Below, piece by piece: positions 1 to 64,000 of a DNA stretch of 64,000 bases; the stretch's first letter is position 1, and each line of letters starts with the position of its first letter. Below the pieces are notes generated by a model. That model had not been told where the DNA came from. It did no database searches and saw only the letters and a program-made list of their open reading frames with translations. Both the position numbers and the translations under genes were made by a program. This DNA comes from an uncultured Clostridia bacterium (GTDB taxonomy: Bacteria; Bacillota; Clostridia; Oscillospirales; Ruminococcaceae), in assembly GCA_946498095.1 (NCBI GenBank), contig CAMMMX010000018.1, positions 765 through 64,764 on the forward strand. The letters run 5' to 3'.

Positions 1-94
1 CCTATCAAAAATACACTAGGTAAGGGGTATTGACTTACAAATATACGACATCAAAAAATATTACGTTCTTGGCGGAAAAGACAATTAGAAAAAA

Positions 95-604
95 TTAGCG
101 AGCCTCTTCTAACTCCATACCGAACTCATAGATTCGGAAATATTTGCCTTGATAAAAAACGAGCGCCTCGTTATTCCAATAAGGATGGTATCCGTTTGCA
201 TAACAAGGAATAATCACCTTGCGGGTGAATAAACATTTCCGTAAAAGGGTGCTGTCGTTACAGCTTACACTCAGGATAAAATTGTTTTGGTTATCGGGAT
301 GAGGTATGATTTGTAACAGGCAGTACTCCCCTTCGTAACGTTTGCCAAGATAGGTAAATCCAGTCCGATCTGCTTGAACCGGAAAATGTGAACGCAAGTC
401 CTGAAGCGTATCTGTGTCAGTCAGATCGTCTAAAATTATAAAATTCCTCCGACCGTCCTTTCTGTATATATCCCAGTCTTGCGATATAGGATACTGCACA
501 TCAATCGCCTGACGATAACCGTTTGATCTGGGCATTGAAAAGGCCTCCGCGCAAGCCAGAAATGCGGCATCACTACCTGCATACAAAACAGTTAGTGGCT
601 GCAA
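95..604 (-). CDS. hypothetical protein (169 aa), distal gene of a 4-gene minus-strand cluster
   Basis: Open frame beginning (TTG 604) 8 nt after the stop of the upstream hydrolase gene. No motif I recognise, and the start is uncertain. Confidence 0.4.
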   Translation of the reverse strand: MQPLTVLYAGSDAAFLACAEAFSMPRSNGYRQAIDVQYPISQDWDIYRKDGRRNFIILDDLTDTDTLQDLRSHFPVQADRTGFTYLGKRYEGEYCLLQIIPHPDNQNNFILSVSCNDSTLLRKCLFTRKVIIPCYANGYHPYWNNEALVFYQGKYFRIYEFGMELEEAR

Positions 605-611
605 GTAGACG

Positions 612-2594
612 CTAAGAAGGCCTAACCCCTTTTCGCTCGGTATGATTGTATGCCGTCTGTTGACTTCTTATGAAAGTCTTTTCCTGCTTAACATAGTGAA
701 TTTCAGTAGCATCAAAATCCTCATAGTAAAATACATGTCCATTTATATGGACAGTAAAGAAAGAGCGGTTGATAAACGGTGGAATCTTCAGACGAAGTCC
801 CGTAATATTTCTAGCCCTTATCCGGATCATACCGCTATCTGCATGCAGCTTTACTTTTGCATATGTTCTTGTATAGCTGATGCCGTCTAACTCCACCCAG
901 AACGCTTTGAGGTGGCATGCGTCATAGGTCAGAAAATCGATATCTTGGGGATATTTCTCCGCAGACTTGGACAGCATTTCCTCTATGAAAGTAACCTTGC
1001 CGGAAAATTGATGGAGCCAAACATGCTTGTAGTATGCCGGCAGACAGCCCTCATAATCTGGCAGCTTTTTGAGTCTGGGCTCCAGAGCGTCAAATGTCGG
1101 CTGTTTCATGGTGTCAAAATCGGAGGAGTAATTCACCACCTTGACATGCGCAAGGTTCTGCATCAAATTGTGTTCTGCTAGCCCGGAGAAAACATAGATA
1201 CCGGCGAAAAGATCCGGGTAGCGCTGCGCAATTGCCCATGTCGCCGACGCGCCATTCGAAGTTCCATATGCATAAATACGCTGCGGGTCAATTGGGAACA
1301 AGTTCATCAAATGGGAAAGTTGTTCCATGATGGCTGCCTCTCCAATATAACTGCCCATTGTTACCCCTCTTGCGTAAAAATCCGCTAAAATAAATTGCCT
1401 GCCCGAATAGCTTTGAAAACAAATCGAATGAAAACCTCTATTTGCCATTGAATTTGCGATAATCAAAGGATAACTCTGTTGCCCATCGTAATCCCTCGGT
1501 AGCGTCACATCATAGTAGTTTACTCGGTGATCGAGCGCGGAACGGTAGTAGACGCGTTCTTGTTTGCCGCTTGTAATAAGGTCCCAATAATGGCCGTTGT
1601 CCTGCCATGCAAGCATAAGCATTGCTAATCGGTCGCAAGTATACAGGGTTCCCATCGGGTTATCCCGACAGATTTCAAAATCGTTTTGCAGCTGCTCCCA
1701 TGCGAGCAAGTCCATTTCTTCCGGCTGGATCAATGACAGCATTTCCTTTGCTTGCCTGAGAAGCCGATCCCGGGACTGAAAAATATCATGCAGGAAAACG
1801 TCTGTCGTCATATCTTCTTGCCTTCCGTCCCGATATCGATAATGGAATCGAAAGACCAGATGCGTCAGACCTGCAGCGGGTGCGAAATCATAAAGGGACG
1901 GGTCAATTTCATAGATAACCCCTATCTGGATAAAGCGTGTTTCGACTGGTTGAAACGGATAGGACGGGCCTATTTCCAGCCAGACATCTTGATCTGGATC
2001 GAGATCGACCGTATTATTGAGGACGGTTATGAAACGATAGATGCCGCCTTGGGTGAAATCCCGCTGGTTATCAATAATCCACAGCGTTTTATCCCGAAAG
2101 TAGCGATTGCTGTGCAGCAGACTAAGCTTTCCTGGCTTTATTTCATCTTCATAGCGGCTGAGGCGCATTGTCATATATGCGTTCTCTGGCAGAATAGGAG
2201 CCTCTAAAACGAACTCGTTACAAGCTTGTTCAAAGGTATGGACAATGGGAACCGACAGATACATGTCATCACTCATTGAAATTATCGTTTGATTCAGCCA
2301 GATTTTCATTGGAAAATTGTTTTCGATGAAGAGGACAAAACGTGTCCCGGGAGTTGTATGAACGCGAAAACGAAAGCAGGTCGTCTGTTTTGGGTAATCG
2401 CATTCGGATACGTAAATCTGGTCGTCGGTATCAGGACGCGATATCAGTCGTATATCAGCGTCAGGGCGCGGGGTTAATTCTGCGGTAAAAGTCGTATTAT
2501 GAAACGAATATTCCTCCTGCAGGGTCCCCGGATAAGCGGCTAATGTGTCAATGAAAATTGGTTCATTGGATAATTGATATTCAAAAGCTTCCAT
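612..2594 (-). CDS. large cytoplasmic alpha/beta-hydrolase (S9/esterase-like serine hydrolase), ~660 aa
   Basis: Nucleophile elbow G-x-S-x-G in YAYGTSNGASATWAIAQRYPDLF. Start moved to ATG 2594 (MEAFEYQ...) because a GGGAGAG RBS lies 6 nt upstream. No signal peptide. Confidence 0.6.
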   Translation of the reverse strand: MEAFEYQLSNEPIFIDTLAAYPGTLQEEYSFHNTTFTAELTPRPDADIRLISRPDTDDQIYVSECDYPKQTTCFRFRVHTTPGTRFVLFIENNFPMKIWLNQTIISMSDDMYLSVPIVHTFEQACNEFVLEAPILPENAYMTMRLSRYEDEIKPGKLSLLHSNRYFRDKTLWIIDNQRDFTQGGIYRFITVLNNTVDLDPDQDVWLEIGPSYPFQPVETRFIQIGVIYEIDPSLYDFAPAAGLTHLVFRFHYRYRDGRQEDMTTDVFLHDIFQSRDRLLRQAKEMLSLIQPEEMDLLAWEQLQNDFEICRDNPMGTLYTCDRLAMLMLAWQDNGHYWDLITSGKQERVYYRSALDHRVNYYDVTLPRDYDGQQSYPLIIANSMANRGFHSICFQSYSGRQFILADFYARGVTMGSYIGEAAIMEQLSHLMNLFPIDPQRIYAYGTSNGASATWAIAQRYPDLFAGIYVFSGLAEHNLMQNLAHVKVVNYSSDFDTMKQPTFDALEPRLKKLPDYEGCLPAYYKHVWLHQFSGKVTFIEEMLSKSAEKYPQDIDFLTYDACHLKAFWVELDGISYTRTYAKVKLHADSGMIRIRARNITGLRLKIPPFINRSFFTVHINGHVFYYEDFDATEIHYVKQEKTFIRSQQTAYNHTERKGVRPS

Positions 2595-2625
2595 GTCGTA
2601 TCTCTCCCTATTTTTTGAATCACAC

Positions 2626-3183
2626 CTAATGTAGCTCAAAACAATCAATGGAAGGATAGGAATACCCGTTATCCGATTGGGTTTTGGTTACTTGAAACTT
2701 GACATACCGACTTTCCGCTGGGCTTTCAAGCGTAAAGGATCGTTTTTGAATTCCCAAAAGGCCATCGTCATATTGATATACAAGAGTCCAATTCTTTTGA
2801 TCGTTCGAAACGGAAAGCGCAAATCCCGCGATGTGATTGGTTAGTCGGGTTTGTTTAATCACGAATTGGGAAAAAGGCAATGTTTCCTCCAAATCAATGA
2901 CAAACCATTCCTCTGCTCCACTTCCCTCTTTCGCGCTCCAGTTGGTATTCGGCTGATCGTCGACCATCTTGTCTGGCAAGCAATTTTCAAAGGGAACGCC
3001 GTTTTCGTCGCTCCAAACACTGGAGGCGACAACGGGTTTTTGATAGCAAAGGCTGGAGCGCTCAACCTCTATATAGCAGCGAATCTCTTCGTAATGTTGG
3101 TCGTCGTCGGCTTTGATTTCCAGTTCATGTACAACCGTATTTTGCGTATCGATGACCACGGAGCCCAAAGGGGGTACCGCCAC
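2626..3183 (-). CDS. discoidin / F5-8 type C (CBM32-like) domain protein, 185 aa
   Basis: NWSAKEGSGAEEWFVIDLEETLPFSQFVIKQ...FALSVSNDQKNWTLVY is the typical F5/8-C pattern. GTG start, no signal peptide. Confidence 0.5.
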   Translation of the reverse strand: MAVPPLGSVVIDTQNTVVHELEIKADDDQHYEEIRCYIEVERSSLCYQKPVVASSVWSDENGVPFENCLPDKMVDDQPNTNWSAKEGSGAEEWFVIDLEETLPFSQFVIKQTRLTNHIAGFALSVSNDQKNWTLVYQYDDGLLGIQKRSFTLESPAESRYVKFQVTKTQSDNGYSYPSIDCFELH

Positions 3184-3250
3184 GATCGAATGGGCTTCTC
3201 CATTAACTTTGAAAATCCTTTAGCTTAAAAAATAAAAGGGGAGTCTGATG

Positions 3251-3682
3251 TTACGCAGTGTAGGGATAGTCAAAGAAATGTTGATACCCTTGCGCGACTC
3301 CCTCAAAGGAGCAGGGATACGAATCAAATTTGCCATTGACCATTTTGAGCGTATAAAACTCTTTATGCGCATCATCGTATCCATAAATCACAAGGCTATG
3401 GATAAATCCTTCGGTACGGCTTGGGTCTCCGGCTAGGTATTTATGGTCAAGAAAAACAATCGCATAAAAATCAAACAATTCCGCGTAATAATCATAATTG
3501 ACGCCGTTGCCGCAGTAATCAAAATTGAAGTTGTCTACAAAACGAACCGTACAGACATTGATAAAGTTTTCATCCACCCAGTTTTTTAATTTCGGTTCGG
3601 CTAAAATAACGCTCATAGGTAATGCGTGTTCAAAGGTGGCGGTCATATTGTGGTTTTTGTTGACGGGAAGTCTCTTTTGCAT
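3251..3682 (-). CDS. hypothetical protein, 143 aa (speculatively a small papain-fold/BtrH-like protein: DYCGNG ... HSLVIYGYDD)
   Basis: ATG 3682 is preceded by a GGAGG RBS, and this is the first gene behind a consensus promoter. The family call is speculative. Confidence 0.45.
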   Translation of the reverse strand: MQKRLPVNKNHNMTATFEHALPMSVILAEPKLKNWVDENFINVCTVRFVDNFNFDYCGNGVNYDYYAELFDFYAIVFLDHKYLAGDPSRTEGFIHSLVIYGYDDAHKEFYTLKMVNGKFDSYPCSFEGVAQGYQHFFDYPYTA

Positions 3683-3716
3683 AATAGTACCTCCAAAATA
3701 ACCTTTATATGGAAAT

Positions 3717-3745
3717 ATTATACAATAGTAATCTTGGGATTTCAA
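3717..3745 (-). promoter_or_regulatory. sigma-A type promoter for the 3682->95 cluster
   Basis: Minus strand reads TTGAAA (3745-3740), 17 nt, TATAAT (3722-3717), about 35 nt upstream of the ATG. Confidence 0.6.
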
Positions 3746-3997
3746 CTTGTTTTTACAATTGTACAGCATGCGCGGCCGGATACTCTTTCTGTCATTTTCC
3801 CTGTACGCTAGGTTCGTTTTTGCTGATGGTTTCACTGGAAAGAAAAAGGACAGAGGAAAGAAATTTTATTTTGTTAAATATGCATTTTAGCGTAAAAATA
3901 TACAAATAAAGCTGTATAATATGCTGCCGGCAAGAATAATATTCATTATGACCAAAATATTAAAAAAGAGCCGAATGAAAATATGGTAATTTACATA

Positions 3998-4026
3998 TAG
4001 ACAAATGCGTCAGAATCGGTTATAAT
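3998..4026 (+). promoter_or_regulatory. sigma-A type promoter of the pyr operon
   Basis: TAGACA (3998-4003), 17 nt, TATAAT (4021-4026). Confidence 0.55.
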
Positions 4027-4046
4027 ATAATGGAATCAGAAGATTG

Positions 4047-4210
4047 CCTTTAAGTTGGTACTGCGAGACTGACAAGGGTTGGATACATCCAAAAGATTTC
4101 CGCTGCCTGTTGTGAACAGGTGGGAGGGCGTGCTATATTGCGGCTGCCCTGTACGGAAAACGGGGAGAAAAGAGGACCTATCTGTCAGGCAACGGCAGAT
4201 AGGTTTTTTT
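4047..4210 (+). promoter_or_regulatory. PyrR-type transcription attenuation leader
   Basis: The stem-loop CCUUUAAG..GUACUGCGAGACUGACAAGG (4047-4078) resembles the PyrR binding loop. It is followed by alternative hairpins and an intrinsic terminator directly in front of pyrR. Confidence 0.55.
4177..4210 (+). terminator. intrinsic terminator (attenuator) in the pyr leader
   Basis: Stem CCTATCTG (4177-4184) / CAGATAGG (4196-4203) followed by 7 T. Confidence 0.7.
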
Positions 4211-4256
4211 GTGGAAAAGTAACGCGGCGGACGCTCCGCCCGACGGAGGGACTCGT

Positions 4257-4784
4257 TTGAAAGAGAAAGCAGTCATATTGGACGAAAAGGCGATGGCGCG
4301 CGCTATTGCGCGGATCTCCTATGAAATCCTTGAGCGAAACCGCGGGGTGGAGGACCTGTGCGTCATCGGTTTGCTGACGCGTGGTGCCGACATTGCTGCC
4401 CGTATCGCTAGGAAGATACAGGAAGTCGAGGGTATCGCCGTGGAGGTGGGGTGTCTGGATATTACGCCCTATCGCGACGACCGTCCAGGCGGGAAGGAGG
4501 AGGGACGCACCCGCATCCCTTTTTCGGTCGGGAACAAGCGTGTGGTTTTGGTCGACGACGTCATTTATACCGGGCGCAGCGCCCGTGCCGCCATGGATGC
4601 GGTGATGGCACGGGGACGTCCCCGTGCGGTGCAGCTTGCCGTTCTCATTGATCGTGGACACCGCGAGTTGCCCATCCGTGCGGACTTCGTGGGAAAGAAC
4701 GTCCCGACTTCCCGGGAGGAGCTGGTACAGGTCATGGTCAGCGAAACCGATGGCTGTGACAAAGTACTCATCTGTGAACGGTAA
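4257..4784 (+). CDS. pyrR: bifunctional pyr operon regulator / uracil phosphoribosyltransferase PyrR
   Basis: PRPP loop VVLVDDVIYTGRSARAAMDAV and overall PyrR-like sequence. TTG 4257 was chosen because a GGAGGG RBS precedes it and the track start (4209) lies inside the terminator T-tract. Confidence 0.85.
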   Translation: MKEKAVILDEKAMARAIARISYEILERNRGVEDLCVIGLLTRGADIAARIARKIQEVEGIAVEVGCLDITPYRDDRPGGKEEGRTRIPFSVGNKRVVLVDDVIYTGRSARAAMDAVMARGRPRAVQLAVLIDRGHRELPIRADFVGKNVPTSREELVQVMVSETDGCDKVLICER

Positions 4785-4811
4785 CTTACCAGAGAGGAAG
4801 GTTTTCCCTAA

Positions 4812-6089
4812 GTGAATCAGGTTTTGATAAAAAACGCATATCTCGTTGATCCGTCGATGCAGATAGAGGAGAATGCGGATATTCTTATCCAGGATGGATT
4901 GGTGGTTAAGGTATGCGACTATATTTCGGACCGCGACTTTGACGGAGAGGTGATCAATGCCGAGGGATTGATCGCCGCGCCAGGCCTTATTGATATGCAT
5001 GTGCACTTCCGGGACCCCGGCTATACCCACAAGGAGGATATCCTGTCCGGCTGTGCATCGGCTGCTGCTGGCGGCTTTACGGCCGTTGCCTGCATGCCGA
5101 ATACGAATCCTGTGGCAGATACGCCTCAGGTGATCCGTTACATGATAGAGAAAGCCGTCCCTACAGGGGTGAGGGTTTTCCCTGTTGCGGCGATTTCCCA
5201 AGGGATGCGCGGCGAGGTGCTGACGGATTTTGCCCTTCTGAAGGAGGCGGGAGCAGTAGCTGTTTCGGACGACGGCCGTCCCGTGCGGAATGCAGCGCTG
5301 ATGCAGGCCGCGATTGAGCGGGCGGAAGAATACGGCCTGCTGGTCATCTCCCACTGTGAGGACCTCGACATTATCGGAAAAGGGATCATGCATAAAGGCA
5401 GCGTTAGCGAGGCACTGGGAGTGCCCGGAATGGACCGTTCCTCTGAAGACAGCGTCACGGCCAGGGAAATTGCGTTGGCAGCTGCGACCGGCGGCCGCGT
5501 CCATATCGCGCACGTCAGTACAAAAGGCGCCGTCGCCTTTATCCGCGACGCCAAACGCCGCGGGGTGCGTGTCACGGCGGAAACTGCGCCGCATTATTTT
5601 ATGCTTACGCACGCGTTGTTGGCTAGCCGTGACGCCTGTTACCGGATGAATCCGCCGCTGCGTGAGGAGGACGACCGGAGGGTTATCCGCCGCGCCGTGA
5701 TTGACGGTACCATTGACTGTATCGCTACCGACCACGCGCCACATACTGCACAGGAGAAGGCGGTTTTTGAGACTGCTCCTAACGGTGTAGTGGGATTGGA
5801 AACATCGCTGGCGGTTACGCTGACCAAGCTGTACCATGACCGTCACGTCTCGCTGACGCGGGTCATTGAGCTTTTGTCGACGCGTCCGGCGCGGGTGCTT
5901 GGCATCGAGGGCGGTACGCTGCGGGAAGGTGCGCGTGCCGATATCGTGCTGTTTGATAAGGAGCGGGAATGGACGGTCCACCCGGATGAACTGGTCTCAC
6001 GCTCGAAAAACACAGTGTTCAAGGGAATGACGCTGAAAGGCAAGGTCATCCGAACTATCAGCGCAGGCAGGACGATTTATCAAGGATAG
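4812..6089 (+). CDS. pyrC: dihydroorotase
   Basis: 425 aa with the metal-binding motif GLIDMHVHFRDPG, plus ...HCED... and ATDHAPH. GTG start. Confidence 0.9.
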   Translation: MNQVLIKNAYLVDPSMQIEENADILIQDGLVVKVCDYISDRDFDGEVINAEGLIAAPGLIDMHVHFRDPGYTHKEDILSGCASAAAGGFTAVACMPNTNPVADTPQVIRYMIEKAVPTGVRVFPVAAISQGMRGEVLTDFALLKEAGAVAVSDDGRPVRNAALMQAAIERAEEYGLLVISHCEDLDIIGKGIMHKGSVSEALGVPGMDRSSEDSVTAREIALAAATGGRVHIAHVSTKGAVAFIRDAKRRGVRVTAETAPHYFMLTHALLASRDACYRMNPPLREEDDRRVIRRAVIDGTIDCIATDHAPHTAQEKAVFETAPNGVVGLETSLAVTLTKLYHDRHVSLTRVIELLSTRPARVLGIEGGTLREGARADIVLFDKEREWTVHPDELVSRSKNTVFKGMTLKGKVIRTISAGRTIYQG

Positions 6090-6119
6090 GTGTGAAAAAC
6101 GAAAGGGAGGAATGGTTGC

Positions 6120-7049
6120 ATGTCCATGGACAGGCTGATTGAGAAGATCATCAGGATGCAGAATCCGACGGTTGTAGGGCTCGATCCCAAACTCGATTAC
6201 GTACCGGATTACATCAAGGAGAAGATGTTTGACAAGTACGGCAATACTCTGAAAGCCGCGTCGAAGGCGCTGTATGCCTTTAACAAGGAACTCATCGATA
6301 ACCTCTGCGATATTGTTCCCGCGGTCAAACCGCAGTGTGCTTACTACGAGATGTACGGCTGGCAGGGCGTTAAGGCACTGGCCAAGACGATCCGCTACGC
6401 ACAGGAGAAGGGGATGTTCGTCATCGTTGACGGCAAGCGCAACGACATCGGAACCACGATGGAGGCCTACACCGCCGGACATTTGGGTGAGATTGACGTA
6501 AACGGCGAGACGCTGACCCCCTTCGGCGGCGACGCCCTTACGGTCAACGCCTATCTCGGCTCGGACGGCATCACTCCTTTGCTCAAGACCTGCCTGGAGT
6601 ACGATAAAGGCATCTTTGTCTTAGTCAAGACCTCCAACCCCTCCTCCGGCGAGCTGCAGGACCGAGAAATAGACGGCGTGCCTGTCTACCGTTTGATGGG
6701 GGAGCTTTGCGAACGCTGGGGAGAAGCGGATCCGGGCGCGTTCGGGTACTCCGGTGTCGGTGCGGTCGTCGGTGCAACCTATCCGGAGCAGCTTGCACAG
6801 CTACGGAAGGATTTGCCGCATACCTTCTTCCTCGTGCCGGGCTACGGCGCGCAGGGGGGAGGCGCGAAGGACGTCGCCGGCGGCTTTGACGAAAACGGCC
6901 TTGGCGCGATTGTCAATTCCTCCCGTGCCGTTATGACCGCCTACAAGAAGGAAGGCTGCGATGAAAAAGACTTCGGCGCAGCAGCGAGCAGGGAAGCTAC
7001 CCGTATGCGTGACGAAATCCTCGGCTTTATCGGAAAAATCGGACGTTAA
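6120..7049 (+). CDS. pyrF: orotidine-5'-phosphate decarboxylase (long, type 2 form)
   Basis: 309 aa with VVGLDP...KPQCAYYE...VDGKRNDIG motifs. AAAGGGAGG RBS. Confidence 0.85.
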   Translation: MSMDRLIEKIIRMQNPTVVGLDPKLDYVPDYIKEKMFDKYGNTLKAASKALYAFNKELIDNLCDIVPAVKPQCAYYEMYGWQGVKALAKTIRYAQEKGMFVIVDGKRNDIGTTMEAYTAGHLGEIDVNGETLTPFGGDALTVNAYLGSDGITPLLKTCLEYDKGIFVLVKTSNPSSGELQDREIDGVPVYRLMGELCERWGEADPGAFGYSGVGAVVGATYPEQLAQLRKDLPHTFFLVPGYGAQGGGAKDVAGGFDENGLGAIVNSSRAVMTAYKKEGCDEKDFGAAASREATRMRDEILGFIGKIGR

Positions 7050-7185
7050 ACGGTGAATTTGTCCTGAGGCTCCGCCTCAGACTCCGTTTAAGGAACTTTT
7101 TTCAAAAAGACCCCTAAGCGGGGTTGGGGGTGGAACCCCCAAGGCAGATTTACCCGTTACCATACAAGGAATAGGAGGCAGACAG

Positions 7186-8259
7186 ATGTCAATATGGATG
7201 GAAGAGAGCAAGGCGGCGTATCTATTGCTGAGTGACGGCACTTTATTCACCGGCAGGCATTTCGGTGCGGAAGGGACGTACATTGGCGAAGCGATGTTTA
7301 CGACGGCGATGGTGGGTTACCAGGAAGCGCTGACCGATCCATCGAACTATGGCAGCGTAATTGTGCAAACCTTTCCGCTGGCGGGAAATTACGGGGTAAA
7401 TGCGGCGCAGATGGAATCATCCCGGGCCTGGGCGGGGGCGTTTGTGGTTCGTGAGTGGTGTGACGCGCCGTCCAGCTTTCGCTGCGAGGGAGATCTGGAT
7501 ACCTTTTTGAAGGAACAGAATGTTGTAGGCTTGTACGACATCGATACCCGCCATCTGACGCGCCATCTGCGCGATCACGGATCAATGCCCGCCATGGTCA
7601 CCACACAGGACGTCTTTGCAACAAAGGATACGCTGCTTCAGCAGCTTGCCGCCTGGAAAGTCGGTGACGCGCTGCGAGCGGTGTCCTGCCGGGAAATGAA
7701 GTGTATGCCTGCGTCCGACGCTAAGAAAGTTGTCGCGGTATATGACTACGGCTGTACCAATAGCCTTATCAATCGACTGCATGCCTTGGACTGCGACGTT
7801 GTGCTGCTCCCCTGGGACACGAAAGCAGCTGACTTGGCGGCGCTGTCGGTCAAGGGAGTTATACTGCCACATGGCGCAGGGGATCCGGAAAGCTATGGCG
7901 AGGCGGTGAAGATCCTCAAGGGACTGGACGCTGTGGGGGTGCCCGTTTTTGGGTATGGTCTTGGGCATCAGTTGTACGCGTTGGCGCACGGCGCTCATTG
8001 TGAGAAGCTGAAATACGGCCATCATGGCGGCAGTCAGCCGGTGCTGGATTTACGCACCAACCGCACCTATGTTACGACGCAGAACCATAGTTACACGGTA
8101 ACCGGTATCAGTCCGGATGTTGCGGAGGTTTGCTTCAAAAATGCCAACGACGGCACCTGTGAGGGACTTTTGTACAAAAATGTCTCTTCACTGACGGTGG
8201 AGTTCACGCCCGGCGCCTACGGAGAGACGCTGCTGGAGGACTTTGTCCGCGGGCTGTAA
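7186..8259 (+). CDS. carA: carbamoyl-phosphate synthase small subunit homologue with a degenerate glutaminase active site
   Basis: Collinear with CarA along its full length (TAMVGYQEALTDPS, DIDTRHLTRHLR, GHHGG, QNHSYTV). The triad positions read GYGLGHQ and VEFTPG instead of GICLGHQ and HPE. AGGAGG RBS. Confidence 0.85.
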   Translation: MSIWMEESKAAYLLLSDGTLFTGRHFGAEGTYIGEAMFTTAMVGYQEALTDPSNYGSVIVQTFPLAGNYGVNAAQMESSRAWAGAFVVREWCDAPSSFRCEGDLDTFLKEQNVVGLYDIDTRHLTRHLRDHGSMPAMVTTQDVFATKDTLLQQLAAWKVGDALRAVSCREMKCMPASDAKKVVAVYDYGCTNSLINRLHALDCDVVLLPWDTKAADLAALSVKGVILPHGAGDPESYGEAVKILKGLDAVGVPVFGYGLGHQLYALAHGAHCEKLKYGHHGGSQPVLDLRTNRTYVTTQNHSYTVTGISPDVAEVCFKNANDGTCEGLLYKNVSSLTVEFTPGAYGETLLEDFVRGL

Positions 8260-8298
8260 GTATCGAATTTTGACACGTGAGCGGAAAGGAAGGAACAT

Positions 8299-11200
8299 AT
8301 GCCACTGAGACAGGATATCAAAAAGGTACTGGTCATCGGATCCGGGCCGATTATCATCGGACAGGCGGCTGAATTCGATTATGCTGGAACACAGGCTTGC
8401 CGTGCCCTGAAACAGGAGGGGCTGCAGGTGGTTCTCATCAACTCGAACCCTGCAACCATCATGACCGACAAGGCGATGGCGGACACCATCTATATCGAGC
8501 CGCTGACTTTGGACGTGGTCAAGCGCGTCATAGAAATGGAAAAGCCGGACAGCATCCTCTCCACACTCGGAGGGCAAACGGGTCTGACGCTTTCGATGCA
8601 GCTTGCGGAAGAGGGGTTCCTCGACGCCCACGGCGTCAAGCTGTTGGGCGCACGCCCCGACACCATCCACAAGGCGGAGGATCGTCAGGCGTTTAAGGAT
8701 ACGATGGAGAAGATTGGGGAGCCCTGTATCCCTTCGAAAGTGGTGGAGACCGTCGAGGATGCGATGGAATTTGCCAAGGTTATCGAATACCCGGTCATTA
8801 TCCGTCCGGCGTTTACGATGGGCGGTACCGGCGGAGGCATTGCCCATACGCCGGAAGAGTTGCATGAAATTGCTACCAACGGCCTTAGGCTTTCCCCCAT
8901 TACCCAAATCCTTGTGGAAAAGAACATCTCCGGCTGGAAGGAGATCGAGTTTGAGGTCATTCGTGACTCGAAGGGCAACGTTATCACTGTCTGCTCGATG
9001 GAGAATGTTGACCCGGTCGGTGTGCACACCGGTGATTCGATTGTTGTCGCACCCGCAGTGACGCTGACTCCGCCGGAGTACGCGATGCTGCGTACCGCCG
9101 CGCTGAACATCGTATCGGAGCTTGGGGTTGAGGGCGGCTGCAACTGCCAGTTCGCGATGCATCCCGAACGGATGGAGTATGCGGTCATTGAAGTCAATCC
9201 TCGTGTGTCGCGCTCGTCGGCGCTGGCATCCAAGGCGACAGGATATCCCATCGCCAAGGTAGCGACGCGGATCGCCATCGGTTACAGCCTGGACGAGATT
9301 GTCAACGCTGTGACGGGCAACACCTTCGCCTGTTTCGAACCGTCGATCGACTACATGGTTGTCAAGTTCCCTAAATGGCCGTTTGACAAGTTTGTTTACG
9401 CCAAACGTACCCTTGGCACCCAGATGAAAGCTACCGGCGAAGTAATGAGCATCGGTACCTCCTTTGAACAGGCCATGATGAAGGCTGTGCGTTCGATTGA
9501 GCTGTCGCTGGACACTTTTAATCTCCCTAAGCTGGCTGCGCTGAGTGATGCGGAAATTATTGAAAAGCTCCACGAGGCGGACGATGAACGGATTTTTGTC
9601 GTCTATGAGGCGCTCAAACGCGGTGTGAGCGTGGACAAAATTCATGCTTTGACCATGATCGACGAGTGGTTCCTTTCGAAGCTTTGTAATCTCGTCGAGA
9701 TGGAAAAACGCATGGCACGGGGCGGACTGACCGATGAGGAATACCTGACGGCGAAGAAGCTAGGTTATCCCGACAGCACCATCGAACGCCTGACGGGAGA
9801 GAAGATCGCCCATCCCCGCCATAGCGTCTTCAAGATGGTGGATACCTGCGCGGCGGAGTTTTCAGCTGACACCCCCTACTTCTATTCCACCTTTGACGAC
9901 GAAAATGAAGCGGCGGAATTCATCGAGCAGCATCCGACGGGAAAGAAGAAAATCATGGTGTTCGGCTCCGGGCCGATCCGGATTGGACAGGGGATCGAGT
10001 TCGACTATTGCTGTGTCCACTGCGTCTGGGCGCTGAAAGCGGCGGGGTGTGAGACGGTGCTGGTCAACAATAACCCTGAAACTGTTTCCACCGACTTTGA
10101 CACCGGCGACCGCCTCTATTTCGATCCGCTCACCCGTGAGGACGTTGCCTCTATCATCGAGACGGAAAAGCCGGACGGTGTGGTCGTCCAGTTCGGCGGC
10201 CAGACAGCAATTAAGCTTACCAAATACCTCAAGGACATGGGTGTCAATATTCTCGGTACCTCCCCGGACAGCATCGACATGGCGGAGGACCGCGAGCGCT
10301 TCGACGAGCTCCTCGAGAGATGTGGGATCCCTCGTCCTCAGGGCTGTACCGTATTCACGGAGGCTGAGGCCCTGGAAGCGGCGGAGAAGCTTGGATATCC
10401 GGTGCTGATGCGGCCCTCCTACGTGCTGGGCGGTCAGAATATGATTATCGCCCATTCCGACGCCGATATTATAGAATACATGAAGATTATCACCGCCCAT
10501 GAGTTGGAGAACCCGGTGCTGATCGATAAGTATATGATGGGGACCGAGGTTGAGGTCGACGCCATTTGCGATGGAAAGGACTTCCTGATTCCCGGCATTA
10601 TGGAGCATATCGAACGTGCCGGCGTCCATTCCGGAGACTCCATTTCGGTTTATCCGGCGCAGACGTTGTCGGATAAGGTCAAGCAAACCATTATTGACTA
10701 TACGGGGCGGCTGGCCAGAGAGCTGAAAGTCGTCGGCCTGGTGAATATCCAGTACGTGGTCTACCGCGGCGAGGTGTACGTCATCGAGGTCAACCCGCGC
10801 TCCTCTCGTACGGTTCCCTACATTAGCAAGGTGACCGGTGTGGAAATGGTGGACGTTGCTACCAAGATTATGCTGGGTGAAACGCTGGAGAGCCTAGGGT
10901 ACCGCGGCGGCCTTTACCCGGAGGCCGGTTATATCGCCGTCAAGGTCCCGGTGTTCAGCTTTGAGAAACTGCACGACGTCGACACCCATCTGGGGCCGGA
11001 GATGAAGTCCACCGGTGAGGTGCTTGGCATCGCGAAAACCTTCAAGGAGGCGCTGCTTAAGGGGCTGACCGCCGCAGGGTACCGTTTGAAAAAGCAGGGC
11101 GGTGTGTTCATCTCGGTGCGTGACACCGATAAGAAGGAGATTGTCAGCGTAGCGCAGAAGTTCTCCGACCTTGGGTTCGATATCTACGCCACAAGCGGGA

Positions 11201-11493
11201 CCGCGAGCTTGCTTAACCGCAATATGATTGCGACCAGTACGGTGCGGAAAATCAGCGAAGATCCGGACAGCAATGTGCTGACGCTGCTGGAAAGCGGAAA
11301 GATCGATTACGTGATTTCCACCTCGGCCAAAGGGCGGATGCCGGCACGGGACAGCGTCAAGATTCGCCGGAAGGCAGTCGAGCGGTCGATTGCATGTCTC
11401 ACGTCCCTAGATACGGCCAACGCCCTGGCGGACTGTCTGGCGATGAAGGAGACCATTGCTGATGTTCCTCTGGTGGACATCACCAAAATATAA
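8299..11493 (+). CDS. carB: carbamoyl-phosphate synthase large subunit
   Basis: 1064 aa with duplicated ATP-grasp halves (GSGPIIIGQAAEFDYAG / GSGPIRIGQGIEFDYC, VIEVNPR twice) and a C-terminal MGS-like allosteric domain. Confidence 0.95.
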   Translation: MPLRQDIKKVLVIGSGPIIIGQAAEFDYAGTQACRALKQEGLQVVLINSNPATIMTDKAMADTIYIEPLTLDVVKRVIEMEKPDSILSTLGGQTGLTLSMQLAEEGFLDAHGVKLLGARPDTIHKAEDRQAFKDTMEKIGEPCIPSKVVETVEDAMEFAKVIEYPVIIRPAFTMGGTGGGIAHTPEELHEIATNGLRLSPITQILVEKNISGWKEIEFEVIRDSKGNVITVCSMENVDPVGVHTGDSIVVAPAVTLTPPEYAMLRTAALNIVSELGVEGGCNCQFAMHPERMEYAVIEVNPRVSRSSALASKATGYPIAKVATRIAIGYSLDEIVNAVTGNTFACFEPSIDYMVVKFPKWPFDKFVYAKRTLGTQMKATGEVMSIGTSFEQAMMKAVRSIELSLDTFNLPKLAALSDAEIIEKLHEADDERIFVVYEALKRGVSVDKIHALTMIDEWFLSKLCNLVEMEKRMARGGLTDEEYLTAKKLGYPDSTIERLTGEKIAHPRHSVFKMVDTCAAEFSADTPYFYSTFDDENEAAEFIEQHPTGKKKIMVFGSGPIRIGQGIEFDYCCVHCVWALKAAGCETVLVNNNPETVSTDFDTGDRLYFDPLTREDVASIIETEKPDGVVVQFGGQTAIKLTKYLKDMGVNILGTSPDSIDMAEDRERFDELLERCGIPRPQGCTVFTEAEALEAAEKLGYPVLMRPSYVLGGQNMIIAHSDADIIEYMKIITAHELENPVLIDKYMMGTEVEVDAICDGKDFLIPGIMEHIERAGVHSGDSISVYPAQTLSDKVKQTIIDYTGRLARELKVVGLVNIQYVVYRGEVYVIEVNPRSSRTVPYISKVTGVEMVDVATKIMLGETLESLGYRGGLYPEAGYIAVKVPVFSFEKLHDVDTHLGPEMKSTGEVLGIAKTFKEALLKGLTAAGYRLKKQGGVFISVRDTDKKEIVSVAQKFSDLGFDIYATSGTASLLNRNMIATSTVRKISEDPDSNVLTLLESGKIDYVISTSAKGRMPARDSVKIRRKAVERSIACLTSLDTANALADCLAMKETIADVPLVDITKI

Positions 11494-11523
11494 GCTTGTA
11501 AAGAGTGAAAGCATAGAAACAAA

Positions 11524-11548
11524 GGGACGCCCGTAAGCGTCCCTTTTT
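11524..11548 (+). terminator. intrinsic terminator after carB
   Basis: GGGACGC, loop CCGTAA, GCGTCCC, followed by TTTTT. Confidence 0.8.
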
Positions 11549-12053
11549 GCATGGACTGTGTAGACAGTACCGGAAATATGTCAGACGCCCGGAAGAATTT
11601 TTCGTTTTTTGCGTCCAACACATCCCCTGTTTTAGGGCTTCTATTGACAATTTGTTCATTTTTTGTGGGGCGCCGTCTGCGCCGGAAAAGCAGTCCGGCA
11701 GAGTTGGCACCTTTGTACAGTCAAAAGCATTAAAATTACAAATTGGTTACAAAACACGCCCGCATTTGTAGGCTTGCATAATCTGGAAGTGTTTATTTTG
11801 GTCAGTTTAACGGAATATTAACACATCCTGTCGGGAAATGTGTTACAATTTGTAATATCTTCATGGTGAGCAGCTATGACCCGCCGGGCAGGCGTCTCCT
11901 CACATGGCAAGTGACATATGGCTTTGTAAAATTTAACGGAAAAACTGTTGCAAGTTCAGCGGAATTTAGGTAAAATAAAAATTAGCTGAATGTTTGCGGA
12001 TGCTGCTATGTCTGAGTAAACGTTTTAAAATTTGTTGCAAGAGGGGAAAATAC

Positions 12054-13139
12054 ATGTCTAACAGGCTATTTCAGGGCGTGATTCATCAAATGAAGGATGC
12101 GGTTGACCGCGTTATCGGCATTGTCGACGATACGGGCACCGTTATTGCGTCAAGTGATCTGTCCAAAATCGGCACGGTTTCCGACTGCACCAGCTTTGAT
12201 TTTACCGAAGCGCAGGAAATTTTTATTCGGGACGGATACACCTATAAGCCGTTCGGCGCGAATATCAAGCCGGATTATGCGGTATTTGTTCAGGGCACTG
12301 ACGAGATTGCGATTCGTTATGCGTCGATTATGGGGATTTCTCTCTCCAATATCAAGCAGTATTACGATGAAAAATATGACCGGGCCAATTTTATCAAGAA
12401 TGTTGTCCTGGATAACATTCTCCGCGGTGATGTATACGTCAAGGCGAGGGAACTGCATTTCAATGCGGATGTAACCCGCGTTGTGCTGTTGATGCGCATT
12501 GTTTCCCCCAATGAGGTATCGGCGTATGACATTATCCAGAATCTGTTTCCGGATAAGAGCAAGGATTTTGTTTTTAATATTTCCGAGGCTGATATCGTCC
12601 TGGTTAAGGAGATAAAGCCCAATATCAATATGAAGGATCTCGAAAAGCTGGCGAACTCCATTTCCGATACGCTAAGCTCCGAGTTCTACACCCGGATCAA
12701 CGTCGGTATCGGCACCTGCGTCACCGGCATAAAAGATTTGGCGCGTTCTTTTAAAGAAGCGCAGATCGCGCTGGAGGTTGGCAAGGTGTTCGACACGGAC
12801 AAGACCATCATTACCTATGAAAATCTCGGTATCGCTCGACTGATTTACCAGTTACCGACAACGCTGTGCGATACGTTTTTGCGTGAAGTGTTCAAGCGTG
12901 GCTCGATTGAGTCGCTGGACAATGAAACGCTGTTTACCATACAGAAGTTTTTTGAAAACAACTTGAATGTATCCGAGACCTCCCGCAGACTGTTTGTCCA
13001 CCGCAATACCCTGGTGTACCGGTTGGAGAAGATCAAGAAGCTGACAGGGCTGGATCTCCGTGAGTTCGATCACGCAATTGTTTTCAAAATCGCTCTAATG
13101 GTTAAGAAGTACCTCAGCGCAAATCCTGTCAAGTTCTAA
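12054..13139 (+). CDS. PucR/CdaR-family transcriptional regulator
   Basis: C-terminal PucR-type HTH (NVSETSRRLFVHRNTLVYRLEKIKKLTGLDLREFD). ATG 12054 with an AGAGGGGAAAA RBS is preferred over the longer track ORF. Confidence 0.7.
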   Translation: MSNRLFQGVIHQMKDAVDRVIGIVDDTGTVIASSDLSKIGTVSDCTSFDFTEAQEIFIRDGYTYKPFGANIKPDYAVFVQGTDEIAIRYASIMGISLSNIKQYYDEKYDRANFIKNVVLDNILRGDVYVKARELHFNADVTRVVLLMRIVSPNEVSAYDIIQNLFPDKSKDFVFNISEADIVLVKEIKPNINMKDLEKLANSISDTLSSEFYTRINVGIGTCVTGIKDLARSFKEAQIALEVGKVFDTDKTIITYENLGIARLIYQLPTTLCDTFLREVFKRGSIESLDNETLFTIQKFFENNLNVSETSRRLFVHRNTLVYRLEKIKKLTGLDLREFDHAIVFKIALMVKKYLSANPVKF

Positions 13140-13166
13140 GGCTGCGCGAAAGCGCGCCTTCTTTTC
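13138..13166 (+). terminator. intrinsic terminator after the PucR-like gene
   Basis: AAGGC(T)GCGC, GAAA tetraloop, GCGCGCCTT, followed by CTTTTCC. It overlaps the stop codon. Confidence 0.7.
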
Positions 13167-13336
13167 CGTGTAGCCGCCTTTCTGCCGCCGGACACGTTTC
13201 AAAATCTGTCTGTTGGCAATTGGGGACGCCCCTGCACACCGGTACGGCCGGGCGTGGCGGGGCTTTCTGCTGGAGGCTGTCCGTCCGGTTCTTGCTTGTT
13301 ATGCGCTGGGTTGTTCACAGGATGAGGAGTGATCGC

Positions 13337-14026
13337 ATGATAAAGCTGACCGATGTATCTGTCAAATACAAGGACAACGGCGTTGACGCCCTGAAGCATG
13401 TCAATCTGCAGATAGACAAGGGCGAATTCGTCTTTGTGGTCGGACCGTCTGGCGCGGGTAAGAGTACGCTGATTAAGCTTTTGCTGCGCGAAATCAAACC
13501 CGATGACGGAGAGGTCAACGTCAACGGCTTTAGCCTTGGCCGTCTGAGCCGTCGGCATGTGGCGAAGTACCGTCGCAGTATCGGCGTGGTTTTTCAGGAT
13601 TTCCGGCTGATCCCGTCTATGACGGTATATGACAACGTTGCGTTCGCGCTGCGCGTCATTGACGCCAGTGCTAAGAAGATACGGGCCCGTGTTCCGTACA
13701 TACTGGGACTGGTCAACCTGACGCAGAAAGCAAAAAGCTATCCCTCCCAGATATCGGGCGGAGAGCAGCAGCGTGTTGCGTTGGCGCGGGCACTGGTTAA
13801 CAACCCTTCCATCCTGATTGCAGACGAGCCCACTGGGAATATTGACCCTGAGCTGTCCATTGAAATGATGGAGCTTTTGCAGGCGGTCAATAAACTGGGG
13901 ACGACTGTGGTAGTCGTTACGCATGAGCATGATCTTGTGCGGCAGTTTGGCGGCCGGGTGGTCACCATCCAAAGCGGAAAGATCGTGTTCGACGACGTAA
14001 TAGGAGGCAGCCATGAAGGGGAGTAA
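13337..14026 (+). CDS. ftsE: cell-division ATP-binding protein FtsE
   Basis: Walker A GPSGAGKST, signature ISGGEQQR, Walker B ILIADEPTGNID. ATG 13337 behind a GAGGAG RBS. Overlaps ftsX. Confidence 0.9.
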   Translation: MIKLTDVSVKYKDNGVDALKHVNLQIDKGEFVFVVGPSGAGKSTLIKLLLREIKPDDGEVNVNGFSLGRLSRRHVAKYRRSIGVVFQDFRLIPSMTVYDNVAFALRVIDASAKKIRARVPYILGLVNLTQKAKSYPSQISGGEQQRVALARALVNNPSILIADEPTGNIDPELSIEMMELLQAVNKLGTTVVVVTHEHDLVRQFGGRVVTIQSGKIVFDDVIGGSHEGE

Positions 14027-14921
14027 TTTCGGGTACCTGTGCAAGCAGGGCTTTAAAAATATTAGGCTCAACCGTGTGCTGTCGCTTGCGTCGGTCAGTA
14101 TTTTGACGGTTTGCCTGCTCCTGGTGGGGCTGTCCGTACTCTTTTCGGAAAACGTAAGCGTCGCGATCGGCGGCCTGACTGACAACAGCTTAGTCGCGGT
14201 AGAAGTCAGCGACGAGGCGACAGAGGAAACCAAGTCGGCATTACTGACGTTGATTGAAACGAATGATAATACCGAGGATGTCGAGTACATCCCAAAGGCC
14301 GAGGGATTGGAACAGTTTAAGGAGTCCCTTTCCGACAACGCTGGCTTGCTCGATGCGTTGGAGGATGATAACCCGCTTCCGGACATGATCCGTTTTCAGG
14401 TCAAGCATTTGGAGAGGATGCCCGAAACGGTGGCTTACGTAACCTCGTTGGAAGGGGTAGCTTCGGTTCAGTCCACCAGTGAGCTGTCTAGGGCGCTGGT
14501 CAATATTAAAAATATTGTCACGGCTTGCTGTACGGTCATTGTCGCGGTGCTGAGCATTGTGTCGCTGGTGATTATTTCGAATGTCATCCGTGCGAGTATT
14601 TTTGCCCGCCGCAAGGAAGTCAATATCATGAAGTTTGTTGGAGCGACGAACACGTTTATCCGTTTCCCCTTCTTTATAGAAGGAATCCTTATCGGCCTTA
14701 TCGCGGCGTTGGTCGCGTTTGGTCTGACCTGGGGTGGGTACACGCTGCTGTTGCATTACGTGCAGGGTGGCGACAGCTACAGCTGGTTTGTCAATACATT
14801 CGCAAGCCTTATCCCGTTTGAGAATGTTTGGCAGCAGATAGCGCTGATTTATGCTGCCGGCGGTGTGGCAGTCGGCGCAATCGGAACCGTTACGAGCATC
14901 GGCTCGCATCTGAAGGTATAA
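14013..14921 (+). CDS. ftsX: cell-division permease FtsX
   Basis: 302 aa with TM1, a large extracellular loop and 3 C-terminal TM segments (KFVGATNTFIRFPFFIEG). 14-nt overlap with ftsE. Confidence 0.85.
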   Translation: MKGSNFGYLCKQGFKNIRLNRVLSLASVSILTVCLLLVGLSVLFSENVSVAIGGLTDNSLVAVEVSDEATEETKSALLTLIETNDNTEDVEYIPKAEGLEQFKESLSDNAGLLDALEDDNPLPDMIRFQVKHLERMPETVAYVTSLEGVASVQSTSELSRALVNIKNIVTACCTVIVAVLSIVSLVIISNVIRASIFARRKEVNIMKFVGATNTFIRFPFFIEGILIGLIAALVAFGLTWGGYTLLLHYVQGGDSYSWFVNTFASLIPFENVWQQIALIYAAGGVAVGAIGTVTSIGSHLKV

Positions 14922-14990
14922 ATAACGCATGGGGACGGGTAGAATACGGCCCGTTTCCCCGGACGTCAATGCAGGGAGAGTGAAAAGGAA

Positions 14991-16187
14991 ATGCACAAGA
15001 ACGGACTGCGGCTTCGGCTGCTTGCGAAGCCTTTTTCGCTGGCGCTGGCTGTGACGGTTTTATTCGTCTCAGCGATGACGTTTGCCGGCGTTCAGGTTCG
15101 GGCAGCTAGTGTCAGTGACTTGCAGGATCAGCTTGAGGATCTGGAAAAGGAACGCGATCAGCTCAACGCGGATATCAAAGATGTTCAAAACGATATCAGC
15201 AAACAGCAGGAATATCATGACATGCTGAAACAAAAGGTGCAGGTTGCGCAGCGCGAGGTCGATCTCCTGAACCAGAAGGTCGAGGCAATCAACGCTGAGC
15301 TTGCCAAGACACAGGATCAGAAGGCGCAGAAGGAAGCGGAGATTGAGGAAAATTTTGATCTGTTTAAACAGCGGATCCGCGCCATGTATGTGCAGGGGAA
15401 CACCAGCCAGCTCGAGCTGCTGTTGACTTCGCAGGACTTTTATGATTTCCTAGTTAAGGCGCAGATGGTCAAGTCGGTAGCGGAGCATGATCGTGAGCTG
15501 ATTGACGAGCTTGTCGCGCAGAAGACGGAGCTGGATGAGATGATCGCCAAGATTGAGACGGACAAGGCAGATCTTGAGACGGCCAAACAGCAAAGCGAGC
15601 GTGCTAAGGCGGAATTGGAAAACGCTGTCTCAGAGAGCAATGACAAGCTCAGCGAGCTGCAGGCTTTGGAGAACAGCTATAAGCAGGATAAACAGAAGGT
15701 AGACCAAGAATTCAACGCCATAGACAAGAAGATCCAGGAGTTGCTGGCGCAAAGTGAAATGGATGAGTATGTCGGCGGAGAGTTCGGCTGGCCGGTTCCA
15801 GGGTATACTACCATTACATCTCCCTTTGGCTGGCGGTTTAACCATACGGACTTCCATCGTGGCGTGGACATCGGCCGTGGAAACAAGCCATCGATTTATG
15901 GTGCGACGGTGGTAGCGGCTAACTCGGGCAAGGTGGTTGCCTCGCTGCTGTCTACCAACCCTTATGGTTATGGCAATTATGTGTTGATCGACCATGGTGG
16001 TGGAAAGGCGACGTTGTACGCGCATTTGAGCCAGCGGTCGGTACAGGTTGGGCAAACCGTGAGCAAGGGACAGAAGATCGGCGAGGTCGGCAATACCGGC
16101 TATTCTTTCGGGCCGCATCTGCATTTTGAAATCCGTATCAACGGTACGGCTGTCAACCCCATGAGTTACTATCAGATGCAGAGCTAG
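14991..16187 (+). CDS. secreted coiled-coil M23 peptidase (EnvC/PcsB-like murein hydrolase or activator)
   Basis: Signal peptide, a long heptad-rich coiled coil, and a C-terminal M23 domain with HRGVDIG and HLHFE. Confidence 0.8.
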   Translation: MHKNGLRLRLLAKPFSLALAVTVLFVSAMTFAGVQVRAASVSDLQDQLEDLEKERDQLNADIKDVQNDISKQQEYHDMLKQKVQVAQREVDLLNQKVEAINAELAKTQDQKAQKEAEIEENFDLFKQRIRAMYVQGNTSQLELLLTSQDFYDFLVKAQMVKSVAEHDRELIDELVAQKTELDEMIAKIETDKADLETAKQQSERAKAELENAVSESNDKLSELQALENSYKQDKQKVDQEFNAIDKKIQELLAQSEMDEYVGGEFGWPVPGYTTITSPFGWRFNHTDFHRGVDIGRGNKPSIYGATVVAANSGKVVASLLSTNPYGYGNYVLIDHGGGKATLYAHLSQRSVQVGQTVSKGQKIGEVGNTGYSFGPHLHFEIRINGTAVNPMSYYQMQS

Positions 16188-16381
16188 CGTCTAAGGAGGC
16201 GCGAACGAACAATAGAATAAACCGGCGGGCGGCGGGCTATACTTCTGAAAAGAGTCGGCGCGCTGCTCGCTTTCTTTTGCTTTTTCTGCCGGTACGGGAT
16301 GGCCCGCGGTGGAAAAGGCGGGACGATCGGGAAGGGCGGCGCAGGGCGGCTGCGGCGCTTGTCAATAGGAGGAACCTGTAC

Positions 16382-17632
16382 ATGAATAAAAAGATATCAC
16401 TGGGGGCGGCCATTAGCTTTATGGCGATAGTCGCGGCGGTTACAGTGGTCATCACGATGTCGTTTTCCCTGAGCATTTTCAACCAGAAGGTCTCTAATGT
16501 GATGGACCGTGAGGAGCAATACAAGAAGCTGTCTGAAATAGATACCCTGGTTCGTCAGAAGTATTATGGCGACATAGACGAGGAAACGCTTAACGACTGG
16601 CTGGCACGTGGTTACATGAGCGGACTGGGCGATCCATACAGTTTCTATCTAAGCAAGGACGAATATGCAAAGAAGATTTCATCCAATGACGGTGAGCTGG
16701 TTGGCGTAGGCATGACAGCGAAAAAGGATGCAAGTGGCTACATCCAGATTGTTACGGTATATGAAAACTCGCCAGCTCAGCAGGCGGGCCTGCAAGAAGG
16801 CGATATTATCGTTGCCGTGGACGGCAACGATGTACTGGAAATTGGCTATGACACAGCCGTAGATATGATTTCGGGTGAGGAAGGTACCACGGTTTCTTTA
16901 ACGGTACGCCGCGACGGCGTGGATACGTCGCAGACGCTTACACGTCGCAAAATGGAAGTGCTTAGCGTGGAAATGCGGATGATCGGCAGCAACGCTGTGA
17001 TCCGGATAACCGATTTTAACCGTGCAACCGTCGAACAGTTCCAGTCGGCGATCGCTTCTGCGCAGGAGCAGGGTGCGACAGGAATTATTTTTGACGTGCG
17101 AGGAAATCCCGGGGGACTGCTGGAGTCGGTGCTGGACGTGCTGGATGTCCTGTTGCCGGAATGTGATATCATGACCGTGACCTATCACGACGGATCCACC
17201 GAAACCTTCCGCACCAGTGATGCGGACGAGATTGATCTGCCGATGGTGGTTTTAACAAACGGGGATACTGCTAGTGCGGCCGAGCTTTTTTCCGCTGTTT
17301 TGCGTGATTACGGCAAGGCCAAACTGGTCGGGACCACCACTTACGGCAAGGGCGTGATGCAGGATACCTTTAAGCTGCGCGACGGCAGTGCGGTTCAGGT
17401 GACGGTTGCTAGTTTTGCTCCGCCCAAGACGGCGAATTTCAACGGTGTTGGGCTGAAGCCGGACTTTGAGCAAGCCTTGCCGGCAGAGCTGGAACAGCGT
17501 CTGGACAGCTTGACGGACGAAGAGGACACGCAGCTGAAAAAAGCTGTCGAGGTTGTGGATACAGCAAAAGCTGTCCAGGATCAGCCGCAAGACCAGACGG
17601 AGGAAGCTTCTGAGGAGTCGTCGCAGGAATAA
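16382..17632 (+). CDS. S41 family carboxy-terminal processing protease
   Basis: N-terminal TM segment, PDZ domain (GLQEGDIIVAVDG), catalytic region GDTASAAELF and TYGKGVMQ. ATG 16382 behind a GGAGG RBS. Confidence 0.85.
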   Translation: MNKKISLGAAISFMAIVAAVTVVITMSFSLSIFNQKVSNVMDREEQYKKLSEIDTLVRQKYYGDIDEETLNDWLARGYMSGLGDPYSFYLSKDEYAKKISSNDGELVGVGMTAKKDASGYIQIVTVYENSPAQQAGLQEGDIIVAVDGNDVLEIGYDTAVDMISGEEGTTVSLTVRRDGVDTSQTLTRRKMEVLSVEMRMIGSNAVIRITDFNRATVEQFQSAIASAQEQGATGIIFDVRGNPGGLLESVLDVLDVLLPECDIMTVTYHDGSTETFRTSDADEIDLPMVVLTNGDTASAAELFSAVLRDYGKAKLVGTTTYGKGVMQDTFKLRDGSAVQVTVASFAPPKTANFNGVGLKPDFEQALPAELEQRLDSLTDEEDTQLKKAVEVVDTAKAVQDQPQDQTEEASEESSQE

Positions 17633-17665
17633 GGGCGAAAACGCCGTTTACGAAGCTGGAAGCGG

Positions 17666-17710
17666 AAGGCCGGTATTTGCCAGACAGTGTCGCAAATACC
17701 GGCCTTTTGC
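17666..17710 (+). terminator. intrinsic terminator after the S41 protease gene
   Basis: 15-bp stem AAGGCCGGTATTTGC / GCAAATACCGGCCTT followed by TTTG. Confidence 0.75.
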
Positions 17711-17833
17711 GTTGCATTGGAAGGAATATTCTAAAATAACGGTAGATTTTCACAGCGAAACCAGCTATAATAGGGATAAGTGATAACTGTCGTTGCTCTG
17801 CTGGGTAGGAGCAGGGAGGAAAGGAGGAGCGCA

Positions 17834-19042
17834 TTGAAGTTTGAAAAGAACCCCAAATATTTTACCATTGCTTTATATAGCTTTGGCGTTATTGCAGCGG
17901 GAATGGTTTTCCTGATGCTGTTGCTAAACCTGCCTGCGATAGGCCGCTTTCTCTCCAAGCTGATTGGTATTTTGTCCCCCGTGCTGTGGGGGATCGCCAT
18001 CGCGTATCTCCTGACGCCGGTGCTTCGTTTTTTTGAAAGACGCGTTTTTCACGGGCTGTCAAAGAAAAAGCCCCGCCCCAAGCTGGTGCGGGCGCTGAGC
18101 GTGTCGATGACGATGCTTTTCCTAGTAGCGCTTCTAGCTGCGCTGATTGCCGTTATCCTCCCCCAGATCATCGACTCCATTCGGATCATTTTTGATAATA
18201 TGGACACGTATATCAATAACGTCAAGCAGTGGTCCGATGATCTGGTAGCCAACAATGAACAGCTTAAGCTGCTGGTGGACAAGGTACTGGCTAATTTTGA
18301 AACGTCAGCACAGAAAATATCCGAGCAGCTGATGCCTTTCCTCAACCAGGTGCTTGGGGGTGTCACAAGCGGCGTTATCGGCCTCGTCATGGGTGTGAAG
18401 GATTTTTTAATCGGTTTGGTTATTTCCATTTATCTTTTATTCAGCAAGGAAACCTTTTTTGGACAGGGGAAAAAGGTATTATGCGCCTTGTTTGGAGAGA
18501 ATTTTACCCGGCGCGCTGTCGCCGTGGGGCATGATGCAAACAAGGTTTTCGGCGGCTTTGTCAGCGGCAAGCTGTTGGATTCCTTCATCATTGGCGTTCT
18601 GTGCTATATCGGAATGGTGATCTTCCGGATGCCATACGCGGTATTGATTAGCGTGATAATCGGGGTATTCAACGTCATCCCCTTTTTCGGTCCGATCATC
18701 GGTGCGATCCCTTCGGCGCTCATTATTATGCTGGTCGACCCGATCCAAATGCTCTGGTTTATCCTTTTCGTGATTGTGCTTCAGCAGTTTGACGGCAACA
18801 TTCTGGGGCCGAAGATACTTGGTGATTCGACGGGGCTGTCGGCGTTCTGGGTCATTACGTCGATCCTGCTTTTTGGCGGTTTTATGGGCGTTTTAGGGAT
18901 GTTTATCGGTGTGCCCACCTTTGCCGTCATTTATGCGCTGGTGCGGGCATGGATTGAAAAACGTCTGGAGAAGCGGCAGCTGCCCGTCAGTACCGCTGAC
19001 TATAAAGCGAAAGGAATGCCAAAGGAAAGCGGAAAACCATAG
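17834..19042 (+). CDS. AI-2E family (PerM/YhhT-like) membrane transporter
   Basis: Polytopic membrane protein with the characteristic ...IPFFGPIIGAIPSALI... segment. TTG 17834 after an AAGGAGGAG RBS (the track ORF starts at 17780). Confidence 0.75.
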   Translation: MKFEKNPKYFTIALYSFGVIAAGMVFLMLLLNLPAIGRFLSKLIGILSPVLWGIAIAYLLTPVLRFFERRVFHGLSKKKPRPKLVRALSVSMTMLFLVALLAALIAVILPQIIDSIRIIFDNMDTYINNVKQWSDDLVANNEQLKLLVDKVLANFETSAQKISEQLMPFLNQVLGGVTSGVIGLVMGVKDFLIGLVISIYLLFSKETFFGQGKKVLCALFGENFTRRAVAVGHDANKVFGGFVSGKLLDSFIIGVLCYIGMVIFRMPYAVLISVIIGVFNVIPFFGPIIGAIPSALIIMLVDPIQMLWFILFVIVLQQFDGNILGPKILGDSTGLSAFWVITSILLFGGFMGVLGMFIGVPTFAVIYALVRAWIEKRLEKRQLPVSTADYKAKGMPKESGKP

Positions 19043-19072
19043 GGCTATCCGTTGCCGTTTTCGTAACTTTCC

Positions 19073-20773
19073 TTGAAAGGATGTGGTGTGAGGATGGATT
19101 TGCAAACGTTATTGCACAGCGGCAGGCCAGTGCTCCTTGACGGCGCGATGGGGACAATGCTGCAAAATAAGGGGCTGGCTGCCGGACAGGCCCCTGAGAC
19201 CATGAACCTGAATAACGGTGATGCTGTGCAAGAGGTGCATGAGGCGTATTTGAAGGCAGGCAGCGATATGGTGCTGACCAATACATTCGGTGCCAATGCT
19301 TGTAAGATGTCCCCTTTAGGGTTGTCGGTGCAGGAGGTTGTGGAACGTGCCGTGAAACTAGCCCAGCAGGCGAGGGATGCATCGGGAAAGGATGCATGGA
19401 TCGGCCTTGACATGGGTCCTACTGGGCAGATGCTGTACCCAATGGGAACGCTTTCCTTTGAAGAGGCTTACGCGCTGTACCGGGAGCAGGCCATCGCCGG
19501 TGCGGCAGCGGGGGCGGATTTTGCCCATATTGAAACCATGTCCGATTTGCTGGAGCTAAAGGCGGCGGTTCTCGCCGTACGGGAAAACACTTCTTTGCCG
19601 GTGATGTGCACCATGACGGTGGATAAAAGCCTGCGTACCTTCACTGGCTGCCATATCGGATGCATGGCGGCCGCGATGGAGGCATTGGGAGTAGTTGCGG
19701 TGGGGGTTAACTGTTCGCTGGGGCCGCAGGATCTGGTGCCGGTGGTGAGGGAGCTTGCCAGGTATACCGACTTGCCGCTGATTGTGAAGCCGAACGCCGG
19801 GCTCCCTGTCCTTTTGGAGAACGGAGAGACAACTTTTGATGTTACGCCTGAACAGTTTGGAGAGTGGATGGCGCCCTACTGTGCCATGGGAGCGGTGGTA
19901 CTCGGCGGCTGCTGCGGCACGTCGCCGGATCACATTCGCTGTTTGGCCGACAGCGTCCGCGGCCTTGCTGTTGCTCAACGGGAGCCGGTACGGGGATTGA
20001 CCGTTTGTACGGCGTCCAAGGCGGTTACCCTTGGCGACGGTGTCAAGCTGGTGGGGCAGCGCATCAACCCGTCGGGCAATGCAATGATGACCCAGGCTGT
20101 CTGCACAGGGGATTTCGACACCATTGTTGAGCTTGCCATCGATCAGCTGTCGGATGGTGCGGATATGTTAGATGTCAACGTCTTTGTCGACGGTGTTGAC
20201 GAAGTAGCGGCAATGCGGGAAGCGGTGGCGGCGGTTCAAGCGGCCTGCCATGCTCCTCTGCTGATCGATTCGATGGATCCTGCGGCGCTGGAAGCCGGAT
20301 TACGCGTCTACAGCGGTAAGCCGGTGCTGAACTCCGTGCCGGTGACACAGAAGGCGATGGAAACGCTTTTGCCGCTTGCAAAGCGATATGGCGCCGCCGT
20401 TGTCGGCATGACGCTGTCCGAGGCGGGGATCCCCCGTACAGCGCAGGAACGTCTTGCGCTTGCACAGCGCTTTATTGACACCGCGCTTTCGTACGGAATT
20501 CCCCGGCGGGATATCCTGATTGACTGCGTGACACAGGCCCACAGTATGGACCCGGATAGCGCCTGGCAGACGTTGCAGGCGGTGCAGGCGCTACACGCGC
20601 AGGGCGTGTACACGATCCTCGGGATTGGGAATGTCTCTTATGGTCAGCGTGACCGTGCGCCGCTGGAGGCAATGTATGCGAATCTTTGCGTCCATGCGGG
20701 GGCGGACGCGATCATTCTGAATCCGGCAAGCGCGTCGGTGATGGATGCCGTGGAGGCCAGCGGGCTGGCTTAA
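19073..20773 (+). CDS. homocysteine S-methyltransferase + pterin-binding domain protein (MetH N-terminal half, no B12 module)
   Basis: Hcy domain with Zn-Cys motifs (VGVNCSLGP, GGCCGTSP) followed by a pterin-binding barrel. The protein ends right after it. Exact start uncertain (19073/19088/19094). Confidence 0.75.
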   Translation: MKGCGVRMDLQTLLHSGRPVLLDGAMGTMLQNKGLAAGQAPETMNLNNGDAVQEVHEAYLKAGSDMVLTNTFGANACKMSPLGLSVQEVVERAVKLAQQARDASGKDAWIGLDMGPTGQMLYPMGTLSFEEAYALYREQAIAGAAAGADFAHIETMSDLLELKAAVLAVRENTSLPVMCTMTVDKSLRTFTGCHIGCMAAAMEALGVVAVGVNCSLGPQDLVPVVRELARYTDLPLIVKPNAGLPVLLENGETTFDVTPEQFGEWMAPYCAMGAVVLGGCCGTSPDHIRCLADSVRGLAVAQREPVRGLTVCTASKAVTLGDGVKLVGQRINPSGNAMMTQAVCTGDFDTIVELAIDQLSDGADMLDVNVFVDGVDEVAAMREAVAAVQAACHAPLLIDSMDPAALEAGLRVYSGKPVLNSVPVTQKAMETLLPLAKRYGAAVVGMTLSEAGIPRTAQERLALAQRFIDTALSYGIPRRDILIDCVTQAHSMDPDSAWQTLQAVQALHAQGVYTILGIGNVSYGQRDRAPLEAMYANLCVHAGADAIILNPASASVMDAVEASGLA

Positions 20774-20889
20774 TTGGAAGCAGTGCCGAAGGGTCGTCTG
20801 CACGGGCCGGCATCTGATGCAGTCGTGTGGACAGTCAGTGTCCCCTTTAGAGATTTTCCTAACTAAAATGATACATAGGGAGCAGCTAC

Positions 20890-21702
20890 ATGGATTTTTT
20901 GGAAATATGTAAGGCTATTCTTTTTGGAATTGTACAGGGAATCACCGAGTGGCTCCCTATCAGCAGCACAGGGCATATGATTCTGCTGGATCAGCTTGTC
21001 AAAATGGATTTTTCACAGGATTTTATGTCCATGTTCATGGTCGTTATCCAGTTTGGGTCGATTTTGGCGGTTGTCGTGCTTTATTTTAACAAGCTAAACC
21101 CCTTTTCTACGAAAAAAACACCAGAGCAGAAAAGCGATACGGTATCTTTATGGATCAAGGTGCTGATTGCGGTCATTCCGGCGGGCGTGATCGGTCTGCT
21201 GTTCGAGGAGCAGATTGACCGGTTATTCTATAACCCGCCTACCATCGCGATTACGCTGATTGTGTACGGCGTGCTCTTCATTGTCATGGAGCGCCGCAAG
21301 AGAACGCCGACCATTGAGAGCTTTACGGCACTGACCTGGAAGACGGCCTTGTTGATCGGCGTGTTTCAGATGCTCGCACTCATTCCCGGTACGTCGCGGT
21401 CAGGCGCGACCATCCTAGGTGCGGTGCTGTTGGGAGCGTCCCGTACCGTTGCATCGGAGTTTTCCTTCTTCCTCGCCATCCCGGTGATGCTTGGGGCGAG
21501 CGGGCTGAAGCTAATCAAAGGAGGATTGTCCTATTCCGCTTCCGAATGGACGGTGCTGTTGGTCGGCTGTATAATGGCCTTCCTGGTCTCGATTGTTGCC
21601 ATTCGTTTCCTGCTGGGGTATATCCGTAAGCACGATTTCCAGATCTTCGGCTACTATCGTATCATTCTAGGCGTGGTAGTCCTATTGGCGATGTTTTTGT
21701 AA
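20890..21702 (+). CDS. uppP: undecaprenyl-diphosphate phosphatase
   Basis: 270 aa BacA family with GITEWLPISSTGH and PGTSRSGATI motifs. Confidence 0.9.
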   Translation: MDFLEICKAILFGIVQGITEWLPISSTGHMILLDQLVKMDFSQDFMSMFMVVIQFGSILAVVVLYFNKLNPFSTKKTPEQKSDTVSLWIKVLIAVIPAGVIGLLFEEQIDRLFYNPPTIAITLIVYGVLFIVMERRKRTPTIESFTALTWKTALLIGVFQMLALIPGTSRSGATILGAVLLGASRTVASEFSFFLAIPVMLGASGLKLIKGGLSYSASEWTVLLVGCIMAFLVSIVAIRFLLGYIRKHDFQIFGYYRIILGVVVLLAMFL

Positions 21703-21817
21703 TGGGAGCCGGCAAAGGGACTATACATTTTGAGAATATAAGATAAAATATACTATTTGTTATATGCGGGACGTTTGATCTTCGCTGAAACAGTTCCCTA
21801 GAGAAGGAGGAGCTATC

Positions 21818-22354
21818 GTGGTATGCCGGATCAAACGGATTGGGAAGGAAAATAGCCAAGATATTCATTTACCAAACGAGCCGTTTCTCTTGTTTGGCAG
21901 GATGCTTCCTGCCTATTCCAACGGGGAATGGAGTTTTACGACACAGCTTTTGGAGCAGTCGAATGTCCAGAAAATGGTGTTTCCAGATGAACACTACCAT
22001 TATGAGAAGCTTTCAGAAAAGGGCGTTATGGTTGGCGCGTATGATGAGGCAGGAGCCTGTGTGGGGCTTGCGATTTATCAGTATTCCTGGAACAAATACC
22101 TGTATCTTTATGATTTGAAAGTCAATGCGTCTTATCGTGGAAAAGGGATTGGAAGGGCGCTGATCGAGGAAGGGAAAAAGATCGCGGCAGAAAACGGATA
22201 TCACGGCATTTATACGCAAGCGCAGGATAACAATCTCGGCGCTTGTCTGTTTTATGTGAATACCGGATTTCAAATTGGCGGACTCGATACGATGTTGTAT
22301 CAAGGAACGAAACAGGAAGGTAAGAGCGATATTATCTTTTACCTGCATATGTGA
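21818..22354 (+). CDS. GNAT N-acetyltransferase, streptothricin acetyltransferase (SatA/Sat4)-like
   Basis: N-terminal EPF..GR..P.Y.NGEW.F, then YLYDLKVNASYRGKGIGRALIEEG and QDNNLGACLFYVNTGFQIGGLDTMLY, as in streptothricin acetyltransferases. GTG start after a GAAGGAGG RBS. Confidence 0.65.
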   Translation: MVCRIKRIGKENSQDIHLPNEPFLLFGRMLPAYSNGEWSFTTQLLEQSNVQKMVFPDEHYHYEKLSEKGVMVGAYDEAGACVGLAIYQYSWNKYLYLYDLKVNASYRGKGIGRALIEEGKKIAAENGYHGIYTQAQDNNLGACLFYVNTGFQIGGLDTMLYQGTKQEGKSDIIFYLHM

Positions 22355-22411
22355 GACAGATTGCCTATCTAAGAAAGCGCCTCTATCCCTGTTGCCCCGT
22401 ATCCCTCTTCC

Positions 22412-22681
22412 TCATAAAAGAGGGAGCAATTTGAGCCGGCTTCGGAACGGAATGCCAATCCCGATAACACAAGGTGGATATGCATTGTAAAGAATGAGTA
22501 GCTCTGATGCTCTTGGTGCATTTTGGGCTGTAAAATGAAATTCATCTGCAACTGTCAAAAAGCTTTCTTTGATCACGCCTACGCATTGTGCAATTTCATG
22601 TTGGCGAATTTTTCGTTGCAACAGTGATTGATAAATATGGTGTGTGTTGGTGGATTTCCATTTAACGGACAAAATGAGCAT
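22412..22681 (-). pseudogene. probable remnant of a second GNAT acetyltransferase
   Basis: Only an N-terminal-like stretch (IRQHEIAQCVGVIKESFLTVADEFHFTAQNAP) is recognisable. The reading frame then degenerates and a C-terminal-like piece sits in another frame (22369-22551). Confidence 0.3.
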
Positions 22682-22921
22682 AACTCCCCATATGACATCT
22701 TTGCGGATACTGTCCGAATGAGTTACAAGGGGCTACAATCTTCCGGAAAATCAATCAGCAGAATAGGACGTTGTTTGAACGGAACATCGTCCTATTTTTA
22801 TACAATTCTTTCATGGATGAATTGTATTCCATCTTCGTTACGGAACAGCATCATCGGCAATCTCATTTTCGCGTATCCGTTTTACGTGTAACAGGATGGG
22901 ACGCAAAATCAGAAAACAAGC

Positions 22922-22962
22922 AAAAAAGGTGGGCGATCGCTTCTTTACGAAACGTCGCCCAC
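22922..22962 (-). terminator. candidate intrinsic terminator downstream of the ABC exporter operon
   Basis: Minus strand reads GTGGGCGA...TCGCCCAC (8-bp stem) followed by CTTTTTTG. It lies ~220 nt past the stop at 23184. Confidence 0.45.
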
Positions 22963-23183
22963 AGAGGATCTTTTTGCTGATTTACGAATTCCGGCCATAC
23001 AAGCGGATGAAAGAGAGCGTCCTTGTGCACGTGACAGGGGGGAGAGGCTCTGCGGTCGAGTGTGACTGGAAGAAAAACGCCAAGCGTCCCTCCATACGGT
23101 CTATGCGCATCTTCTTATGAGCGGCATCCCTGCGGGCATGCCGGGCCTATCCCCGGACAAGCCTGCTGGAAATGGATCTTAGA

Positions 23184-25040
23184 TTAATGGGCGAACTGGC
23201 TGTTGTAGAGGGTGGTGTAGAAACCGTTCATCTCCATCAGTTGCGCATGGGTACCCTGCTCAATAATATCGCCGTCCTTCATAACAAGGATGAGGTCGGC
23301 GTCGCGGATGGTGGACAGCCGATGTGCGATAATGAAGCTGGTACGTCCCTGCATGAGATTGTTCATCGCCTTCTGGATCAGGATTTCGGTACGGGTGTCG
23401 ACCGAGCTGGTCGCTTCATCCAGAATTAGAATTTTGGGATCCGAAATGACGGCGCGTGCGATAGTTAATAACTGTTTCTGCCCCTGTGAAATATTGGAGG
23501 CCTCTTCGTTGATGACGGTGTCGTAGCCGTCGGACAGCGTGTGGATGAAATGGTGGACCTTTGCCGTCCGTGCAGCCTCATATACCTCTTCATCCGTGGC
23601 TCCCTGACGTCCATAGGAGAGGTTTTCCTTAATCGTACCGGAGAAGAGCCAGGTATCCTGAAGCACCATTCCAAACATATTACGCAGGTCGTCGCGGCGC
23701 ATGTCGCGGATGTCCACACCGTCGACACGGATACTACCCTCGTTGACGTCGTAGAAACGCATCAGCAGGTTGATGATAGTGGTCTTGCCCGCTCCTGTGG
23801 GACCGACGATAGCGATTTTCTGTCCCGGTTCCACATGCACATTCATGTCTTTGACGATAATTTTATCCGGCGTATAGCCAAAGCGCACATGATCGAAGGT
23901 AACCTCGCCGCGGATATCCTCCAGCTTAACCGGATGGTCGGTATCCGGCACCTCGTCTTCCTCGCTGAGAAATTCGAAGACACGCTCGGCGGCAGCAGCG
24001 GTGGACTGCAGGATATTCATGATGTTAGCCGTCTGGGAAATAGGCTGGTTGAAACGGCGGACGTACTGGAGGAAGGATTGGATGTCGCCGATGTTGACCT
24101 TACCGTTCACAGCCAGCCAACCGCCGAGCACACAGACACAGACATAACCAATATTGCCGATCAGAGAAATGATCGGCATCATTAGGCCGGAAAGGAACTG
24201 CGATTTCCAAGCGGAGTGGTAAAGCTCGTTGTTAATTTCCTTAAACTGCGTAATAGACCGTTCCTCGCCATTGAAGACCTTGATCACGTTGTGTGCGCCG
24301 TACATCTCCTCAACATGTCCGTTCAAGTAGCCGAGGGACTCCTGTTGCTTCTTAAAGAGCTTCTGCGACGCCTTCACGATGACGCTGATGAGGATCAGGG
24401 AAACCGGCAGCGTCAGCAGTGCAATGAGCGTCATCCAGATATTAATGGAAAGCATCATGATAAGGATGCCGATGATCGTTACGACCGAAGTGATAATCTG
24501 CGTCACGCTCTGCGACAACGACATGCTAACGGTATCGATGTCGTTGGTAATACGGGAGAGAATTTCGCCGTAGGTACGGGTGTCGTAATAGCGCAGCGGC
24601 AGGCGGTTTATTTTTTCTGATACCTCTTTACGCAATTGATAGGTGACCTTTTGCGCTACGTCGGACATTAGGAAAGCTTGCAGGTAGTTGAACAGGCTGC
24701 TGATAAGATACAGCCCAATCAGGGTGACCAGGATCATGCCGATTTTTCCAAAGTCAATGCCGCCCAGTCCGTTGAGCTTGAGCATATAGCCGTCAACGAG
24801 GGTGTTGGTGGCGTTACCCAGGACACGCGGCCCCAGGATATCAAGCACCGTGGAGAAAATTGCAAATATGGAGATAAAAACAAGAACGACGGAAAAGGGC
24901 TTCAGATAGCCTCCTAGGCGGATGATGGTGCCTTTGAAATTTTTAGCCTTCTCGCCAGTTCCCATTGGGCCGCCGGGACCATGGGGACCTCCCGGTCCTC
25001 GCCGACGGACGGGTGCGGAAGCAGGACGATTATTGCTCAT
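23184..25040 (-). CDS. ABC exporter half-transporter (TMD-NBD), consensus-site subunit
   Basis: 618 aa with Walker A GPTGAGKTT, Walker B ILILDEATSSVD, H-loop IIAHRLST and an atypical signature ISQGQ. Gly/Pro-rich N-terminus. Confidence 0.85.
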   Translation of the reverse strand: MSNNRPASAPVRRRGPGGPHGPGGPMGTGEKAKNFKGTIIRLGGYLKPFSVVLVFISIFAIFSTVLDILGPRVLGNATNTLVDGYMLKLNGLGGIDFGKIGMILVTLIGLYLISSLFNYLQAFLMSDVAQKVTYQLRKEVSEKINRLPLRYYDTRTYGEILSRITNDIDTVSMSLSQSVTQIITSVVTIIGILIMMLSINIWMTLIALLTLPVSLILISVIVKASQKLFKKQQESLGYLNGHVEEMYGAHNVIKVFNGEERSITQFKEINNELYHSAWKSQFLSGLMMPIISLIGNIGYVCVCVLGGWLAVNGKVNIGDIQSFLQYVRRFNQPISQTANIMNILQSTAAAAERVFEFLSEEDEVPDTDHPVKLEDIRGEVTFDHVRFGYTPDKIIVKDMNVHVEPGQKIAIVGPTGAGKTTIINLLMRFYDVNEGSIRVDGVDIRDMRRDDLRNMFGMVLQDTWLFSGTIKENLSYGRQGATDEEVYEAARTAKVHHFIHTLSDGYDTVINEEASNISQGQKQLLTIARAVISDPKILILDEATSSVDTRTEILIQKAMNNLMQGRTSFIIAHRLSTIRDADLILVMKDGDIIEQGTHAQLMEMNGFYTTLYNSQFAH

Positions 25041-26793
25041 TGTTTAATTCCTCCTCCGAAAGCTGCGACGAAGCGATTTCGCGATAGACATCACAGTTCT
25101 TGAGCAGCTGGGCATGCGTGCCTTTGCCGACAATCCGCCCATTGTCCAGAACGATAATCTGTTCTGCGTTCATGATGGTGCTGATGCGCTGCGCAACAAT
25201 AAGCGTTGTGGTATGCCCGGCGTTTTCTTTGAGCGCCTTCCGCAATGCAGCATCTGTACGGAAGTCCAGCGCCGAGAAACTGTCGTCGAAAATATTGATT
25301 TCCGCGTTTTTGATTAGGGCGCGGGCGATAGAGAGACGCTGCTTCTGTCCGCCTGAGACATTGGTGCCGCCCTGGGCGACCTCGTCGTGGAAGCCTTTTT
25401 CCTTTTGAGAGATGAACTCCATCGCCTGTGCGGTTTCAGCAGCCTTCCTCATTTCTTCATCGGAAGCGTTTTCGTTGCCATATTTGATATTGCTTTCGAT
25501 CGTCCCGCTGAACAACACACCCTTTTGCGGGATATAGCCGATCTTTTCGCGCAAATCGTGCTGTGTATAATGACGCACATCCATGCCGTCGACAAGGATT
25601 TCGCCTTTTGTTACGTCATAGAAACGGGGGATGAGGTTAATCAGCGTTGATTTGCCGCTGCCGGTACTGCCGATGAAGGCGGTCGTCTCGCCGGGCTTTG
25701 CCGTGAAGGTGATATCCGACAGAACCTCTTCCTCGGCGCCGGGATAGGAGAAGGAAACGTTTTTAAACTCGACAAGCCCGCGCTGCTCCTGTGGCAGTCC
25801 GTCAATATGCACACGGGTGTTTTTGTCTGGGTCGTGTACCGACGGCTCGGTTTCCAACACTGCCGCGATACGCCGGGCGGAGACCTGTGCACGGGGAAGG
25901 AAGACGAACATCATGGACAGCATCAGGAAAGCCATCATGACCTGCATGGCGTACTGGATAAACGCCATAATATCACCAATTTGCAGCTGGCTAAGGTCAA
26001 CAAGCTGCGCACCAAACCAAACAATCGCCACACCGGTGACGTTCATAATCAGGAGGACGACAGGCATCTGAAGCGCCATAATCCGGTTTACCTTCAGGTT
26101 GAGGCCGGTCAGGTTCCGGTTGACATCGTCGAATTTTTTCTCTTCCACCTTCTGGGTAATAAAGGCGCGGATGACACGGATACCGGTCAGGTTTTCCCGT
26201 GCAACCATGTTGAGCTTATCAACGTATTTTTGGATACGGTCAAAGTTGGGGACCACCACCATGATCAGCAGCAATACGAAGGCAATGGTAATTGGTACCG
26301 CGATAGCGATAATAACCGACATTTTCAAGTTGGTATCCAGCGCTTTCAGGATACCGCCAATCCCCATAATCGGCGCGGACAAAACCATACGCAGCAGCAT
26401 GATCAGTACCATCTGCATTTGCTGGACGTCGTTGGTTGTACGGGTGATCAGCGATGCGGTGGAAAATTTGTCAAACTCGTTGAGAGAGAAACTTTCCACT
26501 CTGGTAAAGACGTCGTTACGAAGCGCCCGTGCCGCGCCGGCGCCGATACGGGACGCAAAAAAGGAGACCACGACAATTGCTAGGCCGGAGATCAGCGAAA
26601 GCCCAAGCATTTGCAGGCCGGTGATCCAGATGTAGCCGGTATCCCCTTTGATAACGCCGTTGTCAATGATATTCGCCATATAGTCGGGCAAGGTCAAGTC
26701 TGCCATCGTCTGGGTAAAGACCCCTACGAAGACGATAATGATCTGCCACCAGTACGGCTTGAGGTAACGTGCAAGTTTCCCCATGTCTTCCAT
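25030..26793 (-). CDS. ABC exporter half-transporter (TMD-NBD), degenerate-site subunit
   Basis: 587 aa with Walker A GSTGSGKST and signature VSGGQ. Walker B is INIFDDSFSALD (Asp in place of the catalytic Glu) and the H-loop is IVAQRIST (Gln in place of His). 11-nt overlap with the downstream partner. Confidence 0.85.
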   Translation of the reverse strand: MEDMGKLARYLKPYWWQIIIVFVGVFTQTMADLTLPDYMANIIDNGVIKGDTGYIWITGLQMLGLSLISGLAIVVVSFFASRIGAGAARALRNDVFTRVESFSLNEFDKFSTASLITRTTNDVQQMQMVLIMLLRMVLSAPIMGIGGILKALDTNLKMSVIIAIAVPITIAFVLLLIMVVVPNFDRIQKYVDKLNMVARENLTGIRVIRAFITQKVEEKKFDDVNRNLTGLNLKVNRIMALQMPVVLLIMNVTGVAIVWFGAQLVDLSQLQIGDIMAFIQYAMQVMMAFLMLSMMFVFLPRAQVSARRIAAVLETEPSVHDPDKNTRVHIDGLPQEQRGLVEFKNVSFSYPGAEEEVLSDITFTAKPGETTAFIGSTGSGKSTLINLIPRFYDVTKGEILVDGMDVRHYTQHDLREKIGYIPQKGVLFSGTIESNIKYGNENASDEEMRKAAETAQAMEFISQKEKGFHDEVAQGGTNVSGGQKQRLSIARALIKNAEINIFDDSFSALDFRTDAALRKALKENAGHTTTLIVAQRISTIMNAEQIIVLDNGRIVGKGTHAQLLKNCDVYREIASSQLSEEELNNEQ

Positions 26794-26843
26794 CCTTTCA
26801 ATTCTGATTTGTTATGTCGGGACGCGCAAACGGATGATCCGCA

Positions 26844-27392
26844 TTACGCGTCCTTACTACTATGCCCTGGACAGTCGCCGCAGTGGTGGGCGTCGCGCCC
26901 ATTATGCTGTCTGAAAAAGTCCCCGGCACGGCCGAGCAACCGCAGCAGCTCCTCGGCGTCTTCTTCGCCAAGGTAGTCGACGAGGCGGGAGACGGTATCA
27001 TAAAAGCGGTGCGCCTGCGCTTCGATATAAGCTTTTCCCTGCTGCGTCAGACGAAGGTGAAAGCGGCGCTTGTCGTCCTTGGACAGGATACGTTCAACGA
27101 ACTGCATCTCCTCCAGCCGTGCGAGCACGGGGGACATGGCCGATCGGGTCATCCCCATACGGCTGCTCATTTCAGAAGGTGTAAACGGCGGTTTGCCTTC
27201 GGCTTCCCGACGATGCAGGCACATCAGGGCGCCCAACTCACTGGGACGCAGTACCCCGTCGTAGGAACGCGGTCGGTTGACGTGGCTGAAAAAACTGATG
27301 GTATGTGTTAGGTTTTGCACAAGTGCAAAAGGAACATCCGGAGAGGTTTCATGATTCGCTCCAACGCCCGGAGGATCCTGCGGTAACGGCAT
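26844..27392 (-). CDS. MarR-family transcriptional regulator
   Basis: Winged-HTH core (FTPSEMSSRMGMTRSAMSPVLARLEEMQFVERILSKDDKRRFHLRLTQQG). First gene of the exporter operon. AAGGA RBS. Confidence 0.8.
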   Translation of the reverse strand: MPLPQDPPGVGANHETSPDVPFALVQNLTHTISFFSHVNRPRSYDGVLRPSELGALMCLHRREAEGKPPFTPSEMSSRMGMTRSAMSPVLARLEEMQFVERILSKDDKRRFHLRLTQQGKAYIEAQAHRFYDTVSRLVDYLGEEDAEELLRLLGRAGDFFRQHNGRDAHHCGDCPGHSSKDA

Positions 27393-27427
27393 GTTTGGTC
27401 ATCCTTTCTAAAGGAAAAATACAATTC

Positions 27428-27481
27428 GTTCATTTGATAAATAATTTCCAATATGTATAGTTAATCAAATGAACTATACAT
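27428..27481. promoter_or_regulatory. candidate MarR operator: two interleaved perfect inverted repeats
   Basis: GTTCATTTGAT (27428-27438) pairs with ATCAAATGAAC (27464-27474). ATGTATAGTT (27453-27462) pairs with AACTATACAT (27472-27481). Both lie just downstream of the -10 of the marR promoter. Confidence 0.55.
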
Positions 27482-27488
27482 GATTTTA

Positions 27489-27517
27489 ATTATAAACGGG
27501 GACAGCAAAAGTGTCAA
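27489..27517 (-). promoter_or_regulatory. consensus sigma-A promoter of the marR-ABC operon
   Basis: Minus strand reads TTGACA (27517-27512), 17 nt, TATAAT (27494-27489). Confidence 0.7.
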
Positions 27518-27553
27518 TATGCTTAGATGTAAATTATCTTTGACAAAAAAGCC

Positions 27554-27582
27554 TTGCCATAAGCGAAACGATACGTTATAAT
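27554..27582 (+). promoter_or_regulatory. divergent sigma-A promoter for the sugar-phosphate isomerase gene
   Basis: TTGCCA (27554-27559), 17 nt, TATAAT (27577-27582). Confidence 0.6.
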
Positions 27583-27669
27583 GGATGCAGATACAAATGA
27601 CGCGCCGAGGAGGCGGAAGTTACCCAAGCGGTGTCCGGCGGCGCGACTGAGAGATGAAGGGATGGAATC

Positions 27670-28452
27670 ATGATGAAAATTGGTTGCTGTGCAGGAGTAG
27701 AAAAGCTGTCAGAACTGGAGAGGCTGGGGTTTGATTATATCGAGTTAAACCTTACCCAGTTGGCAGGACTGACCGATGAGGAGTTTGCGGCATACGAGGA
27801 TGCGTTTTCCAAGAGTCAGCTGAAGGCGGAGGCGTTTAATTGTATGATCCCCTGGGATTGCTTGGTCGTCGGGCCAAACCGGGATCTGGACCGGATGACA
27901 GCGCTGATCGAGACCGGTTATGCACGGGCAAAAAAGCTGGGCGGACAGGTTGTGGTCTTTGGCAGCGGCGGCGCACGGCGGATACCGGAGGACTATCCCA
28001 GCGAGTTGGGGCTGGAGGATTTCCTGGACTGTCTGCGAAAGGTCAATGCGGTAGCGGACAAAAACGGCTTGACTGTCGCGATCGAGCCGTTGAATACGTC
28101 GGAGACGAACCTGATTAACCATGTCCGTGAGGGCGTGAAGGTAGCGAAGGCGGCGGCCCTGCCGCATGTGCGCGTGCTTGCAGACTTGTACCATGTCGCG
28201 CTGGGCGGCGAGAGTATGGACGAAATCGCCGAGGCCGGGACGTGGTTGGTACATACGCATATTGCGAATCCGGACGGGCGGTACTATCCCGCCCCTGAGG
28301 ACGCATATGATTACGACGCCTTTTTCAAAGCGCTGAAACGCGCCGGCTACGACGCGCGGATGAGCTTGGAAGCGTCGGCGAAAAATCCGGACAATTGGTC
28401 GGAAGAGATTGCGGCGTCCCTTGCCCTTATCCGCGGTGCCTGGGCCCGGTAA
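27670..28452 (+). CDS. sugar phosphate isomerase/epimerase (xylose-isomerase-like TIM barrel)
   Basis: 260 aa with IEPLN...ET, LADLYH and HTHIANPDGR, the metal-ligand pattern typical of the AP-endonuclease-2/TIM family. Confidence 0.65.
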   Translation: MMKIGCCAGVEKLSELERLGFDYIELNLTQLAGLTDEEFAAYEDAFSKSQLKAEAFNCMIPWDCLVVGPNRDLDRMTALIETGYARAKKLGGQVVVFGSGGARRIPEDYPSELGLEDFLDCLRKVNAVADKNGLTVAIEPLNTSETNLINHVREGVKVAKAAALPHVRVLADLYHVALGGESMDEIAEAGTWLVHTHIANPDGRYYPAPEDAYDYDAFFKALKRAGYDARMSLEASAKNPDNWSEEIAASLALIRGAWAR

Positions 28453-28553
28453 ATGCTGTCGGAGGAACGCCGTCAGCCAAGTATGGGCGTGAGAGCGTTC
28501 ACAGGGCGGGAACGCCGGGATAAATTTTGGCGACAAACAGAAAGGAAAAAACC

Positions 28554-29117
28554 ATGAACTTCGATACCTTGGAAACCCAATTTCTGAAGCTGACACAGGA
28601 CGCTGCTTTTACCGCTCATTATGCGGAAATTGATGTGGCGGATATCGTCTTTGACGCCGAGCTGCGCAAAGCCTGTGAAGCGAACACCTGCGGCGCTTAC
28701 GGGAAGAACTACATGTGCCCGCCGGCCTGCGGGGAAATCAACGAGCTGATTGAAAAGGCCAAGGGCTACCATCGTGCCTTCGTTTACCAGACCATTTATC
28801 CGCTGGAGGATTCCTTTGATTTCGAGGGGATGACGGAGGCTGCCCGTGTGCATGATGAGGTGAGCCAGGGTATGTGCCAGGCGGCGCGGCAGGCAGATCC
28901 CGGATGCCTGATGCTTGGGGCAGGAGGTTGTTCCATCTGCAAAAGGTGTGCAATGTTGGATGAGGAGCCCTGCCGCTTCCCAGAAAAGGCGTTCCCGTCC
29001 GTGGAATCGTATGGCATCTACGTTTCAAAGCTTGCTGAGGCCTGTGGGATGAAGTACATCAATGGCGCAAATACCGTGACTTATTTCGGCGCGGTGCTCT
29101 ACAATCCGGCGTGCTGA
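28554..29117 (+). CDS. DUF2284-type predicted metal-binding (Cys-rich) protein
   Basis: CEANTCGAYGKNYMCPPACG and GGCSICKRCAMLDEEPCRFP cysteine motifs. ATG 28554 (MNFDTLE...). Confidence 0.6.
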   Translation: MNFDTLETQFLKLTQDAAFTAHYAEIDVADIVFDAELRKACEANTCGAYGKNYMCPPACGEINELIEKAKGYHRAFVYQTIYPLEDSFDFEGMTEAARVHDEVSQGMCQAARQADPGCLMLGAGGCSICKRCAMLDEEPCRFPEKAFPSVESYGIYVSKLAEACGMKYINGANTVTYFGAVLYNPAC

Positions 29118-29245
29118 GCCCGCTTGCAGTCCGCGTACGGTGAAAAGGAGAAAACGGTTGTTTCACGCACGCGCCGAGACGTGCTTGTTTTGGCAAAGTA
29201 TCGCCGGGCAGCGGACTGAGCCTGATTATGGGGAAAACGATGATT

Positions 29246-29276
29246 TCCCGGACACGTTTGTTGTCCGGGATTTTTT
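29246..29276 (+). terminator. intrinsic terminator after the DUF2284 gene
   Basis: TCCCGGACA / TGTCCGGGA stem followed by TTTTTT. Confidence 0.8.
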
Positions 29277-29360
29277 ATTGAAACGGGAAAATATGCAACC
29301 TTATGACGGCAGGGTACACTATATAGGTGAGAGCCGTTTTAAGATCGCCGGACAGACGCA

Positions 29361-30509
29361 GTGAAAGAACAGGCTCTGAGGGAGGAATACGGTGTGATGT
29401 TCTATGCCACCCATGCTGAAACGATGGTTAGTTCTTTTGGTAAAGAGTACATGGAAAAGATTTTCTATTTTTGCCTCAAGCGGACGGGCAGCGTCGGCGA
29501 AGCGGAGGATTTGACGTCCGATATTGCTGTCAGCGTCATTTCCGCACTGCGGCAGGGGAAGATTCCCGCGGCGTTTCCGGCCTGGGTGTGGCGGATTGCC
29601 CGCAACCGGTACAGTCTCTGGGCAAAGACTAAGCACAAGCGCAGCTGTGAGGTTTGCGGCGACGACATTGCCAAACTGGATCCCCCTGGCGAAGCGTCCG
29701 TCGAGGCGGACTACCTGCGCAGCGAGGAGCTGGGGCTGTTACGTCGCGAACTGGCGTTTATGGCCAAGGATTACCGCGAGATCCTGCTTGCTTTTTATAT
29801 TGAGGACAGGAAAATCGGGGACATCGCGGACAGCCTTCATATCGCCGAAGGGACGGTCAAAGCGAAACTCTTCCGCTGTCGAAACATGTTAAAGGAGGGT
29901 ATGAATATGGCGAGAGAATTCGGTGTAAGAAGCTATAAGCCCGAGGAGGTTTCCTTTTCCTCAAGCGGCAACCAGCCGTCGGGTCTGCCATGGAGTGCGG
30001 TGGACAGGCAAATTCCCAAAAACATCCTTTTGCAGGCGCACAACAATCCCAGCACGGCAGAGGAGCTGTCAATCGAGTTGGGGATCGCGCTACCGTACAT
30101 GGAGGAGGAAATTCGCATTCTTAAGGATGCAACACTGCTCAAACAAAACGGGAAGAAATACGAAACAAATTTCTTCATCGCCGATCGAGAATGTCAGATG
30201 GACGTCTATCAGGCGTGCAGGCGTGACGCAAAGGAGCGCGGCGCGCTGCTGGACAAAATTGTCACCGACTGCCTGGATGACATCCTGGCACTTTCTATCT
30301 ATCGCAACGGTATGCCGAGGGAGGGCGTCAAGTGGCTTCCATTCTTGCTGGCAGCGGATTACCTGTCCCGGCAGGTGCGCGGCTATGACATAAGATGTAC
30401 TGTTCAGCGCAACGATGGCGGCGACTGGGGCTTTATGGGCTTTGAGCAAACGGATATGGAGGAGAAGCTCTGGATATGGGTGACAACTGGTCTGGAAATG
30501 GCTCTGTAG
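29361..30509 (+). CDS. sigma-70 family (ECF-like) sigma factor with a long C-terminal extension, N-terminal reading frame
   Basis: Region 2 (AEDLTSDIAVSVI...FPAWVWRIARNRYSLW) and region 4 (YREILLAFYIEDRKIGDIADSLHIAEGTVKAKLFRCRNMLKE). The real start is probably GTG 29394 or ATG 29397, after a GGAGG RBS. Confidence 0.75.
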   Translation: MKEQALREEYGVMFYATHAETMVSSFGKEYMEKIFYFCLKRTGSVGEAEDLTSDIAVSVISALRQGKIPAAFPAWVWRIARNRYSLWAKTKHKRSCEVCGDDIAKLDPPGEASVEADYLRSEELGLLRRELAFMAKDYREILLAFYIEDRKIGDIADSLHIAEGTVKAKLFRCRNMLKEGMNMAREFGVRSYKPEEVSFSSSGNQPSGLPWSAVDRQIPKNILLQAHNNPSTAEELSIELGIALPYMEEEIRILKDATLLKQNGKKYETNFFIADRECQMDVYQACRRDAKERGALLDKIVTDCLDDILALSIYRNGMPREGVKWLPFLLAADYLSRQVRGYDIRCTVQRNDGGDWGFMGFEQTDMEEKLWIWVTTGLEMAL

Positions 30510-30997
30510 AGGCGCAGCATTTCAAAATCGGCTGCTATGGACTGTGGGATCGGGTGGGGGAAATGAACTGCAACCAAGCGATCCTGCTCGCCGACATTGT
30601 CAGCCGGGATCGCAAAATCGATTCCCTGACCGCAGCAGAACGAGAAACGTGGCGGGGGATTGAGGGCCGTTTTGCCCACGCGCTTGCGGACGGGACAGTC
30701 ATCTGTGATATTGCGGTATTTGAAAACGGGGCACGGGAGAAACTGTACGCGATTCTGCGTGCGCATCCGCAGTACGACGTGCTGCTGGCGTCTTATCAGC
30801 AGGCATTCGATGACGTAATGAATATCCTACGGGGAATACATAATTCCGTTTTGCAGGAGCAGCTGACCTACTGCACGTCGATTCTGTCGCTGAATACGCG
30901 GATGATGGCAGTTAATGATGCAATTGAAGCAGGACGGTTGATCGTACCAGAGCGTCCGGAGACAAGCACCATTGGCATCGTAGTGGAAATCCAATAA
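30476..30997 (+). CDS. probable continuation of the sigma-factor C-terminal extension in the +1 frame
   Basis: The frame opens at 30446 and overlaps the end of the previous ORF (stop 30509). No RBS of its own. See the frameshift finding. Confidence 0.45.
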   Translation: MGDNWSGNGSVEAQHFKIGCYGLWDRVGEMNCNQAILLADIVSRDRKIDSLTAAERETWRGIEGRFAHALADGTVICDIAVFENGAREKLYAILRAHPQYDVLLASYQQAFDDVMNILRGIHNSVLQEQLTYCTSILSLNTRMMAVNDAIEAGRLIVPERPETSTIGIVVEIQ

Positions 30998-31040
30998 ACT
31001 TTCCGAACAAGAAAGCGCCGCCTGGTACATGTAAATAGTA

Positions 31041-31080
31041 GGAAGATAGGAGACACGGCCTTTCGTGCCTCCTATCTTCC
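31041..31080. terminator. bidirectional terminator between the sigma factor and the C39-like gene
   Basis: 12-bp stem GGAAGATAGGAG / CTCCTATCTTCC with an inner CACG/CGTG pairing. TTTTCTCC follows on the plus strand. Confidence 0.7.
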
Positions 31081-31114
31081 TTTTCTCCACTTGTGCGGCG
31101 TCCGTGACGGGGAT

Positions 31115-31948
31115 TTATTCCGCCGAGACATCCGCCGGCAACAGGACGGCAGCCTGCATCCCCAGATCGTGATAACGTTGACGGACGATCCCCTTGGGAT
31201 AGGCGGTGAGGCCTTTGGATTCATAGGGATCGTTAAAATAATAGTTTTCTCCGTCGTATCCCACCAGGACAAGACAGTGTTCCGTATTGGGGTAAAAGAT
31301 AGATTCACCGCTTTCGTAGGCGTACCACTGGTCCAGCTTGGTAACCGGTTCCATTCCAACTGTCGCCCAGACGGCGACGGGGATGCCGGCGTCGATATAA
31401 TCCTGGCACAGCGACTCCAGCGGGCACCCGGTCAAATCAAGCGCACGGGACGGATCATTTACGGCTTCGCCCAGCGCCTTGGTAATGACGGGCGCATAGC
31501 AGCCCCAGCCGCCGGTCTCACTGGTGGGATCCCCGGCATAGGCCTGCGCCGGGTCAGGGCCATAACGCTTGCGGTTTTGGACGATAACCGGTTGCTGTGG
31601 CAAAAACTCGCTGAGGAATTGCTCTACCGTCACATCAACACCTTGAGCCCGGAGCAGCATAATTGCACTGGCGGCTTCACAACCGTTGGGCAGCACATCC
31701 TCCTGGCTGAGATAGGGGACGTCGAGGCATACTTTTTCGGATACGACTTCTTTGTCGGATTTGCTTTCGTTATCCGCAAACGGCGTATTTGTTAAGCCAT
31801 AAGCGGGACCAATTCCACCCTGCGGAAGGGGAATCACAAATGCGTCGTAGGAGACGCGTCCCGCGAAATAAGTATAGGCGATATATATCAGTAGCAAGGC
31901 GACAAGCATACCGGAAAACGCCTGCCAAAATCTTAGCTTCTGTTTCAT
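31115..31948 (-). CDS. membrane-anchored peptidase C39-like (C39_2) cysteine peptidase domain protein
   Basis: N-terminal TM segment, VPYLSQEDVLPNGCEAAS (Cys) and HCLVLVGYDGENYYFNDP (His). ATG 31948 behind a GGGGAGAA RBS. Confidence 0.7.
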   Translation of the reverse strand: MKQKLRFWQAFSGMLVALLLIYIAYTYFAGRVSYDAFVIPLPQGGIGPAYGLTNTPFADNESKSDKEVVSEKVCLDVPYLSQEDVLPNGCEAASAIMLLRAQGVDVTVEQFLSEFLPQQPVIVQNRKRYGPDPAQAYAGDPTSETGGWGCYAPVITKALGEAVNDPSRALDLTGCPLESLCQDYIDAGIPVAVWATVGMEPVTKLDQWYAYESGESIFYPNTEHCLVLVGYDGENYYFNDPYESKGLTAYPKGIVRQRYHDLGMQAAVLLPADVSAE

Positions 31949-32247
31949 AAATATTCTCCCCACTCGCTTGTTTTTCACTATTCTATATTTCTTTTGTTTC
32001 AATTATGTTTCTAATAACTTGACATATAAAATACAAGTGATACCTTGTGAATTTCTTGTGATATATAGCAATCGACGAAAGGGTAGAAACAGGTATTCCA
32101 TTGCGGGAAGATTCCAAGCGCCTCATAGGAAAACAAACATACAGCTCTCCATCCCCTGCAAGCACAGAACCAGAAACTGAATTATTTCCTGAATGAAATG
32201 GAAGGAGCCGACCGAGCTTGTATGAGTGAATATGCGCGATACAAAAA

Positions 32248-33109
32248 ATGATTGACTGGATTGACAGCCATGCGGTGAAAAATCGGTCGCTTGCGGAATT
32301 TTCGCAGCAGGTGTGGGATTCGCCCTACGATTGTTCGGCACAGTTCCACCGTGTTGCAGGCAGGACGATCAAAAGCTAGATGGCCGCGCGGCGTTTGTGT
32401 CTGGCCACTGAAGCACTCCGGGACACGAGCAAGGGGATACTCGCTATCGCGCTGGAATACGGATTTTCCTCCCACAGCGCCCTGACGAGGGCGTTTCAGG
32501 AGGCGTATGGCTTGCCCCCCGGCGCAGTACCGGAAGCATCCGAAACCGATTCCGCTGACGCTCAGAAAGATTGTCGTGACACCTTCGCACTATATGGAAA
32601 AAGGAGATTTGACCATGGGAAGTCTGGTTCTACCGAGCTATCGGCTCGAATAGATCCCAGAGCACAGATACCTAGGCGTCTACAAAAAGTGGATGATGAA
32701 AAGCGGGGCGATCTGGACTGGACACGACTGTGATCTGCTCAGCGGCATCGTGTCCAGTATCGACGTCGAGGATGCGCACCCGATCGTGACCGTCCGTACC
32801 GCCGGCCGGACATGGCAAGGTGGTGAAAGAAGCTCTTTTTACGGCCTGGGCACGCAAGTGGACTGACGGTGTACCGGAAGGCTTTAAGCTCAGAGGCGTC
32901 TTTCCCGGCAGCGATTACCTCGTATTCAGCCATCCGCCGTTCGACTATCTGTCGGAGAACGGTGAGGTCATGCGGCGGGTAGAGGACTTGGCGTGGAATT
33001 TCGATCCTGCCACGATCGGTTACGCCTGGAACGAGGACGTCTGCCAGGACTACCAGCGGCATTGCCCGGAAGGGCTCATCAGGTGCTGCGTCCTGTTCGG
33101 AAGATCTGA
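32248..33109 (+). pseudogene. decayed AraC-family regulator with a GyrI-like effector domain
   Basis: The AraC HTH (ILAIALEYGFSSHSALTRAFQEAYGLPP) and effector domain (FPGSDYLVFSHPPFDYLSENGEVMRRVEDLAWNFDP...YQRH) are readable only by hopping frames. In-frame TAG at 32377 and 32651, TGA near 32866, and at least 3 frameshifts. Confidence 0.7.
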
Positions 33110-33137
33110 TCTTTTACCGCGACGGCGTGTTGCCCGT

Positions 33138-33180
33138 ACAGGAAGAGGCCTTTCCCTCTAAGGGAAAGGCCTCTTCCTGT
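33138..33180. terminator. perfect 20-bp hairpin between convergent genes
   Basis: ACAGGAAGAGGCCTTTCCCT, loop CTA, AGGGAAAGGCCTCTTCCTGT. No clear U-tract on either side. Confidence 0.5.
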
Positions 33181-33304
33181 GGCGCAATGGATATTTCCTT
33201 GTCCTACTGCCCGCCGCCACACGACAGCTGCTGAGCAATCGTATCTCGCCGCGGGCGGAAACGCTGGATGTACAATTTCGCCCGTATGTGTATCGCCTGC
33301 GGGA

Positions 33305-33913
33305 TCAGTCCGCGGTGTACTCGCGTACGCGCAGCTCGACGCCGATCTCCTCCGCGACCTTGCGGCAGGCGTCGATGTCCTCCTGCGGGATGACGTCGAC
33401 GACCGACATCACCACATGGGGGACGAAGTTTTTGACATCGCGCGTAAAAGCAAGCATGGCGTCAAATGCCGCTTCCCCAAAGGATGGGCGGGTGACAGCA
33501 CAATATTTTTCCGCTGTTGGTGCGTTGAGGCTAACCGATACGGTATCGAACAGGCCCTCCAAAAGCGGCGCGGTACGTTTTTTGTGTATCAGATCGGCAA
33601 GGCCGTTGGTGTTGAGACGGAGCGGCAGCGTGGTTTTCCCACGGAGGTATCGGCACACCTCGAGAACCGCGTCCAGCCGCACCAGAGGCTCGCCGTAACC
33701 GCAGAAAACAATCTCGCTGTACTGCGAAAGGTCGGTGGCTTCAAAGTCAGCGATCACCTCTGCCACAGTAGGATCCTTCTTCAGCCAAAGAGAGTCGGAC
33801 TCGCCCACCGTATCGCCGTTTTGCCGGATGCAAAAGGTACAGGCGCAGGGGCATTTGTTGGTCATATTGACATATAAGCCGTTGTGGAAACGGTAGAGAA
33901 TATCCGCTTTCAT
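33305..33913 (-). CDS. small radical SAM protein (TatD-associated radical SAM type)
   Basis: 202 aa with NKCPCACTFC (CxxxCxxC) near the N-terminus, and FCGYGEP. Confidence 0.7.
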   Translation of the reverse strand: MKADILYRFHNGLYVNMTNKCPCACTFCIRQNGDTVGESDSLWLKKDPTVAEVIADFEATDLSQYSEIVFCGYGEPLVRLDAVLEVCRYLRGKTTLPLRLNTNGLADLIHKKRTAPLLEGLFDTVSVSLNAPTAEKYCAVTRPSFGEAAFDAMLAFTRDVKNFVPHVVMSVVDVIPQEDIDACRKVAEEIGVELRVREYTAD

Positions 33914-33996
33914 AGGGGTCAGTCCTTTCTTACAGCCGCCAAATAGGTATCATGAGATATTCGGTCCATCATTCGCCTTTGCGGCTTCTTATCTTT

Positions 33997-34025
33997 ATTA
34001 TAGTCCCTCCTTATGGGGAATGCAA
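33997..34025 (-). promoter_or_regulatory. sigma-A promoter for the radical SAM gene
   Basis: Minus strand reads TTGCAT (34025-34020), 17 nt, TATAAT (34002-33997). Confidence 0.55.
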
Positions 34026-34296
34026 CCTCGGGGCATCGGCTGGGACGGCAAGAGCTTTCTATCAATTTGTGCAACACAGTCGTAGGATACATGCAGAATT
34101 TGTTACCTTTGACAGTCCCCAGGTCGGAGGAAAAAGATATTCTGGATATCTGCATACGGATATACCAATTTCTCCTGTACAAATCGGGGGAAAAGTAGCG
34201 CGTTTGACGAAACGAACGGGAGGCCCCACTGCTGGAGTGCGTTTGTTTTGAATCAGCTCTAGCGGTATAATAAAAGGCATCAAACGGAAGGATGGG

Positions 34297-35190
34297 ATGA
34301 TAATGGGAGTGAAACGCATTGCAGCGTTCAATGATTTATCGGGCTGGGGACGCTGCTCGTTGACCGTTGCGCTTCCCGTGCTGTCGGCGATGGGGCACCA
34401 ATGCTGCCCGGCGCCGACATCGGTGCTGTCCTGCCATACTGGCTTTCCCAGCTACCACTTTACAGACATGACGCCGCAGCTGCCCGCATATCTGAAAAAC
34501 TGGGAAGAGAATGGCTTTACATTCGATGGTATTTACACCGGTTTCCTTGGTTCCTATGAGCAAATCACGATCTTGTCAGACTTTCTGCGTACACTGCCCA
34601 ACCACCCCTATATCCTTGTCGACCCGGTGATGGGGGACGGTGGACAGATTTACGGCACCTATACGCCGCGGATGTGCGAGGCGATGCGGGAACTGGTACG
34701 GCATGCGGACCTGGTCACGCCGAACCTGACTGAAGCAGCGCTGCTGGCAGGAGTGGACTATCCAGGGGAAGAAGCAGGCCCGGAAAAGGCGCTTGAGCTG
34801 GCACGTGCAGTGACGCGTTTAGGTGCAACATGTGCTGTCGTCACCGGCCTGCGTAGCAGGGGTGCGGACGGTGCCCCCTGCATCTCGGCCGTGGCATATA
34901 ACAGTGCCGAAGGGGCGCAGGGCCAGGGCGCGGTCGTAACCCAGCCGCTTCAAGCGGTTGGGGAGGTCTGCTCCGGGACAGGGGATCTGTTCGCGTCGGC
35001 GGTGCTGGGTGGCGTTCTTCGTTCTCAGCCGTTGTACGACGCCATCGGACTGGCGATGCGTTTTATTGCGCGGAGTGTTGCTTATACAAAGAAATGCGGC
35101 GCTGATTTCCGTAACGGTATTGTCTTCGAACCTCTGCTGGGCATGCTGGTGCCGGAGCCGGGCGAGGGAAAGGGGATGAGAAACAAATGA
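34297..35190 (+). CDS. pdxK: pyridoxal/pyridoxamine kinase
   Basis: Ribokinase-fold PdxK/PdxY pattern with VDPVMGD, LVTPNLTEAALL and GTGDLFASAVLG. Confidence 0.8.
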   Translation: MIMGVKRIAAFNDLSGWGRCSLTVALPVLSAMGHQCCPAPTSVLSCHTGFPSYHFTDMTPQLPAYLKNWEENGFTFDGIYTGFLGSYEQITILSDFLRTLPNHPYILVDPVMGDGGQIYGTYTPRMCEAMRELVRHADLVTPNLTEAALLAGVDYPGEEAGPEKALELARAVTRLGATCAVVTGLRSRGADGAPCISAVAYNSAEGAQGQGAVVTQPLQAVGEVCSGTGDLFASAVLGGVLRSQPLYDAIGLAMRFIARSVAYTKKCGADFRNGIVFEPLLGMLVPEPGEGKGMRNK

Positions 35191-35687
35191 ATGAGAAATT
35201 AAAACTGATGACCAAGACGGGCGTGTTTGCGGCGCTGATTTGCGCGTTGACCATGATCCATATCCCGATCGGGACACTGGGGGGGTATGTCCATGTGGGA
35301 GATAGCATGATTTATTTGGCGGCTTCGGTGCTGCCGATGCCTTACGCGATGGCAGCCGCGGCCATTGGGGGCGGGCTTGCCGATACCTTTGCCGGCGCAG
35401 CGGTGTGGATCCTTGCTACGGTGATCATCAAGCCGCTGAATGTGCTTTGTTTCACCCGCAGGGGAGAGAGGATCCTGTCTTTTCATAACGCCATTGGTGC
35501 GATCGTTAGCGGTGTGGTGACAATTTTGGGTTATTGTATCGCGGAGGCGCTCATTACCGGCAACTGGGTGGCGCCGTTTGTGGCGATTCCTGCCGGTCTC
35601 GCACAGCCGGTGGGCAGCGCGGTGGTCTACCTCATTCTGGCTTTCGCGCTTGACCGGGCAGGGCTGAAGAAGCGTTTAATGGTCTGA
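35187..35687 (+). CDS. ECF-transporter substrate-specific (S) component, probably for a vitamin B6 vitamer
   Basis: 166-aa protein with ~5-6 TM segments and the typical small S-component architecture. ATGA overlap with pdxK. Confidence 0.6.
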   Translation: MNEKLKLMTKTGVFAALICALTMIHIPIGTLGGYVHVGDSMIYLAASVLPMPYAMAAAAIGGGLADTFAGAAVWILATVIIKPLNVLCFTRRGERILSFHNAIGAIVSGVVTILGYCIAEALITGNWVAPFVAIPAGLAQPVGSAVVYLILAFALDRAGLKKRLMV

Positions 35688-35693
35688 GGGAGG

Positions 35694-35912
35694 TTAGAAA
35701 CGAAGGCGCAGGTCATTTCCCTCGAACAGGAACTCTTCCATTTCTTGGTCGGTCAGCTCTCCGTTTTGATTTTCGTACTGCTCGATATAGCGCCGGACAA
35801 TAAATTCAATTTCCGCGTTTTTGCTGCGCTTTTCCTGTTTTGCAAGATAACGCAGCTTGATTTGGACATCGGTGGACAGGCGTACCTGAAAGGATATTTT
35901 GTCTTCGTGCAT
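35694..35912 (-). CDS. Arc/MetJ-type ribbon-helix-helix DNA-binding protein, paralogue 1 (72 aa)
   Basis: ISFQVRLSTDVQIKLRYLAKQEKRSKNAEIEFIVRRYI matches the Arc beta-strand/helix/helix pattern (FNLRWP...RS.NSEI). Has its own AT-rich upstream region. Confidence 0.7.
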   Translation of the reverse strand: MHEDKISFQVRLSTDVQIKLRYLAKQEKRSKNAEIEFIVRRYIEQYENQNGELTDQEMEEFLFEGNDLRLRF

Positions 35913-36022
35913 GGGAATACCCCTTTTTTAAAATTCTAGATAGTATTATAATTATATCATTGTGAGATGTTTCATAATAGATTTATTATAGTACTAAAAA
36001 TCAACGGTTTTATGTGGATAAC

Positions 36023-36053
36023 AAAAGCCGCCGGTTTCAAACCGGCGGCTTTT
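36023..36053. terminator. bidirectional hairpin terminator after Arc paralogue 2
   Basis: AAAAGCCGCCGGTTT C AAACCGGCGGCTTTT, with A/T runs on both sides. Confidence 0.7.
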
Positions 36054-36054
36054 G

Positions 36055-36255
36055 TCAGTTTTCTTCATACAGGAAAGCTTCCATTTCCTCCATGGTGAGT
36101 TCTCCCTGCTCCCGTTCGTACTGCTCGATATAACGGCTGATGATGTACTCGATTTCGGCGTTTTTGGAACGCAGCTCACGTTTTGCAATCACTCGAAGCT
36201 TTGCGTGCGCTTCAACCGGCAGTCGCAACTGGAAGGACACTCGATCTCCGTTCAA
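36055..36255 (-). CDS. Arc/MetJ-type ribbon-helix-helix DNA-binding protein, paralogue 2 (66 aa)
   Basis: VSFQLRLPVEAHAKLRVIAKRELRSKNAEIEYIISRYI. TTG start behind a GGAGG RBS. Confidence 0.7.
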   Translation of the reverse strand: MNGDRVSFQLRLPVEAHAKLRVIAKRELRSKNAEIEYIISRYIEQYEREQGELTMEEMEAFLYEEN

Positions 36256-36506
36256 TGCAAACGCCTCCTTTTTTTAAGATACTATGTCTGATATGATAAT
36301 CATACTACATTGCTACTATGTGTGAATAGTGTTTGAAAGGATGCCTTTGGATATTATTTTTATCTAATTATACAGCTAAAAACGCATCGTAATGACATTG
36401 CATCGCATAAAGGAATCATGTCTTTCAAGTAATAGCAATTCCCTCCGCTCCGATAGAAGCCGGGCGGCTTTTGGAAAATGCGGAGAAGGACACGGTCGTA
36501 AGTTTT

Positions 36507-36701
36507 CTATGGGTTCGGCTCCTTCCCGTAGGGAGAAGAAATTGGTTCACCGTGCAGGCGTTCATACTCCTCAATATAGCGGGTAATCATATACTCGATC
36601 TCGCCGTTTTTGGAACGCAGTTCACGCTTGGCGACAGCACGGAGCTTCGCATGCAACTCGTTGGGTAGCCGTACCTGGAATGTCACACGATCCGTTTTCA
36701 A
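36507..36701 (-). CDS. Arc/MetJ-type ribbon-helix-helix DNA-binding protein, paralogue 3 (64 aa)
   Basis: VTFQVRLPNELHAKLRAVAKRELRSKNGEIEYMITRYI. TTG start behind a GGAGG RBS. Confidence 0.7.
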   Translation of the reverse strand: MKTDRVTFQVRLPNELHAKLRAVAKRELRSKNGEIEYMITRYIEEYERLHGEPISSPYGKEPNP

Positions 36702-36921
36702 TGGGCGTACCTCCTTTGCTTTTGAAATGGTGATAGGTTTATCATATTACAATGGGAATTATAGGAATAGTGTTACAATAGCTTCTATTTAATGTCAATA
36801 TTATGTGTAAACCGTTTGGAAAAATACCTGTGACCAACTGTTGACCCGTATAGTCAGAAGGAGAAATCTGCGACGCTTGCCGGCAGACCTTGTTTGGGTA
36901 TGCGACCGGACGCGATTCGGC

Positions 36922-36950
36922 TTGAATCGCCAAAAGGTTGGTGGTAAAAT
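36922..36950 (+). promoter_or_regulatory. sigma-A promoter of pepF
   Basis: TTGAAT (36922-36927), 17 nt, TAAAAT (36945-36950) with an upstream TG. This leaves a ~140-nt leader. Confidence 0.5.
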
Positions 36951-37095
36951 AAAGAAAATAAAACGGCCCGGGCACGAAAACAATGCCCTTGCGTCCAAAG
37001 GCGCGCATGTCCCGAGAAATCCATTCGGGTCGGCATTTGTTTTCCTGTGGGGCGGAGAGCGGGGGCCGTGTCCCCCCTTGGGAAGGAGAATTTCG

Positions 37096-38799
37096 ATGGA
37101 GTTGAAAAAATTTTCTGATTACCCGTATACGCGTCCGGATATTCCCGGTATGCTGAAGGAGTATGACGCAATTACGTCCGCAATGGGACAGGCGGGAAGT
37201 GCGGAAGAACAGCTTGCACTGTTTGCACAACACGAAAAACTGTACAGTTCCTTTGTAACGGCGGACGCTGCCTGTTATATCCGCCATACGGTGGATACTA
37301 CGGATAAGCGGTATGAGGAAGAATATACGTATATGCTGGAAAACGAGCCTTTTGTTGAGGAGAAGGTGCAGGGATTTTACAAAGCGCTGCTCGATTCCCG
37401 TTTCCGGCCGCAGCTGGAGGAAAAGCTGGGGAGCCTTTTGTTTACCAACTTGGAGATTGCCTCCCGGGCCTTTTCGCCTTCTGTTGTCCCTATGCTGCAG
37501 GAGGAGAACAGGCTGCAAAGTGATTACCAAAAGCTCGTAGCGTCGGCACAGATTCCCTTTAACGGCAAGACGTTGACCCTCGCACAGCTGGGAGCTTACA
37601 AGGAGAACCCCGACCGTAGGCTGCGCCGTCAGGCGTATGAGGCGGAGGGACAGTTTTACGAGGAGCGCCAGGAACAGTTTGATCAGATCTTTGACGATCT
37701 CGTCCAGGTACGCACCCGGATTGCCAAGGCGTTGGGGCTGGACAGCTTTACAAAGGTGGGATACCTGCGGCGTGGGCGAAACTGCTACGGTATCGAGCAG
37801 GTAGAGGCGTTTCGTGAGCAGGTCGCGCAGGATCTGGTTCCGATTGTCGGGCAGATTCGTCAAAATCAGGCGCGTCGGATCGGGATTGCGTCGCTGACAT
37901 TCTATGACGATTTATTCGTCTTCCCCGATGGAAACGCTCATCCTACCGGAACGCCGGACGAAATCATGGCCGCGGGCAAGCGGATGTATGAGGAAATGGG
38001 AGCGGAAACCGGGCGCTTTATCCATTTCATGATGGAGCATGGTCTGTTTGACTGTGTTGCCACCAAAGGCAAGGCGGCAGGTGGATACTGTACCTATCTG
38101 CCGGATTTGAAAGCGCCGTTTATCTTTTCTAATTTCAACGGCACCTCAGGGGATGTCGATGTGCTGACACATGAAGCGGGACACGCGTTTGCCGCCTTCG
38201 AGGCGGAGAAGGCAACGGATATCCTCGAGCTGCGCGATCCGACGATGGAGTCCTGCGAGGTGCATTCGATGAGCATGGAATTTCTTGCCGAGCCGTGGTA
38301 TCCGCTGTTTTTTGGCCCGATGGCTGGGAAGTATACGCTTTCCCACCTGGAGGATGCACTGAAATTTATTCCCTATGGCTGCATGGTGGACGAGTTCCAG
38401 CATATCGTGTATGACCAGCCGCAGCTGACGCCGGATCAGCGCCGGGAGGCATGGCTTTCGCTCGAGCGTAAGTACCGTCCCGAGCTCGACTTCGGCGGCC
38501 TGCCTTTTTACGGTAAGGGCAGCGGGTGGCAGAGACAAAGCCACATCTATTTAAGTCCGTTCTATTACATTGACTACACTTTTGCCCAGATCACTGCGCT
38601 GCAAATTTGGCAGACGGCGCAGCGCAGTCATGACGAGGCGTGGGGTCAGTACCGCGCCTTCATGTCCGGCGCGGGGACGAAGACCTTTGTCGGGCTTTTG
38701 GAGACGGCGGGGCTGAAAACGCCGTTTGAGCCGGGGCTGGTCAAATCCGTGGCCGACAGTGCTGCGCAGTGGATTGCAGCGCATCCCTACAAAGCATAA
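37096..38799 (+). CDS. pepF: M3B family oligoendopeptidase F
   Basis: 567 aa with the zinc motif LTHEAGHAF. ATG 37096 behind a GGAAGGAG RBS. The upstream part of the track ORF is non-coding-like. Confidence 0.85.
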   Translation: MELKKFSDYPYTRPDIPGMLKEYDAITSAMGQAGSAEEQLALFAQHEKLYSSFVTADAACYIRHTVDTTDKRYEEEYTYMLENEPFVEEKVQGFYKALLDSRFRPQLEEKLGSLLFTNLEIASRAFSPSVVPMLQEENRLQSDYQKLVASAQIPFNGKTLTLAQLGAYKENPDRRLRRQAYEAEGQFYEERQEQFDQIFDDLVQVRTRIAKALGLDSFTKVGYLRRGRNCYGIEQVEAFREQVAQDLVPIVGQIRQNQARRIGIASLTFYDDLFVFPDGNAHPTGTPDEIMAAGKRMYEEMGAETGRFIHFMMEHGLFDCVATKGKAAGGYCTYLPDLKAPFIFSNFNGTSGDVDVLTHEAGHAFAAFEAEKATDILELRDPTMESCEVHSMSMEFLAEPWYPLFFGPMAGKYTLSHLEDALKFIPYGCMVDEFQHIVYDQPQLTPDQRREAWLSLERKYRPELDFGGLPFYGKGSGWQRQSHIYLSPFYYIDYTFAQITALQIWQTAQRSHDEAWGQYRAFMSGAGTKTFVGLLETAGLKTPFEPGLVKSVADSAAQWIAAHPYKA

Positions 38800-39144
38800 A
38801 ATATGAAGGACATTTTTTCAGCTTGCCGTCCGGAAAGCATCTTTTGTTTGTAGGGACGTCCTATCTCGTCAGAAGAGACGCGGGATACAGTTTGGTGACG
38901 GGATTGTATCTTTTCACGGAAAAGGGCTCGACAGGGATTGTACAACCGAGGTACGATGGTGATTTTGCCGCCGACTGACGATCCCTCGAGGTGTCCGCAG
39001 AAGGTGGCGGCGTCCTGCTCAAGAGCGATGGGCTGACGGAGCGAGAAAGGATGCGCTTCAACTGGCCGGGGAGAGGTTCGCATCACTCCGACTAATCCGG
39101 ATGGGTGTAAGACGGTCACATTCGAGTGGAACATGGGATTGGAC

Positions 39145-39176
39145 AAAGCGGCGTGGTCGGGCGCCGCTTTGTTTTT
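39145..39176 (+). terminator. strong plus-strand intrinsic terminator ~350 nt downstream of pepF
   Basis: AAAGCGGCG, 8-nt loop, CGCCGCTTT, followed by GTTTTTG. Confidence 0.7.
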
Positions 39177-39375
39177 GCCGTGTGTCTGTTTTCCACCACG
39201 TCCTTTCATGATTGTGGAAGAATTGCGGCAGTAAACCGATCGGGATGACTGGTCATCTACTCCTGTGTGTGGTACAATATCCTCAAACAGGGCATTTGAA
39301 GCATACAAAACGGACGGGTTCCGATGGGTACGAGTCATAACAGAGGATCCACAAAAACGGAAAGGAAACAAAAGC

Positions 39376-40686
39376 ATGGCAAACACAATGAGGGGAAAGC
39401 CCAATCAGGACAGGCAACGCAGCCGGGAGGGGCGGAAACGGCAGGAGCAGCCGAAACGTCCGGAGATACGGCAGTGCATAACGGGACAGGGTCAGGATGT
39501 TCAGGATGGGGCACAGAGGGCAGGGGCCTGTCCCCTCTACCGTAAGTGCGGAGGCTGTCAGCTGCAAAATATGGACTATCCCCGGCAGCTGCACTGGAAG
39601 CAGGCCCAAGTCGAGAGGCTGCTGCGTCAGTTCGGCACGGTGGGGCCGATCATTGGGATGGACAAGCCCTACCATTACCGCAACAAGGTCCAGGCAGCAT
39701 TTGGCACCACGCGCGACCGGCGGATCATCTCCGGGGTCTATCAGTCCAGTACCCATCGGATCGTCCCGGTAGACAGCTGTATGACCGAGGATGTCAAGGC
39801 GGACGCTATTATTGTTACCATCCGAAAGCTTCTGGAAAGCTTTAAGCTGACCACTTACAATGAAGTGACCGGAGGGGGCTTTCTACGCCACGTGCTGGTC
39901 AAACGGGGGTTCCAAAGCGGCCAGATTATGGTGGTGCTGGTCACCGGGACGCCGGTTTTCCCGTCGAAAAAGAACTTTGTGAAGGCGCTGCTGGCCGAGC
40001 ATCCGGATATCACGACTATCCTGCATAATATCAACGGCGAGCGTACCAGCATGGTCTTGGGCGAGCGGGAAAAAACGCTGTACGGGCCGGGGTATATCGA
40101 GGATACCTTATGCAAAATGACGTTCCGCATATCGGCCAAGTCGTTTTACCAGATAAACCCCGTCCAGACCGAGGTGTTGTACGGAAAAGCGGTCGAGTTT
40201 GCGGGCTTGACAGGGAAGGAAACCGTCATCGACGCCTACTGCGGGATCGGGACGATTGGGCTGGTTGCCAGCCACAGTGCGGGACAGGTGCTCGGCGTGG
40301 AACTGAACCCCGATGCTGTGAAGGACGCGGCGGTCAACGCGCGCAGAAACGACGTCACAAACGTACAGTTCGTTTGCGCCGACGCGGGCGAGCTGATGTC
40401 GGCGATGGCGCAGGAGGGGGAGCGGGTCGATGTGGTTTTCATGGATCCGCCCCGTGCCGGCAGCGACGAACGTTTCCTATCGTCGCTTTGTTCTCTTGCA
40501 CCGGACAGAGTGGTCTACATCTCCTGCAACCCGCAGACGCAGCAGCGCGACCTGCGTTTTCTCGTCCGCCACGGATACCGCGTCGAACGGATCCAGCCGG
40601 TGGACATGTTCCCCTGGACCAACCATATTGAGTGTGTGGTGGCGCTGGCAAGGGAAAAAGGAGAAAGTGAACATAGCAGTAGATGA
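39376..40686 (+). CDS. rlmD: 23S rRNA (uracil-C5)-methyltransferase, RumA/RlmD family
   Basis: Fe-S Cys cluster CPLYRKCGGCQLQNM, SAM motif DAYCGIGTIGL, FMDPPRAG, and catalytic YISCNP. A basic N-terminal tail replaces the TRAM domain. ATG 39376. Confidence 0.8.
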   Translation: MANTMRGKPNQDRQRSREGRKRQEQPKRPEIRQCITGQGQDVQDGAQRAGACPLYRKCGGCQLQNMDYPRQLHWKQAQVERLLRQFGTVGPIIGMDKPYHYRNKVQAAFGTTRDRRIISGVYQSSTHRIVPVDSCMTEDVKADAIIVTIRKLLESFKLTTYNEVTGGGFLRHVLVKRGFQSGQIMVVLVTGTPVFPSKKNFVKALLAEHPDITTILHNINGERTSMVLGEREKTLYGPGYIEDTLCKMTFRISAKSFYQINPVQTEVLYGKAVEFAGLTGKETVIDAYCGIGTIGLVASHSAGQVLGVELNPDAVKDAAVNARRNDVTNVQFVCADAGELMSAMAQEGERVDVVFMDPPRAGSDERFLSSLCSLAPDRVVYISCNPQTQQRDLRFLVRHGYRVERIQPVDMFPWTNHIECVVALAREKGESEHSSR

Positions 40687-41155
40687 TAAAAAGGAATACC
40701 GTTGGTATGATTGAGTCGACTGTGTGTCTAGGAAGTGAATGGCTCCAATCAAAGCGACAATAACAAAAGCATCGAAGCATCAAAAACGGATATTGCCGTG
40801 CAGTTTGAAAAGATTCTCAACATGAGGAATAGAAACCTTCATAGCTTTCCAATAGCGGATGAAGATGGGGAGCAGCGATTAGCAACAAAAGACAAACGAC
40901 ACAATCAATTTGTAATTACAGAGGAATTTTTATACATGAGAAAGAACTGTTATCCCCAATGTTTCATATTTTCAGGGGGCATTGAATGCTATTTTCCATT
41001 TTGACGATCTGTTTCCGAGGGAGATCAGGCTGCTTCTTCCAGGCATCCGAATCGTTATCTTTGTAGATGAAGCGCAAATAACTTCTTCATGTGCTGCAAA
41101 AAAGGATTAGCATAACCAGCGTTAAGTAGATCTTTTCTCACTAAGAAGAAAACAC

Positions 41156-41186
41156 CCGCATACAGGGAAACGTATCCTGTATGCGG
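41156..41186 (-). terminator. intrinsic terminator after the NifX-like gene (usable in both directions)
   Basis: 11-bp stem CCGCATACAGG / CCTGTATGCGG. The minus strand is followed by GTGTTTTCTTCTT. Confidence 0.7.
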
Positions 41187-41233
41187 ATGTTTTCGTCCTA
41201 TTGTGCGCTGCGCAGCGGTCGCGGGTTTGACGC

Positions 41234-41638
41234 TCAATGGTTGCCTGCGCAGCCATGCTTGTCCTCGCCGCAGTGGTGGTCGCCGCAGGAGTGTCCGCCT
41301 GCATGGTGATGGCTGCACATCGTGTCCGGGTGAAAGTGAAGCTCTCCTTTCAACAGCGCATCGACGCTCTCGTCGGCGTCTCCCGTGACGCCGGGGTATA
41401 GCTTAATGCCCATTTCGGCAAGAGCCGTCCGTGCGCCGCCGCCGATGCCTCCGCAAATGAGGGTGTCCACCCCTTGTCCCTTGAGGAAGCCGGCAAGTGC
41501 ACCGTGCCCGCTGCCGATTGCGCTGACGATTTCCGAGGAGCGGATAGCCCCCTCCTCGACATGATAAATTTTAAAGGTTTCGCAATGGCCGAAGTGCTGG
41601 AACACGCGGCCATTTTCATATGTGACTGCGATTGTCAT
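41234..41638 (-). CDS. NifB/NifX-family (dinitrogenase Fe-Mo cofactor biosynthesis domain) protein with a His/Cys-rich tail
   Basis: MTIAVTYENGRVFQHFGHCETFKIY...LICGGIGGGA is typical of PF02579-type proteins. C-terminal tail is CSHHHAGGHSCGDHHCGEDKHGCAGNH. ATG 41638 behind a GGGAGG RBS. Confidence 0.7.
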   Translation of the reverse strand: MTIAVTYENGRVFQHFGHCETFKIYHVEEGAIRSSEIVSAIGSGHGALAGFLKGQGVDTLICGGIGGGARTALAEMGIKLYPGVTGDADESVDALLKGELHFHPDTMCSHHHAGGHSCGDHHCGEDKHGCAGNH

Positions 41639-41684
41639 AATAAGCCTCCCGTTTGAACTTGATGCCTTTATTATACGCCTATTA

Positions 41685-41698
41685 TTGACATATGTCAA
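41685..41698. promoter_or_regulatory. perfect 14-bp palindrome, candidate operator upstream of the NifX-like gene
   Basis: TTGACATATGTCAA, 47 nt upstream of the ATG. Confidence 0.4.
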
Positions 41699-41742
41699 AT
41701 ATAAATTTCCTTTCTTTTTCTGTATAGGTTCCTGAGATAAAA

Positions 41743-41771
41743 TTGACGAACGTCCCGGCGACTGGTATAAT
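41743..41771 (+). promoter_or_regulatory. sigma-A promoter of zapA
   Basis: TTGACG (41743-41748), 17 nt, TATAAT (41766-41771). Confidence 0.65.
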
Positions 41772-41886
41772 AGTGTCAAATAAGATCTGATGGCTGTAAA
41801 CGGTAGCGTTTGGCGTCAGAAACACAAAATCCCGGAAGGGCCAAGCTTGTCCGGGTAACAGTATGACGTGAAAGGGCGTGTGAGGT

Positions 41887-42279
41887 ATGACCAATAAGGT
41901 CAAGGTTAATATCTGCGGCAAGGACTACAACCTGCAGACGCAGGAAAGCCCGGAATACGTACTGGAGCTGGCGCGGCTGATCAACCGTGACATTTCCTCG
42001 CTTTTAAAAACCAGCGAGACAATGTCCATTACAGCGGCGACGACTGTGACCGCACTGTCTTATCTGGATGATTTGACAAAACTCAATTCCAATATGGATA
42101 ATATCCGCCTGCAGATAAAAAACTATGTGGAGGAAGCTGCAAAAGCACGTGTGGAGGCTGAAGATCTCAAAAAACAGCTGGAAGCGTCTCAGCGAAGGGC
42201 GGAGGAGCTGGAGAATGAAGTACGGCTGCTGCGCCTGCGCGATCAGGTCAGCGGTGCCGCACCGGAAGCGGATGCGTGA
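41887..42279 (+). CDS. zapA: cell division protein ZapA
   Basis: 130 aa. KVNICGKDYNLQTQESPEYVLELARLIN is the canonical ZapA N-terminus, followed by a C-terminal coiled coil. Confidence 0.8.
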   Translation: MTNKVKVNICGKDYNLQTQESPEYVLELARLINRDISSLLKTSETMSITAATTVTALSYLDDLTKLNSNMDNIRLQIKNYVEEAAKARVEAEDLKKQLEASQRRAEELENEVRLLRLRDQVSGAAPEADA

Positions 42280-42452
42280 ACTGGGCCGCATACAGATGGG
42301 CATTTGTCCCCCTGATGGACCGGGGACACAGTTTTCGGATGTCTTTCCAGCAAAAGCTGCGCTTGTAGCGGCTTTGGGTGCTCGTCCATGAGAGAAGACG
42401 CGGAAGGGAGCCTTTCCGCGTCTGTAAATTTTGAGTCAAAGGCGGTGGCAGG

Positions 42453-44546
42453 ATGAACAGCAGACCGGAAATACTCGCGCCGGTATCGACACGTGAAGGC
42501 GTTTGCGCGGCGGTCGGATGCGGTGCGGACGCAGTCTATCTGGGCGGTAAGGATTTCAACGCGCGGAAGAACGCGCACAATTTCACTTACGATGAATTAA
42601 AACTCGCTACAGACTACTGCCATGCGCGTGACGTTAAGGTATACCTTGCGGTCAACACACTTGTATTTGATAGCGAGCTGCGTGCTTTCGCGCAGACAAT
42701 ACGCGCCGCCTGCGAGTGCGGCGTCGATGCGTTTATCGTGCAGGATCTCGGGGCGGCAGACATCATCCGCAGCATAGCCCCTGGGATACGGATGCACGCT
42801 TCCACGCAGATGACGATCCATTCTCCGGCAGGGGCGCGGTTTGCCGCATCGCTTGGGTTTGAGCGTATCGTCGCGGCACGGGAGATGTCGCGGGAGGAGC
42901 TGGGCCAGCTGGTCAAGGAGAGCCCTATTGAGGTGGAGGTATTTGTCCACGGTGCGCTGTGCATGTGTGTGTCGGGGCAGTGTTATCTGAGCGGCGTACT
43001 GGGGCAGCGCAGTGCGAACCGCGGGCAGTGCGCACAGCCCTGCCGGTTGCAGTTCGGGGTGCGCCGTCCGGAGGACTGTGACCTTTCGCTGAAGGATCTG
43101 TCTTTGCTACATCCCGACTACTTGGCGGAGCTTGCGCGGATGGGAGTGGCGTCGCTGAAAATCGAAGGGCGGATGAAGCGCCCGGAATATGTAGCGGCGG
43201 CCGTGACAGCCTGCCGGCAGGCTCTGGATGGGGAGATGCCGGATTTGGAAAGGCTGCGCAGCGTGTTTTCCCGCAGCGGGTTTACGGACGGCTATTTCCT
43301 GGGCAATCTTGGCAGGCAGATGTTCGGCGTCCGTACAAGGGAGGACGTTGCTAGGGCCCAGCCGGTGCTCAACGAGCTGAAGAACAGTTACCAGAAGGAG
43401 TACAAGCGCGGCAGCGTGGATATGGAGCTTAGCCTTCAAACGGGGCATCCGTCACGGCTGCGGATGTGCGACGATCACGGCAACAGCGTTGAAAGTTATA
43501 TCGACCCGCCCCAGAAGGCCCTCAGCCGTCCTACCGACGAAGCGCAGGCCCGCATGCAGCTGTCCAAGCTGGGGGATACGATTTTTACGATGGGGAGTCT
43601 TACAGTGGACAACCCGTCCGGTTTGTACCTGTCGGCATCCCGCCTCAACGCGCTGCGCCGCGGCGCTTGCGAGGAGCTGATGCGGGTGCGCGCCAGAAGA
43701 GCGCCCCGCCTGAGCATCCGTCCCGATTATGAGGACGAGTCCCTCTCCTTTATGAAACGGCCGTCGGATTTGCGCAGTCCGCGACTGCGGGCACGTTTCC
43801 GCACCTTTGCGCAGATCCCCCAAAATGCCTTTTCCATATGTGAATATGTGATTTTGCCGATTGACGAGGTAGTGGCGCATGGAAAGGAGCTTGCGCCCTG
43901 GAGGGAAAAAGTGATCCTTTCTCCCGTGCGCCTGTTGTTTGGCGTTGAGGATGATGTTGCGCGGGTGCTGAGGCAGCTGAAGGCGCAGGGATTCCATCAT
44001 ATAGAGTGCCATACGGTGGGGCATATTGTACTGGGACGGGAGTGCGGTATGACGCTGCATGGCGCGTTTTCGCTGAATCTAGCCAATACCCGTGCGCTCA
44101 TCCGGGCGGCCAAGGAAGGGCTAGCCGATGCCGTAGTGTCACGGGAGCTGACGCTGGACCGGGCGCGCCATCTAGGGGATTATCTGCCTTATGGCGTAAC
44201 GGCTTATGGCCGTTTGCCGGTGATGACAGTGAGAAACTGTCCTGTCCGCAATGTCAAAACCTGCACCGCCTGTGCAGGGCGGGAACAACTGGTCGACAGG
44301 ATGGGGAAGAAGTTCCCGGTGCGCTGTGAGAGGTTCCGCGGCAGGCAGGTTGTATCGGATATCTATAACGCCGATGTGCTCTATATGGCCGATCGGCTGC
44401 GCGATCTGGAGGGCTTTGATTTTATTGTGCTGGATTTCACCGTAGAAGAACGGGCGGAAGTGTCTGAGGTGCTCCGGTCGTATCAGATCGGGGATGGGAA
44501 CAGAAGCGGAGTGACGAGGGAACTGCTCTATCGTGGGGCGCTGTGA
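42453..44546 (+). CDS. peptidase U32 family protein
   Basis: 697 aa with N-terminal PEILAPV...GADAVYLGG and E..VHGALC..VSGQCYLS motifs of the U32 family. Confidence 0.8.
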   Translation: MNSRPEILAPVSTREGVCAAVGCGADAVYLGGKDFNARKNAHNFTYDELKLATDYCHARDVKVYLAVNTLVFDSELRAFAQTIRAACECGVDAFIVQDLGAADIIRSIAPGIRMHASTQMTIHSPAGARFAASLGFERIVAAREMSREELGQLVKESPIEVEVFVHGALCMCVSGQCYLSGVLGQRSANRGQCAQPCRLQFGVRRPEDCDLSLKDLSLLHPDYLAELARMGVASLKIEGRMKRPEYVAAAVTACRQALDGEMPDLERLRSVFSRSGFTDGYFLGNLGRQMFGVRTREDVARAQPVLNELKNSYQKEYKRGSVDMELSLQTGHPSRLRMCDDHGNSVESYIDPPQKALSRPTDEAQARMQLSKLGDTIFTMGSLTVDNPSGLYLSASRLNALRRGACEELMRVRARRAPRLSIRPDYEDESLSFMKRPSDLRSPRLRARFRTFAQIPQNAFSICEYVILPIDEVVAHGKELAPWREKVILSPVRLLFGVEDDVARVLRQLKAQGFHHIECHTVGHIVLGRECGMTLHGAFSLNLANTRALIRAAKEGLADAVVSRELTLDRARHLGDYLPYGVTAYGRLPVMTVRNCPVRNVKTCTACAGREQLVDRMGKKFPVRCERFRGRQVVSDIYNADVLYMADRLRDLEGFDFIVLDFTVEERAEVSEVLRSYQIGDGNRSGVTRELLYRGAL

Positions 44547-44576
44547 TAGATTCGGTTGAGGAAAGGAAGCGGAAAA

Positions 44577-45029
44577 ATGGAGGAAAAGGCAACGGTGCTT
44601 CGGGTACGGCGGCTGCGTCCGGATGCGGTGCTCCCCGCCAGGGCGACACCGGGAAGTGCGGGTTATGATCTTTGCGCCTGTCTGGATGAAGAGTTGACAG
44701 TCCACCCAGGTGAAATTGTAAAGGTTTCTACGGGATTGGCGGTCGAGCTTAGTGGAAACGGCTATGCCGCCATGATTTACCCCCGAAGCGGGTTGGCGTC
44801 GCGTTATGGGTTGACGCTAGCCAACTGTGTCGGCGTGGTGGACAGCGACTACCGCGGCGAGGTCTGTGTAGCCATGATAAACCTTGGCACAAAAGCGTAC
44901 GCCATCCAAAGCGGGGAACGGATCGCCCAGCTGGTGGTGACGCCGGTTGCGCTGCCGACAGTGGAAGAGGTAGCCGCGCTGTCCGACACCGTCCGCGGGA
45001 CGGGCGGGTTTGGTTCAACCGGGAAATGA
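44577..45029 (+). CDS. dut: dUTP diphosphatase
   Basis: All five dUTPase motifs are present (AGYDL, PRSGLA, GVVDSDYRGE, RIAQLV, RGTGGFGSTG). ATG 44577. Confidence 0.9.
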   Translation: MEEKATVLRVRRLRPDAVLPARATPGSAGYDLCACLDEELTVHPGEIVKVSTGLAVELSGNGYAAMIYPRSGLASRYGLTLANCVGVVDSDYRGEVCVAMINLGTKAYAIQSGERIAQLVVTPVALPTVEEVAALSDTVRGTGGFGSTGK

Positions 45030-45118
45030 CGGTTTGGCCGATACAGGGTGTATCCCTGCGCATAAGTCCTGGAAACGGCTGACAGCCAGGAGAACCCGGA
45101 AAGGAATGACCTGATTTT

Positions 45119-45388
45119 ATGAAATGGAAAAAGACGCTGATTTTTTTATTGTTGCTGCTGGCAGGTATTATGGCGGGCGCGGTCATTGGTAGTCTGTGCC
45201 GGAATGTCGGGGCGTTGCAGTGGCTGAGCTACGCACAAAGTATTGGTATTGGCAGCGACACGCCGCTTGTTTTGGATTTGATTGTGATGAAAATTACCTT
45301 CGGCCTGTCCTTCTCGATTAATGTCGCGCAGGTCATCTGCATCATTATCGCACTGGCGTTCTACAAAGTGTTTAGCAAGGGCTTCTAA
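45119..45388 (+). CDS. DUF4321 small membrane protein
   Basis: 89 aa with two hydrophobic segments. Conserved position between dut/maf and mreB in Clostridia. Confidence 0.6.
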   Translation: MKWKKTLIFLLLLLAGIMAGAVIGSLCRNVGALQWLSYAQSIGIGSDTPLVLDLIVMKITFGLSFSINVAQVICIIIALAFYKVFSKGF

Positions 45389-45423
45389 TTGGCATATCAG
45401 CGATAGGAAAGGAGGGGCGTATT

Positions 45424-45996
45424 TTGAGGCAGATTATACTGGCTTCGGCCTCGCCCCGCCGACGAGAGCTTCTCCGGCGGATCTTCCCGCGTTTTGATGT
45501 AGTCGTGTCCGGAGCGGAGGAGAGAGCCCAGGCGGGGGTATCTCCGCAGGAGACGGCATATTCCCTTGCGCGATTAAAATGCGAAAGTGTTGCGCAGAGA
45601 TACCCCCGCGCGCTTGTCATTGGCTGTGATACCGTCGTCGCAGTGGACGGGCAGATGTTGGGCAAGCCGGCGTCGGGGCAGGAGGCGTTTGAGATGCTGC
45701 GTCTGCTGTCAGGGCGTGAGCATCTGGTGCATACCGGCGTATTCGTCTGTGAAGAGGGAAATGGGGAAGGCTTTTGCGAGACGTCGGTAGTACGTTTTCT
45801 GCCGATGTCAGATTCGGAAATTTGGGAGTACGTCGCAACAGGGGAACCGATGGACAAGGCAGGTGCTTACGGGATCCAGGGCCTGGGGGGGCGCTATGCA
45901 AAGCTGTCGCAGGGCGATTTCGATAATGTCGTGGGATTGCCGGTGACGCGTTTGCAGGGCTTTTTGGAAGAAAAATATCACCATGTCCTTTTGTAA
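45424..45996 (+). CDS. maf: Maf-like nucleoside triphosphate pyrophosphatase
   Basis: ILASASPRRRELL, GCDTVV and DKAGAYGIQG. TTG start behind a GGAGGGG RBS. Confidence 0.85.
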   Translation: MRQIILASASPRRRELLRRIFPRFDVVVSGAEERAQAGVSPQETAYSLARLKCESVAQRYPRALVIGCDTVVAVDGQMLGKPASGQEAFEMLRLLSGREHLVHTGVFVCEEGNGEGFCETSVVRFLPMSDSEIWEYVATGEPMDKAGAYGIQGLGGRYAKLSQGDFDNVVGLPVTRLQGFLEEKYHHVLL

Positions 45997-46047
45997 TGGT
46001 TTTCCGGATTTGGGCAAAAAAATATCAAAAATGTAACAGTTGAACTA

Positions 46048-46076
46048 TTGAGAATTTGCGTGAAAAAGGTTATAAT
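46048..46076 (+). promoter_or_regulatory. sigma-A promoter of mreB
   Basis: TTGAGA (46048-46053), 17 nt, TATAAT (46071-46076). Confidence 0.6.
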
Positions 46077-46193
46077 AGGATAGATTACTGTGATTTTTGC
46101 TGCGCCGTGCGCCTGGAATGCCCAAAATATGGACAAACCTGCATAATGCGGCTGCGATCACGATAGAATGATCTGTAAATGGAGGCGCGATTC

Positions 46194-47201
46194 ATGTTTT
46201 CTAGGGATATCGGGATTGACCTGGGTACTGCGAATACCCTGGTTTTTATGAAAGGTAAAGGCATTATCATCCGTGAGCCATCCGTTGTGGCGGTGGACAC
46301 AAGGACCGACCGCGTTCGTTACGTCGGGCAGGAGGCGAAGGACGTCATCGGTAGGACGCCCGGTTCGATTGTAGCGGTTCGCCCACTCAAGGACGGTGTC
46401 ATTGCCGACTTTGACATCACCATCAGCATGTTGCAGGAGTTTATAAAAAAAGCGCTGAACAAATCTTTTATGACCAAGGCGCGTGTGATCATCTGCATCC
46501 CTTCCGGCGTAACGGCAGTGGAACGGCGTGCGGTGAAGGAGGCAGCGCAGCTGGCAGGCGCGAAGCGTGTTTCGATCATCGAGGAGCCGATGGCGGCCGC
46601 TATCGGTGCGGGTCTGCCGGTTGCGGAACCAACGGGCAACATGGTTGTGGACATCGGCGGCGGAACCAGTGAGGTGGCCGTCATCTCCCTGGGTGGAATT
46701 GTTGCGTCGCGTTCGGTACGCGTGGCGGGGGATAAGTTTGATGAGGCAATCATTGCCTATATCAAGAAAAAATACAACCTGCTCATCGGTGAGCGGACAG
46801 CGGAGAACATTAAAGTGAACATCGCTACAGCCTTCCCCGTTGATGTAGAGGAAAGCATGCAGATTAAGGGACGTAATCTGCTCAACGGATTGCCGGAGAA
46901 CTGCACCATTCAGTCCAGCGAGGTGCGGCAGGCTATTGAGGAGCCACTGTCTCAGATTGTTGACGCAATTAAGGTGACGCTGGAAAAGACGCCGCCGGAG
47001 CTTGCAGCGGACATTATCGATCAGGGCATTATGCTCACTGGCGGCGGCGCTCTGCTGAAGGGGCTGGACAGGCTGGTCGCACAGGAGACGGGCATTCCGG
47101 TTTACGTCGCAGAAAACCCGCTGGATTGCGTCGCGGATGGGACCGGTATGGTATTGGAAAATATCGACAAGCTGCATGACGTTCTGGCGGACGACGACTA
47201 A
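46194..47201 (+). CDS. mreB: rod shape-determining protein MreB
   Basis: Actin-fold motifs [37 protein letters not shown] and [14 protein letters not shown] 46194 behind a GGAGG RBS. Confidence 0.95.
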
Positions 47202-47314
47202 AGGAGCACCCGGAAAGGGATGCGAAATTGAGGAAGGGAAAAGGCAGGCGGTATGCCCTGCCTTTTTTGATACAGTAAGCATCGGTAGACGGAGCGGGAG
47301 GGACATCACGCGCG

Positions 47315-48196
47315 ATGAAGGACTTCTTTTCCAGTAAAAAGTTTAAAATCCTGATGGCAGTGGCGGCCCTGCTGATCGGGTTTATGATATATGCTGCCGT
47401 CAATATCGATTGGGGCCATTTTGGATCCGATGCAATTGGAGCCATTACCGCTCCGTTCCAAAAGCTGTCGGCGACGATTTCAAAAGCCGCTAACGATTTC
47501 TTTGACCGCTTTATCAATTATGATAAGTATTTCAAGGAAAACCAGACGTTGCGCGACAAGGTCAACGAACTGACCGGCAAGCTGGTGGACTATGAGGAGC
47601 TTCAGCGGGAAAACGAGCAGCTGAGGGAAATCCTAGGCCTGAAGGAAGAGCATGCCGATTTTGAGTTTTCTGCACCGGCCGATGTGATCGGCCGCGAACC
47701 AAACGACCCCTTTGCCACCTTTACGATCGACAAGGGATCGCTTCACGGCCTGGAGCTGTATGATCCGGTTATTACAAAAGATGGTCTGGTCGGATGGATC
47801 AGCGAGGTGAGCTATACCTCCGCCAAGGTTTGTACCATCCTCAATCCAGAGATGAAAATCGGCTGCTACGACGTGGAATCGGCGGAGATCGGCGTACTCA
47901 AAGGAGATCCGGAACTGGCCGAAGAAGGCAGGGTGCGCTTGGCCCACCTGCCTCGTAATGCTGATACGGTCAAGCCGGGGGCTACCATCGCAACTTCCGG
48001 AACAAGCGGACTGTTCCCCAAAGGCCTGGTGGTCGGGGAAGTGGAGCAGGTACATGAGGATGAACAGGGTATCTCGATGTATGCCGTCGTGAAGCCGGCC
48101 TGCAATGTAGCGGAGATCAACAGTGTATTTGTGCTGACGGACTTTTTCGGTAAGGTGGATTACAACGCCCAGGATAGCGGGGAGGTTGGAGAATAG
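47315..48196 (+). CDS. mreC: rod shape-determining protein MreC
   Basis: N-terminal TM segment, coiled coil (NQTLRDKVNELTGKL...LQRENEQLREIL) and beta-rich C-terminal domain (PKGLVVGEV). Confidence 0.85.
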   Translation: MKDFFSSKKFKILMAVAALLIGFMIYAAVNIDWGHFGSDAIGAITAPFQKLSATISKAANDFFDRFINYDKYFKENQTLRDKVNELTGKLVDYEELQRENEQLREILGLKEEHADFEFSAPADVIGREPNDPFATFTIDKGSLHGLELYDPVITKDGLVGWISEVSYTSAKVCTILNPEMKIGCYDVESAEIGVLKGDPELAEEGRVRLAHLPRNADTVKPGATIATSGTSGLFPKGLVVGEVEQVHEDEQGISMYAVVKPACNVAEINSVFVLTDFFGKVDYNAQDSGEVGE

Positions 48197-48723
48197 TGTC
48201 CACACCGGCGAAATTGAAATGGCGTAGCGTGGCGAAATGGGGGCTTTACGCGCTGATAGCCTTTGTGCTGTACATCCTGCAGGTTACGCCCAACGTTTTT
48301 GTCTTCTGGGGCGTCAAGCCGGATTTCTTGCTGCCTTGCGCCGTCGGGGTGGCACTTTTGGAGGGCGATTTCCGCGGGGGGCTGTTCGCCGTCGTGTGCG
48401 GGTTGCTTTATGATATGGCGTTCACCCGCTTGTTCGGCTTTAACGGACTGCTGTTTCTGACAGTATGTGTCTGTATTGGGCTTTTGTCGCTGTATTATTT
48501 CCGCCCCAACCTTATCAATTTTTTGCTTTTTTCCGTGACAGCCATGTTACTGGTATATTCGGTGAACTTTGTGTTCAAATACTTGATCTGGGGGTACAGC
48601 GGCGCGGGCATGTATTATGTCCGGTCGGTACTCCTGTGCGCGGCTTGGTCGCTATTGTTTTCTCCGGCGATCTATTTCGCACTACGATCGATCCATAGAC
48701 GGCTTTCCCCTTCAGAGGATTGA
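48196..48723 (+). CDS. mreD: rod shape-determining protein MreD
   Basis: 175-aa polytopic membrane protein immediately overlapping the mreC stop. Confidence 0.75.
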   Translation: MSTPAKLKWRSVAKWGLYALIAFVLYILQVTPNVFVFWGVKPDFLLPCAVGVALLEGDFRGGLFAVVCGLLYDMAFTRLFGFNGLLFLTVCVCIGLLSLYYFRPNLINFLLFSVTAMLLVYSVNFVFKYLIWGYSGAGMYYVRSVLLCAAWSLLFSPAIYFALRSIHRRLSPSED

Positions 48724-48825
48724 TGGTGCCGGAACGGGGAAACGCCGTAGCCTGATGGAAGACGCCGCAACGTCGTCCATGGGATGAGAGTGAGAATGAA
48801 ACCATGAGACCAAAGGGAGGCGTGT

Positions 48826-50856
48826 ATGAATAAACGCAGTTTCAGGATTCGGATAGGGCTGATGATCCTCCTCGTTGTAACGGTTTTCGTCCTGGGATGC
48901 ATGCGGATGATGCAATTTCAGATTGTGGAGGGCGCATATTACGCCGATCAGGCGGAAAGCCGCACCATCAGCCGGATGTCGGTGAAGGCTCCCCGCGGGG
49001 AGATAGTCGACCGGGACGGGGAACCGCTTGTCATCAACAAGACAGGGTTTAATATTTCCTTTCAGTATATTTTTATGCCGGAGGATAGCATCAATACCAC
49101 GATTCTCCAGCTCATCCAGCTGATGCAGGAGGCTGGAGAAGAATGGATTGACAATCTGCCGATCAGCAAGACCAAGCCCTATGTCTTTGACGAGGAGCAG
49201 GAAGCAGCGATCGCCCGTGTGCAGGAAAAGCTGCGGCTGAACGTTTATGCGACGGCGGAAAACTGTGTTGATGCTATTATCGAAAAGTATGAAATCAATG
49301 AGCTTGAGGGCGTGGACGATTACACCAAGCGTCTGATCGCGGGAGTGCGTTACGAGATGCTTGCCACCGATTTTTCCACCAATATCCCCTATACCTTTGC
49401 CGAGGACGTTTCTATGGAGACGGCGTCCAAAATAGAGGAGCTAGGCTTTATACTGCCCGGTGTCCGCATTGTGGAGGAGCCGATCCGAGAGTACGTCAGC
49501 GAAGATTTGGCCACCCATATCATCGGCCAGATCGGTCCCATCTATCAGGAGGAATACCAGCAGCTCAAGGAACAGGGCTATCAGATGAACGACGTGCTGG
49601 GGAAGAGCGGGATTGAGAAGGCGATGGAAGAGTATCTGCGGGGCGAGGATGGTACCATCCGTTTGGAGCAAAACAAACGCGGCGATGTGCTGGATGAGAT
49701 CGTCACCAAGGAAACCAAGCCGGGCAATACGGTCCGTCTGACCATCGATAAGGACTTTCAACAGCAGCTGAAGGATATCCTCGACCGCCATATTGCTTAT
49801 GAACGTACCACGCAGGATGGAAAGAACGCGAAGGGCGGCGCTCTTGTTGTACTGGACGTGGAAACCGGCGCCGTGTTGGGAATGGAGTCCAATCCGACCT
49901 ATAACATCAACGACTACCGCAAGAAATACAGCGAGCTTTTGCAGCGTGAGAACAATCCGCTCTTCAACCGTGCGACAGAGGGCCTGTACCGCCCGGGATC
50001 GACATTTAAGACGGTTGTCGCAACGGCGGCCTTGAATGAAGGAATACAGACGCGGACTTCAACGGTATTCTGCAACCATACCTATACCTACTATGACGAT
50101 TATCAGCCACAATGCTTGGGATGGCATCGAAATACTGCCGTAGTACATGCGCTGGAGGTGTCCTGCAATATTTACTTTTATGACACGGGACGCAGGCTGG
50201 GGATAAACCCCATCATCGACTATGCGCACAAGCTCGGCCTGGGGACGCAGAACAAGCTGGAAATCGGCGGGGCCACCGGCGCGATTTCGTCGCCCGACGA
50301 GGCCGCAAATGCCGGCGTTGACTGGTATCCCGGCGACGTGCTGCAGACTTCCATCGGGCAGTCCTATACGGCGGTGACGCCGCTGCAGATGGCGCTGCAG
50401 GCCTGCACCATCGCCAACCAAGGCGAGCTGCTTTCTCCCCACCTTGTGGAAGAGGTGATCAGCTATGACCAGACGGAAACAGTGTTGGAAAAGGGACGGG
50501 AAGTGGTGTCCTCCATCGATTCCGATTTTTACGAAAGTGTGCGCGACGGCATGATCGCTGCAGCGGGACAGCAAAGCACGCTGCGGGGATACGATGTTGC
50601 AATCAAGACCGGTACGCCCCAGGTAACGACTACCAAGTTTAATTCTGCTTTTATCGGCTTTTACCCGGCCAGCAACCCCAAGATCGCTTTTGCCGGTATT
50701 GTGGAGGAAGGACGAGCTTCGGCAAGGATGGTGCACGAAATCATCGACGCCTACCTGTCTCTTGAAAGCGATGACGGGACTGCCTCCGGTACCTCTTCAG
50801 ACGACTCTTCCAGCAGCTCGGATGCTTCGGAGCCTGAAAGCTCCTCCCAGCCATGA
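48826..50856 (+). CDS. mrdA: penicillin-binding protein 2 (elongation transpeptidase)
   Basis: 676 aa with a TM anchor, then SxxK (GSTFK), SxN (SCN) and KTG (IKTGT) motifs. Ser/Asp-rich C-terminal tail. Confidence 0.9.
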   Translation: MNKRSFRIRIGLMILLVVTVFVLGCMRMMQFQIVEGAYYADQAESRTISRMSVKAPRGEIVDRDGEPLVINKTGFNISFQYIFMPEDSINTTILQLIQLMQEAGEEWIDNLPISKTKPYVFDEEQEAAIARVQEKLRLNVYATAENCVDAIIEKYEINELEGVDDYTKRLIAGVRYEMLATDFSTNIPYTFAEDVSMETASKIEELGFILPGVRIVEEPIREYVSEDLATHIIGQIGPIYQEEYQQLKEQGYQMNDVLGKSGIEKAMEEYLRGEDGTIRLEQNKRGDVLDEIVTKETKPGNTVRLTIDKDFQQQLKDILDRHIAYERTTQDGKNAKGGALVVLDVETGAVLGMESNPTYNINDYRKKYSELLQRENNPLFNRATEGLYRPGSTFKTVVATAALNEGIQTRTSTVFCNHTYTYYDDYQPQCLGWHRNTAVVHALEVSCNIYFYDTGRRLGINPIIDYAHKLGLGTQNKLEIGGATGAISSPDEAANAGVDWYPGDVLQTSIGQSYTAVTPLQMALQACTIANQGELLSPHLVEEVISYDQTETVLEKGREVVSSIDSDFYESVRDGMIAAAGQQSTLRGYDVAIKTGTPQVTTTKFNSAFIGFYPASNPKIAFAGIVEEGRASARMVHEIIDAYLSLESDDGTASGTSSDDSSSSSDASEPESSSQP

Positions 50857-51012
50857 ATCAGCGGTTACGAATCTTTGTGGAGATTGTAATATATACGGGC
50901 AAGCGCCACTTTTTTCTGTAGAGTACTTTGACAATGGATGTTTTTGTGGTAAAATAAAAGCAGTGTCATGCGGCCTTGGGATGCCGCGGGAAAACGGATG
51001 GAGCGGATGTGA

Positions 51013-51789
51013 ATGGACGCGTCGGGAGGCAGCGCGGAGCGGCAGGACCGGATCATCGCGGTGGCGTCGGGAAAAGGCGGCGTGGGCAAGACAACGCTAA
51101 GCGTCGGGCTCGGGATTGTTCTGGCGCAGCGTGGCGCGCGGGTGCTGATCGTTGAGCTGGACTTCGGCCTGCGTGGGATCGATATCCTGCTGGGGGTGTC
51201 GGACAAGGTCGTATATGACCTGGGAGACGTCTTGAAAAGGCGTTGTAGCCTACGCAAAGCTGTGGTGGACAGCCCGCTCGCGCCGGGCTTGAGCGTCATT
51301 TGCGCACCGTCGGACGACAGTATCCGACTGGATCCGCAAGCGTTGGCGCAGTTTTGCCGTAAACTGAACGAGTATTTTGACGTGATACTACTCGATACGC
51401 CTGCGGGTTTGTACAGCCGTAAGGTGGTCAACGGTGCGGCGGACTTGCTGCTTTTGGTCACAACGCCGGATCCTGTCTGTGTGCGGGATGTCGCCGCTGT
51501 TTCGCAGCTGTATGAAGCGGATGGGCTGTCGAACCAGCGGTTGCTGATCAACCGTGCCGACCGTGCGCTGCTGCGCCATGGCGTGATGGAGGATCTTGAC
51601 GCCGTCATTGATCAGACAGGCGTGCAGCTTGTCGGCGTGATGCCCTCGGACGACGAGATCACCCTGTCGGTGGCAAAGGGCTGCGGTTTGAAAAGAAACG
51701 GGCTTGTTTACCGTGTACTGGACTGTGTTGTGCGGCGCTTGCAGGGCGAGCAGGTCCAGATCATGGGCGTACCGATACATGGATCATGA
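51013..51789 (+). CDS. minD: MinD/ParA-family ATPase (MinD-like, no recognisable C-terminal membrane-targeting helix)
   Basis: Deviant Walker A SGKGGVGKTT, then VYDLGDVL, LLDTPAG and VTTPD. Occupies the minD slot after mrdA. Confidence 0.7.
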   Translation: MDASGGSAERQDRIIAVASGKGGVGKTTLSVGLGIVLAQRGARVLIVELDFGLRGIDILLGVSDKVVYDLGDVLKRRCSLRKAVVDSPLAPGLSVICAPSDDSIRLDPQALAQFCRKLNEYFDVILLDTPAGLYSRKVVNGAADLLLLVTTPDPVCVRDVAAVSQLYEADGLSNQRLLINRADRALLRHGVMEDLDAVIDQTGVQLVGVMPSDDEITLSVAKGCGLKRNGLVYRVLDCVVRRLQGEQVQIMGVPIHGS

Positions 51790-51841
51790 ATAAAAATGAC
51801 GCCTGAAAAGAAGGCAATTTGAATATACGGAGGGATTGGTT

Positions 51842-52246
51842 ATGAATATCGCACTGATTGCACATGATGCAAAGAAAGAGCTGATGGTACAGTTTTGCAT
51901 TGCTTATTGCGGCGTTCTGAGCCGGCATCGTCTGTGCGCCACAGGTACGACAGGGCGCATGGTTTCCGAGGCGACAGGCTTGCCGGTTCAAAAGTTCCTC
52001 AGCGGTTCCCAGGGTGGCGACCAGCAGATCGCCGCGATGGTGGCCTGCAATGAAATAGATGCGCTTATTTTTTTCCGCGATCCGCTGACCGCGAAGACAG
52101 GGGAGCCGAACGAGCTAAATCTGCTGCGCCTTTGCGACGTACATAATATTCCGGTTGCGACCAATATCGCGATGGCGGAAATTTTAATTCACGGCCTTGA
52201 ACGGGGCGATCTCGATTGGCGTGATATTGTCAACCCGCGCCGTTGA
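51842..52246 (+). CDS. mgsA: methylglyoxal synthase homologue with an atypical active-site motif
   Basis: [18 protein letters not shown] and GGDQQ are conserved. The P-H-(D/E)-P-D motif reads T-G-E-P-N. ATG 51842 behind a GGAGGG RBS. Confidence 0.8.
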
Positions 52247-52325
52247 CGTTTGTTCGGCACAGGCGGCGTCGCTGCGCTGGTACGGCACTTCCGCTGGCAG
52301 GTGCGCTTAGGCGGCGTGAATTCCG

Positions 52326-52360
52326 AAAAGGGGTTGCCGCACATGCGACAGCCCCTTTTG
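52326..52360 (+). terminator. intrinsic terminator after mgsA
   Basis: GGGGTTG...CAGCCCC stem (one G-U pair) flanked by AAAA and TTTT. Confidence 0.7.
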
Positions 52361-52402
52361 CTATTTCCGGTGCGGGGGAGAGAGGAAAGGTTATGGTGAG
52401 AT

Positions 52403-53671
52403 ATGGAAGTTAAAATAAAAGCGCCCCGGGGGACGCAGGATGTGCTGCCCGCGGAGAGCTATCAATGGCAGGAGATCGAACGTATTGTGATGGAGGAGGC
52501 GTCACGGTCGGGGTTTGCAGAAATCCGCTTCCCCACCTTTGAGGATACGGCCCTCTTTCAGCGTTCGGTTGGGGACACCACCGATGTGGTGCAGAAAGAA
52601 ATGTACACCTTTGAGGATAAAGGCAACCGAAGCGTCACCCTGCGCCCGGAGGGTACGGCGGGGACCATTCGGGCTGTATTGGAAAACGGCTTGCTCGGAT
52701 CGGCGCTGCCGCTGCGGGTGTGCTATCTGACCAGCTGTTTTCGTTATGAGAAGCCCCAGGCAGGACGTTTAAGGGAGTTCCATCAGTTTGGTGCCGAGAT
52801 GTTGGGCAGTGCAAGCCCTGTTGCAGACGCCGAGGTCATCGCGATGGTGCAGCGGATCTTGACACGTTTCGGCCTTGCTGGAGCTGTACGGCTGGAAATC
52901 AATTCAATCGGCTGTCCGAAATGCCGCGCCGATTACCACGCTGCGCTGCGCAGTTACTTTGCGCAACGCCGGGATGAGCTTTGCGCCACCTGCCAGACAC
53001 GTTTGGACAAGAACCCGATGCGTATCCTGGACTGCAAAAGCCCGGTTTGTTCGGAGATTGCTGCCGGCGCCCCGGTCGGTCTGGACTATCTGTGCGATGA
53101 ATGTGCGGCGCATTTTGACCAGCTTCAGCGGCATCTGAAAGCGTTTGGCATTGGTTACACCGTCAACCCGCGGATTGTGCGGGGACTGGATTATTATACC
53201 AAGACTGTCTTTGAATTTATCACCGATACCATCGGCGCGCAGGGAACTGTTTGCGGTGGCGGGCGCTACGATGGGCTGGTCCAGGAGCTGGGCGGCGCGC
53301 CGACACCGGCACTAGGCTTCGCGATGGGACTGGAACGCTTGCTCTTGGTGTTAAGGGCGTCCGGGTACGAATTCCAGCCAAGGGAAGTTTGTGCGCTGTA
53401 CCTGGCGTCCATGGGTGATCAGGCGCATTTGGCTGCTGCGGGACTGGCCGATGCATTGCGTCGGGCGGGTGTTCGCGCGGAATGCGACGTGATGGGGCGC
53501 AGCCTCAAGGCACAGATGAAATACGCTGACAAGATCGGCGCACGGTACACCGTGGTAATCGGGGACAGCGAGCTTGCAGCGGGGAAAGCCGCGGTGAAGG
53601 AAATGTGCAGCGGAGAAACGGCCGACTGTACGCTCAGCGCGGAGGCCCTGGCGGCATTTTTGAATCAGTGA
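52403..53671 (+). CDS. hisS: histidine--tRNA ligase
   Basis: 422 aa with class II motifs (RGTQD, CFRYEKPQAGRLREFHQFG, GGGRYD). Confidence 0.95.
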   Translation: MEVKIKAPRGTQDVLPAESYQWQEIERIVMEEASRSGFAEIRFPTFEDTALFQRSVGDTTDVVQKEMYTFEDKGNRSVTLRPEGTAGTIRAVLENGLLGSALPLRVCYLTSCFRYEKPQAGRLREFHQFGAEMLGSASPVADAEVIAMVQRILTRFGLAGAVRLEINSIGCPKCRADYHAALRSYFAQRRDELCATCQTRLDKNPMRILDCKSPVCSEIAAGAPVGLDYLCDECAAHFDQLQRHLKAFGIGYTVNPRIVRGLDYYTKTVFEFITDTIGAQGTVCGGGRYDGLVQELGGAPTPALGFAMGLERLLLVLRASGYEFQPREVCALYLASMGDQAHLAAAGLADALRRAGVRAECDVMGRSLKAQMKYADKIGARYTVVIGDSELAAGKAAVKEMCSGETADCTLSAEALAAFLNQ

Positions 53672-53687
53672 GGGAGAAGGCAGGAAC

Positions 53688-55490
53688 ATGCTTGATAGGA
53701 TGAACGGTCTGAAAAGGACGCATTATTGCGCCGAGGTTTCGGCGGAAGATATTGGAAACACTGTAGTGGTCTGCGGATTTGTCCAGAAGCAGAGGGATAA
53801 AGGCAACCTGATTTTTATCGATTTGCGCGACCGTACTGGGATTGTGCAGCTGACCTTTGATGAGACAACGGATCGGGATGTATTTGAAAAGGCCAAGGGT
53901 GTCAAGTCGGAATTTGTGTTGATGGCAAAAGGCAAGGTGCTGCGCCGTGAAAGCGTCAACCCGGATATTCCGACTGGCGAAGTCGAGATTTTTGTCGACG
54001 ACCTGCGGCTTTTATCCCGCGCTCAGACGCCGCCTTTCCCGGTATCGGACGGCGTTAAGGTCAACGAGGAGCTGCGGCTAAAGTACCGCTACCTTGATCT
54101 GCGCCGGAGCGAGATGCAGCGGAACCTGCGCATGCGTCATAAGCTTGTTAAATTAGCGCGCGACTACTACGATGAAAATGGGTTTTTGGAAATTGAAACG
54201 CCGGTGCTGATCAAGTCCACACCGGAGGGGGCGCGCGATTACCTTGTGCCGTCTCGGGTGCATCCCGGCTGTTTCTATGCGCTGCCGCAATCGCCGCAGC
54301 TGTACAAGCAGCTTTTGATGCTGTCGGGCTGTGACCGCTATATGCAGGTCGCGCGATGCTTCCGCGACGAGGATCTGCGTGCCGACCGTCAGCCGGAGTT
54401 CACCCAGATCGATCTGGAGATGAGCTTTGTGGAGGAAGACGATGTTATGGAGGTCAACGAGGGCTTTATGCAGTATATGATGAAGAAGCTGCTGGGGAAG
54501 GATATCATTCTCCCCTTGCCCCGTCTCACCTATCGCGAGGCAATGGAACGCTTCGGCTCTGATAAGCCGGATACCCGTTTCGGGTTGGAGTTGCAGGACT
54601 TGTCGGGTGTACTGAAGGGTTGCTCCTTTAAAGTGTTCGCCTCAGCGATCGAAAACGGTGGCAGCGTCCGTGCCATCAATGCCAAGGGTTTGGCCGACCA
54701 GCTGTCCCGCAAGGAAATTGACAAGCTGACCGACTTTGTCAAGACCTACCGCGCGAAAGGCTTGGCCTATACCCGCCTGACCGCAGACGCGGAAAGTTCG
54801 AGCTATGAAAAGTTCCTTTCAGAGGAGGAAAAAGCGGCGATCCGGGCGCAGATGGGGGCAGAACCCGGCGACGTCATCTTCATCATCGCGGATAAGGATG
54901 GCATCGTGTTCGATGCGCTGGGCGCGCTGCGTTGCGAACTGGCCAAACGCTTCGGCCTTATTCCGGAGGATACCGACGCGCTGCTTTGGGTGACCGACTT
55001 CCCGTTGTTTGAATACGACGAGGACAGCGGCCGTTACGTGGCCAAGCATCATCCCTTTACTGCGCCCAAGGACGAGGATGTTGATATCATCCTGACCGAT
55101 CCGGGGAAAGCACGCGCCAAGGCGTACGATATGGTCATGAACGGTTACGAAATTGGTGGCGGGTCGATTCGTATCAGCGATCCGCAGCTTCAGAAAAAGA
55201 TGTTTGAGGCACTGGGCTTTAGCGAGGACGAGGCACAGAAGCGGTTTGGCTTCCTCATTGACGCTTTCTCATACGGTGCGCCGCCACATGGCGGGATGGC
55301 GTTTGGTCTGGACCGGTTGGTCATGGTTGCACTCGGCATCGACAATATCAAGGAGGTCATCGCATTCCCCAAGGTACAGAACGCTAGCGAGTTGATGACC
55401 CGCTGTCCGGCCCCGGTCGACGAGGAACAGCTTGCCGAGCTGTCCATCTGTTGTACAGTTGAGGCTGAAGAGACAGAGGAATCGCGATAA
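53688..55490 (+). CDS. aspS: aspartate--tRNA ligase
   Basis: 600 aa with an OB-fold N-terminus, FRDEDLRADRQPEFTQID, GGGSIRI and GLDRLVM. Confidence 0.95.
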   Translation: MLDRMNGLKRTHYCAEVSAEDIGNTVVVCGFVQKQRDKGNLIFIDLRDRTGIVQLTFDETTDRDVFEKAKGVKSEFVLMAKGKVLRRESVNPDIPTGEVEIFVDDLRLLSRAQTPPFPVSDGVKVNEELRLKYRYLDLRRSEMQRNLRMRHKLVKLARDYYDENGFLEIETPVLIKSTPEGARDYLVPSRVHPGCFYALPQSPQLYKQLLMLSGCDRYMQVARCFRDEDLRADRQPEFTQIDLEMSFVEEDDVMEVNEGFMQYMMKKLLGKDIILPLPRLTYREAMERFGSDKPDTRFGLELQDLSGVLKGCSFKVFASAIENGGSVRAINAKGLADQLSRKEIDKLTDFVKTYRAKGLAYTRLTADAESSSYEKFLSEEEKAAIRAQMGAEPGDVIFIIADKDGIVFDALGALRCELAKRFGLIPEDTDALLWVTDFPLFEYDEDSGRYVAKHHPFTAPKDEDVDIILTDPGKARAKAYDMVMNGYEIGGGSIRISDPQLQKKMFEALGFSEDEAQKRFGFLIDAFSYGAPPHGGMAFGLDRLVMVALGIDNIKEVIAFPKVQNASELMTRCPAPVDEEQLAELSICCTVEAEETEESR

Positions 55491-55541
55491 TACAAATCGG
55501 AATATAGATGCATTTAAATACATATGGTATTGGAGCGCTGT

Positions 55542-55571
55542 CAATCGGGCGGACAACCGTCCGCCTGATTG
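55542..55571 (+). terminator. hairpin after aspS (weak U-tract)
   Basis: 13-bp stem CAATCGGGCGGAC / GTCCGCCTGATTG with one G-U pair, followed by TATATAG. Confidence 0.4.
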
Positions 55572-55597
55572 TATATAGATGAAAGGGGATTGTACAT

Positions 55598-56557
55598 ATG
55601 GTACCAGGATGGATGAGGAACCTGGCACAGGAGACTGGACTTAACTGTTCGGAGAAACGAGGCGTTATATACGGTGAGTATAACGGCTGCCGCGTGACTG
55701 TACACATGAACCAGCAGCAGAGGCGAGTCTTTGTTCAGTTTTGGACGAAGGAGAGCGGACAGTATCCGACTGGGGAGAAGCTGGCAGATTTTTTAGCAGC
55801 CTACCCGCAGCAGAATACGCAGGTACAGTCTGCGCAGACGCAGGGGAATGCGGCGATTTTGGTGCTGAAACTGTCCAGTGCCAAAAAGACCGGCGCAGCG
55901 GTCAAGGCTGCTGTGACGGATACGGCGGATTTTCTGCGCCGTAACGGTTACGTGTCCTGCTGTGAGCAGTGCGGCACAGAGGAAGGCTTGTCCACTTATG
56001 TGGTGAACGGCGGCGTGACGGTACGTTGCAGCGCCTGCTACCAACAGCTGCAGGAGGGCTTGCATGCGGCCAAACAGGAGATCAAGGCTAGGCGTGGCAA
56101 TATGTTTACCGGAGTAATCGGTTCGTTTGTGGGAGCGCTGATAGGCGTCATTGTTTGGGTCATCATCTACCAGATGGGTTATGTTGCCGGGCTGGCAGGG
56201 CTGGTGCTGGCGGTTTGCGCGCTGAAGGGCTACGAGCTGCTTGGTGGCAAGCTCAATGCGGGCGGACTTGCGATTTCCTGCGTTATCGCAGTGGTAATGG
56301 CTTTTGTGGCGCACAACGTCGGATTTGGTTTGATCATTTACCAGGAGATCGGTAAGGAGATTGGCGCGACGGTGTTTGAGTCCATCCGCCTCATTCCCGA
56401 TTTCCTTTCTCTCAGCGGCGAAATCAGCGGGGCTTATGTGCAGGATTTGGTGATCGGATATTTGTTGATGATCGTCGCGGCGGTACCGACCATTATCGGT
56501 ATGTACAGGTCCAAGAATTTGCTGATGACAATGGAGCAGCTTCCCGACGTCGCTTGA
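55598..56557 (+). CDS. hypothetical zinc-ribbon membrane protein (319 aa)
   Basis: Soluble N-terminal domain, CCEQCG...CSACY (CxxC-x17-CxxC), then ~4-5 TM helices. AAAGGGGA RBS. Confidence 0.6.
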   Translation: MVPGWMRNLAQETGLNCSEKRGVIYGEYNGCRVTVHMNQQQRRVFVQFWTKESGQYPTGEKLADFLAAYPQQNTQVQSAQTQGNAAILVLKLSSAKKTGAAVKAAVTDTADFLRRNGYVSCCEQCGTEEGLSTYVVNGGVTVRCSACYQQLQEGLHAAKQEIKARRGNMFTGVIGSFVGALIGVIVWVIIYQMGYVAGLAGLVLAVCALKGYELLGGKLNAGGLAISCVIAVVMAFVAHNVGFGLIIYQEIGKEIGATVFESIRLIPDFLSLSGEISGAYVQDLVIGYLLMIVAAVPTIIGMYRSKNLLMTMEQLPDVA

Positions 56558-56669
56558 GGGCGTATGATAAACAGGGAACTGTCTTTGAACAGATCCTGCT
56601 ACAAGGGTAGCTATCCTTGAGATGGGGCAGTCTTGTGACGGTTTGGACACAAAAGAGGCGCTTATCGAA

Positions 56670-56702
56670 ACCCGGCTGGTACATGGAACGTGCCAGCCGG
56701 GT
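56670..56702. terminator. bidirectional hairpin between convergent genes, at the island boundary
   Basis: 13-bp stem ACCCGGCTGGTAC / GTGCCAGCCGGGT, followed by TGTGCTTTATT. Confidence 0.55.
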
Positions 56703-56708
56703 TGTGCT

Positions 56709-57683
56709 TTATTCCGATGTCTCTGTTTCGCCGGTGAAATCAAGGTAGCATGCTTGGCATTCCACCATAGATATTGGCTGTAAACTTTCGGAATCTGCCC
56801 GCTGCAAAATTAGTCCAATCAGGATGTGTTTTCCATCGGAAGGAATACAGTTGGTACTAATTTGAGTAGAAATTTTTTGATTTATTCCCTTACTGGCTCC
56901 CCAGTCTAAATATCTTTTGTTGTCAAAGGCGGGGATAATTTTTCCATCAAGTAAGATTAACGCGGTATATTCACCGGAATAATCTTCCTGGTTACAATTA
57001 ACGATCAGATGTAGCCCTTCTTCTGTAATTTCAGAAAATTCAAATGAACCAGGTTCACTCATTTTTGCGGTAATACTTGTCAAATTGTTACAAGTAACTT
57101 CCTCAAACGCATTGCTTGCGCTTTCCGGAGATTGGGAAGGTGTTACGTGATCTGCTATATGGATAGGGCGTACAGGAAACTCCATTATGTTGGGGGTAGC
57201 GTAGGCGATACTATTCGGCCACAAGTCGTAGCCAAAGAGAGCAATTCCGCTTAAATAGGCTATCTCGCCTCCGTTAAGAAACTCTGGATGAAGAAATACA
57301 TCGAAGGTATGGAGTTCGTTTGTTCCAAATCGATCTAGGTAGTGGATTTCCTGCATTTTTCCACCATTTAACGAAGTAGGTACGATGCGGTTGTTAACAA
57401 AGAATATAAGCAATCCATTGATGTTATTGTGATTGTCAAAGTCATCTAATTTAAGAGATAATTTTATGTCGATTCCTCTCCCATCGTAATTCAGAGAAAG
57501 CTTGCTACCCTCTGGTAAGTTTGTCCACTCATCCAAATATAAATTGGTGGCACCTCCTATAATGCCGGAACTGTTGGAACTGGTACCAATAGATGTCGTC
57601 ACGACAGTTGGATTACTTGTACTACAGCTACTGAGCAACAGGACAAGGGGGAGCAGACAGTAAAAAAATCGTTTCTTTTTCAT
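56709..57683 (-). CDS. lipoprotein, paralogue 1 of an uncharacterised two-repeat family (324 aa)
   Basis: Signal peptide with lipobox LLSSC. C-terminal half is homologous to 62317-63282 and 63464-64000 (YTALILLDGKIIPAFDNKRYLDW...DGKHIL). Has its own promoter region and terminator. Confidence 0.7.
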   Translation of the reverse strand: MKKKRFFYCLLPLVLLLSSCSTSNPTVVTTSIGTSSNSSGIIGGATNLYLDEWTNLPEGSKLSLNYDGRGIDIKLSLKLDDFDNHNNINGLLIFFVNNRIVPTSLNGGKMQEIHYLDRFGTNELHTFDVFLHPEFLNGGEIAYLSGIALFGYDLWPNSIAYATPNIMEFPVRPIHIADHVTPSQSPESASNAFEEVTCNNLTSITAKMSEPGSFEFSEITEEGLHLIVNCNQEDYSGEYTALILLDGKIIPAFDNKRYLDWGASKGINQKISTQISTNCIPSDGKHILIGLILQRADSESLQPISMVECQACYLDFTGETETSE

Positions 57684-57837
57684 GTATATCCACCTCTTTT
57701 TTTATCATTCATCCTACATCCGTTATAAAAACATATATTTGTTCTTTTCCTTATCATAATATAACAAAATAAAATAATCTAATGGTAATTATAACAAAAT
57801 AACAGAAAAATAATTGTACACAATGCCTAAATTGGGG

Positions 57838-57868
57838 CAAAAAACAAGCCGGTTATAAACACCGGCTT
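57838..57868 (-). terminator. intrinsic terminator after the ABC-2 operon
   Basis: Minus strand reads AAGCCGGT / ACCGGCTT stem followed by GTTTTTTG. Confidence 0.75.
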
Positions 57869-57882
57869 CATAAAAAGACAAT

Positions 57883-58962
57883 TTATCCGCGTTGTGACGC
57901 AGGCGCGTAGGAGAAGCGGCCCCAGAATAGCAGGAGCAGAGACAGCAGTACCAGAAAGACGATGGATATGACCAGATTCCCGACACCGCTTAATGTATGA
58001 TAGGATGCGAAGGCTTCAAAGCCACCGGCTTGCACGCCGTAGGATAAATCGGAGAACACAGGCGCGATACCTTGCAGCGCCATCGGCGCCATAACCAGGA
58101 ATGCGCTGGCAAAACAGATGGCGATCATCCGTTTCATCAGTGCGGATAACGTGACAATCAGGACTGCAATACCGAGCATGAACAGGAAGCGGTATAGATA
58201 AACGCTCCAAAAGTACGTGCGCATAGTCAGTGCGTAGGGGCATCCGGAAAAAGTCTGGATACTTTGCAGTGGCGCATCCCAACCCGGCAGCCGGTATCTT
58301 TGTACGTTCAGCAGCATATCCGCGCCAAAGAAGAGGGCAGACACGCAAACAGCATATACAAGCGACGCTGCTACCTTTGCCCAATATGTCCGGCCGCGGC
58401 CGCGGCGAGACGAAAGAAGAATTTGGAAAGCGCCCGACGAAAACTCCATTGCAAAGGCGGGAGCGATGACCACTAGCAGGGCAAGCAGTAACGGGATATC
58501 AATGAACATCCCCTTTAGGTACTTATCCCAATCCAGATCGTAGAAAAACTGCGGCGACGCAGGGAAGGAGTCCCCCTGTGCAAGGAAGTACTGGTATTTT
58601 TCGTAGACCTTCTCAAAGGTCGGCTGCTTAGCCTGGGCATCATACAGCTCGGTTTGGTAGGCGTCGTAGGTGTCAGCGTCGATTTCACCGGCGAAGTATT
58701 TTTCCTTCATTTCGCTTTCCAACGCCAGCGTTTCATTGAGACGGGTGTTCTCCGCCTCGATTTGCTCTGCTTTTTCCGCCGTCAGCTCGCCCTGGTACTG
58801 CTCCATGTAACGACGGTAGATCGATTTGTTGATCTGACTGTAGGTACCGTCGCCCGGTGTGTAAAGCAGCAGGAGAATTTTGACCACAAATAAAAGCAGT
58901 ACGGCGATCCACATTTTCCGGTTCAGCAGCAGCTTGTTTAATTCATATCCCAGAAGCTTCAT
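57883..58962 (-). CDS. ABC-2 type permease, paralogue B (359 aa)
   Basis: TM1, a ~130-aa hydrophilic Glu/Lys/Tyr-rich loop, then 5 TM segments. The VVIAPAFAMEFSSGAFQILLSSRRGRGRTYWAKV block is shared with the 427-aa permease. Overlaps the ATPase gene. Confidence 0.75.
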   Translation of the reverse strand: MKLLGYELNKLLLNRKMWIAVLLLFVVKILLLLYTPGDGTYSQINKSIYRRYMEQYQGELTAEKAEQIEAENTRLNETLALESEMKEKYFAGEIDADTYDAYQTELYDAQAKQPTFEKVYEKYQYFLAQGDSFPASPQFFYDLDWDKYLKGMFIDIPLLLALLVVIAPAFAMEFSSGAFQILLSSRRGRGRTYWAKVAASLVYAVCVSALFFGADMLLNVQRYRLPGWDAPLQSIQTFSGCPYALTMRTYFWSVYLYRFLFMLGIAVLIVTLSALMKRMIAICFASAFLVMAPMALQGIAPVFSDLSYGVQAGGFEAFASYHTLSGVGNLVISIVFLVLLSLLLLFWGRFSYAPASQRG

Positions 58963-59870
58963 ATACCAACCTCGCCGAAGTAATACAGGTAGACGTCCTC
59001 CAGAGATGCCGGCACGGGTGTTGCGGTCTCGGACGGCCTCTCATCCGACAGTACCCGCAGTGCGGTCAATCCGTTTTCTGCGTTGGTGGCTTCTGCTTCC
59101 TCCTCTGTCTCAGACACCTTGGTAATGTTGGATATTTTGTATTTCTGCATGAAGGACGGGACCTCCGCTGCCAACACCTTGATGTCCCAGACTTTTCCTT
59201 CCATTTCGGCAAGCAGGGACGAGACATCGGTATCCCGGATCAGCTGCCCTTGACGCAGCAACAGTACGTCCTTGGCGATGTACTCCACGTCGGACACGAT
59301 ATGCGTCGCCAGGATGACGATACGGTCAAAGGAAATTTTTGAAATGATGTTGCGGAAGCGGATGCGCTCCTTGGGATCGAGACCGGCGGTCGGCTCGTCG
59401 AGGATAAGCACCTTGGGGTCGTTGAGCAACGCGACGGCAATGCCCAAACGCTGCCGCATGCCGCCGGAGTACTGTCCAGCCTTTCGGGAAGCGTCGGCGG
59501 TGAGGTTGACTAGCTCGAGCAGCTCGTCGATACGCGCCTCGATCGCCTTTTTGTCATCCATGCCTTTGAGACAGCCGTAATAGCGCAGCAGGCTGCGTGC
59601 AGAAAAGCTGTTGTACAGTCCGGCGCTCTGTGGCAGGAAGCCAAGCACGGCACGGAATTTGTCCCCAAGCTTGTAGATGCTTTCGCCGTTGTAGGTGATC
59701 GTCCCGGCAGTGGGGCGGAGAATGTCAGCGGTCATATTCATCAGGGTGGACTTGCCGGCGCCGTTGGGGCCGAGCAGGGCGTACACGCCTTCGGTCAGCG
59801 TCGCGGAGAAGTCCACGAGCGCGCGCTTTTTGCCATAGTTTTTGCATACATTGTCGAATTTCAGTTCCAT
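58959..59870 (-). CDS. ABC transporter ATP-binding protein (ABC-2/DrrA-like)
   Basis: Walker A GPNGAGKST, signature YSGGMRQR, Walker B LILDEPTAGLD, H-loop ILATH. Has an extra C-terminal domain. Confidence 0.9.
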   Translation of the reverse strand: MELKFDNVCKNYGKKRALVDFSATLTEGVYALLGPNGAGKSTLMNMTADILRPTAGTITYNGESIYKLGDKFRAVLGFLPQSAGLYNSFSARSLLRYYGCLKGMDDKKAIEARIDELLELVNLTADASRKAGQYSGGMRQRLGIAVALLNDPKVLILDEPTAGLDPKERIRFRNIISKISFDRIVILATHIVSDVEYIAKDVLLLRQGQLIRDTDVSSLLAEMEGKVWDIKVLAAEVPSFMQKYKISNITKVSETEEEAEATNAENGLTALRVLSDERPSETATPVPASLEDVYLYYFGEVGI

Positions 59871-61153
59871 TACGACAAAGCCTCCTTTGATTTTTTCCGC
59901 AGCAATCTGACAGGGTTCCAGCTGGAAAGGGAGACCTGGCGGGTGTAAGCGAAATAGGCGAGGGTAATCAGCACCGCGATGAGCAGCAGCGTCAGCGCGA
60001 TATTGACGGTGAGGCGGTAGACGGGGAAACCGAAGAGGTTGACGACGTCAAACTTCTCAAAGAAGGCCAAGGGATTGTACAGCGCGGTAAAGGAGTAGGT
60101 CTGCAGGTCCTTGAAGAGGTAGAATTTAGAAAAGTTAATATCGCTGAAACCGACCTGATACCCCGCTGCATATTGCTGCAGAAACAGCAGAGATATTGAC
60201 ATAGCTCCGCCAATGATAAACGGAAACAGGACACTTTTGAACAGGCAGGACACCAAAAGTGTAAAAAAGACTACGACTAGATAAAAAAGGATTCGGAACA
60301 AGTACAACAGCAAAAGTGTTTGAAGAATGTTGATGGAATAAGGGCACATTTGAAAGTCGGGAATACTTTGCAATGGCTGAAGCAACCCGGCAAACATATC
60401 AAACCGGAGGGAATAAACAGCAAATTTGATGATAAGTAGAATCAGCGTAAAGGCCAAAGTAAAAATAGTGCAAGCCAGAAGCTTGGCAAGAAAGGTCTTT
60501 CCACGCCCTCTCCTGGACGAGAAGACGAGATAAAAAGCGCCTTTTTCATGCTCGGAACAAAATACGGGAGCGATGACGACAACCAGAAAAGCAAGAAGCA
60601 GAAAGTCCATGACGGAAATGCTGGCTCTGCCAAGCCAATTCGTCCACCCACTACTGTTATAGATGGAGAAATCCTTTTTGTACTGGTAAGCTTCAATTAC
60701 TCTGTCACTTTGTCGAACCAGAAATTCGTTGGTGTAGGGAGAAAGATCCAGCTGTTTTTGTTTGACTTTCATGGCGTTTTGCAGAACAAGCTTAATGGTA
60801 TCGTGGTAGGTATCAAAATATTTAACCTGCTCATGCAGTTTTTGATAGATCAAGCGATCCTGGTAAGCATAGGGACCGTATTGTCCGGGAGCTTGGTTAT
60901 CGTCGGTAGAGGCAGATTCCAGGCGGCTGTATTCGTTATAAATTTCGTTTTTGCAGTCGTCGACGCTTTGACCCTGGTATTGTTGGAAGAGCTTATTTTC
61001 ATAAGAGGCGGTGGAGAAATAGCCTTCCGGGTCAAAAAAACCAAGGGTTTGCAGAAGCATGACAATATATACCACTCCGACCAAAACGGCGGTGACGAGA
61101 AAAAACTTGCTGACGGTCATTTTTTTCAGTTCGGCACGTATCAGGCGCAACAA
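59870..61153 (-). CDS. ABC-2 type permease, paralogue A (427 aa)
   Basis: Same architecture as 57883-58962, with the VVIAPVFCSEHEKGAFYLVFSSRRGRGKTFLAKL block. Confidence 0.75.
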   Translation of the reverse strand: MLRLIRAELKKMTVSKFFLVTAVLVGVVYIVMLLQTLGFFDPEGYFSTASYENKLFQQYQGQSVDDCKNEIYNEYSRLESASTDDNQAPGQYGPYAYQDRLIYQKLHEQVKYFDTYHDTIKLVLQNAMKVKQKQLDLSPYTNEFLVRQSDRVIEAYQYKKDFSIYNSSGWTNWLGRASISVMDFLLLAFLVVVIAPVFCSEHEKGAFYLVFSSRRGRGKTFLAKLLACTIFTLAFTLILLIIKFAVYSLRFDMFAGLLQPLQSIPDFQMCPYSINILQTLLLLYLFRILFYLVVVFFTLLVSCLFKSVLFPFIIGGAMSISLLFLQQYAAGYQVGFSDINFSKFYLFKDLQTYSFTALYNPLAFFEKFDVVNLFGFPVYRLTVNIALTLLLIAVLITLAYFAYTRQVSLSSWNPVRLLRKKSKEALS

Positions 61154-61173
61154 TGGTATTGTCCCCCTTCTCT

Positions 61174-62262
61174 TTATGCGGCAATGTATTTGATTTCTTT
61201 CTTCTCCATGTCATAGTGGATGACCGATATTTCTATAATCCCATCCTCTATCGTACCAACCAGAAAATAAAAATCCTTGTCATTGGCACGATAGAGATCG
61301 CTGAGGTTATATCCCTCTATCAGCTTTTCCGCGTTTTCTCCGTTTAAATCCATACGCCAAATATCATCTAACGCATTTGTTGAATCTGGTTTGCTATAAT
61401 AAATGTATTTGTCTTCGATAATGGGCCGTCCAATAGAACTGGCAATTTTTTTCTTGTCCGTTCCATCTGTCCGGCAGGAATAGAGCGTCCCTGCATCATT
61501 GCAAAAGTAAAGACGTTGATTTTCTTCTGAATAGCTCAAAGCAGTCACCCGCTCAGAGGCATCCAGCAAAGGGGTGCAATCTTTGAAATCCAGGTCGTAT
61601 TGTAACACCTGATACGTAGAACTGCACACAAAAGTCATTTTTTCCGTAAACTGCACGTCAATCCAAATGTCCATGGAATCCAAGCATTCACCAGTCTCCG
61701 GATCGATCACTTTCGTATACTGTCCAGAATATGAGATGTAACAAAGATTTTGTTCAGCGGAGAAATTTACATCTGATATGTAAAAATTGGTGGAAACAGT
61801 ATCTCCTTCTGCGGTATCATCGACAAAATCCGGATATTTTTCAAAGATAAAGTCTGGATGTTCTTTGTTTTCGTATATCAACTCTTTTGTTGTGCCATTT
61901 ACTTGATACAGTTTATTTTTGTCGGTATAAAAGACTCGATCCGGATAAGCATAATATTTCTGATCTTGCCGCAGATACGCCGTACACTCGGGGGTATCAT
62001 GCATACATCCGGGAAGGGGGCAGTGTACCATCTTTTCGCCGGTGCGAATGTCCGTCTCAAAAAGAACCGCCTGATCAAACGCATGGGTGTAAGGGTGGCT
62101 GTTCATAAAATAAAAGTTTGTATCATCATGCATTAAGAATTCGCCTCGACCCCGAATAGGACCGACGCCACCCAAAATATTGTACTGGTTGGAACAGGAA
62201 CAGCAGAAAAACAGTAGGCAGGTGAGAGAAAGCACAGAAAATTGTTTCAACATTTTTTTCAT
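61174..62262 (-). CDS. secreted/lipoprotein with DUF5050-like beta-propeller repeats (362 aa)
   Basis: Signal peptide ending in CCSCS, CPLPGCMHDTPEC motif, and repeated ..YY....LY..../IYYS...D.IWRMDLNG..AEKL blades. Confidence 0.6.
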   Translation of the reverse strand: MKKMLKQFSVLSLTCLLFFCCSCSNQYNILGGVGPIRGRGEFLMHDDTNFYFMNSHPYTHAFDQAVLFETDIRTGEKMVHCPLPGCMHDTPECTAYLRQDQKYYAYPDRVFYTDKNKLYQVNGTTKELIYENKEHPDFIFEKYPDFVDDTAEGDTVSTNFYISDVNFSAEQNLCYISYSGQYTKVIDPETGECLDSMDIWIDVQFTEKMTFVCSSTYQVLQYDLDFKDCTPLLDASERVTALSYSEENQRLYFCNDAGTLYSCRTDGTDKKKIASSIGRPIIEDKYIYYSKPDSTNALDDIWRMDLNGENAEKLIEGYNLSDLYRANDKDFYFLVGTIEDGIIEISVIHYDMEKKEIKYIAA

Positions 62263-62316
62263 AATACACCATCCTTTCGCGCCGTCAGACTTGTGAGAGC
62301 TTTACAAAGCCAGTCA

Positions 62317-63282
62317 TTACAAATCCAAAAAGACAAGTTGAGAAGGGCAAACGGCAATTAAATCGCCGTCTTTTTTTGTTCGATTGATTACAACAGAGGA
62401 CATGATATGCTTTCCCTCTTTAGGAAGGACAGCGGGATCTATTTGCTTCATAATAGGTTTTTCATTACCGTTTTTATTGTCCCATTCCAAATATGGTTTG
62501 CCATCAAAGCCATTGATAGGTTTCCCATCAAGAAACAACATTGCCGTATAGGATCCTTCTTCCAGAATACCGCTGTTAAAGAAAAGTTCTTGATTATGAA
62601 GAGATTTAATATGGTAATTGTTTGGATTTTCTGGAGTAGTAGTTATGTATGTATAATAAGCTGTAGTGTCGTCAAAATAGTCAAAAGAGGAACATACTTC
62701 ATTGGAGCGATCAGAATGGTTTTCGATTTCATCACTGGGCTGAATTGCTATATGATATGATGTAGAGATGCTTTCCTGTGCATATGATATATCTTCAGGA
62801 AAAACATTATAATCTGAATATGTGACAACCGTTAACACAGATTGTTCTGTCAGCGGAACTTGATCTAAGTTGATTCTAAGCTCATGTATTTGCTGTTTAC
62901 CCTCAAAAGTATGATAGATGACTTCTTCATCGGAACTATCATCCATAGAAAAGGGAACACGTTTTCCATCAATTAAAACAAATGTGCAAGCATCTATTTT
63001 GTTACGGGTTGAAGATGTAATTTGAGCTTCGTAGCGTAAAACCAAGTCGTTTCCATGATAGGAAAGCTGACGGTTTTCAAGACAATCAACCCATTCCTCG
63101 CCCTGCTTACTCAATAGACGAAAAGAACCTTTTTTGACTTCCTGAGATAATTCACTTGAGGTATTTAAAGATGTGCTATCATCCGGAATGACTTTTTCTA
63201 CTTCCGAATTTGAACAAGAGCAAAGCACGAAAATCAGTTGAACTAACATGATAGATAAAGATATATAGTAAATACGTCTCAT
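62317..63282 (-). CDS. lipoprotein, paralogue 2 of the uncharacterised family (321 aa)
   Basis: Signal peptide ending in LCSCS. YTAMLFLDGKPINGFDGKPYLEWDNKNGNEKP...EGKHIMSSVVINR. Confidence 0.7.
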   Translation of the reverse strand: MRRIYYISLSIMLVQLIFVLCSCSNSEVEKVIPDDSTSLNTSSELSQEVKKGSFRLLSKQGEEWVDCLENRQLSYHGNDLVLRYEAQITSSTRNKIDACTFVLIDGKRVPFSMDDSSDEEVIYHTFEGKQQIHELRINLDQVPLTEQSVLTVVTYSDYNVFPEDISYAQESISTSYHIAIQPSDEIENHSDRSNEVCSSFDYFDDTTAYYTYITTTPENPNNYHIKSLHNQELFFNSGILEEGSYTAMLFLDGKPINGFDGKPYLEWDNKNGNEKPIMKQIDPAVLPKEGKHIMSSVVINRTKKDGDLIAVCPSQLVFLDL

Positions 63283-63463
63283 ATCCGAAAGCTCCCAATT
63301 GTTAGAATTTTCATTGTTTGAAAGCGATCCGCATCAATAAAGCCATCGAGTAAAGTGATTTTACCAACCGAATGTTGACAGTGCTTGTTCCCTTTTTCGA
63401 GACGACCACTGAATTAAGTTGTTTGATTCTGTAGTTCGGCTCTTCATATCAGCATTCATAAAA

Positions 63464-64000
63464 CTAATTCTCAAGATCCAAATACAAGTACTGGGACATG
63501 CTACAGGTCACCACTTCATTATCGCCGACTTTACTTTTATTAATTACAATGGTTGAGAGGTAATGTTTACCGCTGGCAGGGAGAATTTCTGGATCCAGTT
63601 CTTTCAATACAGGATTCTTATTATCATCAGTGTTCTCCCATTCCAGATAAGGCTTTCCATCAAATGCGTTAACAGGTTTGCCGTCCAATAAAACCATAGC
63701 GGTAAAGGATCCAACCCCCAGAGCGCCACTGTGAAAATAGATAGGGGTATCTTGCAAGGAGGTAACACAAAAATTGTTGATGGACTCAGGTGTCGCGGTG
63801 ATGCAGGCATAAGAATTTGAAGGCTTAGTGTACCGTTCCATATTGGTACAGACTTCGTCATCACGATTACTCTGATTGTCCAGGGGAACGCTGGACTCGA
63901 TGTAAACATAATTAGGTGAGGAGACATGTTCATACGCGTCTACGACAGTTTGAGGGATCCCATCCGTTATATCGTACCCCCATAAAGTAACAACAGTAAG
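63464..64000 (-). CDS. lipoprotein, paralogue 3 (partial, with the N-terminus beyond the window end)
   Basis: My own back-translation shows the frame stays open from 63841 to 64000 (LTVVTLWGYDITDGIP...DEVCTNMERYTK...). It is collinear with paralogue 2 (LTVVTYSDYNVFPEDIS...NEVCSSFDYF...). Confidence 0.65.
   Translation of the reverse strand, partial: LTVVTLWGYDITDGIPQTVVDAYEHVSSPNYVYIESSVPLDNQSNRDDEVCTNMERYTKPSNSYACITATPESINNFCVTSLQDTPIYFHSGALGVGSFTAMVLLDGKPVNAFDGKPYLEWENTDDNKNPVLKELDPEILPASGKHYLSTIVINKSKVGDNEVVTCSMSQYLYLDLEN

Follow-up and report, generated by a model that had tools for sequence, protein, structure and literature searches.

The pathways to pyrimidines and to arginine are both entered through carbamoyl phosphate synthesis, and according to a structural study of human CPS1, all types of carbamoyl phosphate synthetase (CPS) except vertebrate CPS I use glutamine (PMC4655335). 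A 64-kb stretch of DNA from an uncultured Clostridia bacterium, which we call the window, carries in its pyrimidine operon a gene for the CPS small subunit, carA*, in which the catalytic triad of the glutaminase is abolished, and it raises the question of what such a subunit would be kept for. We think it probable, at roughly two chances in three, that the product CarA* is a pseudo-enzyme, kept as the structural partner of CarB in a CPS that depends on NH3.

The gene itself is in good order. The open reading frame at 7186-8259 (+ strand) encodes 357 amino acids without internal stops and ends in a stop codon at 8257-8259; it is preceded by an AGGAGG ribosome-binding site (7173-7178, +), 7 nt before the ATG, and followed after a 39-nt spacer by the ATG of the co-oriented carB at 8299, so that reading frame, ribosome-binding site and spacing are as a preliminary description of the locus had given them. 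CarA* exceeds both NCBIfam cut-offs (NF009475, 336.9 bits against 221; TIGR01368, 317.9 bits against 307.35) and contains both Pfam domains, CPSase_sm_chain (PF00988, residues 13-138) and GATase (PF00117, residues 185-353), and with carB adjoining it belongs to the CarA/CPS small subunit family. None of the marks of a pseudogene (frameshift, premature stop, lost start or ribosome-binding site) is present. 

carA* is the fourth gene of an operon ordered pyrR-pyrC-pyrF-carA-carB on the + strand. The regulator/UPRTase gene pyrR (4209-4784; NF003549, 229.6 bits) probably starts some 15-20 codons inside its maximal reading frame, as the NF003549 alignment begins at residue 18; it is followed by the dihydroorotase gene pyrC (4812-6089; TIGR00857, 413 bits) and by pyrF, encoding an OMP decarboxylase of subfamily 2 (6120-7049; TIGR02127, 256.8 bits). 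A candidate sigma-70-like promoter, TAGACA-17-TATAAT (3998-4026, +), is proposed from consensus only, with 11 of 12 positions matching, and a putative intrinsic terminator recognised as a sequence signal, AAAGGGACGCCCGTAAGCGTCCCTTTTT (11521-11546, +), closes the operon. The Rfam scan of the window gave no match at the gathering score; below it, a possible PyrR-binding attenuator leader at 4043-4212 (+) matches RF00515 over the full model length at 30.7 bits, where the gathering score is 54 (E 0.16). The position of this putative leader, directly upstream of pyrR, is fitting.

The triad is lost at all three of its columns. In phmmer comparisons with E. coli CarA structures, PVFGYGLGHQ of CarA* pairs with PVFGICLGHQ, and both phmmer and a MAFFT alignment of CarA*, E. 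coli CarA and 119 homologues, from which we read the triad columns, place Gly258 (GGT, 7957-7959, +) at the position of the nucleophile, E. coli Cys269. At 8206-8214 (+), Thr341-Pro-Gly343 replaces His353-Pro-Glu355, followed by a deletion of residues 359-363: in the MAFFT alignment, Thr341 (8206-8208) occupies the His353 column and Gly343 (8212-8214) the Glu355 column, while a second alignment has a gap rather than Gly at 355, and neither alignment has Glu there. Among the 119 homologues these columns hold Cys in 114, His in 108 and Glu in 113. In place of the Cys-His-Glu triad of a glutamine-hydrolysing class-I amidotransferase, CarA* thus has Gly, Thr, and Gly or a gap, and the Gly/Thr/Gly reading of the preliminary description is borne out by profile, pairwise and multiple alignment. 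That these changes stem from faulty sequencing or assembly, or from misalignment of the triad, has negligible probability, and we regard it as refuted: the three alignment methods agree, the substitutions demand multiple separate nucleotide changes and a 15-nt deletion, and positions 6827-10113 of the window recur with 100% DNA identity in eight contigs of independent assembly, drawn from several sequencing projects. We found no support for an artefact, and the substitutions are real. As Cys269 and His353 of E. coli are essential for glutamine hydrolysis (PMC6245113), CarA* would, by analogy with these mutants, no longer be able to hydrolyse glutamine.

Although its triad is lost, the predicted fold of CarA* is intact. 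The AF2 model has a pLDDT of 90.9 and a pTM of 0.90, a confidence that is in part a product of the homologue alignment, with its sole dip in the remodelled 341-350 loop, and it superposes on E. coli CarA (1JDB/1CS0) with a TM score of 0.91 and an rmsd of 2.0 Å. Divergence is unevenly spread. The N-terminal CarB-docking domain (residues 1-139; 7186-7602, +), delimited by Pfam, has 42.7% identity to E. coli, where canonical relatives have 48.6±3.4 (z=-1.7), a near-normal conservation that agrees with its earlier description as normal. The class-I GATase-like domain (residues 181-357; 7726-8256, +), delimited by Pfam and modelled with its fold kept, is only 32.0% identical against 48.8±2.6 (z=-6.5), an acceleration of about 2-fold. 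Acceleration is therefore mainly confined to the GATase half. Overall, CarA* shares 46-50% of its residues with canonical CarAs, whereas canonical pairs at equal CarB distance share about 65%; 41 of 144 clade-invariant columns are altered, and toward the C-terminus a single sizeable indel occurs, the in-frame 5-codon deletion.

CarA* is no singular oddity: triad-less CarAs form a large, polyphyletic group in Clostridia that has so far gone unremarked, and CarA* is one of them. Such proteins account for about 105 of the 150 nearest 50%-cluster representatives, though for only about 4% of an abundance-type sample; they are found in pyr operons as well as arg operons, they carry the NCBI annotation "glutamine-hydrolyzing", and our literature searches found no description of a bacterial triad-less CarA. 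Two apparent triad variants proved to be frameshifted sequences and were left out. Monophyly of the Cys-less CarAs was rejected on three grounds: parsimony requires 13-33 state changes, the nearest neighbour is canonical for 51-59 of 112 sequences, and CarB identities do not group them. The clade has pyr-linked and arg-linked CPS operons, and arg-type CarAs at GTDB loci are Cys-less in four of four cases, but six of seven argF-linked metagenome loci are canonical, and we rejected a rule that arg-type CarAs always lack the Cys. The relatives of this organism come from gut or cecum samples.

The glutamine pocket has changed along with the triad. CarA* carries derived changes at columns at least 95% conserved in the clade (K202T, S239P, N240H, P242A, I268Y, N294S, G313S) and lacks G359-P360-x-D362-T363, whose columns are likewise at least 95% conserved. 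The drift reported earlier for the pocket holds in part: S239P, N240H, P242A and G313S alter the pocket and oxyanion region, yet the glutamine-contact positions S47, G241, G243, L270, Q273 and N311 are retained, and only N294S is derived in the change from GGNHPV to GGSQPV because Gln at 295 is the clade consensus. These retained contacts, together with H312, would suit a regulatory pseudo-enzyme whose dead pocket binds glutamine and serves CarB as an allosteric sensor of nitrogen status rather than as a mere scaffold, and the E. coli C269G and C269S enzymes are reported (Rubino et al. 1986) to still bind glutamine, which stimulates the ATPase. Across the 112 Cys-less CarAs, however, it is the glutamine contacts that relax most: S47 is retained in 19%, N240 in 18% and Q273 in 58%, alongside K202 in 31%, H353 in 12% and E355 in 35%, whereas D114-T115-R116, the 289-GHxG..P296 segment, Q310 and H312 are each at least 90% retained. 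Pocket residues thus relax together with the triad, and the relaxation is residue-specific, not uniform. Since K202T, S239P, N240H, P242A and G313S also alter the pocket of CarA* itself, we consider a sensor quite unlikely.

Is carA* instead a redundant copy drifting toward loss, with carbamoyl phosphate supplied by a second carAB or by carbamate kinase/arginine deiminase? The accelerated GATase domain and the 41 changed invariant columns are what such decay would leave, and the coexistence of pyr-linked and arg-linked CPS operons in the clade makes a second carA in this genome plausible, although the window holds none. We found no relative closer than about 50% among 5.8 billion clusters at 90% or 1.84 billion representatives at 50%, and because of this, and because the eight carA* contigs are identical in DNA, the window gene affords no within-lineage dN/dS, which leaves decay some room. 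Selection was therefore gauged, as a stand-in, in the Merdimmobilis/Phocea lineage (Cys to Gly, Glu to Ala) at a dS of about 0.33. There, carA has a dN/dS of 0.06 (0.04-0.05 in its GATase domain), carB one of 0.02 and pyrC one of about 0.08: the dead GATase domain of that lineage is under strong purifying selection. The comparison of relatives that had been proposed thus yields about 0.05 for a dead domain in an analogous lineage, and by that analogy, and from its intact reading frame, carA* would itself be under selection. Also against decay, the frame is intact after about 50% divergence with its C-terminal indel in-frame, the N-domain rate is near-normal, constraint on the partner carB and on the operon as a whole is normal, and relaxation is residue-specific. 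Genome-sampled arg-type CarAs are themselves Cys-less, so any second copy might not work as a glutaminase either. Of the decaying paralogue raised in the preliminary description, the relaxation of the GATase domain stands, but the gene is not decaying, and we judge this explanation unlikely.

The same description had also suggested that another protein supplies the ammonia, and in that case a trans-acting glutaminase or a competing canonical CarA would serve CarB and CarA* would be an inactive alternative subunit. Two CPS systems do exist in the clade. Against this, the 64-kb window contains no other GATase or CarA homologue, and the conserved docking N-domain of CarA* would occupy the site on CarB. 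No case of CPS being served by a trans glutaminase is known to us. No conserved accessory gene adjoins the triad-less operons, and we rejected a conserved accessory ammonia donor, as the small genes without Pfam matches beside three of these operons are mutually unrelated and absent from the window. Supply by another protein is very improbable.

The partner subunit carB (8299-11493, +; 1064 aa) is a canonical CPS large subunit of the pyr-operon type by its conserved residues and identity, as had been supposed. All catalytic residues checked and the tunnel gate C232/A251/A314 are kept, invariant columns deviate at 5 of 375 positions against 6-9 in its peers, and identity to pyr-type CarBs is 77-79%, while these share 75-77% among themselves; CarB is thus under normal constraint. 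One loop (9070-9084, +) nevertheless co-varies with loss of the CarA triad: it carries Asp258 to Pro (CCG, 9070-9072) and Gln262 to Ala (9082-9084), and Asp258, kept in E. coli, is lost in six of nine triad-defective lineages, including that of the window, versus replacement in 1 of 65 canonical partners.

For the structural pseudo-enzyme that we favour, carA* would encode a folded CPS small subunit without glutamine hydrolysis, most likely retained for the structural support that CarB requires; its N-terminal docking domain and, in the GATase-like domain, the part that faces CarB would remain under constraint. The holoenzyme, expressed from the PyrR-controlled operon, would use free NH3 as its nitrogen donor to supply pyrimidine synthesis with carbamoyl phosphate, and would be functionally convergent with vertebrate CPS I. 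Remodelling of the alpha359-363/beta258-262 contact may, on this reading, have altered ammonia entry. The earlier picture of a retained, catalytically dead small subunit beside a normal carB holds for triad, real sequence, predicted fold and CarB; its function is what we infer. Against it, E. coli CPS works from NH3 only at very high, probably unphysiological concentrations (PMC6245113), and an NH3-only enzyme would need kinetic adaptation. In its favour, E. coli variants with a blocked or perforated tunnel have normal activity with external NH3 (PMC4655335). A possible though doubtful extension is that gut and rumen Clostridia have repeatedly turned a glutamine-dependent CPS into an ammonia-dependent enzyme. 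Once the triad was lost, the CarA 353-363 loop would have met the CarB 258-265 loop in a remodelled contact, here through the 5-residue CarA deletion and CarB Asp258Pro and Gln262Ala. Such a contact could open or re-route the tunnel so that bulk NH3 enters it, as a natural equivalent of the 'perforated tunnel' engineered in E. coli, and would give a bacterial counterpart of CPS I that spares the ATP cost of glutamine in ammonia-rich habitats.

If intact triad-less CarAs under selection do mark an NH3-dependent CPS in bacteria, metabolic reconstructions of abundant gut and rumen Clostridia rest on a wrong central assumption, because automatic annotation still says "glutamine-hydrolyzing", and CPS I-like ammonia specificity has evolved convergently, many times. 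Clostridia would then offer dozens of independent natural replicates of how the ammonia tunnel and inter-subunit interface are rewired after glutaminase loss, with CarB Asp258 as a concrete co-varying site open to testing.

Among known systems, E. coli CarA (1JDB, 1CS0; C269S mutant 1C30) shares with CarA* its two-domain architecture and fold, a gene immediately upstream of carB and a conserved N-terminal docking domain. The two are 34% (tblastn) or 38% (local pairwise alignment) identical, and CarA* differs in the natural loss of all three triad residues, in changes at K202, N240 and G313, in the 359-363 deletion and in its PyrR-type pyr operon. Its nearest functional analogue is the laboratory C269S/C269G mutants of E. 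coli, which are reported (Rubino et al. 1986) to have lost glutamine use and retained use of NH3. Closer in position are the canonical pyr-operon CarAs (PyrAa) of Oscillospirales-like Clostridia (P0002, P0103, P0055), which occupy the orthologous place in pyrR-pyrC-pyrF-carA-carB and have CarB partners 77-80% identical to that of the window; these CarAs keep Cys-His-Glu and are, at this CarB distance, about 65% identical mutually versus 46-50% to CarA*. Other triad-less CarAs (the Merdimmobilis hominis/Phocea massiliensis P0071 cluster, P0096, P0085 and arg-operon L001-L004) share with CarA* 'GLGHQ' for 'CLGHQ', intact reading frames beside carB and accelerated GATase domains, and their partner CarB often lacks Asp258, as in the window. 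By CarB phylogeny they have independent origins; what stands at the His and Glu positions differs from one to the next, some lie in arg operons, and the 359-363 deletion is specific to CarA*.

Vertebrate CPS I (5DOU/5DOT) likewise retains an inactive glutaminase-like domain with the nucleophilic Cys replaced, and the CarA* model superposes on the N-terminal moiety of CPS1 with a TM score of 0.86. CPS1 has Ser294 at the nucleophile position and takes NH3 from the medium (PMC4655335). In CPS I, Ser stands in for Cys while His and Glu are kept; in CarA*, Gly stands there and both His and Glu are lost. CPS I is a single fused chain of about 1500 residues that depends on N-acetylglutamate and works in the urea/arginine pathway, whereas CarA*-CarB comprises two separate subunits of 357 and 1064 aa with a bacterial allosteric domain, and its PyrR-type pyrimidine operon argues against an arginine or urea role. 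Vertebrate CPS I and CarA* arose independently.

The carA gene of the window is a real and unbroken gene whose product has lost the catalytic triad of its family. This CarA is encoded, without a single difference, on eight or more contigs that were assembled independently, come from several sequencing projects and are 100% identical in DNA to window 6827-10113; the assembly error that the preliminary description had allowed for is therefore not borne out, and these contigs, together with three concordant alignments, rule out an artefact. The stop-free reading frame (7186-8259, + strand, 357 codons), the AGGAGG ribosome-binding site (7173-7178, +) and the 39-nt spacer to the carB ATG at 8299 are as first described, and CarA identity is upheld by scores above cut-off for NCBIfam NF009475 (336.9 bits against 221) and TIGR01368 (317.9 against 307.35) and by the presence of both expected Pfam domains. 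Columns were assigned by phmmer against E. coli CarA structures, by a MAFFT alignment of E. coli CarA with 119 homologues and by a 262-sequence alignment; all three gave the same triad columns and confirmed the claimed loss, with E. coli Cys269 replaced by Gly258, His353 by Thr341, and Glu355 by Gly343 or, in one alignment, a gap. An AlphaFold2 model built from a 69-sequence alignment (mean pLDDT 90.9, pTM 0.90) matches E. coli CarA with a TM of 0.91 at 2.0 Å and the human CPS1 N-terminal moiety with a TM of 0.86, with pLDDT dipping only once, to ~68, where the His/Glu loop is remodelled (residues 341-350). The protein differs at 41 of the 144 columns with at least 95% conservation in the clade, among them a five-residue deletion spanning positions 359-363 (E. 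coli numbering, as for all conserved positions), and derived changes at clade-conserved columns include K202T, S239P, N240H, P242A, I268Y, N294S and G313S. The glutamine-pocket drift proposed earlier thus stands in part: N294S, N240H, P242A and others are derived, but Q295 is the clade consensus, and the glutamine-contact residues S47, G241, G243, L270, Q273 and N311 are kept.

The partner gene carB (8299-11493, +) is normal, as had been supposed: its product is 77-79% identical to pyrimidine-type CarBs, which share 75-77% among themselves, keeps all the catalytic and tunnel-gate residues checked, including C232, A251 and A314, and, of the 375 columns that are universally invariant, differs at 5 (peers, 6-9). 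Canonical CarAs, which keep Cys-His-Glu, are 65% identical in pairs at 76-77% CarB identity, whereas the window CarA, compared with canonical CarAs whose CarB partners are 77-80% identical to its own, reaches only 46-50%. A relative-rate test run per domain against the E. coli outgroup placed the GATase domain at 32.0% identity to E. coli against 48.8±2.6% for canonical relatives (z -6.5), and the N-terminal docking domain at 42.7% against 48.6±3.4% (z -1.7); the acceleration lies mainly in the triad-less GATase half.

On the + strand, a promoter-like site (3998-4026) and a candidate, sub-threshold PyrR-binding leader (4043-4212; 30.7 bits, with the gathering score at 54) precede pyrR (4209-4784), pyrC (4812-6089), pyrF (6120-7049), carA and, last, carB, and the operon ends at a clean intrinsic terminator (11521-11546). 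Because this order is common to relatives with canonical CarA (L017, L023 and L024, L-numbers denoting loci from other genomes or metagenomes) and with defective CarA (L014, L016, L021 and L022), we regard the window enzyme as the orthologous pyrimidine-type carbamoyl-phosphate synthase (CPS). In L016, L017, L021 and L024, pyrK-pyrD extend the operon 3' of carB; the corresponding region of the window (11494-13139) holds the terminator and then a CdaR/PucR-like regulator (11994-13139). The pyrF-carA spacer (7050-7185) measures 136 nt, against 20-40 nt in relatives, and contains two adjacent GC-rich hairpins, ACCCC-TAAGC-GGGGT (7110-7124) and GGGGG-TGGAA-CCCCC (~7126-7140), which have no + strand U-tract and match no Rfam family. 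Farther out, the window ends (1-4000 and 56000-64000), which may be acquired islands, have a G+C of 40-45% against ~53-57% elsewhere and carry ORFs without Pfam hits, an F5/8-type-C domain protein (2626-3183, -) and an ABC ATPase (58959-59870, -). A MetH-like ORF (19073-20773) of only 566 aa, against ~1180-1230 positions in MetH models, matches the homocysteine-methyltransferase and pterin-binding parts and lacks the cobalamin-binding and activation modules.

The scope of triad-less CarA is wider than the preliminary description recognised. At least one triad residue is replaced in 13 of the 119 nearest 90%-clusters, and when 1.84 billion proteins were scanned exhaustively with HMMER, Cys-His-Glu was intact in only 37 of the best 150 representatives (of 50%-identity clusters) and ~105 lacked the Cys, which is replaced mostly by Gly and also by Asp, Asn, Ser, Ala or Glu. 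Triad-defective members are named as Ruminococcus, Oscillospiraceae and Clostridia MAGs, and the cultured Merdimmobilis hominis and Phocea massiliensis belong here as well. Some Cys-less CarAs (proteins or clusters P0292, P0293 and P0138) bear the NCBI pipeline title 'glutamine-hydrolyzing carbamoyl-phosphate synthase small subunit', and P0142, a Ruminococcus sp. and Oscillospiraceae cluster, is a further example of a naming that is systematic over-annotation. All four arg-operon CarAs from GTDB representative genomes (argC-J-B-D-F-carA-carB) are Cys-less, with triad columns GYE (L001:5854-6933), GTV (L002:1144-2280), GVE (L003:638-1753) and SVE (L004:2852-3958), but six of seven argF-linked metagenome loci are canonical, which rules out that arg-linked CarAs always lack the Cys; its loss there is frequent without being a rule. 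These seven belong to a pattern-based sample of 80 metagenome loci, biased toward conserved sequences, in which 75 are canonical and 3 Cys-less. The triad-less class is a minority by abundance and, because it evolves fast, very diverse. Since neighbour-joining trees require 13-33 Cys-to-non-Cys changes (~85 with shuffled labels), the nearest neighbour of about half of the Cys-less proteins is canonical, and the defective lineages do not cluster by CarB identity, the losses are independent and numerous. A stop or frameshift at L002:4028-4032 interrupts the carB of that locus, and the carA genes of L099 and L103, left out of the triad statistics, have a frameshift near the 3' end; these breaks may mark genuine pseudogenes or stem from errors of assembly.

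In the Merdimmobilis/Phocea lineage (Cys to Gly, Glu to Ala; genomes at dS ~0.33), dN/dS is 0.06 for the whole of carA, 0.04-0.05 for its GATase-like domain and 0.04 for its N-terminal domain, beside 0.02 for carB, ~0.08 for pyrC and 0.03 for pyrF; this triad-defective domain, predicted not to hydrolyse glutamine, is under strong purifying selection. By analogy, and from the intactness of the gene, the window carA would be under selection too. That it is a decaying redundant copy is unlikely. Neither a further carA nor any other gene for a CarA-like GATase lies within the 64-kb window, which also lacks notable genes of nitrogen or arginine metabolism; a second CPS or another carbamoyl-phosphate route may exist elsewhere in the genome. 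Comparing 112 Cys-less with 136 canonical CarAs, we found that the positions that collapse are catalytic and glutamine-pocket residues, the canonical residue being kept in 19% of Cys-less CarAs at S47, 18% at N240, 31% at K202, 58% at Q273, 12% at H353, 35% at E355, 55% at G359 and 33% at P360. The N-domain core D114-T115-R116 is kept in 100%, and the 289-GHxG..P296 segment, T308, Q310, H312, D334, E338-G339 and P354 in at least 90%. At the level of sequence, this pattern suggests that the chemistry of glutamine hydrolysis has truly been lost and, as a general trend, the binding of glutamine with it, and a glutamine-sensing regulatory subunit is very unlikely; the pattern also indicates that constraint persists on segments that we take, from the E. 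coli structure, to face CarB.

CarB Asp258, in the carboxyphosphate-domain loop TLTD258KEY261Q262IMR265 (E. coli numbering), is shared by E. coli and all but one of 65 canonical partners and is replaced in six of nine triad-defective lineages, by Pro in the window (codon 9070-9072), L016, L002 and L021, by Ser in L001 and by Asn in L003. Four of these lineages have an altered Gln262 as well, which in the window has become Ala (loop codons 258-262, 9070-9084). In a permutation test without phylogenetic correction, P is ~5×10^-5 for any single CarB column being hit at least five times. All six lineages without Asp258 lack His353, and L014 and L052, the two defective lineages with His353, keep Asp258. 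In E. coli, βArg265, αPro360 and αHis361 (α, CarA; β, CarB) reportedly form the tunnel wall that Kim and Raushel "perforated" in 2004; on that ground the α359-363 deletion and βD258P/Q262A of the window probably lie at one shared contact, a change that may reflect relaxed constraint alone or an adaptation that lets in bulk NH3.

We infer, with a probability of roughly two-thirds, that the window CarA is a pseudo-enzyme subunit of an NH3-dependent CPS, which would make carbamoyl phosphate from free NH3 and so feed PyrR-controlled pyrimidine synthesis. When ammonia is supplied externally, E. coli variants whose tunnel is blocked or perforated have normal activity (PMC4655335). Since E. coli CPS requires very high NH3 (PMC6245113), we assume kinetic adaptation of the window enzyme; that a trans-acting donor instead serves CarB with ammonia is highly improbable.

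Full-text searching, with most subscription journals outside its coverage, found no description of a bacterial triad-less CarA, though an earlier one may exist; such a protein would surprise CPS specialists and is directly testable. According to PMC4655335, glutamine is used by all CPS types but CPS I. By sequence, fold and synteny the window protein belongs to the CarA family, although the catalytic feature that defines glutamine amidotransferases is missing from it. Its mode of action is, by analogy, probably that of the glutaminase-like domain in vertebrate CPS I; being a separate subunit of independent origin, encoded in a pyrimidine operon, it is nevertheless no member of the CPS I family.
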